Below the pieces are notes generated by a model. That model was not told the DNA's origin and did not search any database. It worked only from the letters and a program-made list of their open reading frames with translations. Positions 1 to 59,711 of a stretch of 59,711 nucleotides of DNA are shown here, piece after piece. Made by a program: the position numbers and the translations under genes. Positions within the stretch are counted from its first letter, which is position 1, and every line of letters starts with the position of its first letter. Source of the DNA: Vicugna vicugna (lineage: Eukaryota); contig MU057477.1 of the NCBI GenBank assembly GCA_013265495.1, positions 124,001 through 183,711 of the forward strand. Reading direction: 5' to 3'.

Positions 1-135
1 GTTTCCCCATCAATGAAGTGGGGATAATAAGAATATCTGCCTCAGAGAGTTCTGAGCATTGAGTGAAATCAGTGTGTACAGTTCTTAGTATAGTGTCTGG
101 CATATGGGAAGGACTCTAAACGTCAGCGATTATTA
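1..135 (+). mobile_element. MIR SINE fragment
   Basis: Degenerate MIR core (gtttccccatc...gggataataa...atagtgtctggcatatggg), recognised by eye. Confidence 0.65.
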
Positions 136-959
136 CGTTGTATTTTAAAAACTATGTTATTGCATCATATGGCAAGTCCATGGCAGATATGACCAGAATT
201 CAGAGCTAAAACTCCAACTGTATCTAGTAGCGTCCCACTTCCTCGAGGTGAGCCTGTCTCGTTCTTTGACATCCTTCATTATAAGAATGCAGCCTCTCTA
301 GTGAGATTTCAAAGGAAGATTTCTAAGAACTTCTTCAGACTCTGAGTTCCTTGCATAATGCCCTGCCTAATCACAAAGAAGTCGGGTTATTACAATTCCA
401 TCCATGCCCCATGCTCCTCTTTGCATTTCTTTCCCTTTTCCTGGGTGTAAGCCTGGTCTTGGCAAGAGGTTAACCCGGCAGAGATTGTCTGGCTCACTTA
501 CACGTGCTCTTACCTACAACCCCACTAAGCCCAGGGCTCCCAGACGGTCCAAGCCTCCAAGCATCCAAATTCACCCACTTCTCTTTAGAAGTCCCTCTTC
601 CTTGACTCTCTCCCCACCCACTGGCTGCTTCCTGCTTGCACTTGCCTCTCCAGCCGAGATCCCATGGCCCAACCCTTTAATCACTCTCCTACCCACACTC
701 TAAACTCCTCACCCTGTCGTCCTTCCCATGCACCCGCCGGGCACACCCCGGCTCTGTGTGGACCCTGCCAGCCACCCGCCCACTGCTCCCAGGCCGACTG
801 GGGCCACTGTGGGTGGATCATGCCTGCACCCTCAGCGGGGCCAGTGAGGGGCCCTGGCGCTGGTGCTCCCGTCCTCAGCTCTTTCAGCCCCTCTCTCCTT
901 GGGCCTCCCCTGCCCCTGGCTCATTCTCAGAGCTGACTGGCTCCCATCACTCAGAGCAG

Positions 960-2490
960 CTGGAAGCCATCAGGTGTGAGCTTCCTCACCCTCCACCAAA
1001 ATACCTGTGAGCCTGAGGCCTCCGTTGCATTTTCTTCCCTCCTTTCCTCTCACCAGGGAAGCAGTGTCAGTGCTCCAGTATCAGGTCAACCCTCCCCTCC
1101 ACTGCCGATCCCAGCCCCTCAGCTCTCTCAGGGACCTTCTGTTAATCATTATCCCCTCCTCTTCTCTGTCTCAGCTTTGAAATGTACTCAGTTATCTCAC
1201 CTGAAAGCAAAACAAAATCGCCCCTCATCCCCCTGTTCTCCTCAAAAAACACCCTCTTTTTTTCATCTTCCTTTTACAGCCCTGTTTCTTGAAAAAGTCA
1301 CCTGTACTTTGGGATTTAGTTCTTAACTCACATTTCACTTTTCAACCCCCTCCTAACTCACCCCCTTCCCCTGAAAATGCTGTCACTAAAACAGCCAGCA
1401 AACGGCTTCCAGGTCCCCAAATCTGGGGGACACTTTCCATCCGTATCTGCGTTGACCTTGATTCTGTGACAGCACACTCACCTTGTCCACCTCCTGCCTC
1501 CCTGGCTGTTCCTTCCTGTCTCCTAGCCAGCCAGCTGCACCGCCCTATCTCATCTCTTAAGTGCTGGACTTCTGCCTCTTATACTAGAACCTCTGCATTT
1601 CTTTATCTTCATACACTTGCTAAGTGATTTCTGTCCGGATGCTCATGACTCCAGACTGGCATCTCTCCCCTGCATCTGAGTGCTGAACAGTTGTCATCCC
1701 TCAGATGTCTCCCAGGCACCTCAAAAGCAGCACACCTGGAACTGGACTCATCATCTTACCCCCTAAACCATTCATCTCATTGTTAAAACCAAAAGCCCAG
1801 GAGGATTCCTCTTCTTCACCTCCTGTGAGTAGTAAGTCACTAGTCCTATGGATTTCATCTCTTCCAGAGAATCTCTGACTGTCTGAATCTGTCCATGTCT
1901 CCCCAGTTCCACTGACACCACTTGGTTTAAGCCTCCATTATCTTCCACCTGGACTCTGGCAACAGATTCCTAACCGGCTCCCTCGTCCCATCCACATCAT
2001 CCTCTCACTGCAGCCAGAGAGGGATTGCTGAAAATTCAGGTCAGCTGAGGCTGTTCTCTTGCTTAAAATTTACCAATCACCTCACCTGACACCTCACTCT
2101 TATGAAGATGAGAATCCACACAGCCCTCCATGGCCGGGCTGTTCCCCAGCAGTCACCATCCAGGGGCTGGAGACTGGGAAACCCTCCTCCCACCTTTACT
2201 AGTTGACATGAGCCCATCCCCCAGGTCTTCTCCTGGGTTCCTCCCTGGCCGGAAGCTGGCACACACCCTTCATTCCTCTTTCATGGCATTTGTCACTTCT
2301 GTCATAGCTTGTTCAGTGTCTTTCTCTCCAGGTCCCCACTCCAGCCCCTCCCCCAGATTGGAGAAGTTCATTTGGTGGCAAAAACCAACTTGTACTGCCA
2401 TTTATGAAGCTATTTATGATCTTTATTCAACCCACTTTTTTCCACCTGGCACAGGAGAGTTGCTTAATACATGTTTTTTAAAGTGAAAAT
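960..2490 (+). mobile_element. L2 LINE 3' region, highly diverged
   Basis: Pyrimidine-rich L2-like motifs (cacctggactctggcaacagattcctaacc, ctgcagccagagagggat, cctggcacaggagagttgcttaatacatgttt); boundaries approximate. Confidence 0.6.
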
Positions 2491-3705
2491 TAAACTACAA
2501 TGTGGCTAGTCTCAGCTAAGTATCAGCGGAAAAACAGTTATGTTAAACTAACCATTCAAGATATGCTTGCTTTTTCAAAAGAAGTTATTGTTCAAAAGGA
2601 AAAAAAATTCTAATTGAATTTAATGGAAGCAAGCCAAGGGGAGTAAAGGAATTGGGAGCGTTTGATGAAAGATCTTGGGAGCGGGAGGTCTCTCTTGTTG
2701 GTTCTCCAAGCTGTTGGGCTTCCTGCAGACCCTTCCACTCAGCATCTAAAGACTGGGTTTCCCGCAGCAGCGGGGAAGACCCTGGGAAGGGGCAGGACAG
2801 GGAGTGGTGCTCTGTGTGCAGGCCAGGGTGGTCGGGGCTCCCTGTGGGGCTGCGGCAGCCAGGCACGGCTGGACGGTAGGGCTGGGAGCAGAGCCCCAAG
2901 CAGCTCAGTGTCCCCGGACACCCCAGATCCCTGCGTGGCCGCCGTTTGTCTGGTCGATGGAATTTATGCTTCTGATCGGAACCTCGGTGCCTTTCCTTTT
3001 TTTTTGGTGTAAACGTTTATGACTGAATCGAGTTCTCTTTTCATTTTCCGTTTAGATGGACAGCTCTGACCAGCAAAGACTGTCTTTTTTGCCAAATGGC
3101 ATCATTGAACCCACTGTGACGTGTGAGCCACTGACTCACAATGAATTTCTCATTAGATCCTTTTGAAAGGGAATAATGGGTTTGATATTAGGACCTTAAA
3201 AAGGTAAATAATAATTTATAGCCAATATATAATGTTGCCCCAAATGATTATTTATGATCTTCATTTTTCCTACTTAGAGTGAATGTTCGTTCATATGTTT
3301 CTCTGCAGAAATGTTATGTGTGTGGTTATGGGATATTGCTGGGGGAGTGTTGATAACATGCAGAAAGCTAAATTGAGAAATTCTCGATTCTGAACTTACC
3401 TGCTCCAAGCGTGTCGGATAAGGGATGATGGACCCTGTATCTCAAGGCAAAATATATAGTTAGGGCAAAGTTGAGAATTAATTAATAGAGGGTAAAGTTC
3501 ATAATCACACAGGTTTTTTTTTTAAACTTAGGTTTTTTTACAAATAAAAATGGTATTTATTTAATGCAGTTTTCTTGATAATTTAAATTTGTTGGCCATC
3601 TTCTTGTTTCTCTGATTAGATGGTCTTGTTTTTCTTTTATAATGTAACTGGAACAAGAGCTTTTACCAAGAATAGGAGTGCTGCCATTCTGTCATTTTCT
3701 TCTTC

Positions 3706-3837
3706 TTTTTTTTTTAAATTTTTTTAATGGGAAGGGGGAATTAGGTTTATTTATTTTTGTAACAGAGGTACTAGAAATTGAACCCAGGACCTCATTCATG
3801 CTAGGCATGCGCTCTCCCACTGAGCTGTGCCCTCCCC
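3706..3837 (-). mobile_element. tRNA-derived SINE (camelid Vic-1 type)
   Basis: Reverse strand reads GGGGAGGGCACAGCTCAGTGGGAGAGCGCATGCCTAGCATGAATGAGGTCCTGGGTTCAATTTCTAGTACCTC followed by an A-rich tail; Pol III A/B boxes present. Confidence 0.85.
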
Positions 3838-4119
3838 TCTTCATTCTCTTCTTATTTGCAGGTGCTTAGGTATCATCTTTAATTCTTTGCCAGAATCTTT
3901 TTAAGCCATTTGTCCACCTAGTTAGTTTACCTAAAACAGAACATACGATTAAAAACATGAATATAAGCAGGCCTTTGGATGCTTCAATATGCCACAGTTT
4001 TCTGAAAGTGAATGAACCAGTAAAGCCTTCCACCTGGTGGGACACCTGCTTTTCCTTCGGGATTTTTTTAAGACCAGCGGACATACTGTATGTGACCATC
4101 TGACATAATCAAGCCAACA

Positions 4120-4360
4120 TTTATATAGTGATTACTTTGCGCCAAGAACTCTCCTAAGTGCTTTATGAATAGTAACCTATTTAATCCTCATTATAACCCT
4201 ATGAGTTAGGTTTATTATGTTGTCAGTTTTATAGGGGAAGAAATGGAGGCACAGAAAGGTTAAGTAACTTCTCCAGGTCAGTGGTTGGTAAGCGACTTCA
4301 CCACCGTTGGTGGTTAGACTGGCCTGAGCATTTTACTGTTTTCACTGTTCTGTGCTGCCT
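4120..4360 (-). mobile_element. MIR SINE
   Basis: tttaatcctcattataaccctatgag...gaggcacagaaaggttaagtaactt is the antisense MIR core. Confidence 0.75.
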
Positions 4361-6229
4361 CCCGTACATTCAACTGATAATCTATATATTAAACAATAGG
4401 AAGCTTTTAGATCGAAAAAACGTTCCAGTATTTTCCTCCTCATCTCACTGGTTCATCTTGTGCTGCCCACTCCTCTGGAAAGACACGTAACCCACTTGGA
4501 GCCCAGTGGCCCAGGCATGAGCATGACTGGTCTGATGTGAGTGAGCCTTGTGCTGGGCCTTGAAAATCTGGACTGGTGGTCCAGGTGCCTTTGCTCCCAC
4601 TGCTGCTTCTGGCTACTCACTCATGTCTATAGTATTTTCTTATAAGCATCTGTTTTTAGTTACTTTAGCCTCTTGAGCAAAATGTCTTGCAGATGTGACT
4701 ATTTCATAGTCTGTATTCCTTCAGATATTCTTGGGAGTGGAAACAAACCTCCCTTTTCCTATTCCAGACAAATCTGGCAAGTGGCCTGAAAGGCATTTAT
4801 CCTCACCAAACAGGTTTGTTATGTAGTGGGAGTACATGTATGGACATCTGACCAGGACAACACAAAACAAAACAGCCTTTCATTCATAAAGTTGGACTAT
4901 TTAGAATATGGGTCACCTTACGTTCATTTCTAGTTCATGAACTACAGCTATCAAGTGAGTTCCCATTCTGCCAAGTATGAACAGAGATCTTCAGGGAACA
5001 AATAGGATTACTTAAGGCATTTGTTAAGTTTTGCCTGATTAAATTTGTTCATTGCTTTATTTGAGTGATTTCCCTTGTTTCCTGTTTGTTTAATATGGTT
5101 TAGAAATGAAAGGACATAAAACATAGTTTAAGTGTTTATTTTTTGTTGTCGATGAGCCTACCACCCATGATTTTACTTTCAAAGGAAAAAGACACATTTC
5201 AAAATGAGATTTTTTTGACATTAAGATTGATGCTTTTATCAAAACTTTCATTTTTTTTTTCTGGCTCCCACAAATGGGAGCCAATAAGAAAAAGACCAAT
5301 GCTCTGTCTTTTTATTTTTATTCTTGGATAATAAAAACATTCTTGGATGCTAAAAATTTCAAATAAACAAAGGGGATACAGTGAACACAGATTCATGTTC
5401 CCCGTATGTTTTAGTTTGACAAATGACTTTATGTATTGAAATAAATTATATCTATATAATTTTTAAAAAGAGTTAAGAAAGAATAACAAAAGGACTCTTA
5501 GCTTTTGTAATTCTACCTTTTGTGGTGTTAAATATGAGCCCAAGAGAAGGATAAGCTATAAGTTGACTTAATTTTCCATTTAGATTTTACACTAGTAGAG
5601 TTCCCAGTAGACTTTTCAAAAATAAATCACAATACTTTTAACTCAGAGAGACTGACCATGAGCTTCCCAAAGCTTTTCATCCCTGGGAGCTTAGTGTCTG
5701 AATAGCTCTGAAGCTTGAGGACAAAGCTGGCTTGTTATTCTGCCATTTGAGGACCTGAGGGTGATCTGGGAGGCACAGAACCAATATTGTGTTCATTGGG
5801 ACCTCTGGATGGAACATAGTTACCACACCTCGGTTGATGTTGGTCCAGGATACTGGTTTGTAATGAGTGCTCCCACCCTTGTGAAAATCCCAGAGACTTT
5901 TAATTGCTATAAAGAACTCATATTCCATGACTCACTCCAAAGATTGCACCACTTGGCTCACCTGAGAATGTGTCAGCTCTGCATGTTTTTGTAGTGCTTT
6001 GTACACCCTTGACTCCATTATGAGTTTTTGTCCTTAATGATGAAGAGAGACTTTGGGGCAGAGGATATTTTGGTGCCTAGCATGGATGTGATCTGATGGG
6101 TGTTGGGGTTGGATGTGTGCTGACAGAGAAGGGACTTAGGATAATAATTTATAGGAGGTTCTTCATTTATCCTGTCTGGCAGTGATTACATACATGCTTG
6201 GAAGAGAAGTTTACATTTGTCAATCAGTA

Positions 6230-6671
6230 ATTATTGTTCTGGGAGTGTTTTGTATATATTTTGAAGCTCTGGTGTTAGGCACATTTCCCGTTTCGGGTCG
6301 TTAAGGCTCCTTGCTCAATTGACCATTTTATTATTATATAACATCCCTCCTTATACCTGGTAATGCTCCTTGTTCTGTAGTCTACTCTGATGTTAAAATA
6401 GCCACTCCGGTTTTCTTTTGGTTAATGTTCACAAGGGAAAACTTCGCTCATCCTTTTACTTTTAACCAATAGTGTATTTGCATTTAAAGTGAGTTTCTTT
6501 TGAACAGCATGTAGTTGGGTCATGCTTTTTTATCCAATCTCACAATCTCTGTCTTTTCATTGTTGTTTAGATTATTTATATTTAATGTAATCATTATATG
6601 GTTAGATTAAGATCTACCATCTTGGTAGTTTTGTATTTTTTCCTGTCTCTTCTTTCTTTTTTTTTTTTTTT

Positions 6672-6703
<32 letters not shown>

Positions 6704-9400
6704 TTATCATTTTTTATTGATTTATGATTCTTCTTTTTCTTCTTTTTTTCTGCCTTCTTTTAGATTAATTGAATATTTGTTATAATTTACTTTAACCACA
6801 CTATTGGTTATTGTTTATACCATAAAATGTTTTTAAGTGGTCATCCTAGCGTTTACAGTATACATCTTTAATTACTCTCAGTTTACCTTCAAATAATGTA
6901 TATTGCTTCACATGTAGTGTAAGGACCTATAACAGTACAATCCCAATTCTTTCCTTCCATTCTTTGTTATATATTTTACTTTATGGATGCTGTAAACACA
7001 GAATGAGCATTTAGAAATAAGAAAAAGTTAATTTTATCTTTTCCTCTATAAATGCTATTTCTAGCACACTTCATTTCTTTATACAGATGCAAATTTTTGT
7101 CTGGTATCATATTCCTTCTGCCTGAAGGATTTTCTTTTAGCATTTCTTATAATGAAGGTCTGTTGGCAGTTAGTTCTATTAATTTTCATTTGTCTGAAAA
7201 AGCCTTTATTTCTCCTTCATTTTTGAAAGATATTTTCACTGGATATGGAATTTGGGGTTAGTATTTTTCTCCCTTCAGTCCTCTAGAGATGTCACTCCAT
7301 TGTCTCTGGCTTGCATCATGAAAAGTGTGCTGTAATTCTCATCTTTATTCTGCTGTATTGGATGTATTTCCTGCCTTGTCCCCTCTCTCCCACCACAGCC
7401 TTCCAAGTCTTCTGTTTGTTTTTAGTTTTTTAGCAGTTTGAATATAGTGTGTCTAACTTTTTTGTTTGTTGGCTTTTTTGTGGGTATACTACTTCATGTT
7501 TTCTGAGCATCTTGGATGTAGTTTGGTGTTTTTCATTACTTTTGGAGAATTCTTGGACATTATTCTATTCTCTTTTCCTTCTAGGATTCTAGTTATATGG
7601 ATGAGAAACTACTTGATACTGTCCCACAGCTCTTGGGTATTCTGTCCTGTTTCATTCTTTTTTTTTTTTTTTCCTCTTTGTGTCTGAGTTTTGGTGATTT
7701 CTATTGACCTATATTCAGATTCACTGTTCCTTTCTTCAGCTGTGTCAAGTCTACTGATGAGCCTCTAGAAGGCATTCTTTTTTTTTTCTTTTTTTTTNNN
7801 NNNNNNNNNNNNNNNNNNNNNNNNNNNNNNNNNNNNNNNNNNNNNNNNNNNNNNNNNNNNNNNNNNNNNNNNNNNNNNNNNNNNNNNNNNNNNNNNNNNN
7901 NNNNNNNNNNNNNAGTTATTACTTTGAATATAGTTCCCTGTGCTATACAGAAGAAATTTTTTTTTGTCCATTTTTATATATAGTAGTTAATATTTGCAAA
8001 TCTCGTAGAAGACATTCTTCATCTCTGGTACCATGCTTTTCATTTCTAGCATTCCTTTGAACTCTTTAGTTTACAACTCTCTGATGAAATTTTTCATCTG
8101 TTCATTCATCTTGTACACCTTTTCCACTAAAATCTTTAACATATTAATCATAGTTAATGTCTCTCTTCTCTGGGAGTTCCAGTATCTGAGCTACTCCGCT
8201 CTGGTTATCTTAATTCCTTGGATATTTTATTGTATTTTCTCCTTTATGTGTCTCCTAATTTGGGGTTGAAAGTTGGACATTTTATTTAGAAGTGTAGACA
8301 CTGATAAATAGTATTTACGCCTGGAAATGGGCATACCCTATTTTTGCTGGGCCTTTAGTGTGGGGATTGGGTCAACAGAGTAAGGAATTGAGCTATGTTT
8401 GAGTTTTTACTTTGCTATGGCTACCTTCAGTGCATGACTGAGTTCAGCATTTTCTAACGTTACTGTATGTTTAGGGTAGGAGTTGGGTGGGAGGGTAGTA
8501 GGTTGCCAGAGGGATTTCCTCCACGCTTCAGTAGCACCCTCAACTTCGGCCTTGAGCCTGCACAGCAGAGAGGCTTTCCTGTCACTCTCGCCTCTCTCCC
8601 AGTCACAGACTCTTGTTATTTGATTCTTGGTAACTGCTAGCCTGGTGTAGAGTGGGTGTTGGATGATGGGGGTAGGAGAGCGCCTTCTTGTTCTGGTTCA
8701 GCCTTAGTCTTAGGCAAGCGCTGTGCCCGAGTCTCAGGGATGGGGCCTTTGTGACAACCCTGCCCCTCACCAGTGGTAGAAGCTCGCTAATAGTCTGGAC
8801 CCAGGAGTGACGGATTTTCTTCTTTTTTCCATTTCCTGATAGCACTGGGTCTCAGCTGGTGCTCTTAGAGTGACAAGGTTTCCTGCCTTGTTCCCAGTGG
8901 CTGGGGCTTTTGTTGATGGAGCAGATGGGGTGGAGGATCTGGGTGAGGTTTGTGTCTCAACAGTGCTGCTCCTTCCCACCTTGGGCCCCACCACGAGGGA
9001 GCTGCCTCTGGTCTTGTGTCTGCCCTCTGTCCTCCTTGTGAACATCTGGTGAGATCCGTGGAGAAGCGTCTCCAAGTGGGTGCAGGTTCCCCCGTGGTAG
9101 CGTGGCTCCCGGCGTTCTGTGTTCTCGCGCCAGCCCACACGAGGCTTCTGGCAGCTCATCCATTTTTGGATGACTTCTTCAACCAGCTTGGATGAGGGCT
9201 GCCATCTGCCCCAGGAATCAGCGTTTGCATCCTGCCTCTCCTTGGAGGAGCCTGGCTTTCCTTATATTTCAGGCTACTTGGTTGTCCTGTGACCTTAGCG
9301 CTCTGATGGGTTCCAGAAAGGTTGATGTTTTGTAGCTTGTTCAGCTTTGCTCTGTTGTAAGGGTAGCAGCTCTATTCCAGCTTTCCGCATCTTTGGGAAT
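6230..9400 (-). mobile_element. Old L1 (L1M-type) fragments, antisense, in THSD1 intron
   Basis: T-rich antisense L1 hallmarks (gtagttgggtcatgcttttttatccaatctcacaatctctgtctttt; tttatttctccttcatttttgaaagatattttcactggatat); boundaries approximate. Confidence 0.75.
7780..8005 (-). mobile_element. Short younger L1 3'-end insertion containing an assembly gap (N 7798-7913)
   Basis: Poly-T followed by L1 3'UTR sequence (gttccctgtgctatacag); TSD tagaaggcattctt 7766-7779 / tagaagacattctt 8006-8019. Confidence 0.7.
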
Positions 9401-9518
9401 GTTCTTTTTGATTGCCCTTTCAAGGCCCGAGCTTTGAGTTTTGCTGCTTCATTTGGGTGCAGTTAAATTCTGGTTCTCAAATGAACTAGCACTAAAAGCA
9501 CGGCCATTGTCCTTGCAG

Positions 9519-9677
9519 AAACTTGGGGACTGTGGCAGCCATGGAGCCAGTGTAGCGCCACGTGCGGGGACGGTGTCAGAGAGCGTCGCCGCCTGTGCCT
9601 CACCTCCTTCCCCTCCCGACCCGGCTGCCCTGGAATGTCCTCGGAGACCTCCCCGTGTTCCCTGGAGGAGTGCGCTG
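9519..9677 (+). CDS. THSD1: THSD1 penultimate coding exon, thrombospondin type-1 repeat (159 nt, phase 1-1)
   Basis: ccttgcag| acceptor and |gtaggt donor; translates (E)TWGLWQPWSQCSATCGDGVRERRRLCLTSFPSRPGCPGMSSETSPCSLEECA with the WxxWxxWSxCSxTCG TSR motif; in frame with the exon at 14058. Confidence 0.96.
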
Positions 9678-9713
9678 GTAGGTATCCTTTCTCCTTCGGG
9701 AGTCTGTTCCTGG

Positions 9714-9830
9714 AGGGGACTTGCTCAGCAGTAGAGCACGTGCTTAGCATCATGGTTCAGTCCCCAGTACCTCCACTGAAAAAAAAAAGTTAAATAAACA
9801 TAATTACTCCCCCCCCAAAATAAATAAAAC
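9714..9830 (+). mobile_element. Vic-1-type SINE, internally deleted, about 36 nt downstream of the TSP1 exon donor
   Basis: ggggacttgctcagcagtagagcacgtgcttagcatcatggttcagtccccagtacctccac followed by an A-rich tail. Confidence 0.8.
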
Positions 9831-9875
9831 ATACCAAAATGGAAGGGATGATCATTTCTTCCCAAGATTTTTTTT

Positions 9876-10026
9876 CCTACTGTATAGCACAGGGAACCAT
9901 AATCAATATCTTACAATAACCTATAATGAAAAAGAATATGAAAAGGAATATATATATGTATATGTGTATAACCGAAACACGATGATGTACACCAGAAACT
10001 ACCACAACATCGCAAACTGACTACAC
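9876..10026 (+). mobile_element. L1 3'UTR fragment between 19-bp direct repeats
   Basis: ctactgtatagcacagggaac...caaactgactacacttc; flanking repeats at 9856-9874 and 10027-10045 with 1 mismatch. Confidence 0.75.
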
Positions 10027-12139
10027 TTCTTCCGAAGATTTTTTTGTTATTTCTCCCTCCTTTACTTCTCTCCACCAACATTGTGGAAAAACATCAAAAA
10101 ATTCTTTTTTTCCTCTTTATCTCAGAGAAGCCCAGGGCACCACATAGACCATTACTTGTCAAAAGGGAGCAAGACACCCTGTCATATCCCCTGAGGGATC
10201 CTGTTCTTTACCAGCCCTGCCCAGGAGGAGAAGGCGGGATTTCTTCTTGCTCACCTGGAGCCTGGCCCGTCCTTCGTCCTCTACGCATCCTGAAGGCCCA
10301 CACGAGTAGGCACTCACTGCGTATTTGATGTGAATGGTCTTTGGTGTGATGCTCATGTGGCTCAGTTAGGCTTGTTTCAGCCTGTGGAGCTGAACCCCAT
10401 TCGTTTGCCACACGTTACAGGAAGAAAGAACCTTTGCTCTTCCCTCACACTGTCCCACCTCTGATTCACTGCCAGCTCCCTCTTTAGTTGGCCGGCCTTT
10501 GCTCTGGTCCTAACCCTTAGGTGAAGTCCTTCTGGCCAGTCCTGACTTCTTCCATTCTCCAGTTCCAGGTTGGAAGCCATCCCTTGTTCCTTGTCCCTTT
10601 GGGAGCTGGAGGAGTCAGGTGTTCTGTGTTTGGTCTCAGAGCACCTTGTAGCCAAAACCACCAGCACCTGGCAACGCCCTGACCAGTGTCCCCACCTGTG
10701 ACCTTAGAAGATCCTTGCTGTCTCTCTCCTCTTTCCAGCCAGTGCTGTAGGCCTTGTTCCCTTTATTCCAGCATCCCGAGGACGTCCTCTCTTCTGTGAT
10801 TTTCCCAGAAACCCGTAGACCCAGTCTCTGCTTCTAGCCCTCAGCCTGACCGTCTTCTTGCATCAGCCCTGGGCGCCACCCTGAATCTCTTCTTTCTCCA
10901 GTTTTATCTCATGCTGTCTTCTAAGGCGCTCTTCCCTGGCCACTCTTGTCAGATTCCCTTCACTTTCCACAGCTCCTTCATTGTATGACTCCTTCCTCTC
11001 CATTCTGTGCTGGCATGTTGTGTTAAGCTATTCCACCGAGAGTTCCATAACACTCAAATGGATTTGAAATCAATTGCCCCTGGCTTCTGCTGCACCTTTC
11101 AAAGGGACAACCATTTATTGACCATGTATGTTGCCAGCACTTTAAATACATTACCTCACTCAAAGTGCCCAAAGGCCCTACAAGGTTAAGGATGATTGTG
11201 CTGCACTGGGATCTTAAGAGCTTGCTGCCTGCGGGCATTTTTCTAAGTGCCTTGCACATGTGAAGTCAGCACATCATTATCTCTACATCCAGGTGAGGAC
11301 TCTACAGTAGAGAGAGGGCAAGTCACCTGCCCGAGACCATAAAGCTAGAAAGCAGGGGACTAGATCTGACCTCATACTAAGCTGCTTGTCTTGAGTACTT
11401 TGCCTCTATCCACAGGCCAGTCTAACATTCTAGAAGCATCAACAACCTGGCATGAGGAATCATTTTTAAGGATATGTGGTATTATCTTCTGGCATCTTAA
11501 CTCTTTAATCCCAGGTGGGAACTAGAAATTTGTACATTATACATCAGCAGGAAGGGTACATGCTATGGGCATCCCCACTTCTACTATCAGTGGTCCTCAG
11601 ACAAATGCTTGTGTGGATGAAAATGATTATTTCTTCCAAGTGTCCTCTTATTTCCTGTTCGGCCTATTTTCCACTCCTTGGAAATGTAAAGATCTGTCTG
11701 CAGGCTGCTTAGCGTCAGGAAATCTCCTTCACTTCAGGTGAAAGAGGAGAGATTAGATGAGGCAGAGATGGGTGAGGTCAGCAGCTTTGGGGCTTTTCTC
11801 CAGCCTTGGTTTTGAAGGGACCCAGCCAGAGTCGAAGCTGCTGGCTGAGAGGTCCATGACGGGCATTTGCAAGGCTGCTGCCCACTGACACAGCAGCCAC
11901 TGCAGGTGAAGACGTGCTGGGTCAGGAAACAAGTCTTTCATCATTCAACTGTCTTCACTGGGTTGAGAGTCTTGAGTTTTGTTTGGCTTTGAAACCATGT
12001 TTTATAAAGGTCTGGGTGAAGTTCTTCGTTCATTCAGTCCATCTTGTTCAACATGAGTGGGAGGATCCAGTTGCCCAACCACATTCTATCTGATGGGAGG
12101 TTGATCATTTTGCTATTACCTTTTTAATAATGAATCAAA

Positions 12140-13930
12140 TAATGAATATAATATTTACTGAGTACCAGTTAGGTACAAGTTACTGTGTCTGGTGTAGGGG
12201 ATGCATAGATAAGCCATATCTCTGTCTGGAAGGGGCTTATGGGAAGGTAACTCAGCAGACACACAAACAGGAGCAGCACACAGTATGATATGAAGGTGTC
12301 CGCAGCTTGCTACGGAAGCTAGTGACAATCCATGCTGGGAACACCTCTGTTCTTACAGGAGGTGATACTTGAGCTGAAGTTTGAAGGCTGAGTAGGTGTC
12401 ACCTGGCGAACTAGGTGAGAAAGGGAATTTTAGCAAAGGGAGCAATGATGAAAGCTCAGAAGGTTGTGGCCCATTAAGAAACCTACAGAACTGACAATAG
12501 TTTAATGTGGCTGGAGGATGATGTGTCAGGAGGGAGTGATAAATATGAGGCTGGACAGGTAGGCAGGGACCAGATCCTGAAGGCCCTTGAAAGTCTGAAC
12601 CTGTGCTGTAGAGGGATCTCTCGGCTGTTAAGAGTTTCTCAGTAGCCCAGGTGAGAATTGCAGCACTGGCAGTAGGGATGCGGCGGAGAGGAGGATGCAG
12701 TGACTCTGGATGTGGCGAGTGATGGATAGAGAGGCATCAAGGATGAAACCTAGGATTCTAATACAGGCAACTGCAAGGACATCGGTGCCATGCTCTTGAG
12801 ATCAGACATATTGGAGGAGGTGCCGAATCCAGGGGGAAGGTGATGCATCTTGGGCATGTGGAGGTGGAGGTGGAGGTGGAGGTGTTGGTTGGGCATCAAT
12901 GGAGAAAGCAGAGCTAGTGGGGCCAAGATGGGATCTGGATCTCCCTGGTTCCAAAGTTCATGTTCTTCTCTCCACAGTAGATAAGTGAGTATTATCGAGA
13001 CCAAGAGAAGAAAAAGTCCCAGAAAGTGTCAGACAGTAGCCAAGGCTGCACAGCTCAAGGACTATCAAGACGGCACTCGTTTGCATTTGGCTATTAGATC
13101 ATTAATGACCTCAGTAAGAGCCGTTTCACTGGAATCCTGGGGGCAGGTTGCAGGAGACAGAGGTGACGATGTGGAAGCAGTAAGTCAGCAAATGTGAACT
13201 CCTCTTCCTGTAGGTTCAGCTGGGAAGACAAGGAGCACGATATGGCTGAGGCAGTAGTGAGAGGGTTCTGGAAAGGTCTTTTTGAAGTGAGAAGAGCTTG
13301 AGCATGTTTGTGTGACTCTGCACAAAGGAGAAGCTGGAGATAATTGGTACAGAGGGATAGTCCCCCTGCAGAAGGGCAGCCTAGAGAGCGCTTGGTGGTC
13401 TCATCTTTATAGGAAGACACTTCTGCCACTGGTTCCCTAGAGAAAGAGGGAAACAGAGGTAAGTTTAGGGGGCAGGAGAGGATGGCAGGAGAAGCTTGGG
13501 GTATATTTGCTTAATAGCTTCTAGTTTCCGTGATCTAGAAGACAGCTGAGGAAGAGGATTACGTAGGGGCTTGAGGGAAGTGGTGAGCCTTTGAAGCAGT
13601 ATTGTAGGGAATGGAAGAGAGTCGCTTAGGGACTCGTGGAAGGATTTGTGAGCAGCCAGGTTTGGGCACTATCAGTACGCAGGGGTAGTGGCCTCAATGT
13701 GTATGTTGTTTTCTCCACCGGGGCTCAGGGATGGGGCGCAGCAGCTGATCATTCACGCCTGGATTTATCTGCAGAGCAGGGAAAGGGGAATTGCTCAGTA
13801 TCCGAGGTCACGGAGTTCAGATTATTGGCAGGAGAGGGTTTGAGTGATGCATCCTGGGTGTAGGGACAGAAGTGAGGGCAGAAGGTAGCTGGCAGATGGA
13901 GAAAATGGAGGGGTTGGAGATACATGTAAG
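12140..13930 (-). mobile_element. L2 LINE fragments, antisense
   Basis: aatatttactgagtacc start and purine-rich L2 antisense motifs (ggaggtgatacttgagctgaagtttgaagg, gaggctggacaggtaggcagggaccagatc). Confidence 0.7.
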
Positions 13931-14057
13931 ACCAGAAATCCTAGTCTTTGTTTATGTTACTTTAACTGCTAGAGAGTTAGAGCAAACCACTCAGAGACCT
14001 TCTACCCACGCAGAGAAAACAATACCAGAGGATACACCGCTCTTCCTTATTTTGTAG

Positions 14058-15439
14058 CTTTCCGGCCATCCAGTCAGTCTCCCCTCCAGCCCCAGGGTCC
14101 AGTGAAGTCCAACAACATCGTGACGGTCACTGGGATATCCCTGTGCTTGTTCATCATCCTGGCCACCGTCCTCATCACGCTGTGGCGGAAGTTCGGCCGC
14201 GCCCCCAAGTGCAGCACCCCCGCGCGCCACAACTCCCTCCACGGCCCTGGCTGCCGGAAGAACTCGGACGAGGAGAACATCTGCGAGCTGAGCGAGGCGC
14301 GCGGGAGCTTCTCGGACGCGGGCGATGGGCCGGCGGGGGGCCCGGGGGACCTGGGCATCCCTCTGACCTACCGGCGGAGTGCGCCGGCGCCCCCCGACGA
14401 CGAGGCCTCGGGCAGCGAGAGCTTCCAGCCCAACGCGCAGAAGATAATCCCGCCCCTGTTTAGCTACCGCCTCGCCCAGCAGCAGCTGAAGGAGATGAAG
14501 AAGAAAGGCCTGACGGAAACCACCAAGGTGTACCACGTGTCCCAGAGCCCCCTGACCGACACCGCCATCGACGCCGCCGCCGCCGCGCCCCCCGGGGACT
14601 CGGAGAGCCCGGAAGAGGCGGCCGCCGGCAAGTTCCGGATCAAATCCCCGTTCCTGGAGCCGCCCGCGGCCGGGGCCGGGGAAAGGCCCACCTCCAGGCT
14701 GGCTGTCGCTGTGTCGCCGGCCAGCTGTGCCGTCAGCCCCAGCCAGACCGTGATCCGCAAGTCGCAGATGAGGCACGCGGGCGGCAGGGGGGCGCTGCCG
14801 GAGAGGAGCCACCCCAGGAGTTCCCATTTCCGCAGGACGGCGAGCTTTCACGAGGCCAAGCAGGCCCGGCCGTTCCGCGAGCGGAGCCTGTCCACGCTGA
14901 CCCCGCGGCAGGCCCCCGCCTGCGGTTCCAGGACGCACACCTGGGACCAGGCGGAAGACCGATTCCGGCCTCCGAGTCGAGGCGCTGCCCTGCTTCCGGA
15001 GAAGCTGGACCACGGCCAGGGGGCAAGTGGAACCGGTGGTGCGTTAAGCCCTCTCCCTAAATCCCACACCTTGGGGCAGCACACGAGGAAGCCAGACCTG
15101 GGGGATCGCCAGGCAGGATTCGTGGTAGGCGGGGAGAGAACGGAGCCTCACCGAGCTCGAAGGGGACCGTCCCCCAGTCACAGGAGCGTCTCAAGGAAGC
15201 AGCCGTCCCCCACCGCCCCCAAAGATAGCTACCAGAGGGTCAGTCCTCTGAGCCCTTCTCAGTGTAGAAAAGACAAGTGTCAGAGCTTCCCCGCCCACCC
15301 AGAGTTTGCCTTCTACGACAATACATCGTTCGGTCTCACTGAGGCCGAGCAGAGGATGCTGGACCTCCCGGGATATTTTGGGTCAAATGAAGAAGATGAA
15401 ACCACAAGTACGCTGAGTGTGGAGAAGCTGGTCATCTAG
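14058..15439 (+). CDS. THSD1: THSD1 terminal coding exon: transmembrane helix and long Ser/Pro/Arg-rich cytoplasmic tail
   Basis: ttattttgtag| acceptor, phase 1; reads (A)FRPSSQSPLQPQGPVKSNNIVTVTGISLCLFIILATVLITLWRKFGR...YFGSNEEDETTSTLSVEKLVI*, which I recognise as the THSD1 C-terminus. The ORF-track start at 14102 is an internal GTG, not a true start. Confidence 0.97.
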
Positions 15440-15678
15440 ACCGAGATCAGCCTGAGACTTAACTCAACCAGGGTTCTTTCCCCAGCCCAGGGTATCGAAT
15501 GCTCACGTTGTTCTGTAGATTTTTGTGTAACTATTTGTATAGCAAGACAGAATGTGGAGAGGTGGTAACTCACATCAGTTTATGCACATGTGTTTTAATT
15601 CATAAGGAAGAAGTTATTTATCCTGAACTTTCCCCCTTATTACCCTATTTCTATTGGCTTATTACTAATAACTATGAT

Positions 15679-15839
15679 AATAAAATTTAAACAAGAGTGA
15701 ACTAGGGCTTGGTCTCTCGTGAATATGAAAAAAATGACAAGATGCGACTTTGTGAAATGCTTTGAATGCTTCATTGGCAGTTCCCAGCTTAGAACAAATC
15801 TGAGAGTTTCAACTATAAGAAGGGCTGGAACAAAATAAA
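15679..15839 (+). terminator. THSD1: Candidate THSD1 polyadenylation signals (AATAAA at 15679-15684 and 15834-15839)
   Basis: Two canonical hexamers about 240 and 395 nt after the stop codon in AT-rich 3'UTR-like sequence; usage cannot be seen from sequence. Confidence 0.55.
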
Positions 15840-18759
15840 CTTGCTAACACAAACGTGAATTGTAATTCGTTAAGTTTTATGTACTTGAGACTGACTCCTG
15901 CAGGAGCAGTATTGAACAGGTTTCATATTTGGCTGATTAAGTCAATTATGGCTATGTACTAGGCTACCTAGAAATGGTGATACCACGTGGTATTTCAGAA
16001 GAACTTTCAGGCCAGAGTTTGGGTGATACCTTACTTTTTAAAAAAAAATGCATGAAAGAGTCTTGGGGACTACACAAACTTATGTGCATTAATTCTTTGG
16101 AGAAAGAACATAAGCTGAGTGTTCAGGTGGTGAGTCAAACGTGTCCATGTGGCCATCATTGTTCTGAGCAAAAAGTAAGCATTTTGGAAAGGAAGGTGGT
16201 ATCTCCTGAGAGAACATCAACTGGCATCTGGGCAGTGGATGCTGGGCAGGATGCTGCCTGGCTTCACGGTGCTGACTATGTGCTCCTGGGCCAAGTGGCA
16301 GCCAAGGACTGTCATTCTGAAACTGATGTGTATGTTTCTAAAGGTAACTTTATCATGTTATTCAGAAAGTACGTGAATTAATCTCAAGGACATGGAAAGC
16401 AGGTAGGCTAGATTATGATTTGACGGTTTACGCTTATTTAATTGGAAGATAGAGGGAAATAGAGAAAAGAAGTCTTAGAAATTTAGAATCACTTTAGTTT
16501 TCTGATTCAATCTGCCTACCACATTTTACAGATGATGAATTTGAGGTTCTGGAAGGGAATTAACTCCTGCAGGGTTGCATGGATATGGGCTCATTTTTAT
16601 TCTAATCACCACACTCTTTGTATTCTGGCCTCACAGCCTTTGTGAGTTTTATCCAACAGCAGAAACTTCGGGAGAAAGCTGGCCCTTTTTACAGGAAGAG
16701 GGCATCGAGAGTCACCTTTACTAGCTCTTCCCAAAGGAAGGAAGCTTTCTGCTGCCTGATGTTAGGACTGGTCTCAACAGCTTGCTTTGTTTGGAAGTGA
16801 TGGGCTCCACAAAAGAACCTATGGGTTGGGCTCTGTCATTGGGAGTCTGTCATCAGGTACCGCGTGGGCAGTCTGCAAGCTGGTGTATTTCAGACCTTGA
16901 ACTGAATGCCTTATCTGCAGATACTTGAGTAGCTGCGCTTTCTTTTTTGTTCACCATGACCTCTCAGCTGCCACACCCACCCTGCCTTTTAGACAATGTT
17001 TTCCTTCTTCCTTTTAGAGTTTATCAGGATGTCAGCCTGCTGGCGAGGTTTCAGGGACCATTGGAGGCAGTGGAATTAGATGAGCAAAAAAATTCACAAA
17101 TGCAAATACTATTAAATGTGTCTCTTATGAGTGTTGCATTACCACTTCATCTGTGCCATTATTATTGAAAACTAAAATATATTTCCTTACATGTCCTTTT
17201 GGAAACACTTTAATAATAGCTGTCTACCTTTCAGGAAAAGGAGGAATCGATTATTCAGTGGTGTCTGACAGCTGGTATGTGCTGATGGAAAGAAGAGGAA
17301 ATCACTTTTTAATCTCCATTTTCTTTGTTTGTCAGACTAGAAAGCTCTGTTCTCTTTCCAAGTTCACAGGCTTGTGTGCCAACCTCTGAGGACAGAGGGT
17401 ATGCCCCTTGTTCCAGACTTTACAATGACTTCCAAAAAAATTGTTTTTATCAGAATGAGACAAAAACAGCTGTGGAGAAGGTGAAAATTAGAGAAAAACA
17501 CAATGAACAGAAGGATTTTCTGTTAAATTATGTTCTCCCCCATATGTCATGCCTCTAAATTAATATTACAGTGGAGTAATACGTCATGTGTTCGCTATCT
17601 ACCTAGTCCAGTTTTCCGTTGTTCTAACCAAGGGTCAATCCCTACGTTTCAAAGTTAAGCTTACTTGGCCTCTGTCTCTGAGAAAGAGAAAAGGAGGTGC
17701 TTCAGTGTAGTCTTTGGTGAATAAATGGTTAACTTCATTAGAAATACTCTTCTTCACCATTGTGTCGCTAGGTCCTAGCACCCGTGGCTGCCATTAAGTA
17801 AGAGCTCAGTAAAGATTTGTTGAATAAAGTGAGCAGCTATTCAAAAGCCCTCAAACTGCATTTGTGGTTGAACTAGAACTGTTCTAACACTTTAAATCTT
17901 AAACCATGATGAATGGGATGTGTTCCTGCAAGATATTGTGAGTTTTTAATGTCAAGAAGTATCCAGAAACGAAGAAATCCCTATCTTTTGGGGACATTAC
18001 CCTGGCCGAAGGTGAAAGTGTCTCTGGAGCCTATTACAGTGTCTGTACACAGTAGTCACTTAATAAGTACTGCATGTGTATGAGAGAGTGGCTTCCAAGT
18101 GGATATGGTGCCCTGTCTTCCTAGCATGTCTCTTCTGCTCATACCCACTGCCCGGAGTCTGTACCACCTCGTTGGTCAGTTGCTCCCCACATGTGACTTC
18201 TAAAGTGGATTTGACAGAGCCGAGAGCACACAGTGTGCCAAGCCCTTGCCACAACTACCCAAATGATGATCCGGCCCTTCCTCCTAATTTTCTCTCCTCA
18301 AGCTTTGTTCCACCCAAGTCTGACTCATAAAATATAAACCTGCTTTTTTACAACTTTGATGATTTCTCATTTTATTCTAGATATGTAACTTGTAAAATTA
18401 TATCACACAGTTTTTAGTCTAGGTAGTTTCTGAGTCATTTTAAACACAAATGACAGCAAATTTTAAACGCATAGTGTTATGAACATCCTTGTTTCTCCAG
18501 GTCATACCAGCTGAGTCATGGCTTGGACAAAAAGAAGGCATAGTCAAAAGCACACGAGTTTAATCCTGGTCCTTCCCTTTCTAGCCGTGTGATCTTAGGC
18601 AAGTCACTTAACCACATAGCCTCTGCTGCTCGATTGTAAAATGAGACTAATAATCTCTACTCTTGCTAGCGGTCCAGGATGGGGACCTGAGCATACATAT
18701 TTGTTTCCTTTCCGTCCTAGGACTCAATTTAAAATATGGTAAATGAATGTGAAAAAGTA

Positions 18760-19570
18760 CAATACCAAATGCAGCCAAGAGAACAAGAAGCTAAGCGATT
18801 TCCATGAGTTTCTGGAAGACAGCACATGGAAGAGCACCGAGTGGAAGACACTATAGCCCAGGATATGCTTGGAGGGTGTTGCAGATGGCGGGGGAGCTGG
18901 ACCCTTGCTAAGGCTGTGGATTCAGAGAAGTTATTGGAGTGAAGAGAAGATGGAAAACAGTGAAGATCTGTATACGAAATGCTCATCCTCCATCCCGGCT
19001 TCTCAGCTCTGGTACCAAGAGTCCCCAGCAATTAGATGTTCAACCCAGACAAAATTAAAACCAAACCACCAACCAACCAACCCATGACCAGAGGGGACTC
19101 TTCTAAAGACACTGGAGGATCTTTCTGAGAAATCTTGGGCCTCTGAGTTGTCGTTGGCACCCCAGCACAAAGCCGTCTACATTCTAGCATTTGAGAGGCC
19201 TCAGCACAACGGTCAGATCTCGGACTCTTGGCCCTGCAACGAAGCCTGCCAGTTAGCAAGTTCTGCACATGCACTGAGAGTTCCTAGTCAGCCTTTCTCC
19301 TGTCTCATTCTTAAGAATAGCCTGACAACTGGAATCACCAAATGTTTGAGACAAATCTAACAGTGTGATGAAAGATAAACAGAAAAACTGACCCCAGAAG
19401 AAACATAATTCAGGCAATACAAGAAGAGTCAAATAAAAACTCTAAAAAATGAATTACTTATCACTAAGAAGATGTGAAATGATATGATATCTATTAAATA
19501 AGAACATGGTAATTTAAAAAGGAAGAGTCAGAAAATGGGAAGGAACGCTTGGAAATGAAATATTCAATAG
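18760..19570 (+). mobile_element. Ancient L1 5'/ORF1-like (L1ME/HAL1-like) fragment
   Basis: A-rich segment (aatcaccaaatgtttgag...aataagaacatgg...cttggaaatgaaa) resembling old L1 5' regions. Confidence 0.45.
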
Positions 19571-21764
19571 AGAGGTCAATAGATGAATGAAACAAGTACA
19601 GCAAGGGTTAACAGTTGCTGAAGTCCGGTGGTAGATGTATGTGTTACTGTACTCTTTTTCCAGCTTTTCTGGATGCCTGAAAATTTCATTAATAAAATTT
19701 TGAAAAAAAAAAAAACAAAAGATAACAGTTTGACATAAAAACTCACTGCAGAAGCAAGTCCTGCCTTTGACACAGAGGAGTTCCTTGGGGCGAGAGGAGG
19801 AACTGGGGGGGGCTTGATTGTCTCAGTACCCTCCGTGGAGCCCCCACCTGTGCTGCCCCGTAAGCACAGGATCAGTGTGCTTTAGCAGAACCCCCTAAAC
19901 ACTAGATTTTGGCTCCTAAGGCCCACCCACCAAATGCTATGTGACCTGGGTTAAGTACTTAACTTCTCCGTGGACCTAGTGTTAAGTAGATCTGAAGAAG
20001 AAAAAGGAAAGAGGAGTTTAGGATGACTTCCAGATTTCTGGCCGGCATGACATCTCAGGAAGAGGAGGCGTGAAACCTCCCTTGGGGGTTGGAAGATATT
20101 TCAGGCCAAAGGCCTCGAAGAGGAAAGAACTTCTTTAGGGACTCAGAGTCATCTCATTTTGACAAAGTGGGATTTCTGTTTGTATCCCAAGCTGAAGAAG
20201 AAGAACGAAGCAATTATGCCTACTTTTCAAATGTTCTATAATGAGCATATATTGCTCTATTTGTAAAGAAAAATATTTTTAAAGCAGTTCTATTGTGTAA
20301 AGCTCAGAGACAGCAGAAACTACTAGAAGGTTTTGTATATTATGAGCTATATTTTAAACCAAGCATTTATGATTTTGTGCTAAAATTAAATTTTTAAGTG
20401 CATACATTTGAACTGATTAAAAAAAGTATATCAATTGATGTGTAATAATAAGATGCAGCCTGATGTGTCTGGGCAGCCATCGAGGGAGAAGCTGACCACA
20501 GCAGTAAGCGCAGGATGAGCGCATTCACACCCGCAGCGGAGGTGGCATCCGGAGAAGGGATGGGCGGTGAGAGACCATTCTCGCAGCTGGAGTGCTGGGA
20601 GAAACAGTAGGCAGGACAGGCAGCTGGGGAAATGAGCCATCCGGGATCCCCGAGGAAGGAAAAAATCTAGGGTGGAGGAGGTTGGAGGTCCGGTAACAAC
20701 ACGAGGAGCAAATTCTACTAATAACAGCTACAAGATGGCTCACCGATTAAACTTCCAAGCATTGGTTGTAGATTATCCCTGACCCGCCTTGTAATCCTGT
20801 AAGGTACGGTTGTAGGTTTGGTTTGGTTTTGTCACAGTTGAGGGGAGAAAAAGGCAAATAGTAGAGGAGGATTTACAGCAAAAGACTCGTTACTTCCCAG
20901 CCTCAATCCCACTTTGCACGCGCAACCACTTTTACCTCCTGGCTCTTGATTCTCCTGCAGGTGCCCTCCCACGGTGCAAATGCGATGGAGCTGCAATTTC
21001 GTGATATTACTTAGTGACTCTTGTGATGACATACAGATTCGTCTCACTTACTATCACACACACAATAGTTACACCACTGTTTAGTTCTCTTGCTCACTTT
21101 TGCAACATTAATTTCCTTAAATTTTGTTTTTAAGTTCTCTCAAATACAGACATCTCTTGGCTTTCCATTTGGTGAGAGGCAAGTATTTGAGTTCCACTTC
21201 TCCTAGACTCCCCACCTCTCCTTCCACCTCCAAACTTCATCAGGCTGTCCTCTAACTCAGATTTCCATAGCTGAGAGCGTTTTCATTCTGTTCCGTAAGC
21301 ATAGTTAAGTCTACCATAGTTTGTCCTCGGGGGAGAGTCTGTGAGAGTCTAGCAGACAGTAAGCAGTAAACAGCATTAGCCACAATTTGTTTATGAAAAT
21401 TTTCCTTCATAGCAGAGACAAGGAGTGTGTTTCCTTCTCTGTAATCAGTGTCACCACCCTGTGCTGCTCCATTGCTCAAAATCATGGGTAGTTTGATTTT
21501 TTTTGTCTTTCCCTGTGTTTTGTTTTCTTGCTAAAAGGAAATCTGTGCCATTTTGTCCATTCTATCTATTGCTTAAAATCTCCCCCCACTTTTGAAACCC
21601 ATTGACATCCACTTCTAACTTTTTTGGGGGGGGTTGGTTTTTTTGGGTTTGTTTTTTTATTTTGATGTGACCTGCCTTATTCAGGAGGCACAGGTGTCCC
21701 ATTATTAGCGATGTCAGGCTTAAACACTGATTAAGGTGGCGATGACCAGCTCTCTGACTGTGTG

Positions 21765-22075
21765 TGTGGGGAGACAGTTCTTCATGGGGCCCTCACTTTT
21801 CTGTGCAAGTTGTGAGCAAGACACTGACTGTCCCCTTCCTTTTTTATTTCCTGGACTATCTTTTCAAGGAGGTTTGGTAGCAAATAGCCTTGGAAGGTAA
21901 AGATGGTGTTCCACAGCCAAGGGTAGGCATGCTTATAGTCCAGAATAAAAGATTAGGGTTCCCTTAGCTCGGGGTGCTTTTACTGTTACATAACCCACTG
22001 TGTGCTGGTGTCATCTGGCCCTCTTCATTTTGCCCTGTGGATTTGGGGGAACCAGCACAAAAATGCTGATACACT
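21765..22075 (+). mobile_element. Ancient ERVL-type LTR fragment
   Basis: tgtggggagacagttc...gactatcttttcaagga...agccttggaagg...aacccactgtgtg...aaaatgctgataca resembles eutherian ERVL LTRs; family not assigned. Confidence 0.6.
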
Positions 22076-22849
22076 GTGAGGAATCAACTCTCGTGAAGGC
22101 TACCTTGGCAGTCTGCAAATAGGGCTTCCTCAGACCCTGCATGGATCTTGATAACGTTTCCCTTTGCAATTGGTGAGTAATCTGTAGGAGCCGCACTGGC
22201 ACTGTGTGAATATCGCATTCCCCCACAGCATGTAACCTAATGGTTTTAGATTCCATTTATATTCTTTGCCTGAGTCAACCAATTTATTGGAGGTAGCAAA
22301 ATAGTGATTTTCTGTTTCTATTCTTTCTACATTTATTAAATGAGTTTTTCTGTAGAGGGTCCACTGGGAATGAACTACGGTTCCTTACAGAATGGTGGGA
22401 TAAATGCCTAATTCTTTCCCTTTAATTATCAAACTTTAGAGGAAGGCATTGGTGTTATAATTTCTCTCTCCATAAACTCATGGAATTTAAAAAAATTTAA
22501 TATTTTATAATCATTTATTCCTTTTGATGTCCAAATTGTTTGGATCTGTCCAGTGGGAGCCTCTTCACACAGGCTTTTGTGTCTTTTTGGCACATCCTGC
22601 TGGTCTTTCTAACTTAGTGGTTTCTTGCTTTTTGTATTTTTAGATGTTTGGGTTCAACTTGGATTTCTTTGCCCAGGACTGAAATCAGTCATTTCTCTGA
22701 GGGTTTCTGGTGCCTTCTGGTAGGAAATAGTATTTAAAAACCAGGATCAAGGGTGTCATTGCTTCTGGTCCTTTCAAAGGATAGCACTAAGATATTTTTA
22801 AAAATCATGAGCTCCTAGTGCTATTTTGATTCAGATTTTCAAAAGTTGT

Positions 22850-23850
22850 GTTCAAATGCCTGTAATGTAAAATTTACCACCTTAACTATGTTTAATTCTA
22901 CATTTCAGTAATGTTTAGTATATTCGCATTGTTGTGCAACCAATCTCCAGAACTGTTTCATCTTGCAAAACTGAAACTCTGTACCTGTTGAACAACAACC
23001 CCTTGTTCCCCCATCCCCTCGGGCCCTGGCAACCACCGTTCTATTTTCTGTCTCTATGGATTTACCTACTCTGGGTACCTCATATAAGTGGAATCATATA
23101 GTACATTTTTTTTTTGTGACTGGCTTGTTTTACGTAACCTAATGTCTTCGAGGTTCATCCATGTTGTAGCGTGTGTCAGAATTTCCTTCCTTTTAAAGGC
23201 TGAATAATATTCTGTTGTTTGAATATACCATATTTTGTTGAACTATTATTCATCAGTTGATGGACATTTGGGTTGCTTCCACCTCTTGGCTATTGTGAAT
23301 AACATTGCTACGAACGTGGGTGCGCAAATATCATTTCAGGACCCTGCTTTCAATTCTATAATTTATATACCCAGAAGTGGCATTGCTGGATTTTATGGTC
23401 ATTATATGTTTAACTTTTTAAGGAGCCACCATACTGTTTTCCATAGCAGTTGCACCATGTTATATTTCCACCAACAATAATGCACAAGGGTCCCAATTTC
23501 TTCACATCTCTACCAACACTTGTTACTACTATTTTTAAATAGTAGCCATTCTAATGGGTGTGAGGTGATATCTTAATGTGGTTTTGATTTGCATTTCCCT
23601 AATGATTAGTGATATTGAACATCTTCTCATATGTTTGTTGGCCATTTCTATGTCTTCTCTGGAGAAATGTCTATTTAAGTCCTTTGCCCACTTTTTAATC
23701 AGGTTATCTGTTTTTTTGTTGTTGAGTTGTAGGAGTTTTTTATATATTCTGGATATTAATCCCTTATCAATTCTGTAATTTACAGATATTTTCTTCTATT
23801 CTATAAGTTGCCTTTTCACCTGTTGATTGTATCCTTTGATACACAGATAC
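22850..23850 (-). mobile_element. L1MB-like 3' end, antisense, nested in an older L1 remnant (~22250-24420)
   Basis: Classic L1 ORF2 C-terminus/3'UTR antisense sequence (gttgatggacatttgggttgcttccacc, gttttgatttgcatttccctaatgattagtg). Confidence 0.85.
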
Positions 23851-25379
23851 ATTCAGATTTTAAGATTTCATTTTTTCTTAACTTCTGTAATTTGATATAT
23901 GTATACTGTTTTTCTTATAGTAAACTTCTTGGTTCCTAAAAATATCAAAATATTTATTTGCTTTATTCTAGAATATATGCAAAATAGTCTCAGAATGTTA
24001 CAGTTGCAACTCAAAGTACAGAATGAAGTTTAAGATGCCTGCAAAATTCTTTTTTTTTTTGTCCTTAGAATTTGTGGTAGCAAGGTGCATAAGCAGAGCA
24101 TTCTGTTAAAAGAGTCATTCAAAATTCTTGTTTCTGCACAGTTATCTTACCAATTTGATACATAGTGTGGTTAATTTGTTTCAGTCTTTTTAATTTTAGG
24201 TTTGCTTGTTTTTTTTAATATGTAAAACATTTACATGGATCACAAACAAAAACTCTATAAAAAGATGTACTCAGAAAAGTTTCACTTCCATTCTTGTCCC
24301 TTCTAACCCATTCCTCTTACCCCTACCCAAGAGTTTCTGATTTGTGTTTCCAGTGTTTCTTTATGCAAACATTATTCATTACACATTTCTGTTTTTAATT
24401 TCCTTCATTCTTTACACAAAATATATAAGTTTTAGTGTCTTAAAGTGCTTACCTTTAAATGTATGAGTCTTAAACGCTCTACTTTTAAAATCTGAAAATA
24501 AGGCCCATAATAACTAACAACATATAAACTTAAGAAATTGCTGATTCCAAATGATAAATGTTGGATACATGTTTTAAAATAAAGCAGCAGAGGACACTCG
24601 TACCATCGTGAGACTTTATTCCTGTTCTCCCTCTCTGCCAACCATGAATAAATAACTGCCTGGGAGAATTTACAAGCCTGTATTCCCACAGTACTACGCT
24701 CATAAACCAGTTTCGCATTCATCTCATTGTTTTAGAGTTATTCATATGCATTTGCTCCCAAAAGTGTGTGAGAGCTGAGAGCAGGGATCGTATATCCTAC
24801 TCCTCTGTGTCTCAAGCAGCACGTTGTAGGGGAAAGTTCATTGTCTCTGGAATCTTGGCTCTGCCACCTCCCAGCTGCGCGAGCTTGCGCGTGGTGCTTC
24901 ACCACTGTGGACCTCAGTATCCTCATTTATAAAGTAAGAGTAACCTCTTCTTGAGGGACTGTTGATGATATTGAGATGATGTGAGTGAAGGGCCCAGCGT
25001 GTGGCGAAGCCGTCCTCCGAGCTCTCAGTGCCCCTTGGCCACCATTTTGCTTGTCCCTGGATTCAACTTCTGTTTCTGACGTTAGCTCTTTTGATAGATT
25101 TTTACATATTTATTTCTTTATTATCTTGTCCCAACCAGTCAAAACCCATCGCAATATCCGTGTGCTCTCTATTTAAATTGGTGTTCTTGCTTCTTCATTC
25201 ATAGCAAAAATGGAGTTAATGGAGGGAGTGAGATGGGAACACCCAGTTTCAGGACTCCAGGGCGCAACACTCCCGCAGTCTACAACGTCAACGGTGTCCC
25301 CTGGAGTTGTGCAACGTCACAGCCCTGCTTCCTGGCCTCCAACCTATAAAACTCTCTCTTTCCAAACCCTTCTTAGTCT

Positions 25380-25722
25380 AATAATTAGCAGTACTGAGCA
25401 TTTTTGCGTGTGTCTATTGGCCATTTGTATGTCTTCACTGGAAAATTGCTTGTTTAGGTCTTCTGCCCATTTTTGGATTGAGTGGTTTGTTTTTTTACTA
25501 TTAAGTTGTATGAGCAGTTTATACATTCTGAAAATTAAGCCTTTGTCAGTCTCATCTTTTGCAAATATTTTCTCCCGTTTGGCAGGTTGTCTTTTTGTTT
25601 TGTTTGTGGTTCCTTTGCTGTGCAAAAGCTTATAAGTTTAATTAGGTCCCATTTGTTTATTTTTGCTTTCATTTCTATTGCCTGGGTACCTTGCCCTAGG
25701 TGAACATTGCTAGATTTATGTC
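25380..25722 (-). mobile_element. Internal L1 ORF2 fragment
   Basis: ORF 25344..25625(-) gives [20 protein letters not shown]...[28 protein letters not shown], a degenerate L1 ORF2p segment. Confidence 0.85.
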
Positions 25723-25941
25723 AGATAGCCCAGCGTCGGGCAGCCGTTGACTCAGTGCAGAAAGGCAGAAGCCACCACGTGCCCTGCACTGTGGCCTGGC
25801 AGGCAGGAGCCTGAGTCCTCGTCTCGTGGCCTCTGTGGGGATTTGCAGGGCTTTTAACCCGTCAGGCTTCAGTTTCCTCAACTATAAAACGAGGGGAGGG
25901 ATAACCTGAGTCCTGAGAACAAACAAAACAATGTAAGAGGA

Positions 25942-26067
25942 GGGGGCGGGTATGGCTCAGTGGTAGAGCACATGCTTACCATGCATGAGGTCCTGCGTTC
26001 AAGCCCTAGTACCTCCATTAAAAATAAAACAGACCAATTTAGCTCCTCCCACCAAAAAAAAAAAAAA
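25942..26067 (+). mobile_element. Vic-1-type SINE with TSD
   Basis: gggggcgggtatggctcagtggtagagcacatgcttaccatgcatgaggtcc...; TSD gtaagagga at 25933-25941 and 26068-26076. Confidence 0.9.
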
Positions 26068-26917
26068 GTAAGAGGAACTAAAGTAACTGTTAGCCACGAC
26101 TCTGCTGTGACCACCAGTTTAAAAGCTTTCCCATTCTAAAATCACCTCTATGTTTCGTCTATTTTTTTTGGTATGGCAATTACAATTCCATTTATCCAAA
26201 CTCCAGAAGGGCAAAAAGTCTCACAAACCCTCAGTGTGTGCCTGAGCAGAGTATCTGGTGCCTCTTATATACCAGTGTATAAAGTGACTTGAACAGAGTT
26301 CAGAACAGCTGTAAAGCAAGCTCGGAAATGGCAAGATCAGAAGCTGATTTGCTGTGATTTTAATCACAAGTAACGGAAACAACAGCAACAAATTTAGCTC
26401 CTGAGAAATGGAAGGCGCCGGTTTATTGAAAGGAATAAGAAGGGAAACTGATGACACGATGTGCTAACTCCAAAGCCTTTGAGTGAAATCAGGGCTGAGA
26501 GAGAGGAAATCCTGCCTAGATGCCTGTGTGGTGTGTGGTCATGCTCCGAGTAGGTGCTCTGTAAACACCTGTGGAATGATGCCAGCTACCCCGCCGGATG
26601 GGCTTTAATGAGCTCCCGGGAGCAGCTCGTCCCATCCCTGTAGAGTGTCTTCCTGCTGACAGTGGCAAGATGTGCAGGGTATTAGCATCGTTGCTGAATG
26701 ACAGAGGGGGAGAAAGGCCAATCCTGAGCAAACATCTAGGAATTGAGTAAGAGAAGTTTGGCAAAGAGCTGCATAAAACTGCAAATAAGACTATCAGTTA
26801 ATGCAAACTTCATTCTGTTAGGTATACCAATTAAAAAAACAAAAAAAGCTGATGTCTGCTTGCCTGAGGATGGGCTTTGGCCTACAGATGAGTTTTGGAG
26901 AAAGTATTTTTTATAAG

Positions 26918-27005
26918 TTTTTTTTTTTTCAGCGGAGGGACTGGGGATTGAACCCAGGACCCCATGCACACTAGGCATGCACTGTACCACTGGGCTATAC
27001 CCCCT
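26918..27005 (-). mobile_element. Vic-1-type SINE (short form)
   Basis: Poly-T then ggggattgaacccaggaccccatgcacactaggcatgcactgtaccactgggctatac. Confidence 0.85.
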
Positions 27006-27674
27006 CCGCTGCTGGACAAATAGTTTAATTAGAATCCTTTTTTGATGGGTCTATACAATTCTGTTTTCTACAGTTCCTAATATTCCCTGTTGTCTTGCTT
27101 CACTCATTTTCATAATGCACAAGACTCCCGAAGGCAGGAACCCTGGCTTACAGGAAGCAGAAATCAGAGAGAGACCTTTGGGTGCCAAACCAGCCTAAAA
27201 TTAGAATTCAACCTTCAAAATTGGTTTAACCAAGCTTTCAGAAATTATCAGCATTGTTTCTTTGTCTAATTACTCTTAAGAGCTTTACTGACTGCTACAG
27301 CGTGTGAAACATTTTAAAAAGAAGGGCTTGTTATGAGTGACTTCCCAGAGAATCTTACCCAGATGCTTTTTTTTCTGTAATCAAGAACCACTTATTGTGT
27401 GTGTTCTACGTAGCAGCCTAGGCACATATGTGTGTGATGTCTCATTGAATTTGCATAGCCATGGGAGGCTCAGAAAGTAGGTACTTGCTCAAGGGTACAC
27501 AGCCATCACCGTGACCAGGAACGATCTCCTGAGCCCAATACCGTGCTCTTTCCACAGGTCACCGAGGCAGTTTATGATTTCCTATCATTCTGGGCACTGA
27601 AAAGAAGAATAGTAATTTCATAATCTATAAATGATCAGCCTGAAGGAAGGTCTGCTGCAAGACCAGAATAAAAT

Positions 27675-27890
27675 AAAAATAGCTAGCATTTATTGAGTGC
27701 CTACTATGTGCTGGCATTGTTTTAAGGGCTTACATGTATTAATTCATTTAATACTCATATCCACTCTATAAGGTACTATTCTCATTTCACAGATGAAGAA
27801 AGTGAAGTACAAAGAAGATAAATAACTTGTTTACCCAACGGTACAGTTAGTGACCTTCTGAGCCAGCAGTCCAGCTCCAAAGTTCATATA
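27675..27890 (-). mobile_element. MIR SINE
   Basis: agcatttattgagtgcctactatgtgctggcattgttttaagg...cacagatgaagaaagtgaag. Confidence 0.75.
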
Positions 27891-29599
27891 TATACAATAA
27901 ATTGTGTCTAGCTTCTACTTAAGGGGGCAGGAGTGAGGATGGTGGGAGACAGCAAATTAAGTGCTAGCCTGTATTCAAAATCTGATGAGAAGTTTCCGGT
28001 ATAAAGACAACAATGTGATCTCTAGTGATATTTTGATTGACATTCAATGTTTTATTACTATGGCATCCTGTGATACAAACGTACAATTTCTTTGGAGGAG
28101 TTCAAGAATTATAAAATATTGTTTGGAGCAAGTTAGATGGACACATCTAAACACTTCTCTTGTTTTCCTAATGGTTTATTATTATTGGGAAAATGAATGG
28201 AAAAGAACTTGGGCTGAGCAGCTCTCAGCAGTGGAAGAGCTGCGGCTTTCCCTCCACAAAGTCACCATCTGTTTCTGTCTACCACAGCCGAGTCCAGATG
28301 CTTCTAACTTTCTAGCACAATCCCCACAGCGAAAGCTTTCTAATTGGAACTTCTTTGTTTGAGCACATCAAGGCAGAGCAATATTCTATGTAGGTTGGAC
28401 TTCGGCTGTTTTTGAGCCATATGTTATTAAAAGACAATTCTTCTCATGCTTTTCTGCTGTGTTCTCCATCAGAAATTAGACCCCTCATTCATTACTAAAC
28501 TTTGGTTTTTGCATGACAGAAAAAAAAATTTTTATTTCAAGCCTGAGATCTTACAGGAAAAATTTCTTCTGCAATAAGAGAGGTGGCAGAAACTTGCTAG
28601 GGGTTCCTTATTCACAGTTGTGGAAATAAAAACATTATGATATGGATGTTTGATTGACCTAACTTTTTAAAAACCAATTCATTCTGATGATTTTTAAGAT
28701 GCTATTCGTAAACAATGATTGAAAGTTATATGAATCAGAAAAGGATAGTCATTAATGAGTAATTTTAACTTAATTTCCATATATTTAAAATCTGGTTTAA
28801 GACTAAAGGAAGATTTTGAAGAAGAAAAAAGATGTCTCAGATCCCTAACACCATTTTACATTTTGGGGTGTTCCTTTCCAGCGTGTAAATCAATGAGTAA
28901 TTAGGGATATAATACAGAATATATTTATGGTGCTAGGATAACCAGTCAAAAGCTCTATTACTTAAAGTTTTATGACCCATCTCATAAGACACAATTTAAG
29001 TGAAGGAGGAGGCTTTCCTTTTCCCCTATGTAAAAACAAGTTTTAAGTACAAAATTTACTTTCAGAGAATTTGTTTGTTTTCTAGAGTTGGAGAGGGTGT
29101 GGTGAAAAAATAGCTGTTTGTTGACTTTCGGTGGAAATTATAGAGGCTTGGCGAAGAAGAGTATCTAAGAGTATTAAAAAAGCCAAACCAGTCAAAAAAT
29201 AACAGCAGCAGGACAAGGGAACGACTGAGTTTTGGATGAGCTAGAAGCCCCCCTGAGGCAGCATCTCTGGAGCTGGCAGGGGTGGACCAGTGGTAGGAGA
29301 TGAGATCAGAGGACAGGAAGGAGGGACTGGGCCAAACTGGAATAAACTAAGCCTTGTAATTAACATGTGGGATTACGTATGTATGAAGAAGTAGCTGCAA
29401 AGCCATATACTATTTATGCTTAGAGTTCCAGGATGTTAAAGAAATAACTAGTTGAAGTTTGTACCAGAAATTGGGACCACTGTTTGTATCTAAATATTAG
29501 AACTAAATGGATGTGATTAGGACTTTAAAAGGTTAGATCCAAAGAGGCTACTCTGCTTTGCATTTGCTGCAGGGCACCAGTGTATGTAATCTAACTCAG

Positions 29600-29830
29600 C
29601 TAACGTTTTTTTGGGAGCTTGCTATATGTGAGGCATTGGTGAAGGTACTTTTGTGTATTAAATAATTTCATCTTTACACCATATTTGTGAGCTATAGGTC
29701 CTCAGACAAGGACACTGAGACCCAGGGAGGTTAAAGAGCTTGTCCAAGCTCACACTAAGAAAATGATGGAGTCAAGATCATGCCCCAGGCAATTTCCTCC
29801 AGAGCTCCACACTCTTAGTGATCATGTTAG
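29600..29830 (-). mobile_element. MIR SINE
   Basis: cagacaaggacactgagacccagggaggttaaagagcttgtccaagctcacac, antisense MIR core. Confidence 0.65.
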
Positions 29831-30149
29831 ATCTGCCTGTCTGATGTGTGGCTTCTGGAGTGGTATCTAAAGTGCACACAACTAATGTATTAACGATATT
29901 ACCTCCTAACAAATTCATAACTACCATTAGTGTGGTGCGTGATCTGGTTCATTCACTGAGATGCCCTCTTCAGCCTGACTTTGTGTGCAGTACACGCTGA
30001 CTCTCACCTGCTCGGCCCTCAGACTTTGTCTACTGGCTTGCTTGGATGTTCCAGCCATCAGGATTAATGTACTCATTAGCTTATATTTGGATTTGCTTTC
30101 TAGTCCTTTCTGGTCCCCTTACCACAGTTTAGCTTTTAAAAATACACAT

Positions 30150-31433
30150 CTTTTCATTTTATTTATTTTTTATTGAAGTACAGTCAGTTACAATGTGTCG
30201 ATTTCTGGTGTACAGCACAATGTCCCAGTCATGCATATACATACATATATTCATTTCGTATCCTTTTTCATTAAAGGTTATGTTATTACANNNNNNNNNN
30301 NNNNNNNNNNNNNNNNNNNNNNNNNNNNNNNNNNNNNNNNNNNNNNNNNNNNNNATTTTTATGTGGCTAACATCTGTAAATCTCAAGTTCATAAATTTAT
30401 CCCTTCCCACCCCCTTTCCCCAGTAACCGTAAGATTGTTTACTATGTCTTTGAGTCTGTTTCTGTTTTGTAGATGAGTTCATAGTGGCCTTTTTTTTTAA
30501 GATCCCCATATGAGTGGTATCATATGGTATTTTTCTTTCTCTTTCTGGCTTACTTCACTTAGAGTGACAATCTCTAGGTCCATCCATGTTGCTGCAAATG
30601 GCATTATTTTACTCTTTTCTATGGCTGAGAAGTATCCCATTGTATAAATATACCACAGCTTCTTTATCCAGTCATCTGTCGATGAACGTTTATGTTGTTT
30701 CCATGCCTTGGCTATTGTATATAATGCTGCTATGAACATTGGGGTGCATGTATCTTTTCAAATTGGAGTTCCCTCCAGATATACACCCAGGAGTGGGATT
30801 GCTGGATCATATAGTAGGTCTATTTTTAGTTTTTGAGGAATCTCTATACTGTTTTCCATAATGGCTGCACCAAACTATATTCTCACCAGCAGTGGAGGAG
30901 GGTTCCCTTTTCTCCACAGCCTCTCCAGCATTTATCATTTGTGGACTTTTGAATGATGGCCATTCTGACTGGTGTGAGGTGATACCTCATGGTAGTTTTG
31001 ATTTGCATTTCTCTGGTAATTAGTGATATTGAACATTTTTTCATGTGCCTATTGGCCATTTGTATGTCTTTATTGGAGAATTGCTTGTTTAGGTTTTCTG
31101 CCGATTTTTGGATTGAGTTGTTTGCTTTTTGTTATTAAGTTGTATAAGCCGTTTATATATTCTGGAAATTAAGCCTTTGTCTCATCATTTGCAAAAATTT
31201 TCTCCCATTCTGTAGGTTGTTTTGTTTCGCTTATGGTTTCCTTTGCTGTGCAAAAGCTTATAAGTTTAATTAGGTCCCATTTGTTTATTTTTGCTCTCAT
31301 TTCTATTGCCTGGGTAGACTGCCCTAGGAGAACATAGCTAAGATTTATGTCAAAGAATGTTTTGCCTATGTTTTCTTCTAGGAGGTTTATCATGTCTTGT
31401 CTTATATTTAAGTCTTTAAACCATTCTGAGTTT
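30150..31433 (-). mobile_element. 5'-truncated lineage L1 (ORF2 C-terminus + 3'UTR), containing an assembly gap (N 30291-30354)
   Basis: ORFs MFIAALYTIAKAWKQ...WIKKLWYIYTMGY and [19 protein letters not shown] are L1 ORF2p; T-rich tail at left end. Confidence 0.92.
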
Positions 31434-31690
31434 ATAAAAATATGCTTTTTTGTTGTAGCACACTTAGATTTTTTGGTAGAAGCATTTTTAGATATTCTAT
31501 ACTGGGAAAAGAGACCATGAATGTTTACTCTTAAGTATTGCCCCTCAATTATCTGAAATGCTCTTCTCTAATATTACTGTTTAACAGTTTAGATTCATCA
31601 AGACCTAACTAACTCACCCAACAGCAAAAGGGATCCAGGCTAGCAAGGAACGATGGGTGTTACTGTTTTGCAGAGACATACATTAACTGA

Positions 31691-31880
31691 AGCAATGCTT
31701 CTCAAAATGCCTGGATATCAGAATCTTTTGGGGAACTAGTGTAAAATGCAAATCCCAATCCTTAGCCTACCTGAGACTGAGACTCAGAAGAGCTAGGGTG
31801 CAACCCAGGAATCCATGTTTAAAACAATCACCCCCAAGTGCTTCTGATACAAGTGGACAGCTGACTTACTTTGAGAAACA
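31691..31880. mobile_element. MER5-like hAT-Charlie DNA transposon remnant
   Basis: gcaatgcttctcaaa...ccaggaatccatgttt...tttgagaaaca with partial terminal inverted repeats. Confidence 0.6.
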
Positions 31881-32616
31881 GATAACTAGCAGAAGGTTGG
31901 GGAAAGCATATTAATATGAAGAGAGATAGAGCTATAGAAATCACATCTATGGACTTTGAAAAAGGCTTGCTCTTTGGGAGGCAAGAGCATGGACTTTGGT
32001 ACCAGGCCAATTGATGTGAACTTTATTCCACACCAAATTACCTACCCAACCTTGAGTAGGAGTTGAAAAAATCATAATCATAGTACTCTGTTTGGCTCAT
32101 TAGTAAACAAAATTGTCATATACCCTATTGGGAGGATGGGAGAAAGAAATACAGGAGGTGAAGCTAAATTCTCATTGTCCTTATTGGAAGCCAATAAATG
32201 CTGTATGAAATAGAAAAAGTAAAAAATAATACCATAAGGATTTTATTTATAATTTTGGATGTAAATATTAGAAGAAGGTTAAATGAACTAAAGGTAGTTT
32301 TCTCTGGGGAACAGGATGGGATTAGAGAAGGATGAGACGGGGGACTTTGGTTCTTCATTAGAGGTCTTATAGTACTACTTGCTTTTTAAAATTCATGTAC
32401 AAGTATGACTTTAACAACAATGGTTACTTTAAAATATAAATGCTATTTTCACTTGTAGATATACATAGACAGTGCTTGTCACTAGTAAATACTCAGAAGT
32501 TGTTATTTTTATTGTTTGTGGTGAACAGTAGGTGAGAGCTAGGAGGACAAACTCAGAGGCTTCTCCAGAATTTCTCTAGGAGAAGTTTAGAGGCAGTAAT
32601 TGGATTAGAAGGTGGG

Positions 32617-33083
32617 TGTAGTAGGTTGAATTGTGGTTCCAAAAAGATATGCCCAAGTCCTAACCCCCATATCTGTGAATGGGACCTTACTTGGCAGTAG
32701 GGTCTTTACAGATGTAATTAAGTTAAGGATCTCAAGATGAGCTCATCCTGGATTTAGGGTGTACCCTAAATCCAACGGTGAATGCCCTCATAAGGAACAG
32801 AAGAGGAGACACAGAGAGACACAGGAGGAAAGGCATGTGAAGATGGAGGCAGAGATTGGAATGCTGCATCTACAGGCCAAGGAATGCCAGGCATTGCCAG
32901 CAGCCACCAGCTAGGAGAGATGCAGGGAATAGATTCTCCCTCATTGACTCCAGGAGGAATCCACCATGCCAATATCTTGATTTCAGACTTCTGGCCACTA
33001 GAACTGTGAGGGAATAAATTTGTGTTGTCTTTAGCCACTCAGTTTGTGGTAACTTATTACAGCAGCCCTAGAAAACAAAGTCA
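32617..33083 (+). mobile_element. MLT1-type MaLR solo LTR
   Basis: TG...CA ends, typical MLT1 body (gaccttacttggcagtagggtctttacagatgtaattaagttaagg...tttcagacttctggccactagaactgtgag); 5-bp TSD GTGGG at 32612-32616 and 33084-33088. Confidence 0.9.
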
Positions 33084-33269
33084 GTGGGGTTAGAGGACTG
33101 GTCTTGAAGCTCTGTTTGTAGAGCATGTATCTCATTCCTTAGATTGTGTATTTTTTGAGAAGCTTTGATGGGAGGAGTGAAGGAGATTATGGGGATGACT
33201 AAAGCCTCCTTACACTATCCCTGGGCACTGCTACTCGTAGACCCCAAACTGGATGAATCCAGTGAAATA

Positions 33270-33680
33270 TTTTATTATTTTTTCCAGCATTATTGAAATA
33301 AAATTGACACATAACACTGTGTAAGTTTAAGGTGTACAAGTGTTGATTTGAAACACTTATAGCAAAATGATTACCACCATAGTGTTAGCTAACACCTGTG
33401 TCACGTTGCATAATTACCATTTCTTTTTTGTGGTGAGAAAATTTAAAATCTACTTCGTTAGCAACTGTCAAGTATATAATACAGTATTATTAACTATAAT
33501 CACCATGCTGGACATCAGATTCCCAGAACTTATTCATCCTGAAACTGGGAGTTTGTGCTCTGTGACCAGCACCTCCTTTCCCCTGGTAATCATCATTCTA
33601 GTCTGTGTCTGTGAGTTCAGCTTTTTTTAGATTCCACATATAAGTAATATTATACAGTACTTGTCTTTGACCTATTTCAC
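33270..33680 (-). mobile_element. L1MA-like 3'UTR fragment
   Basis: cataattaccatttcttttttgtggtgagaaaatttaaaatctac...tagattccacatataagt. Confidence 0.8.
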
Positions 33681-34156
33681 TGAAAAAAACGTGTTTTATA
33701 GTGATTTCAGATGCATATGTTCATGTTATGAAATGTATTTTGGGGACAGCATCATGTCTACACCACCATGTAGCAAAGGGTTTGTATGTTTCCCTATTTC
33801 ATCAAAGAGGCAGATCTGAAATTTAACACCATTACCACCAACATGGAATTTCCTTACTACTGTAAGGATGCTGAGTAATGCTGCAAACACGTGCTTTCTC
33901 TGGGCCACAAGGTTGTGAAAACTCCACAGGGTGAAGCCCATGAAAAGGTTTTGCTAGTTTCTCTGAAACTAAATCATTTTAAATGGGTTCCTGGAGAGTT
34001 TTCTGGGTAATTTCTACCCTACAGAGATTTGATTGCAGAAAATTTCCAGTAAGCTTAAACAAAACAAAACTCAGCTTCTTATAGCACTTAGAAAATGTAC
34101 CAAGTTGGGCAAGGTATTAAAAATACTTGGATTTTATTCCACGGAGGGAGCATCTT

Positions 34157-34660
34157 TGAGACAGGAGGGAAAGGGGCAGGACTAGCTAAATGAAGATGCG
34201 CAGCTGTCGGGATGCGATAAAGACTGGCTGGAATCAGCTGAAACCAAGGTGGCTTTGAGAACAGTCCATCATTGACTTTTGGCTCATTATATCCTCATTG
34301 TAACACTAAAAATCACCCACCCCCCTTATGCCATGACAGTTCTGAGAGAGACCATGAAAGGCCAAAAAGTGGGTATTCACCCAAATCCTTACCCTTCCCT
34401 GAAATGGCAAGAATATTCCTCCCACTCATTAGCCTATGAAATTACTTAACCCATAAAAACCTACGACCCCATGCCCAGGGACCCCTCTCACTTTCTGAGA
34501 CATCTGCCTATGGAATGTGTATCTCTCTAAATAAACTTGCTTTCCCTTTACGACAGCTTGCTCTTGAATCCTTTCCTGTAAGAAGCTAAGAACTCACTTG
34601 GTGGCCCACCCTAAGGTCTCCTGCAGACCCCAGGGCGTGAGGTTTCCCTCTCCTGCAACA
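34157..34660 (+). mobile_element. MER41-like ERV1 solo LTR
   Basis: TGAGACAGG...GCAACA ends; motifs gctcattata, gccatgacagtt, gaatattcctcccac, aataaacttgcttt; near-TSD tctt/cctt. Confidence 0.75.
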
Positions 34661-35777
34661 CCTTGATAAGTAGAACTTCGAAACTTTGAAAGAAAAAGGT
34701 AGATACATACAGAGGATGGAAATTTCTGATTGTCAGAGACTAAAGAAAATCTTGCTGAACTTGGAAAGGTCAACGAAAGAATGATTCTCCTGGTTTGAGG
34801 CATTGTATCCTTGAGTTCGGATTCATGCTTGAATGAGATGCTGTGTATCCTCAGGGATGAAGGGCCCACAGGAGAAGGAGGACAGGGAGGCGGATACAGT
34901 CGGAGAGAGAGCGCATGGAATGTCCTAGCGGTCAAGAGAAATGCATGTGTGGGTGTGTGGGAGGATATCAGGGGAAATGAACACTGCCAAGATGATTTGT
35001 TTTTTAGCTGCCAAAGCATTCCTGGGACATTCTTCCTAGATGCTAGGATTGGAGAGGTGACAAGTTTCAATATGTTTATCCATTACAAGTACAAGCGTTT
35101 AAAAAAAATTGGGGCAGATGTATTTTTAATTCTAAAAAGACAATGTTGACATTAGGGAAACTCTGAAACAAAATGACTTCTCATAATTCCACTATTAAAA
35201 AACACCTAATATTCTATTTTGATATGTTTTCTTCTAGACTAAAACTTTCTTTAGCAATACTTCTGGGTAAGTTTCCTCTTGAAATGATATCAATTAAAGC
35301 AGCTTCTGACCCCTAACAAGCTGGGAACAATTCTCCAGTCCTGTATTATTCTGCTTTAAACTGGAAACTTGAACTGCAGACATGAATTAACTGCAACGAT
35401 CATTTCATGACTGTTTTTAAGTTTCCATCTTTCAACGTCTGTGGCAATTATTCTATGGAAGTAAAGGAAGTCAAACACTGAGGTGAGAAAGCAATTCTAT
35501 AGTTTTCTAGAAGGGGCTCAGACATCATCTTTCCTAACTCCCTGTTTAGTAAGGAAAATGAAGCCTAGGAAGGTCACAGAACTAACAAATGCTAAAGCTG
35601 AGGTTTGATACAAGCTCTTAAAAAAAAATTTTTTTTTTGGTGTTTTCCTGTTAAGGCCAAAGTATAATTAAAGCATCCAATGGTTTGAACCAAGGCAAAG
35701 ATCTGAGAGTACCTAACATATTTTCTAACATCTAAGATAATGCCCACTTAACAATAGTTCATCTAAAGCCTAGCAGA

Positions 35778-36809
35778 ACAGAATGGGAGAAAATTTTTGC
35801 AAATGAAACCGACAAAGGCTTGATCTCCAGAATATATAAGCAGCTCATATGACTTAATAAGGAAAAACCAAACAACCCAATCCAAAAATGGGCAAAAGAC
35901 CTAAACAAGCAATTCTCCAAGGAAGACATACAAATGATCAATAGGCACATGAAAAAATGCTCAATATCACTAATTATCAGAGAAATGCAAATCAAAACTA
36001 CAATGAGGTATCACCTCACACCAGTCAGAATGGCCATCATTCAAAAGTCCACAAATGACAAATGCTGGAGAGGCTGTGGAGAAAAGGGAACCCTCCTCCA
36101 CTGCTGGTGGGAATGTAGTTTGGTGCAGCCACTGTGGAAAACAGTATGGAGATTCCTCAAAAGACTAGGAATAGACTTACCATATGACCCAGTCATCCTG
36201 CTCCTGGGCATATATCCAGAAGGAACCCTACTTCAGGATGACACCTGCACCCCAATGTTCACAGCAGCATTATTTACAATAGCCAAGACATGGAAACAGC
36301 CTAAATGTCCGTCAACAGATGACTGGATAAAGAAGAGGTGGTATATTTATACAATGGAATACTATTCAGCCATAAAAACCGACAACATAACGCCATTTGC
36401 AGCAACATGGATGCTTCTGGAGAAGGTCATTCTAAGTGAAGTAAGCCAGAAAGAGAAAGAAAAATACCATATGAGATCGCTCATATGTGGAATCTAAAAC
36501 AACAACAACAACAACAAACATAAATACAAAACAGAAACAGACTCCTACACATAGAATACAAACTTGTGGATGCCAAGGGGGCAGGGGATGGGAAAGAACA
36601 GACTGGGATTTCAAGATGTAGACTAGATAAACAAGATTATACTGTATAGCACAGGGAAATATATACAAGATCTTGTGGTAGCTCACAGTGAAAAAAAATG
36701 TGACAATGAATATATATATGTTCATGTATAACTGAAAAATTGTGCTCTACACTGGAATTTGACACAACATTGTAAAATGACTATAACTCAATAAAAAATG
36801 TTAAAAAAA
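35778..36809 (+). mobile_element. Young 5'-truncated L1 (ORF2 C-terminus, 3'UTR, poly-A)
   Basis: 187-aa ORF 35934-36497 is the L1 ORF2p C-terminus ([18 protein letters not shown]); TSD aaagcctagcaga 35765-35777 / aaagcctatcaga 36810-36822. Confidence 0.95.
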
Positions 36810-37149
36810 AAAGCCTATCAGAGAATTCAAATTTTGTTTGGCATAGTAATAATTGAGTGAAAAAGTATAAATTATGTCAAAAGGAGAATGTGTTATAATT
36901 AGAAATAAAGAGCTAAAGGATATTCCTTTTAGTTAAGTAGTATAACTGGAACTTTTCACTCTTTAACATGGCTTTTATAAATGCATGATTAATAGTTTTA
37001 TTTCCTGCCAGTAATTAATAGCTTATTAATGTTTTCCTCACCTCTGATGATGAATTTTAAATTACAAAAAATTGTCCAACAGCTTTAAATTAAAAATGAA
37101 ACTGGATATTGAAATAAATTTAATCCTTTTTATTACAAAAATAAATAAA

Positions 37150-38125
37150 TAAATAGCTTTAATTTTAAGTAATTTTAGATTTATAGTAAAAATTTTAGAA
37201 TAGTACTTAGAGTTCAGGTGCAACTTCCCCTGACGTTAACAACTGCACAACCGTAGTTCAATTACTGAAACCAAAAAATTAACATTGGCACAATATTATT
37301 CAACTACAGGCCTTATTTGACTTCCATCATTTTTTCCTCTAGTATCTTTCTGTGAGTCATTCTGGGATCCAATCCCCAACCTCATGTTGCATTTAATTAA
37401 TATGTCTCCTTAGTTTCTTCCAATCTGGGAGAGTTCTCCAGTCTGTCTTTCATGACCTTGACACTTTTGAAGGTGTTTTACAGAATGTCCCTTAGTTGGG
37501 GTTTGTCTGATGTTTTCCCACGATTAGACTGAGGTCATGCATTTTTGGTGAGAATACCACAGAAGCAAAGTGTCCTTCTCAACTGCATTGTATCAGAAAA
37601 AACCCAGTGTTGTCTTATTACTGGTGATATTAACCTCGATCACTTGGTTAAGTTGAGGTCTGTCAGTTTCTCCCCTGTCAGCTTACTATTTTTCCCTTTG
37701 TAATTAATGAATATCTTGGAGGAGCTGTGTTGAGACTATGCTAATATCCTAATTTTCCTCACACCTTCACCCACAGATTTTAGTATCTGTCAGTGGACCT
37801 TGCCTGCAATAATTATTATTGTGATGTTTACCTAGCAGTGACTTTTTTAATGTGTATATGTTGATGTGTATGGACTTGTGAGTATTTATTTTATTCTCTG
37901 CATTATGATCCAGTATTGTCATTATTTTTTGCTCTACTTGTTCTAACTTTGGCCACTGGGAACTCCTTTAAGTTGTCCCCTGTACCCTTTTGTCTTGCCT
38001 AGTCACGGTGGGATTGTTGTTGTTGTTTTGAGTACTTCCTTATTTTCTGACACCAGATTTTCCAGGCTGAATTAGATTTTCCCTACCCCAGCCCTAGAAT
38101 CAACCACTTCTCTGAGGAACCCTAT
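37150..38125 (-). mobile_element. L1MC-like 3'UTR, antisense
   Basis: catgaccttgacacttttgaag...ctggtgatattaacctcgatcacttggttaag...cccagccctagaatcaaccacttctctgagga. Confidence 0.8.
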
Positions 38126-39044
38126 GAATCAAGACCTTTTGATGTAGACCTCTTGGGCTCCTTTCACCAGTGCGTGTTATATCCAATCACTTTTGACTTG
38201 AACCCTTCATAAGTTTTTCTTAGAAATACACTGTAAAGGTAGGTGGAGTTTGTTCTGGTTGAGTTTGCTCCAGGCATTCAACATTGCCTTGTGGGTACTC
38301 CCAGTGCTCTTCTGTCCACTCCGTCCCACTGGGATGGTCCAGGCATGAGGTGGCAGGAGGGTGAGAAGATACAGAAGTGGGATGAGTGGGTATAGATGAA
38401 GATGTGGATAGGAAGCCTGGGAGATTCCCTGGATGGGACTCAAATATAAACATCTAAATTCTTTCTGCTTCACCACTATGCACACCAAGAAAAGAAAAAA
38501 ACTGAAAATTTCAAAGGCAAGTCAATTTCTGAAGTTTTAAGTTTTCCGGCATTTGATCCACTCTGCCTGTGGGGAGGGTGCTTTTTGTGACTTCGGCTTC
38601 TCTTCCTCCTCTCTTTCTGTCTCAAGCTGCCTCCAGCAGCTGTCCTGGCTGATTTAGGGGGTTCTGGCAAACCAGTTTCTGGTTGAGTCCCACACGCTCT
38701 TGAGTATGTATTATTCCTCTCCCTGTGTCAGGGATGGATAAAGTTAAACTTTGGGACGTTGAAAGAAAACAGAGCTAAGTTCACAGTGGAAATCAAAAGG
38801 AAGACAGGAAACAGAAACTTTAAAATTCTAGATTTCTAGTCTTTTGCATAAAATAATAGAACTTGAAAAGCAACTGAGAAAACTATTCCAAATAGATGAA
38901 TATGGATCATGATTTAAGGGCCTGCAGTAAGGCCCATCTTCCACTGCAGGGTTCAAGAACACTTAACGGTAACAACCTCAGTTTCTCGGGGTTGGGTATG
39001 AGTGTAGGATTGTTTTTCTGCTGTGTGAACAGTCACTCCACATC

Positions 39045-39194
39045 TTTTTAAAAAATTGATTAATTTTTTGGGGGGTAGATAATTCGGTTTGTTTGTTAAT
39101 TTGTTTGTTTGTTTTAATGGAAATACTGGGGATTGAATCCAGGACCATCATGATTGCTAAGCACATGCTCTACCACTGAGCTATAACCACCCCC
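39045..39194 (-). mobile_element. Vic-1-type SINE
   Basis: ctggggattgaatccaggacc...ctaagcacatgctctaccactgagctataaccacccc. Confidence 0.85.
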
Positions 39195-39599
39195 AACTCT
39201 GTATTTTTTTTATTTGAAACTTTCTACAAATGACAGTACACTTCTTTCTCTCTATGTACTTCTCCCTGGGTCTGTGTGTGTGTGTATGTGTGAGACAAGG
39301 TGGAGCGGGGAAGAGGAAACAGAGAAAGAGATATGACAGACTAGGTTTTTACTTTTACAGAAATTTAATACGTGTCAGCACAAATCTGAGACTGACTCAT
39401 TTGGCAGGAAGAACAAATTCACACGCCAGAGTAAACAGAGAACGGGGTGAGACCTCAAGAATAAGGCAAGGGTGGGGAGGCAGTTTACAACTGAAGGTAT
39501 GAATAGAGATGATTTATTAAAATTATTTTCAATTTCTCATAGGCAGGTTGAATTTTTATCCTGCCTCCCACAGGACTTGTCTTAAACGAGCTAGGGAAT

Positions 39600-40080
39600 T
39601 ACTTCCTTCCCTCTCACCCCCACAGTCATTTAGCCGCTAATCCACCCTATCTTGCCTCCTGCACATCTTATAGTCCACGTCCTCTCCTCCTTTCTAGCCC
39701 CGTGGGCACTCATTTGGTTCAGGCCTCCACCAAGTTTTACCTGGACTATTGCTATCATTTTCTTTCCATCTTTGACCGTCTCTGAATTATTCATCCCTTA
39801 AAACTCATCCCAGGCATCACTTCCTACTAAATAAGACCTAGCCATTTCTTTCTTTCTTGCTGCCGCCACTGAACCCTGTGTCAACCCATTCTATCATTCT
39901 GCCCAAATGTATTGTAATTGATGGTTTATATACTCATCTCCCCTACTTGACTGAGACTGTGAGCACCTTGAGGACTGGCATTATGTCCTCTTTATTTCTA
40001 CATCCCTCATGCCTGGCAGTGTTGGGCACACTCAGGGCTTAAAAAATGCTTGGTCAATGAATGAAAAAATAAACAAGTGC
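39600..40080 (+). mobile_element. L2 3' end fragment
   Basis: gactgtgagcaccttgagg...cctggcagtgttgggcaca...aatgaatgaa terminus. Confidence 0.7.
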
Positions 40081-41464
40081 CTGGGTAAATAAATGAAGGA
40101 GTCCGCTCAGTCCACTGATGAACTGTTATTAACTAGTAAACTCCTGATTGTCAGTTCCCAGCCAATATTTCTCCCTGGCGCTGCCAGTTCATGACAAATC
40201 ATATGATGGAAGATTATATCCTTGAAGATGACATCTACAAGCGATAGTTTCTCTTCTACCAATAATTATCTTCTCAAGATATAGAGTTATTTTTTCTTTT
40301 TGCAGGCTTTTGTAAGTATCATGCCTCATACCTCCATCTAGTGAAGCCAACTGGTAATACAGCAATTAAGATAGCTATGCATGAATATGAGAAAGACAAT
40401 TGCGAAAAATCATTTACAGAAAATCATCCTTCCTTTTCCAGGTTCAAAAACCTTCAGTTGTGTCTACTTTGTACTTTCTAGATTTCAGCAACTTTTTTTC
40501 TTGCCAAAATAACTCATTTCTAAATATCTGGATGGTGTCATGCCACTGGAAAATAATGTGGATATGTGAAAAATATTTACAATTAGCCTGTATTTCACCA
40601 TCTTTGTATCAAAAAGCCATTGATATTTATTAACACAGAATGTTAGTTAGGTATTTTATAGAATAACAGTTTTGTAAACCATGCAAACCATTCTAGCAAT
40701 TTACTTTAACTAGTATTTATCGAGTGATTTTTAGCGATCAAAATGAGCTTCATTTCATCATGATGCCCATTTTTGTGAGCTTAAAAACAAATACTATAAC
40801 TAAATAGTATATTGTTTAAATACCTGTCTGTCTGTCTTTTATCTGTCTATCTAGACTATAAAAAAAAGCAAGGGGGTCATGACCATAAAAACCTTCAGAA
40901 GAATGGTCACCTCTCTGGAGAGACAAGGGGAATGGATCAAAGAAAAACCTCTAGCAGCTTCGGTAGCTTCTAGAAATGTTTTTGTTCTGTGGGAGGTCAC
41001 AGGTTTATGAATTTTTATTTTATTGTTATCCTTCATAACTTAGATGCACATATTTTTTGATCCAGTAATCCCACTTTTGAGAATACCTCCTACAGAAACA
41101 AAGCACCAGGATACAAGGATACACATAAAAAAGGGAGAAGAAAGAAAGAAAAAGTAAAATAGAGAAATGATTGCAGGTACTACATAAGCTCCATGTATGG
41201 TTAACCAACAAAACTCTATATTCCTAGGAATATGTCAGAGCTTTCCAAGTCCTCTCTTGACATCTCGTTTCACAGCTTTTTTTGTTTTTGTTTTTTAAAG
41301 CATTTTGGTTAGCCTGTTGTTTGCTCCAACTCCTGTCTGCCACTTCAGACAGCCACAGTGTTAACCAAACAAAGCTCAGATTTTTGGTTTTGGCACCCTT
41401 CCAGGTTTGGTTTTGGCATCCCTGGCTTCTGTATTGGCTTACCACTTTAGTTTCAGTGCTTTTG

Positions 41465-41496
<32 letters not shown>

Positions 41497-43865
41497 ATTA
41501 TTTAGTACTTCTCTTAACTTTTTTGTGAATTGAGCAATGTATTTAAAAGTACATTTGGAAGTAATATCAGTGAAAAAGGCAAAGTAGAGCTCTCCAAGAA
41601 CTCTTCCCTTCATAAAAGCAAAAGAACACTGGCAAAAATGATCCGAATCAACTTTTTCAGAACTCTGGGAACTAACCAAAGGCTTGCAGCGATCTGCAGA
41701 GCATTTATTCAAGAACATAGGTGAGAACAGTGAGCTTTGGGACATTCTAACTTGCCCTATTCCTATTCACACCCTCCCCAGCTCCACAGTAGCCTAGAAA
41801 CCCAACATACTGCAATCATGGTGTTGACCTCAAACAAAGGGACTGCCAGCTACCTCTCCAACCAGAATGAGTTTATTTAGGATCAGCAGAGAATTGCAAT
41901 TCAGGGTCTGCAACCATGATGAGCCATGTGTAAGATCCCACCCAGCAAGGGGAAGAGAACTTTTCATAGAGTAGAAAAGGAAGTTGGGAGGGCTGTGGTA
42001 AACAAAGAATCCATGGTTCTCATTGGTTGAGTTCTTGCCAGGAAAGAAGAGGAGCCTTTCTTTTCTTGTTGGGTGTGAGAGCTTCCCCTTCTGGTCTTCT
42101 GACTCTATTTAATTGACGTTTCTATTTATTAATTCTTTACATTTTCCCCTTTTGATCAAGCTCTTTCTCTGAAAGCATCACCGATCAAGAGTCAGGTTTT
42201 CCAGTTTCAGTGGCTTTTTGTTGCTCAGTGCCAGGAAGGACCTTTCCTGGGTGTAGTGTCTTCTGTGGGAGGAAACGTACACAGACTGGAAACCTACTGA
42301 GGTAACACTGGAGTAATCAGGAGGGTTAAGGAGACAGTACGCTCAAGCACTTTTTATCTAAAGTTCATATGTTCACGTCTTATCAAGATCATAGACTTGG
42401 TAGATCCTCTGAAGCGTTACGTCATCGTCAAAGGTTTGGTAACAAACTTCCAACAGGCCTGGTTTGGATTATCTTGGGAAAGCTGTCTCATCAGATGCTG
42501 TCTGCTTCAGTTCCTGGAAATCTTTCCTTTTAGGTTTGGTGATTTCTGTAGGTGTGTCATGTGAATCTACGAGTCTATTCCTGGGGTCCAGTGGCACAGG
42601 GGATGATTAGTGCCTGATAGGAGCCTTTCCAGTGAGGTGGAAGAGAGTCTTTCTGAAGGTATCTTTTCCAATTGAAGAAATCTCCAGTTTTTAAGGTGTG
42701 ATGCTCAAGGTCTTTATCTCCTGAGAGTACACCGTGGAAAGATTGTTCTACCAAAACATGATTATTTTTAATAGAAGCAATTAGGCCTTTGTAATATTGA
42801 AGTATCTCTCCTCTTGCCTGTTGTGGATCAAAAGAGGCAGGAACCAGGGCATCCTGTGACTATCTCAAAGGGAGAAAGTCTCTAAGTTCCAAAAGGAGTG
42901 AGTGTCAGATTTACAATGATGCTTGTGGCCAAGGTAGCTGGAGGGCCTCTACAAGTTTTGCCAATTGAGTCTTAATAATGCCATCAGTGCCTTCGACTAA
43001 ACCAGAGGATTGAGGGTGGCAAGTGCAGTGAAAGAGTTGTAAACCTGGCCAAACTGCAATAATTTTACCTGCTGCTTTAGCTATTACTAAGATTCTAGGG
43101 CATTCTAAAGGGCAGCGGCTGTCATGAATCTAAGGCCGGGGTTGGGTATCCCCACGCCGCAGGATCCAGTCGCTGGCTGCAACATCCTGTGGGTCAACGG
43201 TGATCCCTGTGGTTTTGAGTGAGTACCCCAGGGCCATTACATTACTTTTCACGTACAAAAAGGAAAAGGGGAATCTGATAATTGGGATGCCCAAGGGCAG
43301 ATGAGTTCATCAGACTCTTCTGTAAGGCCTTAAAGGCTATGTCATATGGTTCTTCCCATAAAATTGGGTCAGGGTTGTTATTCTTTAGTAAAATATACTA
43401 AAGAGTTTTGACTATCAGAGAGAAATTTGGAATCCCATTTTGGCAATAACCAATTAGCCCAAGAAAATCTCCCAGTTGGCGCTTTTCATTTTGGGTTTGG
43501 GGAAACTCAGAACATCACGAGGTATGTCTGGATCTAGGTCAGCCCTTATTCTGAGAGTACATGCCCTAGATATTGAACCTGGGTTTGAACAAACTGCAAT
43601 TTTTCCTTGGCGATCTTACATCCCCTTAAGGCTAAAAGCTTTAGCAAGTGGCTGCCGTCTTCCGATGATGAGGCTTGAGGAGAGCAAGGAAGGAAATCAA
43701 ACCACATACTGCAACAAACTGGAACCTCTAGGGAATTTTATATCATCCAGATCAGCCTTCAGGATTTGTGAGGAATAAGTGGGACTCTCAGTAAACTCTG
43801 AGACATTACTGTCCAGGTGAATTGTTTTTCTTCCCAAGTGAAATCAAAAAGTATTGGCTAGTTTC

Positions 43866-44489
43866 CCCAGGAATCCCACTCCTGGGCATATATCCAGAAG
43901 GAACCCTACTTCCAAATGACACCTGCACCCCAATGTTCATAGCAGCACTATTCACAATGGCCAAGATATGGAAACAGCCTACATGTCCATGATGACTGGA
44001 TAAAGAAGATGTGGTATATTTATACCATGGAATACTATACAGCCATAAAACGACAACATAATGCCATTTGCAGCAACATGGATGTTCCTGGAGAATGTCA
44101 TTCTAAGCGAAGTAAGCCAGAAAGAGAAAGAAAGATACCATATGAGATAACTCATATGTGGAATCTAAAACAAAACAAAACAAAACAAAAACCAAAAAAA
44201 CCATTAATACAAAACAGAAACAGACTCATAGACATAGAATACAAACTTGTAGTTGCCAAGGTGGGGGGGGGTGGGAAGGGACAGACTGGGATTTTAAAAT
44301 GTAGAGTAGATAAACAAGATATATTGTGTAGCACAGGGAAACAGATACAAGATCTTGTGGTAGCTCACAGTGAAAAAGAATGTGACAATGAATATATGTA
44401 TATTCATGTGTAATTGAAAAATTGTGCTCTACACTGGAATTTGACACAACATTGTAAAATGACTATAACTCAATAAAAAATGTTTTTAA
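43866..44489 (+). mobile_element. Young L1 3' fragment inserted into the ERV RT region
   Basis: Perfect 20-bp TSD aaaaagtattggctagtttc at 43846-43865 and 44490-44509; closely similar to the L1 at 36190-36809. Confidence 0.93.
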
Positions 44490-45070
44490 AAAAAGTATTG
44501 GCTAGTTTCATCAGTTGGAATACTAAAGAATACACTGCATAAATCAAAGTCAGTAAGGAATTTGTTTCTAGCGGAAATGGATGTTTAGCAATAGAAGAGG
44601 GTTAAGAACAGCAGTGTTGAGGGATAACATGTTGTTTCTTGCTCAGAGGTCTTGGACAAACTTCCACTCGCAGCCCTTAGGTTTTTCTCACAGGTGAAAT
44701 AGGAGTATTACAGGGACTGGTACAAGGGATAATGAGGCCTCGAGATTTATAATCTTCTATTGTGGGCTTTATGCCTTGAAGGCTTCTTTACTTATAGGCT
44801 ATTGGTTAATTCTGAGGACAGGCTTTGAGGGATCTATTTGAATTTCGATGGAAAGTGCACTGTGCATTTTGCTAATATCAGTGGAGATTTTGTCTGTTGG
44901 GTGGGGGGGTGAGGTTGGTAGCTAACTCAATAGGGACAAATGATCAGTGTTTCCAGAATCAGCTCCAGAACCAACAGAGACAGAGCAAGTAAAAGATGTC
45001 AAAACGTCATTTAATTGACCTGATTGGCTGCCTTGACGACTACTGTCAAATTCTATAATTATTTCTCTTT

Positions 45071-45647
45071 ATTTTATTTTATTTTATTGAGTTATAGTCA
45101 GTTTACAATGTTGTGTCTATTTCTGGTGTAGAGCACAATTTTTCAGTCATATATGAATATATGTATATTCGTTTTCACAGTGGGCTACCACAAGATCTTG
45201 TAAATATTTCCCTGTGCTATACAGTATAAACTTATTTATCTGTTCTATATATACCTTTCAGTATCTACCAATTTTGAACTCCCAGTCTGTTCCTTCCCAC
45301 CCCACTCCCCCTGGCAACCACAAGTTTATATTCTATATATATGAGTCTGTTTCTGTTTTATATTTAAGTTCATTTCTTTTCTTTTCTTTTCTTTTCTTTT
45401 TTTCAGATTCCACATATGAGCGATCTCATATGGTATTTTTCTTTCTCTTTCTGTCTTACTTCACTTAGAATGACATTCTCTAAGGACATCCATGTTGCTG
45501 CAAATGGCATGATGTTGTCATTTTTAATGGCTGGATAGTATTCCATTGTGTAAATATACTACAACTTCTTTATCCAGTCATCTGTCAACAGACATTTAGG
45601 CTGTTTCCATGACTTGGCTATTGTAAATAGTGCTGCCATGAACATTG
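45071..45647 (-). mobile_element. L1 3' fragment inserted at the ERV pro/pol junction
   Basis: Antisense L1 3'UTR with T-rich tail; imperfect TSD aattatttctcttt / aattatttcccctt. Confidence 0.88.
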
Positions 45648-46083
45648 AATTATTTCCCCTTTTTGAGAGAAGGAAATTCCAGCATGATACTTTAAGAAGT
45701 CTCAGCCTAATAAATAGATAGCAGTGGAGGAACTAAGGAGAAATGGACATGTGTCTCTCAAAGGTCCTAAATGAAAGGGAGTAAGTTCAGAGACAGGAGC
45801 CTCTTGAGAGGTTCATTAGTGATGCCCGCCATTTGAACTGTTTCAGTGTCCCTAGCCAGGGGCTACTTTAGAGTTAAAGCTACCTGGGTAGAATCAACAT
45901 CTGAAGGAAGGTCAGAATTGTCTTTTAAAACAATCTGAAGTCGACTGTACAGGTTGTGAACAGCTTCATCAGATTTTTGCATGCAAGCCTGAATTTTCTT
46001 CCAGCAGGCTTTGGAAAAACCCCAGGAATTGCCCGCCTAGTGATTGTTGAGCCTGATCGCGTAATTAGTTAGCAGGCTGGTTT

Positions 46084-46644
46084 TGAGAAGGTAATCGTCA
46101 GCCAGTTCCATTACACTGGTAACCTGCCTTCGCTGATCAAGCTTGCTTTAACTGTTTTTACAAAAACTTGCATGTCCTCTGAGAGTCAGGTAACTCACGT
46201 AATGTTTACCTGACTTGTTTTTTTTTTTCGAAACTTGGAGTCAGCTGTGTCCAGTTTGAGCTCCAGCTGGTTAAGACCACCGACCCTCCAACTGGACATG
46301 CTCAGTGACCTTTTGACATCAAAGGGCCCAAAACGCCATCCTCACAGCATTCTAACCCTGCTATTTTCTGAGCATGCGTACTGGGAAGATGTCTGTAGCT
46401 TAGTCGTTTCTACGCAGGGCGAAGATCACCTCACCTTTTTCTTGTCTCCAGTTAGCTTTCCCCACGCTTCCCACGCCTCAGCTTTATCCCATAAATACTC
46501 CAAGCCCCTTACCTTTGGGGAGGTAAGTTTGAGACTTGTCTTTTCGCTTGTCTGCCTTGTGATTAAGCCCTTTCTCTGCTACAAACCTCGGCGTCTCAGC
46601 ATTGGCTTGCTGCAAGTTGGGGAAAGGAGCCTGGTTCGGTGACA
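46084..46644 (+). mobile_element. Solo LTR (ERV1, MER34/MER39-like 3' end) inserted in the ERV gag, opposite orientation
   Basis: TG...CA ends (TGAGAAGG...GGTTCGGTGACA); 4-bp TSD GTTT at 46080-46083 and 46645-46648; cataaata TATA-like box. Confidence 0.8.
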
Positions 46645-48199
46645 GTTTCCCAGCTGTATTTCTAGATACCTTTCAGGATTTTCCCACTTAGCAGTTTTTA
46701 TTCAGTGTTGGGCCTGGCCTTCACTGACAGGCATAGGAACTAGCTGATTAAGTCAGAAAAACCAGTCACCAAGTTTGAGTGACTCTTAGCTTCTTCAGCA
46801 AATGTATGAGGCTCTTCAGTTACGTTGGGAAAATCCATGACTATGGCTCAAAGTTCAGCTTTCCTTCAGAGAATATGAGAAATCAAGGGTTTAGTCTCTG
46901 GGTCCTCAGTAGGCTTAATTTTAAAGGGACAGGTTCTGAAAAGTGCAGAGGAAAAGGAAGTGGGGAGAGTTTCAGAAAAAAAGGTAAGTTAGGCAAGAGG
47001 GTTAGTTTGGGGAAGTGAGGGTATAGAGGAGGTGGAGACAGGAAGGGAGAAGATGGCACCAGAGGTGGGGCCTGAGCATAAGGCGCTGAGGGGGAGAGAC
47101 AAGATGGCGGCAGAAGCTGTTTTCTCTTTCTTTAATCATAATGACTGAGAGACTGGTTCCAGGCACCTGAGGGAGTCTCTAATTACTAGCTGACCATTAT
47201 GTTAAACAAGCTGATTTCAGTGGTCGTACTGTACAAAGAATACAGAGTTTCAGAAAAGTCACTTAACAAATAACAACAAATCCTGGGGAGAGGGGGAAAA
47301 TCCAGTTTCCACTTGTTATGGTATGTAAAAAGTCCAGTTTTCAATTAAAAAATCTAAAAAGGAACAAGAACTGTGACCCTTAGAAGGGCTTCCAGGCCTT
47401 TTTTCATCTTCTGTGAGACAGGGAAGCTGGAGGGAGCTATGGTTGTCACATTGCCCTTCTGCAAGGTCAGATAAGGCTCTGGTAAGGTAGCTCTCTGTAG
47501 AGCAAGTCTTTCTCAAGGAATAGGATCCTCTGGGCATATTTCAAAAATGGTCCAGCCTTGAAGTTGTCAACCTGACACTGAAGTCAGTGACCATGTTTTA
47601 TTTGTTTTTGTAACTTTCAAAGTGCTTTACAGACATAATAATAAATGACTTTAATCTCTTTTTCCATGTCTTCAACTGACCATTTATTCAGCATCAGAAT
47701 ATGTACCAACGCAGACTGTCAAATTTATCTTTATTTCTCTTTTGGTGGTAATTTTTATGTTGTAATTTCCATATAAAAATGTCTGTTTCCTACGTTCCTC
47801 CCCCCATATTTGTCTTCATTTGTTTGGTATTTGTTTACACCTTTCAGATTTACTCTGCCAAGAATATGGGTGTATTTTTAGCTTACAACTAATACTTGAT
47901 TGCTGCTTCTCAATCCTATGAAGTAATAGCTTGAGTTAAACTAAAATTTCTTTCCTCATTCCTGCATCAACCTTGCCTATTGTAAGTAAAGTTAACATCG
48001 GCCAGAAAACACTCAGCCCTCTGGTCATTCTCTCCAAACAACCAACAGGGGAAGCCAAAAAGCTCAGTGTAACCTTCAGAATCATAATATGGAAAAAGCA
48101 TCCCCTCCACTAGATGCGAAAGTGCGCTTTGAGATTATCATCCTGGGATCTTTCATCGTGGTACCCCCACCCCCATCTTTAAGGAGAGCAGCGTCAGTT

Positions 48200-49000
48200 C
48201 CTAAGTACCCGTTATCTGGAGCCACGCTCACTGTGTTCTCCACTCCGCTACGTCTCAGGACTCCGTGGAATCTGTTGTTTAGGGTTGCCATGGACACGGA
48301 GTTCTTTTTCTAGTAGTGGCTTTTTGCCGGCCCCAGGTAAAGACCTAGGACGGGCGCCTCCGTACAAGGGCAGCTGAAGGGTTGGGGCGGAGCAGGGATA
48401 GGGGTCTTTAAACGCGGTATACAGGACACTTTACCTTGTGGTAAGCTGTGGGGAGCACTGATTAACGTTCGTCTCCTCTCCCGGGGACTTCTCAGAGCCC
48501 CCTCACTCTCAGGGATGTGGGGGTGGAGTGGATGGGGACACTAGGTCGTTGTAGGACAAAGTAGCAGTAACCTTGCGTCTGGCCGGGAACTGGGTCAAGA
48601 TTTGACTTAACGGGCGTAGTTTGAGGATATTAAAAATGAAAAAAAGAATGGAAAGAGAGAAAGAAAAAGGCATTATCCTGTAAGGCAGCAGGAGAGAAAA
48701 CTGCTACCCAGGATCTTGAGTAAAGTTCGCTCCCGATTAGGACAAGTTGTACCCTAGCCACAAAACGCGCCCCACAGCCCCGCAGCCCCAGCCCCTTCCG
48801 AGACGCAGCGCCTCCGCTAAAGCAGCCTTGCCTGCGGGTAGGCGGATCCCGGGGCTGCAGGGAGCGGGGCCCAGAAACCGGGCTCTGCTTCGCCCGCCCT
48901 GGCTCTCGGGGCGCTGCCTCTCGTGAACCGAGGCCGCGGCCTCCCAGCTTTGGGCTTCCTACTCCCACTGCGCATGAGCTGGTATCCCTCAAAGGTATGG
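48200..49000 (+). promoter_or_regulatory. CpG-rich promoter region and probable non-coding first exon (candidate donor CAG|GTAAAG at 48336/48337) of the downstream gene
   Basis: Local CpG enrichment against a CpG-poor background; GC-box GGGGCGGAG (~48384); X-box-like GTTGCCATGGACAC at 48284-48297; lies about 1 kb upstream of the ATG exon. Confidence 0.6.
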
Positions 49001-49728
49001 AATTTAACAGGTGACTGGGTCCCAAGCCCAAAACTCAAAATCAACATTTATGCCCAAATTGGTCTGTTTATAAAATTTAAAAAAAATTCCTATTTGTTTT
49101 TATCTTTCTCTCCTTGCCCAGAATTTAGGGGCTTGTGGCACACTTCCGGCTGCCTTAGTGTGGTCATCATATGATTACTTGCCAGCTTGGCAATGTCTTT
49201 TATTCTCCAGTGATTTATCACAGTTTGTATGCATGAAATCTGCTCTGTGAAGTGTTGAGGGTCACATCTCTTTATTATTCTACAGAATCTTTCAGGATGT
49301 GATTTATTCTACAGAATATCTCGTGATGGAAATCTCATGTCACTATGATCATGTAAAGTTGGTTTGAAACGGGTTTTGTTTCATTTTTTGGATCCTGTGT
49401 AGCAAGTGGGCAATCTTTAAAGTGTCCTTACTTGAGCTAAACTTAAATTTTATTGAACACTCAAAAAAGATTTTCCTCTATTTCTTGAACTACAATATTA
49501 GAGACAAATAGCCAATGCATGTTTCACAGGACTGATAAGATTGCACAGAATGGCACATTTTATGCTTGTGGATTCAAGACTTTGGAAATGCTGATCCATG
49601 CCTAATAAGTCCTATGTATGACTTTCTTTCTAACTGGTGGAATATCATATGTGTTTTAAACATGTTAAATATGTGCTTTTCCTTTTCTTAGATTAATTGT
49701 AGATTAAATTCAACCACGAGACAATGCC

Positions 49729-49781
49729 ATGAAGAGATTGAAGGACAACCTATATGGTTGGTTCAGACCTCAAAAAAATAA
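49729..49781 (+). CDS. TPTE2: Putative TPTE/TPTE2 first coding exon (coding part): MKRLKDNLYGWFRPQKN(K)
   Basis: Acceptor ccttttcttag| at 49691 (alternative at 49702); gccATG Kozak context; AA|gtaagt donor in phase 2, in frame with the next exon; gene identity inferred from synteny and exon architecture. Confidence 0.6.
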
Positions 49782-50529
49782 GTAAGTGAGAAGATTCAAA
49801 GTTACTGAATTTTAAGCATAATTTTCAGCCTCTGTTAATAGAATCCAATGCACGTGTACCTTTAATAAATGTAAATAATATGCAAAAGAAATTGGCAAAC
49901 AATTTAAAGACCTTGTTTTATGCCTGTAACTTCCTTAAAAATACCACATCTTAGGCAGTGTGCTAGTGATAATATGCATGTACCAGTTAAGGTCACTTCA
50001 AACTTCTCCTCCAGGGGTGGCTGGTTGCCCACATGGAGGATGTTCTGTCTGGAGGTGGTAACCATTTCTGGACACGGCCACTACAAGGGCTTCAGTTGTC
50101 CCATTTCCTTCAACACCTGAAACATTGCTAATTACCACAGAGAAGGTCACAAATGCATTTTTATTAGCAAGATTACTGGTTTGCAAATCAGTATGATGGA
50201 TGTGAGAAATACACAGATGTTCAAGGTCTGTGAACTGGCAAAAGTAAATAACAGTAACTGTCTCAAGGGATGTAATGAGGACTAAATGAAGTAATATTTG
50301 GGACGCATCAGCACAATGCCTAGCACTTGGTAAATACCTTTTCAATGTTTGTTAGACGAAATATCACTTTTGTGGTATTATTTCTTTAATTTGGGCAAAT
50401 TTATCCTTATTTAAAAATTTTTTTCCATTTTATAATTTATTCTTAGATGTCGATAAACTAGGTGTTAGATGTATTTTTATCCTCCATATCAATTGGCTTT
50501 TCTTTTGTATATTGTCTGTCTTAATTCTT

Positions 50530-50679
50530 TTTTTTTAACTTTTTAAAAATTAAAAAAAATTTTTCTTGTGGGCAGAGGTAATTAAGCTTATTTATTTTTA
50601 AGTGGAGGTACTGGGACTTGAACCCAGGACCTTGTGCTTGCGGGGCAGGCACTCTACCCGTGAGCTATATCCTCCTCCC
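50530..50679 (-). mobile_element. Vic-1-type SINE
   Basis: ggaggtactgggacttgaacccaggacc...cactctacccgtgagctatatcctcctccc. Confidence 0.8.
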
Positions 50680-52471
50680 TGTATGGTTGTGTCTTTATTC
50701 TTTTCTACTATTTTTTCTGGGAGAGTTTCTCAAGTTCATCTTCCAACTCTAAACTAATTTGCCTTTCACATGTATCCAAACTACTCTTTATCCCATGAAT
50801 GGATTCTTTATTTCAACAATTCTACTTTTACATGTAAGATTTCCTGTTGGGTTTTTTTTCCTTAAGGCTTCTTCTTCTCATTTCATGTTCCTAACATCTT
50901 CCCTTGTATCTGTAAGTGTGCTTCTCATTCGTACCCAAAAACCTTGGTCAGTGTGTTCCGCTGGTTCTGCTTCAGATGGTACATGTTGCTCAGTTTGGTG
51001 TATTTCTTTTGCTTGTTGTACTCTGTTTTGACTTGTGAGCTCATATTCATTGTGGCCGTCGGCCCCTCTGTCTAGTAACCAGTATTAGGGAAGGGCTGAA
51101 GGTGGGACAATCTCTGTCTGTGGCTGTTGTCTCAACATAATTATTAACAGCATGTCCTTGTCACTTTCAAAAGTGTCCTGGCTTGGGCAAGGTATTATAT
51201 AGGCAACTAGTTGAAAGCTGGGACCTAGGGTGTGTTTTTCTCAATAAGTTTAACGTGAGGGGAGATGATAAGCTTGGGCATAGAGTTTCAGGGACCACGA
51301 AACACTATGACCAGGTAATTCGTGTGGTCAGGTATGCCACCTTTAAGCTCATGGGCAAAGCAGCCTTGGAGGAGGCAGTGACTCTAGGTTGTCACCTGGG
51401 GCTTTGGAGATGGGCTGGTTGTGTAAGAGTGAATGCCCAAGGACTGCTCTTCAGCCTTTCCCTGTTTTCATCAGCTAACCTAATGCCACTGGAGTATTAT
51501 TACCTACCTACACCTGGGTGGTTGCTACTGGTTTCTACTGAGAAGGCAGTGATTGTCTCCAACTCAAGGGAAAGACAAGAACAGAACTTAAAATTGTCCC
51601 GCCCCCTGGGCCCCTCCAGACTGACGCCAGCTGCCCTTTCCCACAGCCTGTCTGCCAGTTAAGGATGGACTCCTCTAGAATGTCCCAGGGTTTGTCTTGT
51701 TGTTTCTTGGAATTCATACTTCTGTTGGACTTCTACAGTTTTGGGAGGAAGACTGTCTCTCATCTCAGATAGGAACTCAAGATTTCCCAGGAAATTATGG
51801 AGTGTATTACTTTGAGAATCTTTGTGTTTAAAATTTAAAACATGTATGAGTTTTATATTGTTGTCATGTACTGGCTTTTGGCATAGCATTTGGTGAAGAA
51901 GACAGGCTGCCTAACCAGTAATATTGGTGAAATGGTAAATATTTAGCAGGCTTTTATGACGTGAACAGATGCAAAGTGCATTTTCATGTGTCTTATTTGA
52001 CAGGTGAGGAAATTGAGTTGTGAAGAGGTTAAATTATCCAAGCCAGTGATTTGGTGGTGAGAAGTCTTGATTTTGGATAAGATAACCAGATATGTTTTTG
52101 AAATTCAGAGAAAAAGAAAAAGGAACCATTCTAAACATGCTCTACCTCTAGTTCAGAAAAAGAAAGAAAGAAATATTATACTATATAGGTCACTGTTGAC
52201 CTAACTACCTATTTCTTCTCTACCAAATGATGGACAGGGACTAGTCGTTGGCATTGGAATATTCATTGTTCTGGCATTTTCTTTTTCTGTATCCCTTCCT
52301 TAGCTGTTACCTGGATCCACCTCCCTATCCCTGCGTTCTCACATCTTTCATGTTTCTCAGATTCCTTCCAGAGCGTGTGAATGTTGACAAAGTGGGGAAG
52401 AAGAAAGGAGGTTTAATAATGCCACACCTCCCTTTACTTCTTTCCTTCTCCTTCCAGTGGATTCACAGACA

Positions 52472-52474
<3 letters not shown>

Positions 52475-52530
<56 letters not shown>
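52475..52530. repeat. (CA)n microsatellite, about 28 units
   Basis: Directly visible; a shorter (TG)n lies at about 41464-41496. Confidence 0.95.
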
Positions 52531-52533
<3 letters not shown>

Positions 52534-52705
52534 AGAGGCTGTCTCAGAGGTCTCAGTGCTGTCCCCTGAAGCTGTTTCCTTAGTTTCTGCCATGTTTCTT
52601 CATGATTTTACTTTTCATATCCTGAAATTCTATCAGAAAAAAGAACGCAATTGCCTTCCAAACTGTCTGACTTGATTTTTTGTGTGTTTTTTCACCCTTT
52701 GGCAG

Positions 52706-52753
52706 AGTTATGGATGCCCCTTCGGGCTCCTCTGACAACACTGACAGTGTAAG
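52706..52753 (+). CDS. TPTE2: Putative TPTE/TPTE2 micro-exon, 48 nt, phase 2-2: VMDAPSGSSDNTDSV(R)
   Basis: ttttttcaccctttggcag| acceptor and AAG|gtgagt donor; no stop codon; internal in-frame ATG at 52710 is a possible alternative start. Confidence 0.68.
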
Positions 52754-53490
52754 GTGAGTTGACCTGACTGAGCTGAGTGGGGAAAGGTATTGGGAGCAAA
52801 CTCATAGTTTGTTTGTGATCCTCAGTAGCTAGCAGCCAGACCTCTCAGGAAGCTCTCAGAATGTCTCTGTGTGAGCCTCTGCCCGAGGGGCCGGCAGAGG
52901 AGGGAGGAGGTGGTAGCCGAGGAAAGGGCGCTGTGGAGCTCTCGACAGGAAAGAGTGGCCCTAACTGACGCCCGGCTCTGTCCCTCGCCCCTGGAGCTGG
53001 GCTACTGTCTAAGGCTGGTGTCCCAGCTGTACACCCTCCGCCGTGTTGCAGAGAGCCCCTGCCTCAGGCTTGTATTTATTTGAACCAAACTGAGGAACCG
53101 AAAAGGAATACATGATACAAGAAGAGTAAGGATGTGCTGAAGGGAATTGATGATCAGGACATTAGCAGAGGCTTCAAGATGGTATACCTATAGACTGAAG
53201 TTGAACTTTGAAGTAAATTCAGCCTCAGTGCAGTTACACACGAGAGTCAAGTTTAGCAGTAAATAATTGCATTTGTCTTGATTTTTACTGGGCTTTGCGG
53301 GCAGGCCTAAGATCTTCATTTCAACTGTAATAAATCCCTATTTCTAAGGAAAACTGAAATACTCATTGCCAAATAACTAACTTCCAAATAGATTTCTAGG
53401 GTTCAACTAGTTTACAAATTGAGGACTACTTACAACTAATTAACTCTATGGAGTCACTTGGAGTTTGATTGTATGTTTTTAATTCCTTAG

Positions 53491-53544
53491 AAGTGACCCA
53501 AATGAACTGCCATCAGGAATCCATCATGGAGTCACCCATGAAAG
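53491..53544 (+). CDS. TPTE2: Putative TPTE/TPTE2 micro-exon, 54 nt, phase 2-2: SDPNELPSGIHHGVTHE(S)
   Basis: tttttaattccttag| acceptor and GAAAG|gtgagg donor; same 18-codon, ...ES-ending design as I recall for human TPTE N-terminal exons. Confidence 0.72.
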
Positions 53545-54761
53545 GTGAGGAATATATTAAGGGGTGAGTGAATGGGATGGAGAAATTTAGTATCAGGATT
53601 ATCTGTGGCAGTACAGAATTTTCTGGACAATGATTTAAAATCCTTTCTAAAAAGATAGGGGTTTCAATGAATTATGTTTACTACATATTTTAGATTCAAG
53701 GGATTCTTATTGTTCAGATATATTGATTATATTGCTGTTCTGTATAGAATATCTCTAGTGATACATTTCTGCATTTTTGGGATATTCAAAGTAAAACAGA
53801 ACAATTTTCCAGGCTGGGTGATGGTAATGGAGACAATAATGTTCCTGGTTCATATGAATAAGTCAGTGTCAAGTTTGAAAGGCAGGAACTGTTGGTGGAT
53901 CTCTTTTCATTGGGAAGGTAGGGTTTATGCTGAGGCAAGGAGAAAAGGGAGAACTAGGGAAAGATATCAATGTTTGGGAGGGAAGGGGTTACAATAAATC
54001 ATCCTAATTTGATTTATAGAAAATACCATCTTTTTAAAAATTACATTTATCACAATTAAATATTCTAGTTTGAAAATCTTCTACTTTTCAGAAGAGTTTG
54101 AGAAGAGCGGTATTAGTTCTTGTTTAATGTTTAGTAGATTTTACCAGTGAAGCCATCTGGTCCTGGCCTTTTGTGTTTTGGAAAGTTTGATTACTAATTC
54201 AGTCTCCTTACTAGCAACTAGTCTGTTGAGATTCTCTGTTTCTTCATATTTCAGTCTTGGTAAGTTATGGGAGCCTGCTGCCCCAAACCCAACCGCCCCA
54301 TCATATGGAGGGAGCCTCTGACTCAGGCCTGTGCTTACTCTGCAGGATCCGAGGAGCAGGAAAGATGACCAAGATGAGGAGTCAGAGGGTGATGAAGGGA
54401 CTTGAGAAGCAGGAAGTTAGGTGAGGGGAGAGGGATGTATAGCTGCAAACTGAAGTCGAATTTGAAATAAATTCCACAAAAGGATGCTACATATTGGGTC
54501 AGATTCAGCAGTAAAGGACTATACTTAATTCTTGAATTGTTAGCTTTTACGGTAGGTCAAAAATATTTATTATAAACATATAAAAAATCATTTCTAGGGA
54601 AGAGGAGATATCAGATTCCAAATAACTGATTTACTTTACTGATGTGAGTTTTCTAAGAATCAACCAGTTGATAAGTTTAAGAATCATTGTAGCTGATTTG
54701 AAAAAAAGTAAAAGTCTAGAAGTCATGGGATATCTTATTCTGTCTATTTTTAATGCTTTAG

Positions 54762-54815
54762 CACTTCCCTGAGTAAACTGACATCAGTATCCTCTGAAGG
54801 ACTCTCCAGTGAACA
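54762..54815 (+). CDS. TPTE2: Putative TPTE/TPTE2 micro-exon A1, 54 nt: TSLSKLTSVSSEGLSSE(H)
   Basis: tttttaatgctttag| acceptor and CA|gtgaga donor; phase 2-2, open. Confidence 0.68.
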
Positions 54816-55463
54816 GTGAGATACAAAGCATAAATACATATATGTGCACACACACACAAATGCATACGGATACAGAGTGAGATTTGGGACGTTCACCCTA
54901 GGAGCACCCATGGGAATACAGAGTTCCTTTCATAGTATTTCTAAAGTCCTCTTGTGGTTAGATTCTATGTATAATATTCTTTGTCTTTGGAACTGAAGTA
55001 GAAAAAGAGGCACAAGACAAAGAGGGGATTTCTTACTCCTGTCTTAACTCTCAGTTACTATCAGCCAAACTCTTAGGAAACTGTCCGATTGCCTGTGTCT
55101 GAGACGCTAATAGAGTGTGTCCGGGGAGGAGAATAACCTATTCAGAGCAAGGAGAATGATGGTAACTTGTAAGTAGTAAATAAATAGTAGCAGTGGACAG
55201 GGAGCAGAGGAGGCCTCAACGGAAGAGCATGGAGCTAAGAGACCTGGATCTGTCCCTCACCCTGCAGATTCAGCCACCAAGTGAGGCTAGTGCCTCAAAT
55301 CCAAATGCACCATCATATGGAGGGAGCCCCTGACTCAGGCCTGCAGTTACTTGACCGTATCCCAGGGGCAGGAAAGACATCCTTTGTTTCTAAAGAGCAC
55401 AGTCATGATGGAGGAATTGAGAATCAGGAAATTAGATTGCTCAAGAAAGATGGGAACCAGGAA

Positions 55464-55562
55464 GGGGGTGAGTAGAGCTCAGTGGTAGAGCGTGTGCTTA
55501 GCATGCACGAGGTCCTGGGTTTAATCCTCAGTTCCTCTATCAAAAAAAAAAACAAAAAAAAA
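55464..55562 (+). mobile_element. Vic-1-type SINE within repeat unit 1
   Basis: gggggtgagtagagctcagtggtagagcgtgtgcttagcatgcacgaggtcctgggtttaatcc followed by poly-A. Confidence 0.9.
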
Positions 55563-55860
55563 CGGTACTTACAACTGAGGTTGATTTTGGAATAAATGCT
55601 ACCCCAAAAGGCTGTGACATATTGGGTCAGGTTCAATAGTAAAGAATTGTACCTAAGTCTTGGGTCATTACATGTTTGACAGTATAAGACATTCATTGCA
55701 AATTCGTAAAGCCTCATTTCTTGGGAAAATAACCTTCCAGGTTTCAAATAATTGATTTACACATCAGTTTTTAAAGGGTCGCCTAGTTTATAATTTGAAC
55801 CAAAGAATTCAATCTAGAAAATTATGTGGCGTCTGACTATGTTGCTTTTTAATCCTTTAG

Positions 55861-55914
55861 CACTGCCTTGCCTGAACGGACAACAGGAACAGCTGACAGA
55901 ACCAGAACTGAAAG
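55861..55914 (+). CDS. TPTE2: Putative TPTE/TPTE2 micro-exon B1, 54 nt: TALPERTTGTADRTRTE(S)
   Basis: tttttaatcctttag| acceptor and GAAAG|gtgaga donor; phase 2-2, open. Confidence 0.7.
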
Positions 55915-56204
55915 GTGAGACAGAAAGAGAGAGAGATGTAAACAAAAGCATGTACATAAATGCAGAGAGAGGCACATGAGAATGGGAATGAGAGAAACCG
56001 GGAGGGAGCCGAAGAGGGGAGGGAAAGATTAACTGAAATTGAGATCGGTAATTTGGGAGGTTCATTTTTCAAGAGTATCTGTCACGTAAGTGTCTTTGAC
56101 ATTGTTTCTAAATCTTTTTTACTTCACCATATGTAAGTATCTTTCTGTCTTTTTTGCATCTAGTTGGATAAAAGAGAAGCAGGTCATAAGAGAGATGCGT
56201 CTTA

Positions 56205-56622
56205 GTTTTTTATTTTTTATTTTTTTAAAAAGGTGACGTGAGAATTTATTAGAGAATGGATAGTACACTCAGGGGAGAGCGCGCAGGCTCAAGGGAGCGG
56301 CTGCCCTGAGTTTCTTTGACAAGTTAGCTCCATAGGGTGTAAAAATGAATGGGCGGAATATTCATTGGGCAGGGAAGGGTTTGGGGTCGCATTCCCTGAT
56401 TATCATCCCAACTCCACCTTTCCAAAGGGAGGAGGGATTTTTGTCCTTATTTAGTCTGGATCAGAAGTGTCATGGCGTCGGTGCATGATGGGTACTTCTA
56501 ATTTGCAAGGCTAATTTTATTGAAATGAGGGTATAATGAGCAAAAGATCATATTCGGACACTAGAAATTCCTGCTCTTTCTCACCTTTCTTTGTTCTTCT
56601 CCAGGCCACTAGTCATCCCAAA
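56205..56622 (-). mobile_element. Poly(A)-tailed, 5'-truncated retrocopy of a MER41-like LTR (unit 1)
   Basis: Minus strand shows LTR motifs, then AATAAA (56250-56245), 18 nt, and an A-rich tail; 14-bp TSD agagatgc(g/t)tctta at 56191-56204 and 56623-56636. Confidence 0.75.
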
Positions 56623-57034
56623 AGAGATGCTTCTTATACTCATCTGTTTATCACTCTTAAGTGGCCGCCCCAAATCCTAAGAGACTATCCAAATGCTGGA
56701 GTATGAGACTCTCCAAAAATGGGCCAAGAAAGGAGAGAAACCTCTTTTGGAGCCAGGAGAAGTCTGTACTCCTGAAAGTGTTCAGGAGTAAAGAAATGCC
56801 CAGAAACTTGATCCACTGTTTGTTTGTTTGTTTTTCTATAGGACTAAGATTTTCATTACAAATGTATAAAGCCTCCTTTACAGGGAGAAATTAAATGCCA
56901 GGTTTCAAATAACTGATTAGAATGTAATTTTTAGGGCAACTATATTATAAACTGCAGAGTAATTGTAGCTAATTTGCATTTTAAAATCTAGAAAGACATA
57001 TGGAATCTTATTATGTGCATTTTTAATCCTTTAG

Positions 57035-57085
57035 TTATGACCAAAGCCAGTTGGAAGAAGTAATTTGTGTTGAACCTCTTGAAGG
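57035..57085 (+). CDS. TPTE2: Putative TPTE/TPTE2 micro-exon C1, 51 nt: YDQSQLEEVICVEPLE(G)
   Basis: tttttaatcctttag| acceptor and GG|gtgaga donor; phase 2-2, open. Confidence 0.68.
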
Positions 57086-57258
57086 GTGAGATATAAATAT
57101 ATATAGATAGAGTGGGGGGTGGGGTGGGTATTGAGATTTGTGAAATTTACCTTGGTGGTATCTATGACATATCTTACTTTGCCTATTTTTAATCCTTTAG
57201 CAAAGAAATTTACCGGTATCTGTGACATATCTTACTTTGCCTATTTTTAATCCTTTAG

Positions 57259-57312
57259 CCCTTCCCTGAATAATGTGACATCAGTATCCTCTGAAGGACT
57301 CTCCAGTGAACA
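57259..57312 (+). CDS. TPTE2: Putative TPTE/TPTE2 micro-exon A2, 54 nt: PSLNNVTSVSSEGLSSE(H)
   Basis: tttttaatcctttag| acceptor and CA|gtgaga donor; diverged paralogue of exon A1. Confidence 0.65.
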
Positions 57313-57971
57313 GTGAGATACAAAGCATAAATACATATATGTGCACTATGTACACAAACACACACAAATGCGTACGGATACAGAGTGAGATTTGGGATGT
57401 TCACCCTAGGAGCACCCATGGGAATACAGAGTTCCTTTGATAGCATTTCTGAAGTCCTCTTGTGGTTAGATTCTATGTGTAATATTCTTTGTCTTTGGAA
57501 CTGAAGTAGAAAAAGAGGCACAAGACAAAGAGGGGATTTCTTACTCCTGTCTTAACTCTCAGTTACTATCAGCCAAACTCTTAGGAAACTGTCCGATTGC
57601 CTGTGTCTGAGACGCTAATAGAGTGTGTCCGGGGAGGAGAATAACCTATTCAGAGCAAGGAGAATGATGGTAACTTGTAAGTAGTAAATAAATAGTAGCA
57701 GTGGACAGGGAGCAGAGGAGGCCTCAACGGAAGAGCATGGAGCTAAGAGACCTGGATCTGTCCCTCACCCTGCAGATTCAGCCACCAAGTGAGGCTAGTG
57801 CCTCAAATCCAAATGCACCATCATATGGAGGGAGCCCCTGACTCAGGCCTGCAGTTACTTGACCGTATCCCAGGGGCAGGAAAGACATCCTTTGTTTCTA
57901 AAGAGCACAGTCATGATGGAGGAATTGAGAATCAGGAAATTAGATTGCTCAAGAAAGATGGGAACCAGGAA

Positions 57972-58072
57972 GGGGGTGAGTAGAGCTCAGTGGTAGAGCG
58001 TGTGCTTAGCATGCACGAGGTCCTGGGTTTAATCCTCAGTTCCTCTATCAAAAAAAAAAACAAAAAAAAAAA
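57972..58072 (+). mobile_element. Vic-1-type SINE within repeat unit 2
   Basis: Copy of 55464-55562 at offset 2508. Confidence 0.9.
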
Positions 58073-58368
58073 GTACTTACAACTGAGGTTGATTTTGGAA
58101 TAAATGCTACCCCAAAAGGCTGTGACATATTGGGTCAGGTTCAATAGTAAAGAATTGTACCTAAGTCTTGGGTCATTACATGTTTGACAGTATAAGACAT
58201 TCATTGCAAATTCGTAAAGCCTCATTTCTTGGGAAAATAACCTTCCAGGTTTCAAATAATTGATTTACACATCAGTTTTTAAAGGGTCGCCTAGTTTATA
58301 ATTTGAACCAAAGAATTCAATCTAGAAAATTATGTGGCGTCTGACTATGTTGCTTTTTAATCCTTTAG

Positions 58369-58422
58369 CACTGCCTTGCCTGAACGGACAACAGGAACAG
58401 CTGACAGAACCAGAACTGAAAG
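58369..58422 (+). CDS. TPTE2: Putative TPTE/TPTE2 micro-exon B2, 54 nt (identical to B1)
   Basis: Same splice sites and sequence as 55861-55914. Confidence 0.65.
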
Positions 58423-58712
58423 GTGAGACAGAAAGAGAGAGAGATGTAAACAAAAGCATGTACATAAATGCAGAGAGAGGCACATGAGAATGGGAATGAG
58501 AGAAACCGGGAGGGAGCCGAAGAGGGGAGGGAAAGATTAACTGAAATTGAGATCGGTAATTTGGGAGGTTCATTTTTCAAGAGTATCTGTCACGTAAGTG
58601 TCTTTGACATTGTTTCTAAATCTTTTTTACTTCACCATATGTAAGTATCTTTCTGTCTTTTTTGCATCTAGTTGGATAAAAGAGAAGCAGGTCATAAGAG
58701 AGATGCGTCTTA

Positions 58713-59130
58713 GTTTTTTATTTTTTATTTTTTTAAAAAGGTGACGTGAGAATTTATTAGAGAATGGATAGTACACTCAGGGGAGAGCGCGCAGGCTCAA
58801 GGGAGCGGCTGCCCTGAGTTTCTTTGACAAGTTAGCTCCATAGGGTGTAAAAATGAATGGGCGGAATATTCATTGGGCAGGGAAGGGTTTGGGGTCGCAT
58901 TCCCTGATTATCATCCCAACTCCACCTTTCCAAAGGGAGGAGGGATTTTTGTCCTTATTTAGTCTGGATCAGAAGTGTCATGGCGTCGGTGCATGATGGG
59001 TACTTCTAATTTGCAAGGCTAATTTTATTGAAATGAGGGTATAATGAGCAAAAGATCATATTCGGACACTAGAAATTCCTGCTCTTTCTCACCTTTCTTT
59101 GTTCTTCTCCAGGCCACTAGTCATCCCAAA
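58713..59130 (-). mobile_element. Poly(A)-tailed LTR retrocopy (unit 2)
   Basis: Copy of 56205-56622; TSD at 58699-58712 and 59131-59144. Confidence 0.75.
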
Positions 59131-59542
59131 AGAGATGCTTCTTATACTCATCTGTTTATCACTCTTAAGTGGCCGCCCCAAATCCTAAGAGACTATCCAA
59201 ATGCTGGAGTATGAGACTCTCCAAAAATGGGCCAAGAAAGGAGAGAAACCTCTTTTGGAGCCAGGAGAAGTCTGTACTCCTGAAAGTGTTCAGGAGTAAA
59301 GAAATGCCCAGAAACTTGATCCACTGTTTGTTTGTTTGTTTTTCTATAGGACTAAGATTTTCATTACAAATGTATAAAGCCTCCTTTACAGGGAGAAATT
59401 AAATGCCAGGTTTCAAATAACTGATTAGAATGTAATTTTTAGGGCAACTATATTATAAACTGCAGAGTAATTGTAGCTAATTTGCATTTTAAAATCTAGA
59501 AAGACATATGGAATCTTATTATGTGCATTTTTAATCCTTTAG

Positions 59543-59593
59543 TTATGACCAAAGCCAGTTGGAAGAAGTAATTTGTGTTGAACCTCTTGAAGG
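59543..59593 (+). CDS. TPTE2: Putative TPTE/TPTE2 micro-exon C2, 51 nt (identical to C1); the next A-type exon begins at 59709 at the window edge
   Basis: Same splice sites and sequence as 57035-57085; the window ends tttttaatcctttag|CCC. Confidence 0.65.
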
Positions 59594-59711
59594 GTGAGAT
59601 ATAAATATATATAGATAGAGTGGGGGGTGGGGTGGGTATTGAGATTTGTGAAATTTACCTTGGTGGTATCTATGACATATCTTACTTTGCCTATTTTTAA
59701 TCCTTTAGCCC

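Follow-up and report, generated by a model that had tools for sequence, protein, structure and literature searches.

The window, by which we mean the whole 59,711-nucleotide stretch of Vicugna vicugna DNA analysed here, holds towards its 3' end nine very short open segments, and the question raised by this locus is whether they are exons of a gene and, if so, of which one. The initial annotation took them for the N-terminus of a hidden gene of the TPTE/TPTE2 family. We put at roughly 0.93 the probability that the nine micro-exons are real and encode the flexible N-terminal tail of a TPTE2-type voltage-sensing phosphatase (VSP). "Hidden" overstated the case, since the gene is already modelled with these exons in the public annotation of alpaca and camels, and its novelty as a gene find is low. 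The locus serves as a positive control, in that splice signals alone recovered a gene invisible to the open reading frame (ORF) track.

The exon array and its splice signals

Between 49729 and 59593 on the + strand, we observed an exon structure of nine AG/GT-bounded segments of 53, 48, 54, 54, 54, 51, 54, 54, and 51 nt (e1 to e9), each with the position, length, phase, and stop-free frame first described for it. The internal segments e2–e9 are each preceded by AG and followed by GT, and all enter in phase 2; the 473 joined nucleotides make 157 codons plus 2 nt without a stop. The donor is GTAAGT at e1, GTGAGT at e2, and GTGAG at e3–e9. The array opens with e1 (49729..49781, +; an ATG with 17 codons and 2 nt), which matches exactly the first 17–18 residues of all six Vicugna models. 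The reading frame is closed by a TAA 24 nt (8 codons) before the ATG, and the exon probably starts at about 49693, just after the acceptor-like ttccttttcttag. A CpG-richer stretch 5' of the first coding exon (48000..49200; GC 0.52–0.58, CpG observed/expected 0.55–0.75 against 0.06–0.3 in the flanks) may contain a promoter or a non-coding first exon.

The modules that follow are all on the + strand and of phase 2/2. Upstream of its GTGAGT donor, e2 (52706..52753, 48 nt) has a second in-frame donor, GTAAG, 6 nt away that would give a 42-nt form; the 48-nt form is the one found in the protein models, although none of the camelid models seen reproduces its peptide exactly, each differing at one residue. 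Exact matches to the six Vicugna models were found in all six for e3 (53491..53544, 54 nt), in five for e5 (55861..55914, 54 nt), in four for e6 (57035..57085, 51 nt), and in all six for e7 (57259..57312, 54 nt), with e5, e6, and e7 each occurring four times in the model P0054. The intervening e4 (54762..54815, 54 nt), an older paralogue of e7, has intact AG/GT borders and an open frame and is used by none of the six Vicugna models, while an e4-homologous module is present in four of eight Camelus tails (P0062, P0006, P0061, and P0059). The last two segments, e8 (58369..58422, 54 nt) and e9 (59543..59593, 51 nt), are copies identical to e5 and e6. A tenth exon, of the e7 type, is cut by the window end after its first 3 nt (59709..59711, +), and 1,940 N follow.

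Most of these exons had been described as sharing an acceptor and a gtgag donor. The acceptor motif TTTTAATNCNTTAG matches nine times within the window, in each case on the + strand and between 53477 and 59708, whereas none of 100 dinucleotide-preserving shuffles contained any match. Seven of these matches precede e3–e9, the match at 57187-57200 is a duplicated decoy, and the last (59695-59708) precedes the tenth exon; GTGAG follows every exon from e2 to e9. A looser scan of the whole window, which combined a pyrimidine-rich acceptor, AG, 45–57 nt in steps of 3 with an open phase-2 frame, and GTRAG, returned ten candidates on the + strand, eight of them e2–e9, and two on the − strand.

Identity and integrity of the gene

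The identity first suggested, TPTE or TPTE2, is borne out by the observed homology to protein models. The joined peptide aligned to the N-termini of proteins carrying the NCBI name 'phosphatidylinositol 3,4,5-trisphosphate 3-phosphatase TPTE2-like', with 71% identity over 154 columns to P0002 and P0003 of Vicugna pacos (E ~1e-67, searched against 52 proteins in a local database) and 62% identity to P0006 of Camelus. The gaps in the P0002/P0003 alignment are whole skipped modules.

VSD and PTEN-like HCxGGxxR exons, which the initial annotation had proposed to look for downstream, were all found there on the + strand. The HSPs of P0002 and P0003 are ordered on this strand of one contig from 49729 to 94723 (numbering continued past the window), with S1, S1-S2, S3, S4, phosphatase, and C2 exons in order and a stop about 35 kb past the window end. 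The exons at 65761-70881, in the same numbering, aligned to the VSD part of P0002. Pfam Ion_trans reached only 17.1 bits on P0054, under its cut-off of 25, and the VSD was instead assigned from matches to VSP structures: the S1-S2 exon of the locus itself matched the Ci-VSP VSD structures 4g80 (E 6e-4) and 4g7v (E 9e-4), and its own S4 exon matched the TPTE2 structure 9c49 (E 3e-3). The P-loop is intact and split by an intron between two exons, HCKGGKG in one and RTG in the next; the locus's own P-loop exon matched 3v0i (E 8e-5), with Ci-VSP, TPTE2, and PTEN structures among the matches. Further along the same contig and strand, Pfam PTEN_C2 scored 38.7 bits (cut-off 27.1) at C243:218574-218714 (+), and the C2 exons are colinear with P0002. 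PTEN_C2 has seven other matches on six other contigs of the assembly, and this locus is the only one recognised as TPTE-like. When the 3' C2 exon was used as a query it retrieved TPTE2-like proteins, with Vicugna ranking first; of 54 candidates, 52 proteins reached E ≤ 0.001. The N-terminal exons lie on the same strand as the VSD and phosphatase exons, in the right order and with compatible phases, and the two sets are joined in the models of related species; this colinearity with the catalytic exons is likewise observed.

In the gene model that we favor, the stretch is the 5' coding part of the single TPTE2-type voltage-sensing phosphoinositide phosphatase gene, in which the ATG exon is followed by exons of 48–54 nt, each phase 2/2 and each supplying a tail module of 16–18 residues. 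The predicted product of these exons is an acidic, Ser/Thr/Glu-rich, cytoplasmic, and probably unstructured tail ahead of transmembrane helix S1. After the array come one more module, an acidic 135-nt exon, S1–S4, the PTEN-like phosphatase, and C2.

Open segments between AG and GT can also arise by chance where there is no gene, and the small size of each exon, though nothing else, speaks for such an origin here. Homology and colinearity rule it out; the peptide homology, the ordered HSPs, the exon scan, the exact matches of individual exons, and the shuffle test leave it practically no probability. It is very unlikely, though less so than a chance origin, that the locus is a decaying, non-functional copy of a TPTE-family gene. 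Human TPTE lacks catalytic activity and is accompanied by pseudogene copies, and the module exon that follows the assembly gap here has GG as its acceptor where the other modules have AG, which would fit decay. To judge from its sequence, at least this one module may be dead in this assembly. All P0002 coding exons are nevertheless present and in order, with no stop within the exon-matching parts, and the P-loop reads HCKGGKG/RTG, as it does in active relatives, which argues for an intact gene.

The surroundings contain little else that could be named. Seven long ORFs in the introns and nearby matched no Pfam family. Upstream, and on the same strand, there is a gene with a TSP_1 domain, putatively THSD1-like, whose end is 34 kb away; its TSP_1 exon, the one feature that points to such a gene, lies at 9485-9790 (+, 46.8 bits). 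A 488-codon open frame at 13973-15439 (+) has a hydrophobic stretch by eye, and searches of this frame returned no Pfam family, no named THSD1 match, and a top Atlas score of 0.82 to unrelated families. In mouse, Tpte presumably follows Thsd1 on the same strand.

Growth of the array and use of its modules

The observed duplication anatomy centers on a tandem unit of 2,508 bp. Unit 1 (54972..57479, +; 100% self match) comprises e5, e6, and e7 with their introns, and unit 2 (57480..59711, +) is cut at the window end. Over about 2,230 bp the two units show 2 differences (99.9% identity), at adjacent positions within a SINE poly-A, and a 58-bp indel. A 58-bp direct duplication of the e7 acceptor region (57143..57258, +), whose first copy provides the decoy acceptor at 57200, is absent from the matching junction before the tenth exon (59695-59708). 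Around e4 and e7, 250 bp of sequence differ by 14 substitutions and an 11-nt indel, and the e3–e6 units and the post-gap unit resemble one another in introns as well as exons. Other contigs of the assembly have no further copies of the 2,508-bp unit, and TRF, with a longest period of 500, found only a (CA)33 repeat.

We propose that the array grew by tandem duplication at three levels, of which single-exon units of about 1.1–1.2 kb are the oldest, the e4/e7 pair the middle one, and the 2.5-kb unit, with its three exons and 53 residues, a very recent one. As e7–e9 represent a near-identical second copy of the unit, they are not independent observations. The three-exon cassette is present once in the Camelus models, four times in alpaca P0054, and at least twice here before the gap; because copy number differs in this way and the array runs into 1,940 N, the count of nine exons is an assembly-dependent lower bound.

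All module exons are symmetric (phase 2/2), so that skipping or duplication of any one of them leaves the reading frame intact. The in-frame skipping first suggested is therefore possible by construction, and it is seen among camelid RefSeq models, which differ by whole modules: by eye, there are four tail patterns among the six Vicugna models, one of them with four cassettes, and six among the eight Camelus tails. Which modules are spliced in, and in which tissue, we infer; the patterns themselves come from computed XP_ models. Two RNA-Seq runs labelled 'reproductive system metagenome', X16 and X17, contained 0.49 and 0.46 of sampled words from the 3' end of the gene, values that are no evidence of expression or splicing.

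Two readings would shrink the array or its repertoire. The assembly may be at fault, e7–e9 being a false duplication or a product of mis-scaffolding, in which case the window has six distinct micro-exons. That the bulk of the two units differs only at the two adjacent poly-A positions would fit this, as would the direct abutment of unit 2 on the 1,940 N, the fragmentation of the assembly into 12,405 contigs, and the lack of further unit copies on its other contigs. Units 1 and 2 meet, however, in uninterrupted sequence, and their junction has its own 58-bp duplication, missing from the next junction; the surroundings of e4 and e7 have diverged as described above; and P0054, which carries the cassette four times, derives from a 73.9 Mb alpaca record. 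We therefore regard an artefact as improbable. More plausible than an artefact, though still doubtful, is that the exons are real but mostly constitutive, or fixed in a few isoforms, and that gene-model prediction has produced the "combinatorial" repertoire. The computed nature of the isoform models points in this direction, and no short relatives of the P0054 tail, of the sort that cDNA contigs might yield, were present among 8,000 candidates scored. Against it stand independent annotations of two genera, both with differences of whole modules at shared exon borders, and several splice variants reported for human TPTE and TPIP (PMC3229583).

Returning to a real gene with a growing array, we advance only tentatively the view that the cassette is a young coding tandem array, still homogenising or expanding, whose copy number differs between camelid lineages and probably individuals, and which is one case of a recurrent, lineage-specific amplification of 54-nt symmetric exons in the N-tail of the sperm VSP. 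The N-tail of a sperm phosphoinositide phosphatase is here a frame-neutral exon array that probably expands by unequal crossing-over. Each cassette copy adds 53 residues, with a net charge of −7 by a hand count from the exon peptides. If the view holds, the length of the tail could adjust how the enzyme is trafficked or retained in sperm, and reproductive selection could act on it. We found no account of this exon-array expansion in searches of the openly accessible TPTE/TPTE2 literature, that is, outside subscription-only papers.

In a charge-hydropathy calculation the composition of the tail lies on the disordered side, consistent with the disorder predicted for it; the top 19-residue Kyte-Doolittle window of the tail reaches 0.56 vs 2.24 in the VSD, and residues 1-288 of P0054 are covered by no solved structure. 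A tail of this kind would act on the trafficking or retention of the phosphatase and not on its catalysis. In mouse VSP, exchange of the N-terminus (M1-S211) and the S2-S3 loop for those of Ci-VSP led to more surface expression, and the authors consider voltage sensing unlikely to be altered by the swap (PMC11344830).

Comparison with known systems

The closest counterparts are the six 'TPTE2-like' RefSeq models of Vicugna pacos: P0054 (XP_072832266.1, 777 aa), P0057, P0002, P0055, P0056, and P0003. They share e1, e3, e5, e6, and e7 letter for letter with the locus, as well as the module order, the acidic exon, everything from S1 onward, and the C-terminus. Besides e2 and e4, the differences lie in the cassette, of which P0054 has four copies where the assembly shows two units and the start of a third before the gap, and in the post-gap module exon, the one with the GG acceptor here, which the older models use and P0054 skips. 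Camelus TPTE2 isoforms X1–X8 (P0062, P0006, P0058, P0060, P0061, P0063, and others) have the same module types and order (e1–e7, the post-gap module, and the acidic exon) but a single cassette, and the peptides encoded by their e4 and e7 homologues are identical. Vicugna P0057 and Camelus P0062 share 146 of 166 aligned tail residues and 412 of 459 over the remainder of the protein.

In human, the N-terminal exons of TPTE and TPTE2 are 18 codons long and alternatively spliced. Human TPTE and TPTE2 (TPIP) are described as PTEN-related transmembrane phosphatases that are expressed in testis and occur in several splice variants (PMC3229583), and their architecture is given as VSD, phosphatase, and C2 (PMC10769328). 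The TPTE2 structure 9c49 matches residues 289-774 of P0054 (E 5e-175), and structures of Ci-VSP match the S1-S2, P-loop, and cytosolic regions. Mouse VSP likewise has a long N-terminus, of 211 residues, and the mouse and Ciona VSP N-termini are poorly conserved (18.9% identity; PMC11344830). N-tail homologues detectable by sequence were confined to camelids and one whale, with five proteins out of 309 candidates reaching E ≤ 0.001. Among other laurasiatherian TPTE2-like models, the tails of pangolin (P0032) and cats (P0024 and P0011) are also built from repeated modules of about 18 residues, with other modules amplified in each lineage. Aligned with itself, the Manis tail matches best at an offset of 18 (identical at 93 of 197 positions) and the cat tails at one of 36, whereas the three-module period of 53 residues occurs, among the tails compared, in the Vicugna model only (167 of 265 positions).

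Micro-exon structure and chromosomal setting

Script extraction recovered nine plus-strand micro-exons (e1–e9) at 49729–49781 (e1, 53 nt), 52706–52753 (e2, 48 nt), 53491–53544 (e3, 54 nt), 54762–54815 (e4, 54 nt), 55861–55914 (e5, 54 nt), 57035–57085 (e6, 51 nt), 57259–57312 (e7, 54 nt), 58369–58422 (e8, 54 nt), and 59543–59593 (e9, 51 nt), confirming the AG/GT-bounded, phase 2, stop-free segments of the initial annotation. All internal exons have AG/GT borders, every exon after e1 starts in phase 2, and the joined 473 nt encode 157 residues with zero stops. An alternative in-frame donor (GTAAG) 6 nt upstream would shorten e2 to 42 nt; protein models agree with the 48-nt form. The acceptor motif TTTTAATNCNTTAG occurs nine times in the window, always on the plus strand and within 53477–59708, and had no match in 100 of 100 shuffles of the window sequence. 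A looser splice and open-frame filter returned 10 plus-strand candidates, eight of them within 52706–59593, and two on the whole minus strand. Because each exon from e2 through the 135-nt acidic exon to S1 is phase 2 at both ends, any of them can be skipped or repeated in frame. The region around the e1 start codon (49680–49731) has an acceptor-like ttccttttcttag 37 nt ahead of the ATG, an in-frame TAA 24 nt ahead of it, and, 5 nt ahead, an out-of-frame ATG whose reading ATG CCA TGA overlaps the start codon.

The window, C243:124001–183711 on the plus strand in this 2.03-Gb assembly of 12,405 contigs, is mammalian, camelid-like DNA with tRNA-derived SINEs (50602–50675 on the minus strand, called tRNA-Ala-like by ARAGORN; 55470–55560; 57980–58070), a (CA)n microsatellite, and scaffold-type N runs. 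The microsatellite, (CA)33.5 at 52464–52530, lies 175 nt upstream of e2. In mouse, Tpte follows Thsd1 on the same strand. Upstream of the micro-exons and on the same strand, a TSP_1 exon (9485–9790, 46.8 bits) and a 488-codon terminal open frame (13973–15439) with a hydrophobic stretch seen by eye were assigned to one gene, putatively THSD1-like, which would fit this expected neighbor; Pfam and Atlas searches of the 488-codon frame yielded no named protein match.

Downstream exons and gene identity

A whole-assembly search with Pfam PTEN_C2 gave a single match on the plus strand of this contig (C243:218574–218714; 38.7 bits against a cut-off of 27.1), approximately 35 kb past the window end. 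Of 54 candidates for the surrounding open frame, 52 proteins reached E≤0.001; those that are named are all TPTE2, TPTE2-like, or the same phosphatase, with Vicugna pacos models scoring highest, followed by Camelus. In local blastp against these 52 proteins, the joined e1–e9 peptide aligned from residue 1 with the V. pacos models P0003 and P0002 (154 columns at 71% identity; E = 4e-67 and 7e-67, respectively), with gaps corresponding to whole modules, and with the Camelus model P0006 (62% identity, E = 6e-54), supporting the proposed TPTE/TPTE2 identity.

We then searched the 96,669 nt of window plus downstream sequence with P0002 and P0003 by tblastn, recovering two exons only at lower stringency. 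The parts of both proteins fall in order on the plus strand, micro-exons first. In coordinates continued past the window, these are followed by a module exon (62556–62606), the acidic exon (63669–63803, or L009:3958–4092 in the adjoining contig sequence; HSP 63667–63801), S1 (65761–65829), S1–S2 (67586–67765), S3 (approximately 69058–69177, read within the lower-stringency HSP 68947–69180 and identical to P0002), S4 (70768–70881), a phosphatase exon starting at 71819 (lower stringency), the P-loop exons (HCKGGKG ending at 79267, RTG starting at 82147), the C2 exons, and a last exon ending at 94723. The series includes the S1–S4 and PTEN-like phosphatase exons that the initial annotation proposed to look for downstream.

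Translations of the locus's own exons matched solved structures: S1–S2 the Ci-VSP voltage-sensor domain (4g80, E = 6e-4; 4g7v, E = 9e-4), S4 the TPTE2 structure 9c49 (E = 3e-3), and the P-loop exon Ci-VSP, TPTE2, and PTEN (best E = 8e-5). Residues 289–774 of the V. pacos model P0054 (XP_072832266.1) match 9c49 (E = 5e-175), and a structure search with whole P0054 found no solved structure covering residues 1–288. These sequence comparisons support the interpretation that the micro-exons form the N-terminus of a TPTE2-like gene, which is already annotated in close relatives.

Layered duplication of the tail exons

The alignments indicate that the tail exons are duplicated in three layers. Approximately 170 nt upstream of e3, e4, e5, e6, and the module exon that follows the assembly gap can be aligned together with the exons themselves (64% mean column identity), and these units have short intronic families in common at a spacing of 1.1–1.2 kb, indicating old single-exon tandem duplications. 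In the second layer, 14 substitutions and an 11-nt indel separate the 250-bp surroundings of e4 from those of e7. In the third, the 2,508-bp unit at 54972–57479, carrying e5, e6, and e7, is repeated at 57480–59709, with two adjacent changes over approximately 2,230 bp, both in the poly-A tail of the second SINE. A third e7-type exon, the tenth, starts at 59709, 3 nt before the window end, which is directly followed, inside the tandem array, by 1,940 N (L009:1–1940). The first 55 nt past the N run are 87% like the flank downstream of e4/e7.

At the first unit junction only, 58 bp of the e7 acceptor region are directly duplicated (57143–57258), which gives rise to an additional TTTTAATCCTTTAG acceptor, a decoy, at 57200. 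The matching junction ahead of the tenth exon has no such duplication. A genome-wide search found no 2,508-bp unit on other contigs, the remaining matches belonging to an approximately 400-bp interspersed repeat within the unit. This repeat lies within the e5–e6 intron (56224–56624; copy at 58732–59132) and had 2,444 genome-wide candidates at first look, the 40 scored being 90–93% identical. The three-exon cassette is young and possibly copy-variable, and is the sole mildly new element of the locus.

The post-gap exon (62545–62609; L009:2834–2898) is open in frame and has the acceptor GG instead of AG. Its module is present in the older Vicugna models and the Camelus tails displayed, and is skipped by the newest Vicugna model, P0054. 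Given the GG acceptor and this skipping, the exon may be dead in this lineage. The acidic exon contains three tandem repeats of approximately 36–42 nt, where Vicugna models differ by 11 residues.

Tail properties and variation among related models

The joined tail is rich in Ser (15%), Glu (11.5%), and Thr (11%), with a net charge of −13, and a hydropathy scan of it found no membrane-like window. A charge-hydropathy calculation puts it among disordered sequences relative to the Uversky boundary, in line with the predicted Ser/Thr/Glu-rich, probably disordered tail, whereas the voltage-sensor and phosphatase-C2 parts of P0054 fall on the folded side. Mouse VSP has a 211-residue N-terminus with little conservation relative to Ciona; its exchange along with the S2–S3 loop raised surface expression in oocytes, and the authors consider altered voltage sensing unlikely (PMC11344830). 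From these tail properties and the mouse exchange, we propose that the tail would affect trafficking, retention, or the binding of partners and not catalysis, and that module number would set tail length and charge. According to published reviews and papers, TPTE and TPIP are expressed in testis with several splice variants (PMC3229583) and have a VSD-phosphatase-C2 architecture (PMC10769328).

A cluster look-up by exact match collected six Vicugna and many Camelus models, all computed, whose tail patterns we read by eye. P0054, which has 777 aa and derives from a 73.9-Mb record, runs through e1-e2-e3, four successive e5-e6-e7 cassettes, and the acidic exon, and exact-match counting confirmed four copies each of the e5, e6, and e7 modules. 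P0057, P0002, and P0003 have a single cassette and the post-gap module; e6 is missing from P0055, and both e5 and e6 are missing from P0056. None of the six uses e4. The fullest Camelus tail has e4-e5-e6-e7 plus the post-gap module, and five shorter combinations also occur. These whole-module differences among computed models agree with the predicted in-frame skipping. Relative to all the camelid models examined, e2 here shows a one-residue difference. Of 309 candidates, only 5 proteins, from camelids and a single whale, were detectable by sequence as relatives of the tail at E≤0.001. Other laurasiatherian models amplify modules of their own, the best self-offset being 18 residues for pangolin and 36 for cats, compared with 53 for P0054.

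What the first reader, a model, noticed from the sequence alone, without database searches (positions are those of the whole stretch)
54740..59711. Recent ~2.5-kb tandem duplication adding 53 aa per copy: a possible coding copy-number-variable exon array
Seen: each unit carries exons A, B and C (54+54+51 = 159 nt), so each added copy preserves the frame. The two units are nearly identical over about 2.2 kb, and a third A-type exon starts at the last three bases of the window. Both units contain the same Vic-1-type SINE and LTR retrocopy, so the duplication post-dates those insertions. Inference: a lineage-specific, possibly still polymorphic expansion of a sperm protein N-terminus by unequal crossover. 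Caveat: near-identity in a gapped assembly could reflect a false duplication or a collapsed longer array.
Basis: partly seen in the sequence, partly recalled or inferred. Interest (0 to 1): 0.8.

Follow-up and report, generated by a model that had tools for sequence, protein, structure and literature searches.

The report
Amplified exon block in camelid sperm phosphatase
The repeat is a real, very young, in-frame tandem copy of a three-exon block at the start of a testis/sperm voltage-sensing phosphatase gene (TPTE2-like) of a South American camelid, and a newer alpaca gene model carries four such blocks, so the window shows only part of a longer array.

Summary
Window 54730-57201 and 57227-59709 align at 98.9% over 2483 nt. 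Each unit has three AG/GT-bounded exons of 54+54+51 nt in one frame. A third unit begins at the last three bases.

The gene is the TPTE2-like voltage-sensing phosphatase, lying downstream of THSD1. Alpaca RefSeq models match window exons E0, E2, B, C and A' at 100%, and E1 with one residue different.

The newest alpaca model (XP_072832266.1, 777 aa) has four tandem copies of the 53-aa unit. Older alpaca models have one. All 11 Camelus N-termini examined have at most one B and one C, arranged A-B-C-A'-D.

Differences between the two units all lie in the first 242 nt (about 94% identity). The remaining 2230 nt differ at 2 bases. This fits unequal crossover between the two A-type exon modules.

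The window ends inside the array, so copy number is undetermined.

Verdict: real, lineage-specific, already present in RefSeq predictions, and not found in the papers searched. Moderate interest.

The parts
49729..49781 (+). First coding exon (E0) of the TPTE2-like gene, with the start codon at 49729. The donor GT is at 49782.
   Evidence: tblastn of P0123/P0271 residues 1-18 matches 18/18. Sequence read.
52706..52753 (+). Exon E1 (48 nt).
   Evidence: tblastn to P0123/P0271 residues 18-34, with one residue different (S in the window, N in the alpaca models). AG/GT boundaries.
53491..53544 (+). Exon E2 (54 nt), the first exon of the 18-residue module type.
   Evidence: 100% match over the exon to P0123/P0271. 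Its intron flank is 67-81% like those of modules A, B and C.
54762..54815 (+). Exon A (54 nt). It is the A-type exon upstream of the amplified block. It is intact and open, but it is absent from the 6 alpaca models and present in 6 of 11 Camelus N-termini.
   Evidence: 81% match over 16 aligned residues to the A' residues of P0271.
54730..57201 (+). Repeat unit 1 as aligned. The head, 54730-54971, is only about 94% like the head of unit 2. The body, 54972-57201, is almost identical to unit 2.
55861..55914 (+). Exon B (54 nt).
   Evidence: 100% match to the B residues of P0123/P0271. AG/GT boundaries.
55461..55572 (+). tRNA-derived SINE with an A-tail in the A-to-B intron. It is absent from the paralogous A-module intron. 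The same element sits at 57969-58080 in unit 2.
   Evidence: Rfam tRNA hit at 55468-55539 and 57976-58047, 34.4 bits each. The paralogous blocks differ in gap size, about 83 nt against about 196 nt.
56205..56619 (-). Retroposed insert of about 415 nt in the B-to-C intron. It has a T-rich left end, which is an A-tail on the minus strand, and is flanked by a 17-nt imperfect direct repeat at 56188-56204 and 56620-56636. By the 2508 offset, the copy in unit 2 lies at 58713-59127.
   Evidence: 15 of 17 bases match. No RNA family matched. The family (LTR or other) was not testable, so this part is tentative.
57035..57085 (+). Exon C (51 nt).
   Evidence: 100% match to the C residues of P0123/P0271.
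57201..57258 (+). 58-nt local tandem copy of 57142-57200 at the unit 1/unit 2 junction. It repeats the whole acceptor motif, so an out-of-frame decoy acceptor (57186-57200) lies 58 nt upstream of the A' acceptor. The unit 2/unit 3 junction lacks this copy.
57259..57312 (+). Exon A' (54 nt). It is the A-type exon that closes each amplified unit.
   Evidence: 17/17 match to P0271 at four places.
57227..59709 (+). Repeat unit 2 as aligned.
58369..58422 (+). Exon B', identical to B.
59543..59593 (+). Exon C', identical to C.
59694..59711 (+). Third acceptor motif plus the first three bases (CCC) of a third A'-type exon. The window ends here.
13973..15439 (+). Context: the last coding exon of THSD1, the upstream neighbour on the same strand. 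Its TSP1 exon is at 9485-9793.
   Evidence: 98% to the Camelus dromedarius THSD1 cluster representative, E = 0. (TSP_1, E = 3.4e-12).

Best explanation
The region is the 5' coding part of the camelid TPTE2-like gene. [quoted passage not shown]

Its cytoplasmic N-terminal tail is built from an old array of modules of about 1.1 kb. Each module carries one 51-54-nt exon of 17-18 residues, all in the same phase. Any of these exons can therefore be skipped or added without breaking the frame.

The common ancestor of camels and South American camelids already had the order E2-A-B-C-A'-D, with two paralogous A-type modules flanking B and C.

In the South American lineage, unequal (non-allelic homologous) crossover between the A' module and the A module duplicated the interval 'A-tail, B, C, A'-head'. 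This interval is about 2.5 kb, with 159 coding nt and 53 residues. Once two perfect 2.5-kb units existed, further unequal exchange raised the number.

The window holds two units and the first bases of a third, and then ends. The newest alpaca gene model has four.

Each unit adds an acidic, Ser/Thr-rich stretch upstream of the voltage sensor. By inference this stretch is disordered.

Shown: the repeat, the exon structure, the gene identity, the four-copy protein model and the single-copy state in Camelus models.

Inferred: the crossover mechanism and point, the young age, the inclusion of all copies in mRNA, and any effect on the protein.
For: Repeat: 2483 nt at 98.9%.

Identity profile: there are 14 substitutions and one 11-nt indel in the first 242 nt, then 2 differences in 2230 nt. 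A hybrid A'/A module made by crossover near 54972/57480 predicts this step.

Exons: AG/GT bounded, 54/54/51 nt, one common phase, with stop codons directly outside each exon.

Old modular array: intron flanks of E2, A, B and C share blocks of 67-81% identity.

Gene identity: of 150 VSP/PTEN-like representatives tblastn-ed against 48000-59711, only P0123 matched the exons. E0, E2, B, C and A' matched at 100%, and E1 had 1 difference. P0123 is XP_031540450.1, TPTE2-like [Vicugna pacos].

Architecture: cluster member P0271 (777 aa) hits the solved TPTE2 structure 9c49 at E = 4.6e-175 over residues 289-774. It hits the Ci-VSP voltage sensor 4g7v at 7.6e-17 and PTEN_C2 at 1.9e-32.

Synteny: THSD1 lies upstream on the same strand. 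Two fish gene models fuse THSD1 to VSD-phosphatase-C2 in that order.

Copy number: the 53-aa unit starts at residues 53, 106, 159 and 212 of P0271. It occurs once in P0293, P0123 and P0274. It is partly skipped in P0272 and P0273.

Camelus: all 11 N-termini have at most one B and one C, and the longest (643 aa) read A-B-C-A'-D.

Insertions: the SINE and the retroposed insert sit at the same offset (2508) in both units, so both predate the duplication.
Against: No reads could be laid. Neither the copy number in this animal nor the junctions have independent read support here.

Near-perfect identity of 2.2 kb, together with a window that stops 3 nt past a repeat junction, is also what an unresolved or looped assembly graph gives.

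The four-copy protein is a computed RefSeq model. I could not see its DNA or its RNA support.

Older alpaca models have one unit. This may mean a collapsed older assembly, skipped exons or a real difference.

No short transcript-derived protein carrying an A'-to-B junction was found (none of the 8000 candidates scored reached E <= 0.01).

The unit 1/2 and unit 2/3 junctions differ by a 58-nt local duplication. A single simple duplication event does not predict this.

Camelus assemblies could in principle also be collapsed.
Confidence: 0.75

Rival explanations
1. Assembly artefact. The animal has one B-C unit (A-B-C-A'-D). The assembler, entering the shared sequence downstream of A', looped back through the A intron, B and C, and stopped at the next branch.
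For: There are only 2 differences in 2230 nt, both in a homopolymer. The window ends 3 nt after the junction where the two paths diverge. The window comes from a gapped assembly, with N runs at 7798-7913 and 30291-30354. Older alpaca models show one unit.
Against: An independent alpaca model on a 73.9-Mb contig has four consecutive units. The repeat is therefore not peculiar to this assembly. There is no gap between the units. Two different junction forms are present, with and without the 58-nt copy.
Confidence: 0.08
2. The two units are old, as old as the 6% divergence of their heads. Their bodies were made identical by recent gene conversion rather than by a recent duplication.
For: The sharp switch from about 94% to about 100% identity is also the signature of a conversion tract. 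In Camelus the A and A' peptides are identical to each other, which shows concerted evolution in this array.
Against: Camelus models have only one B and one C. A second B-C therefore did not exist before the lineages split, unless Camelus lost it. Four identical protein units in alpaca are explained more simply by repeated unequal exchange. Unequal exchange and conversion are not mutually exclusive.
Confidence: 0.12
3. The duplication is real in DNA, but the extra exons are mostly skipped. The protein is then not lengthened in vivo, and the array is neutral intronic baggage.
For: Every exon of this array behaves as a cassette in the gene models. Alpaca X3 lacks C and X4 lacks B and C. Camelus isoforms lack A, C or A' in various combinations. 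Exon A is intact in the window but is used in 0 of 6 alpaca models. The 58-nt copy puts an out-of-frame decoy acceptor in front of the A' of unit 2.
Against: The RefSeq model XP_072832266.1 joins all four units. The splice sites of the copies are identical to those of the exons used in the one-unit models.
Confidence: 0.2

Closest known systems
Camelus TPTE2 (e.g. XP_010949759.2, 643 aa, isoform X1; P0283)
   Same: It is the ortholog. It has the same first exons and the same 17-18-residue exon modules in the order A-B-C-A'-D. It has the same cassette-type splicing of these exons, and the same VSD-phosphatase-C2 body.
   Different: It has one B-C block only, and exon A is used. The 53 residues of the unit differ at 11 positions from alpaca, read from the alignment. 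This is about twice the divergence of the rest of the protein, which by my count is about 89% identical.
Human TPTE and TPTE2/TPIP with their alpha-delta splice variants
   Same: They belong to the same family. They are testis-expressed and have multiple splice variants (PMC3229583, passages). The solved TPTE2 structure 9c49 aligns to residues 289-774 of the alpaca protein. By recall, untested here, the human N-terminus also has 18-residue exon repeats that are alternatively spliced.
   Different: I know of no tandem multi-exon block amplification in human, and none was found in the searches made. The human gene family expanded instead by whole-gene segmental duplication (recall).
Multi-exon in-frame copy-number arrays such as the LPA kringle IV-2 repeat (recalled, not tested here)
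   Same: A unit of several kb holding more than one exon is repeated head to tail. Its coding length is a multiple of three, and it is generated and varied by unequal crossover.
   Different: LPA units encode a folded domain, and their copy-number polymorphism is documented. Here the unit encodes a low-complexity acidic tail, no solved structure covers it, and polymorphism is untested.
Ciona Ci-VSP
   Same: It has a voltage sensor coupled to a PTEN-like phosphatase and a C2 domain (PDB hits 4g7v, 3awf).
   Different: The PDB matches start at residue 289 or later of P0271. The N-terminal tail that holds the repeat has no counterpart among solved chains.

Membership tests
Voltage-sensing phosphatase (TPTE/TPTE2/VSP) | The window's exons are part of a gene that encodes such a protein. 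| tested here: met
   tblastn: E0 18/18. E2, B, C and A' match at 100% over the exons. E1 has 1 difference. The matches are to P0123 and P0271, which the source names TPTE2-like [Vicugna pacos].
Voltage-sensing phosphatase (TPTE/TPTE2/VSP) | Four-helix voltage-sensor domain N-terminal to the phosphatase. | tested here: met
   P0271 residues 319-468 match the Ci-VSP sensor 4g7v at E = 7.6e-17, and residues 289-774 match TPTE2 9c49 at E = 4.6e-175. Pfam Ion_trans alone falls below its cut-off (17.1 bits against 25). These exons lie outside the window.
Voltage-sensing phosphatase (TPTE/TPTE2/VSP) | PTEN-like phosphatase domain with a CX5R active-site loop, and a PTEN C2 domain. | tested here: met
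   DSPc scores 34.7 bits (cut-off 33.5) and PTEN_C2 gives E = 1.9e-32. The loop HCKGGKGRTG is readable in P0271. Catalytic activity was not tested.
Voltage-sensing phosphatase (TPTE/TPTE2/VSP) | Conserved position next to THSD1. | tested here: met
   The THSD1 last exon is at 13973-15439 on the + strand. Fish models P0027 and P0107 fuse THSD1 and then VSD-DSPc-PTEN_C2.
In-frame multi-exon tandem array (coding copy-number repeat) | Two or more head-to-tail units of near-identical sequence. | tested here: met
   There are four protein units in P0271.
In-frame multi-exon tandem array (coding copy-number repeat) | The coding length of a unit is a multiple of three, and exon phases are compatible. 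| tested here: met
   54+54+51 = 159 nt, with the same phase throughout.
In-frame multi-exon tandem array (coding copy-number repeat) | The copies are spliced together into mRNA. | tested here: inconclusive
   The only support is a computed RefSeq model.
In-frame multi-exon tandem array (coding copy-number repeat) | Copy number varies among individuals. | not testable with these tools
All runs offered were contigs, not raw reads. Unit counts differ between assemblies and models (1, at least 2, and 4), but this is confounded by assembly quality.
Vic-1 (camelid tRNA-derived SINE) | A tRNA-like head followed by an A-rich tail. | tested here: met
   Rfam tRNA at 55468-55539 and 57976-58047. The A-run was read. 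Assignment to the Vic-1 family itself was not testable, because no repeat library is available.
LTR element | Similarity to a known LTR family, or TG...CA ends with short target-site duplications. | not testable with these tools
   No repeat library is available. What is seen is a T-rich end and a 17-nt flanking direct repeat. This points to LINE-type retroposition of some transcript.

The most novel reading that the evidence does not exclude
The N-terminal cytoplasmic tail of the sperm voltage-sensing phosphatase is a copy-number-variable array in living alpaca, llama, vicuna and guanaco populations, with 1 to 4 or more blocks of 53 residues. The number of blocks changes where or how strongly the enzyme acts in the sperm tail. 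It would then be a target of sexual selection and a heritable contributor to male fertility differences.
Probability: 0.12. Interest if true: 0.65.

Novelty: new member of a known kind. Interest (0 to 1): 0.4.

Why it matters
The finding shows a protein of a well-studied enzyme class gaining 53 to 159 residues within a very short evolutionary time. It also preserves the sequence footprint of the recombination that did it.

VSP is studied mainly for its sensor and phosphatase. The function of its N-terminal tail is little known. A natural series of tail lengths in one genus group would be a ready-made experiment.

Practically, it marks a locus where camelid assemblies disagree (one unit, at least two, and four). 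Protein length in annotation there depends on assembly quality. If the array is polymorphic, it is a candidate marker for male fertility in alpacas and llamas.

Tried and rejected
1. Whole-genome look-up: no genome is held for this window.

2. Earlier notes of the scan: none by place or by words.

One search had failed on an out-of-range max_evalue.

4. Sequencing runs: 24 runs were listed, all kept as contigs.
- 14 DNA-type runs of four coded organisms hold 0.78-0.85 of the sampled words.
- RNA runs X15, X16 (one study) and X17 (another), labelled reproductive system, hold 0.28, 0.27 and 0.23.
- None could be laid. One search was stopped by a filter on a part of the flank and was counted. met the cap.
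- These shares are leads only. They are no evidence for expression, junctions or copy number.

5. Search for short, possibly transcript-derived proteins with the repeat: none reached E <= 0.01 among the 8000 candidates scored.

6. Exact search for exon C in metagenome contigs, looking for host DNA by chance: 0 matches.

7. Literature:
- TPTE + THSD1 gave 8 papers. I read the listing only, and none concerns synteny.
- TPTE2 + camel gave 3 papers, unrelated by title.
- TPTE2 + alpaca gave 0 papers.
- A five-term search was too loose to be useful.
- Passages of PMC10769328 and PMC4322731 say nothing about the VSP N-terminal exons.

I gave that step up and read the differences from a pairwise alignment by protein id instead.

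9. Rfam on the 415-nt insert: nothing near any family threshold.

10. TRF does not see the repeat, because its period limit is 500.

11. Rejected idea: that the exons are chance open frames in a non-coding repeat. Exact matches to annotated proteins rule this out.

Full report
**The observation**

A self-comparison of the window shows that 57227-59709 repeats 54730-57201 head to tail, at 98.9% identity over 2483 aligned columns (repeat finder gives spacings of 2497-2508). The only N runs lie far away, at 7798-7913 and 30291-30354.

I scanned for the acceptor motif TTTTTAATCCTTTAG, allowing up to 3 mismatches. It gave 15 hits on the + strand and 2 on the - strand. Eight of the + strand hits lie in 53476-59708. 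Six of these are followed after exactly 54 or 51 nt by a GT donor, and a seventh donor of this kind follows the hit at 53476.

The exon candidates are E2 53491-53544, A 54762-54815, B 55861-55914, C 57035-57085, A' 57259-57312, B' 58369-58422 and C' 59543-59593. All share one phase. Stop codons lie directly outside each exon in that frame. One unit has 54+54+51 = 159 coding nt.

The last acceptor, at 59694-59708, is followed by the three bases with which A' begins, and there the window ends.

**What gene it is**

Single exons were too short for the protein searches, so I went through the neighbour.

- The 488-codon open frame at 13973-15439 is the last exon of THSD1. It is 98% identical to the cluster representative from Camelus dromedarius, E = 0. 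A TSP1 exon lies at 9485-9793.
- Among the THSD1 hits were two fish gene models of about 1450 residues. They run from THSD1 straight into a voltage-sensor, a dual-specificity phosphatase and a PTEN C2 domain. The voltage-sensing phosphatase gene therefore follows THSD1 on the same strand in those fish.
- I searched the 1.84 billion representatives with the phosphatase part of one such model. I then ran all 150 best proteins against window 48000-59711 with tblastn.
- Only one, P0123, matched the candidate exons. It also revealed an upstream first coding exon, E0 at 49729-49781, which matches 18 of 18 residues. E2, B, C and A' match at 100%. E1 (52706-52753) differs at one residue.
- P0123 is XP_031540450.1, 'phosphatidylinositol 3,4,5-trisphosphate 3-phosphatase TPTE2-like isoform X2 [Vicugna pacos]'.
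- Its longer cluster member P0271 matches the solved TPTE2 structure 9c49 over residues 289-774 (E = 4.6e-175). It also matches the Ci-VSP sensor and phosphatase structures, PTEN_C2 and DSPc, and carries the loop HCKGGKGRTG.

The one-residue difference in E1 suggests that the window is not from the assembly those alpaca models were built on. It may come from another individual or from a close relative.

**The array is longer elsewhere**

The same 90% cluster holds four alpaca proteins.

- P0271 (XP_072832266.1, 777 aa, on a 73.9-Mb contig) has the 53-residue unit B-C-A' four times in a row, starting at residues 53, 106, 159 and 212.
- The older models P0293 (636 aa), P0123 (625 aa) and P0274 (596 aa) have it once.
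- P0272 lacks C, and P0273 lacks B and C.
- None of these six alpaca models uses exon A of the window.

A search with the N-terminal 275 residues found only six clusters: two alpaca, two Camelus and two whale.

In the 11 Camelus N-termini that I printed, B and C never occur more than once. The longest forms (643 aa, on contigs of 71 Mb) read E0-E1-E2-A-B-C-A'-D. Six of the 11 include A. A, C and A' are each missing from some isoforms, so these exons behave as cassettes.

The whale proteins show A-like, B-like and C-like modules but no A-type exon after C.

So the arrangement of an A-type exon on both sides of B-C is shared by both camelid lineages. These lineages have evolved apart for more than 11 million years according to the abstract of PMC13751797, which I saw in the listing. 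Multiplication of B-C-A' is seen only on the South American side.

**How it arose**

A base-by-base alignment of the two units shows that all but two differences lie at the head.

- 54730-54971 against 57227-57479 has 14 substitutions and an 11-nt indel, about 94% identity.
- 54972-57201 (2230 nt) has only two adjacent differences, in the A-tail of the SINE.
- Upstream of 54730 the similarity ends.

This step is what unequal crossover between the A' module of one chromatid and the A module of the other would leave. The second module is A' up to the exchange point near 57480, and A from the matching point near 54972 onward.

Older history is visible too. The introns before E2, A, B and C share blocks of 67-81% identity. 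The array therefore grew by single-module duplications long ago.

The tRNA-derived SINE (Rfam tRNA at 55468-55539, and again at 57976-58047) is missing from the paralogous A-module intron. It therefore entered after the old module duplications and before the recent one.

The same holds for an insert of about 415 nt at 56205-56619, which has a T-rich end and a 17-nt flanking direct repeat.

With 2 differences in 2230 nt, and a neutral rate of about 1-2 x 10^-9 per site per year (recalled, not from a call), the body of the unit is younger than about half a million years, or is kept uniform by continuing exchange. The heads would date to well over 10 million years. That agrees with the shared A...A' arrangement.

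**Doubts**

The window stops three bases into the third unit, right where the two junction forms diverge. The unit 1/2 junction carries an extra 58-nt local copy (57201-57258) of the preceding 59 nt. The unit 2/3 junction does not.

Near-perfect identity and an end at a branch point are what an unresolved assembly gives. The number of units in this animal is therefore unknown. It could even be one if the assembler looped.

I rate that as unlikely, because an independent alpaca assembly's model has four units. But that model is a prediction, and I could not inspect its DNA or RNA support.

The decisive test was to lay reads on the flank plus one unit. It failed. All 24 runs offered were contigs in any case.

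A search for short transcript-derived proteins with an A'-to-B junction found none.

**What it does**

Each unit adds 53 residues that are rich in Glu, Ser and Thr and have one Cys, as read. No solved structure covers residues 1-288 of P0271. I infer a flexible cytoplasmic tail ahead of the voltage sensor.

Between alpaca and camel the unit differs at 11 of 53 positions. By my count, the whole aligned protein is about 89% identical, against 98% for the neighbouring THSD1 exon. The whole gene evolves fast, and the amplified part fastest.

All four base differences between A and A' change the residue.

Human TPTE and TPIP are described as testis-expressed with several splice variants (PMC3229583, passages). 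A 2026 paper reports a role of TPTE in spermatogenesis (PMC13039310, abstract start only).

Whether tail length affects targeting or regulation is open.

**Novelty**

The four-unit protein already sits in RefSeq as a prediction. I found no paper on it: TPTE2 + alpaca gave 0 papers, TPTE2 + camel gave 3 unrelated by title, and the TPTE searches gave nothing on exon-block amplification. The library misses most subscription journals.

It is a new example of a known kind of event, in-frame multi-exon tandem amplification by unequal crossover. It occurs in an interesting protein and has an unusually clear footprint.

Noticed in passing
window 57142-57258: A 58-nt local tandem copy at the unit 1/unit 2 junction repeats the complete acceptor motif. 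This creates a decoy acceptor 58 nt (not a multiple of 3) upstream of A'. The unit 2/unit 3 junction at 59650-59711 lacks it, so the junctions of the array are not uniform.
   Followed up: partly
window 54762-54815: Exon A is intact, with good AG/GT sites and an open frame. It is used in 0 of 6 alpaca RefSeq models, while its Camelus counterpart is used in 6 of 11 N-termini. Its acceptor tract has a G where B, C and A' have C. All four base differences from A' change the residue.
   Followed up: partly
P0293 residues about 133-143 (outside the window): Downstream of the array, alpaca models carry an extra 11-residue acidic mini-exon that Camelus X1 lacks. It is one of three similar short acidic exons, which suggests a second small exon-repeat family in the same N-terminal tail.
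   Followed up: no
P0027 and P0107 (fish proteins): Two fish gene models fuse THSD1 with the voltage-sensing phosphatase into one protein of about 1450 residues. They are probably read-through annotation errors. They are useful as evidence that the two genes are neighbours on one strand from fish to camelids.
   Followed up: partly
window 50602-50675 (- strand): A SINE head that ARAGORN calls tRNA-Ala (anticodon cgc) and that Rfam scores at 40.2 bits, above the tRNA threshold. It sits in the intron between E0 and E1. It is most likely a retroposon and not a tRNA gene.
   Followed up: no
window 48740-48995: A stretch that looks GC- and CpG-rich by eye lies about 750 nt upstream of the first coding exon and ends at a possible GT donor. 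It is a candidate promoter and non-coding first exon of the TPTE2-like gene. I did not measure it.
   Followed up: no
window 52464-52530: A (CA)33 microsatellite lies 175 nt upstream of exon E1. It is a possible polymorphic marker next to the array.
   Followed up: no
window 35853-36497 and 43943-44413: Long open frames in the THSD1-TPTE2 intergenic region look to me, by recall, like LINE-1 ORF2 remnants. Pfam gave no family at E <= 0.01.
   Followed up: no

Follow-up and report, generated by a model that had tools for sequence, protein, structure and literature searches.

The window analysed here comprises 59,711 nucleotides of a Vicugna vicugna contig of 220,669 b and covers the 5' part of a gene that is, by sequence comparison, a TPTE2-like voltage-sensing phosphoinositide phosphatase (VSP). 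All eight matches of the protein search (8/8) were camelid TPTE2 or unnamed proteins, and the exon map obtained by tblastn reaches the last exon of the gene, including the S1-S4 region and the C2-domain exons. The PTEN-type P-loop HCxxGxxR is present and split between two exons (HCKGGKG|GRTG), which lie at ext 79175-79267 and 82147-82209 and encode ..IIVVHCKGGKG and GRTGTMICAYLL. The Pfam DSPc match on a single exon was weak and below the cut-off (E = 0.0024), and the camelid models carry precomputed assignments to PF10409 and PF22784/5. The exon map, the AlphaFold2 model of alpaca P0009 and Pfam together show a domain order in which a voltage sensor of four helices precedes the phosphatase and a C2 domain follows it. 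In three publications, the human and mouse relatives TPTE and TPTE2 are described as expressed in testis or sperm (PMC3229583, PMC13039310, PMC11344830). By analogy to these relatives, the initial attribution of the locus to a sperm protein appears justified, with the gene now specified as TPTE2-like.

Table 1. Features of the TPTE2-like locus in the Vicugna vicugna window (positions within the window)
Feature	Position	Strand	Basis
TPTE2-like coding exon 1 (MKRLKDNLYGWFRPQKN..), donor GTAAGT	49729..49781	+	tblastn with alpaca P0007, 18/18 identical
Coding exon 2 (VMDAPSGSSDNTDSV-)	52706..52753	+	six-frame motif search, splice sites read
Mini-exon e53 (RSDPNELPSGIHHGVTHE), 54 nt	53491..53544	+	tblastn, splice-site analysis
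Repeat unit 1 (A flank, B, C, junction with 58-bp duplication)	54730..57226	+	self-BLAST, alignment
Mini-exon A (TSLSKLTSVSSEGLSSE), 54 nt, AG/GT intact	54762..54815	+	tblastn, splice-site analysis
tRNA-derived SINE with A-rich tail, unit 1 copy	55468..55562	+	Rfam tRNA, 34.4 bits at 55468-55539
Mini-exon B (TALPERTTGTADRTRTE), 54 nt, same as in alpaca models	55861..55914	+	tblastn, alignment
Dispersed retroposed element, ~400 bp	56205..56622	-	AATAAA and A-rich tail, minus strand
Mini-exon C (YDQSQLEEVICVEPLE), 51 nt	57035..57085	+	tblastn, splice-site analysis
58-bp tandem duplication, A' acceptor region (57142-57201 / 57205-57259, 90%)	57142..57259	+	
Repeat unit 2	57227..59709	+	self-BLAST, global alignment
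Mini-exon A' (PSLNNVTSVSSEGLSSE), 54 nt, same as in alpaca models	57259..57312	+	tblastn, alignment
SINE, unit 2 copy	57976..58047	+	Rfam tRNA, 34.4 bits
Mini-exon B', 54 nt, identical to B	58369..58422	+	global alignment
Mini-exon C', 51 nt, identical to C	59543..59593	+	global alignment
First 3 nt of a third A'-type exon, then 1,940 N in the contig	59709..59711	+	

Downstream of coding exons 1 and 2, the gene features a series of very short exons (Table 1). The symmetric mini-exons of 51-54 nt appear to be an old family which builds the cytoplasmic N-terminus of the VSP. Exon e53, the flank of which is 59-63% identical over 81-377 columns to the flanks of A, B, C, A', and C2, is putatively the oldest visible member. 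The exons A, B, C, A', B', and C' all possess an AG acceptor and a GT donor, and all are symmetric, with a split codon contributing 1 nt at the start and 2 nt at the end. An in silico join of B, C, A', B', and C' yields 264 nt free of stop codons. Each B-C-A' unit adds 54+51+54 = 159 nt, i.e., 53 aa, among them 15 S/T, 10 D/E, and 3 K/R. The preliminary description had emphasized an in-frame unit of 54+54+51 = 159 nt. Exon sizes and frame were confirmed, but the sum itself is nothing special, since every mini-exon is already a multiple of three and keeps the frame on its own.

The array consists of head-to-tail units with a shift of 2508. Self-BLAST of the window aligned 54730-57201 to 57227-59709 with 98.913% identity over 2483 columns, and 27 columns differ between the first segment and unit 2 in the global alignment. 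These differences are distributed very unevenly. The stretch 54738-54971 contains 14 substitutions and one 11-bp indel, whereas from 54971 to 57201 the sole difference is CG versus AA at 55563-55564, within the A-tail of the SINE. Thus, 14 substitutions in 242 bp (54730-54971) stand against two adjacent ones in the following 2230 bp (Fisher p = 5e-13), and about 2.23 kb of the two units are effectively identical, in agreement with the near-identity over about 2.2 kb noticed initially. Recent duplication of A-B-C as a whole in a single step was rejected because of this concentration of differences in the first 242 bp. Nevertheless, the units are not uniform, since a 58-bp tandem duplication occurs at only one of the two junctions, namely C to A' between unit 1 and unit 2, while the junction of C' to A'' is without it. 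The last three bases of the window, CCC after ...tttag, equal the start of exon A', which substantiates the earlier reading of a third A-type exon beginning there. As the window end adjoins a run of 1,940 N in the contig, the at least two units visible before this gap are only a lower bound for the copy number in the Vicugna vicugna assembly.

Both units share two inserted elements. The tRNA-derived SINE has copies of about 75-81% elsewhere within the window (self-BLAST); it is matched by the Rfam tRNA model, and ARAGORN predicted 0 tRNA genes in it. The element of about 400 bp (repeat match 56224-56624) recurs elsewhere in at least 40 scored copies of 90-93% and is enclosed by a 14-bp target-site duplication (56191-56204 / 56623-56636, 13/14 matching). 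A canonical LTR insertion was rejected for this element on account of its A-rich tail, the AATAAA, the target-site duplication and the lack of TG...CA ends. Hence, the preliminary description was correct in placing a SINE and a retrocopy in both units, but the label of the latter as LTR was not supported. The B-C-A' cassette would have been copied after the SINE and the retroposed element were in place.

A repeat of this kind next to a gap raises the question of an assembly artefact, in which only one B-C unit (A-B-C-A'-C2) exists in reality and the second copy arose from gap filling or from haplotypes placed in tandem. Unit 2 does end at the 1,940-N run, over 2.2 kb the copies show 100% identity apart from an A-tract, and the five older alpaca gene models contain one unit only. 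The complete identity may moreover be overstated, because short-read scaffold sequence beside a gap may represent a consensus of collapsed copies. Nevertheless, the flank of A', carrying its own 14 substitutions and the 11-bp insertion, joins the common sequence in register, the 58-bp duplication sets the unit junctions apart, and a third A-type flank follows beyond the gap. This post-gap piece of A-type intron is 87% identical; in comparison to the A' intron it exhibits a 5-bp deletion and several substitutions, and it diverges after about 55 bp. The differing junctions and this piece imply that the assembler had distinct sequence for each flank. Likewise, a search of the other contigs of the Vicugna vicugna genome for further copies of the unit yielded none, so that loose extra copies do not speak for an artefact either, and an independent chromosome-scale alpaca model contains four units. 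In the metagenome contigs, exact-pattern scans for the C' to A'' junction and for exon B gave 0 matches each. Taken together, an artefact is very improbable, and its variant with haplotypes in tandem was considered unlikely with regard to the in-register common sequence after A' and the four alpaca units. The initial caveat of a false duplication or a collapsed longer array therefore survives mainly in its second half, for which the N run and the four alpaca units speak.

The array is probably real and the result of a recent duplication of the B-C-A' cassette by unequal crossover in the TPTE2-like gene, by which the N-terminal tail would be lengthened. According to this model, the old paralogous exons A and A' would have served, at a distance of about 2.5 kb, as direct repeats around B and C, an ancestral state A-B-C-A' that seems to persist in the Camelus models. 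Unequal homologous crossover in the flanks of A and A' would then have duplicated B-C-A' in head-to-tail order. The flanks of A and A' differ by a Jukes-Cantor distance of 0.06, and at about 54971/57479 the identity jumps from about 94% to 100%. The shift remains constant at 2508 across this change, and the junction is therefore in register; it lies within pre-existing direct repeats which flank the duplicated segment, the configuration known from NAHR. Unequal homologous crossover, as already proposed at the outset, fits this in-register junction in the older A/A' flanks. Still, a history of A-B-C-A'-C2 plus one crossover may be too simple, as it does not explain the A-type piece behind the gap, and this piece was rejected as the ancestral A' intron because its sequence differs from that of the A' intron.

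The sharp change from about 94% to 100% identity at about 54971 could likewise stem from old units kept alike by ongoing gene conversion, i.e., concerted evolution instead of recent duplication. This would agree with the identical peptides encoded by the four alpaca units and by the two A exons of Camelus. However, the Camelus models lack a second B-C, which places the duplication after the split from Camelus unless it was lost there. Furthermore, zero substitutions in about 2.2 kb set an upper bound of 0.3-0.7 My on the age if rates of 1-2.2e-9 per site per year are assumed, and it would be unusual for tracts of gene conversion to extend over 2.2 kb and share borders this sharp. Gene conversion as the main cause is hence quite unlikely, and a young crossover product remains the preferred reading.

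Protein models of related camelids extend this picture. The alpaca RefSeq protein XP_072832266.1 (P0009, 777 aa), an automatic gene model, contains the B-C-A' unit of 53 aa four times without any change, with the copies beginning at residues 53, 106, 159, and 212. It is encoded on a contig of 73.9 Mb and thus derives from a different assembly than the 220,669-b contig of the window. As the window and P0009 differ at five within-exon residues, the array is present in two non-identical genomes. The Camelus X1 models (XP_010949759.2 / XP_010980710.1) show the mini-exon order A-B-C-A-C2. With one B-C between two A exons in Camelus and four B-C-A' units in the newer alpaca model, the lineage-specific expansion anticipated from the window gained support. 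Since alpaca has four units, the array of Vicugna vicugna is probably longer than two units and a third start. The unit counts of one (older alpaca models), four (newer alpaca model) and at least two before a gap (Vicugna vicugna) are accounted for by assembly collapse as well as by polymorphism. The lengths of the camelid TPTE2-like models vary between 596 and 777 aa owing to the handling of array copies and the choice of isoform. Among 8000 scored candidates, no shorter database protein carrying the 53-aa repeat was detected; such proteins were taken as a stand-in for transcripts in which A' is joined to B.

An array that is real as DNA does not necessarily lengthen the protein, as the extra exons could be skipped or used alternatively and thus represent neutral intronic baggage. 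Every mini-exon is a symmetric cassette, two alpaca isoforms (P0010, P0011) drop C, or both B and C, and exon A is missing from 6/6 alpaca models examined in spite of its intact splice sites. Besides, several splice variants of human TPTE and TPIP are reported in an earlier publication (PMC3229583). Nonetheless, exons used in the models match B', C', and the A'' acceptor flank exactly in sequence, and the four-unit alpaca model takes in all 12 exons. That the extra exons are not used together seems unlikely. Provided that the units are spliced in, each would lengthen the cytoplasmic N-terminal tail before transmembrane helix S1 by 53 aa. AlphaFold2, run on P0009 with an alignment of 30 sequences, assigned a pLDDT <50 to residues 1-298, including the array, with two very short helices and otherwise almost no secondary structure, so that the tail is predicted to be disordered. 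From about residue 300 onward the pLDDT is mostly 70-98, with helices at 300-455 followed by an alpha/beta domain and a beta domain of high pLDDT. The catalytic part is unchanged by the array. To our knowledge, this N-terminal tail has no assigned role in mammalian voltage-sensing phosphatases. Presumably, the change in tail length is largely neutral, perhaps with additional phospho-acceptor or acidic sites.

Judged from its sequence, the locus looks like a real coding multi-exon tandem array of the LPA KIV-2 kind and thus an ordinary sort of event. Each of its head-to-tail units contains whole exons whose splice sites are intact. The coding content of a unit is divisible by three, the frame remains open from one unit to the next, and in P0009 four units follow each other in frame. 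Arrays of the LPA KIV-2 kind likewise consist of near-identical kilobase units with whole exons, each of which lengthens the protein. In contrast to them, the camelid unit comprises three mini-exons of 17-18 codons and encodes no folded domain, and the array numbers two to four units so far, known from genome sequence and gene models. Isoform X1 of Camelus TPTE2 is another close counterpart; its gene is orthologous and shares the mini-exons A, B, C, and C2, but its models have one B-C between two A exons and lack tandem B-C-A' repeats. Of the non-camelid proteins, mouse Tpte / VSP (NP_954866.2) is the best representative, at 57% identity over residues 182-774; it has the architecture of VSD, phosphatase and C2 in common with the camelid gene, whereas no N-terminal periodicity was found in it (best 12/36). 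N-terminal repeats before S1 also occur in the TPTE2 models of Dipodomys spectabilis (XP_042541424.1; periods of 19 and 36 residues) and Microcebus (XP_020146001.1; 18 and 36), with 30/36 residues identical at the best offset in these comparisons of protein models only. Their peptides are unrelated to those of the camelids, and their period corresponds to one or two modules instead of a three-exon cassette of 53 aa.

It is a tentative and rather doubtful proposal that in South American camelids B-C-A' forms a coding macrosatellite which is still active and varies in copy number, from one to at least four units of 53 aa, as one case of a hitherto undescribed pattern, the recurrent amplification of N-terminal 18-aa mini-exons in separate lineages of mammalian sperm VSPs (camelids, kangaroo rat, mouse lemur). 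If this were true, the length or charge of the disordered segment preceding the voltage sensor would be a rapid, possibly sexually selected, target of evolution which tunes trafficking or regulation of the enzyme in the flagellum. Alleles or species differing solely by steps of 53 aa in the tail would offer a natural length series to study the role of the tail in trafficking, voltage coupling, and sperm function. The TPTE2-like locus is, moreover, a trap for short-read assembly and annotation. While no description of the array was found in the literature on TPTE2 in alpaca or on tandem-repeat exons of TPTE2, the four-unit form is already visible in the public RefSeq model.

The near-identical duplication of about 2.5 kb claimed in the preliminary description was borne out, as the segment 54730-57201 is repeated at 57227-59709 with 98.913% identity over 2483 columns and a shift of 2508 (direct-repeat search, shift-identity counts and self-BLAST). 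In a global alignment, 27 columns differ between unit 1 (54730-57226) and unit 2 (57227-59709), with 14 substitutions and one 11-bp indel all confined to 54738-54971. Beyond 54971, the sole difference up to 57201 is CG versus AA at 55563-55564, a site in the A-rich tail of a SINE, resulting in substitution densities of 14 in 242 bp versus 2 in 2230 bp (Fisher p = 5e-13). The array is not reported by Tandem Repeats Finder because the longest period of this tool is 500, and a search of the other contigs of the genome (2.03 Gb in 12,405 contigs) for more unit copies retrieved none.

The translated sequence of a downstream exon yielded eight protein matches, one of them nameless and seven named TPTE2 or TPTE2-like, which come from Vicugna pacos, Camelus dromedarius or C. 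ferus. When P0007 (alpaca isoform X2) was searched by tblastn against the window and the downstream loci, this TPTE2-like gene for a voltage-sensing phosphatase (VSP) mapped to the plus strand; its start codon is located at 49729 and its last exon at 94595-94723 (extended coordinates, i.e., window numbering continued downstream), and the exon map includes the P-loop HCKGGKG|GRTG. The window protein features five within-exon residue differences from the newest alpaca model, with some states common to Camelus, which suggests a South American camelid closely related to the alpaca reference yet distinct from it. The intron ahead of exon 2 contains a (CA)n microsatellite with 33.5 repeat copies (52464-52530). 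The upstream neighbour gene with its TSP_1 exon presumably resembles THSD1.

Coordinates of the mini-exons of the TPTE2-like gene and of exons of the upstream neighbour gene
Feature	Position	Strand	Length	Basis or remark
e53	53491-53544		54 nt	splice sites read directly
A	54762-54815		54 nt	splice sites read directly
B	55861-55914		54 nt	splice sites read directly
C	57035-57085		51 nt	splice sites read directly
A'	57259-57312		54 nt	splice sites read directly
B'	58369-58422		54 nt	splice sites read directly
C'	59543-59593		51 nt	splice sites read directly
A''	from 59709			cut by N run
C2	L009:3555-3608			GDLSELKEVVCAKDSNE; beyond window
Neighbour gene, TSP_1 exon	9485-9790	+		Pfam E = 3.4e-12
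Neighbour gene, open exon with hydrophobic segment	13973-15436	+	488 codons	

All mini-exons with directly read splice sites are bounded by AG...GT. Each has one base of a split codon at its 5' end and two at its 3' end, and inclusion or skipping therefore leaves the frame intact. The acceptor motif TATTTTTAATCCTTTAG occurs nine times with at most three mismatches (expected 0.58), and the ~350 bp upstream of the mini-exons are 59-66% alike when different exon types are compared, with C and C2 reaching 75%. Because of this recurring motif and the similar upstream flanks, the mini-exons are, judged by their sequence, an old tandem family, with the 2.5-kb repeat as a young second tier above it. 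Exon A has an open frame and intact AG/GT, yet it is missing from 6/6 alpaca protein models; the Camelus models use their own A.

The window covers positions 124001-183711 of contig C243, which runs on to 220,669 b. Directly after the final window base, 1,940 N follow (extended coordinates 59712-61651). As the window is cut exactly at this run and other N runs vary in size (116 and 64), it is likely a scaffold gap inside the repeat array. Just past the N run, in the downstream locus L009 (own numbering), the intron trailing A-type exons appears in a third copy (L009:2652-2710; 87% identity, ~55 bp), which features a 5-bp deletion and is followed by unrelated sequence, and a C-type exon region lies farther downstream (78% identity). 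This intron piece is at odds with a simple A-B-C-A'-C2 ancestry.

The alpaca model XP_072832266.1 (P0009, 777 aa), a member of the P0007 cluster, was predicted on a contig of 73.9 Mb and therefore stems from another assembly than the 220-kb contig investigated here. It contains the 53-aa peptide of the 159-nt cassette B-C-A' exactly four times (residues 53, 106, 159, and 212), and this predicted four-unit model provides independent evidence for a real array. The older alpaca models P0006, P0007, P0010, P0011, and P0012 feature B, C, and A' each at most once, and the predicted Camelus X1 models (P0017, P0022) show the order A-B-C-A-C2, with a single B-C and two identical A peptides. Ahead of S1, the P0009 tail comprises 303 residues, compared with 169 for Camelus X1 and 151 for P0007. 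Most likely, the duplication is real and belongs to a longer array than the assembly could resolve; the preliminary interpretation as a possible coding exon array, in which each copy would add 53 aa, is probably correct for the most part.

Concerning the origin of the repeat, A and A' are arranged as direct repeats on either side of B-C. With a Jukes-Cantor distance of 0.06 between their flanks, A and A' are old paralogs; if a rate of 1-2.2e-9 per site per year is assumed, they diverged 14-30 My ago, an age compatible with the presence of both exons in Camelus. Unit 2 carries every A'-specific variant through 57479 and beyond that point matches the intron after A exactly, with unchanged register. 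Since random breakpoints would fall out of register, this in-register switch argues for an unequal homologous crossover in which the A' flank recombined with the A flank. As ~2.2 kb contain zero substitutions, the event or the last homogenisation would date back at most 0.3-0.7 My, although sequence next to a gap may, in a short-read scaffold, represent a consensus of all copies. Likewise, the proposal that the duplication is younger than the two insertions common to both units held, as both units contain the tRNA-like SINE as well as a ~400-bp element with its target-site duplication. The latter, a dispersed element, lies on the minus strand (56191-56636 including flanks) and features AATAAA and an A-rich tail, and its target-site duplication spans 14 bp (13/14); at least 40 scored copies occur elsewhere in the genome at 90-93%, from 2444 first-look candidates. 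In addition, the A' acceptor region is affected by a 58-bp tandem duplication (57142-57259), whereby another ...tttag arose 58 nt upstream; the first junction alone carries this duplication, which the next unit junction (59650-59708) lacks. This duplication and the divergent intron piece after the N run misfit a single clean event.

The camelid array is similar to coding multi-exon tandem arrays of the LPA KIV-2 kind in comprising whole exons in each unit and in-frame, highly identical units. When nine VSP N-termini were screened for internal periodicity over their first 330 residues, strong repeats emerged with a period of 53 in the alpaca 777-aa model (36/36) and in Camelus X1 (23/36, from A...A), periods of 19 (30/36) and 36 (28/36) in Dipodomys spectabilis TPTE2, and periods of 18 (30/36) and 36 (24/36) in Microcebus TPTE2-like X17, whereas the remaining five, including mouse Tpte, showed none (best 9-12/36). 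The N-terminal repeats of the kangaroo-rat and mouse-lemur TPTE2 models (P0030, P0032), 18-19 residues long, share no sequence relationship with the camelid cassette. N-terminal module amplification seems to recur in the VSP gene family, which would make the camelid array less singular, yet part of a pattern. No publication on the camelid TPTE2 locus was found in open-access full text, in which early work on TPTE (Tapparel 2003; Guipponi 2000/2001) appears as cited references.

Each unit contributes 53 residues, among them 15 S/T, 10 D/E, 3 K/R, and 11 large hydrophobics. In an AlphaFold2 prediction of P0009 based on a 30-sequence VSP alignment, residues 1-298 feature pLDDT values <50 (block means 28-46) and nearly no secondary structure except two very short helices; the alignment contains no homologues of the 53-aa repeat, which alone is enough to lower the confidence there. 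Scores of 70-98 prevail in the voltage sensor, the phosphatase, and the C2 part. We infer that the array would extend a predicted disordered cytoplasmic tail ahead of S1. VSP reportedly shapes how phosphoinositides are distributed along the flagellum of mammalian sperm (PMC11344830, PMC7515568), and the knockout of mouse Tpte reportedly lowers sperm count and motility (PMC13039310). Several splice variants exist for human TPTE and TPIP (PMC3229583).

Beyond the window, the acceptor position of mini-exon C2 (L009:3553-3554; contig C243:186553-186554; context ...taatcctttGGcggtgac) reads GG, where all sister exons feature AG. C2 is included by the five older alpaca models and skipped by P0009; this lineage may have lost it or may use it variably. 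In the exon after C2 (L009:4670-4801), alpaca isoforms vary by an 11-residue internal repeat of the VEEQLSSLDD type, which is present in P0012 and P0009 and absent from P0007; this difference is a small intra-exon repeat or an alternative splice site within the same tail.
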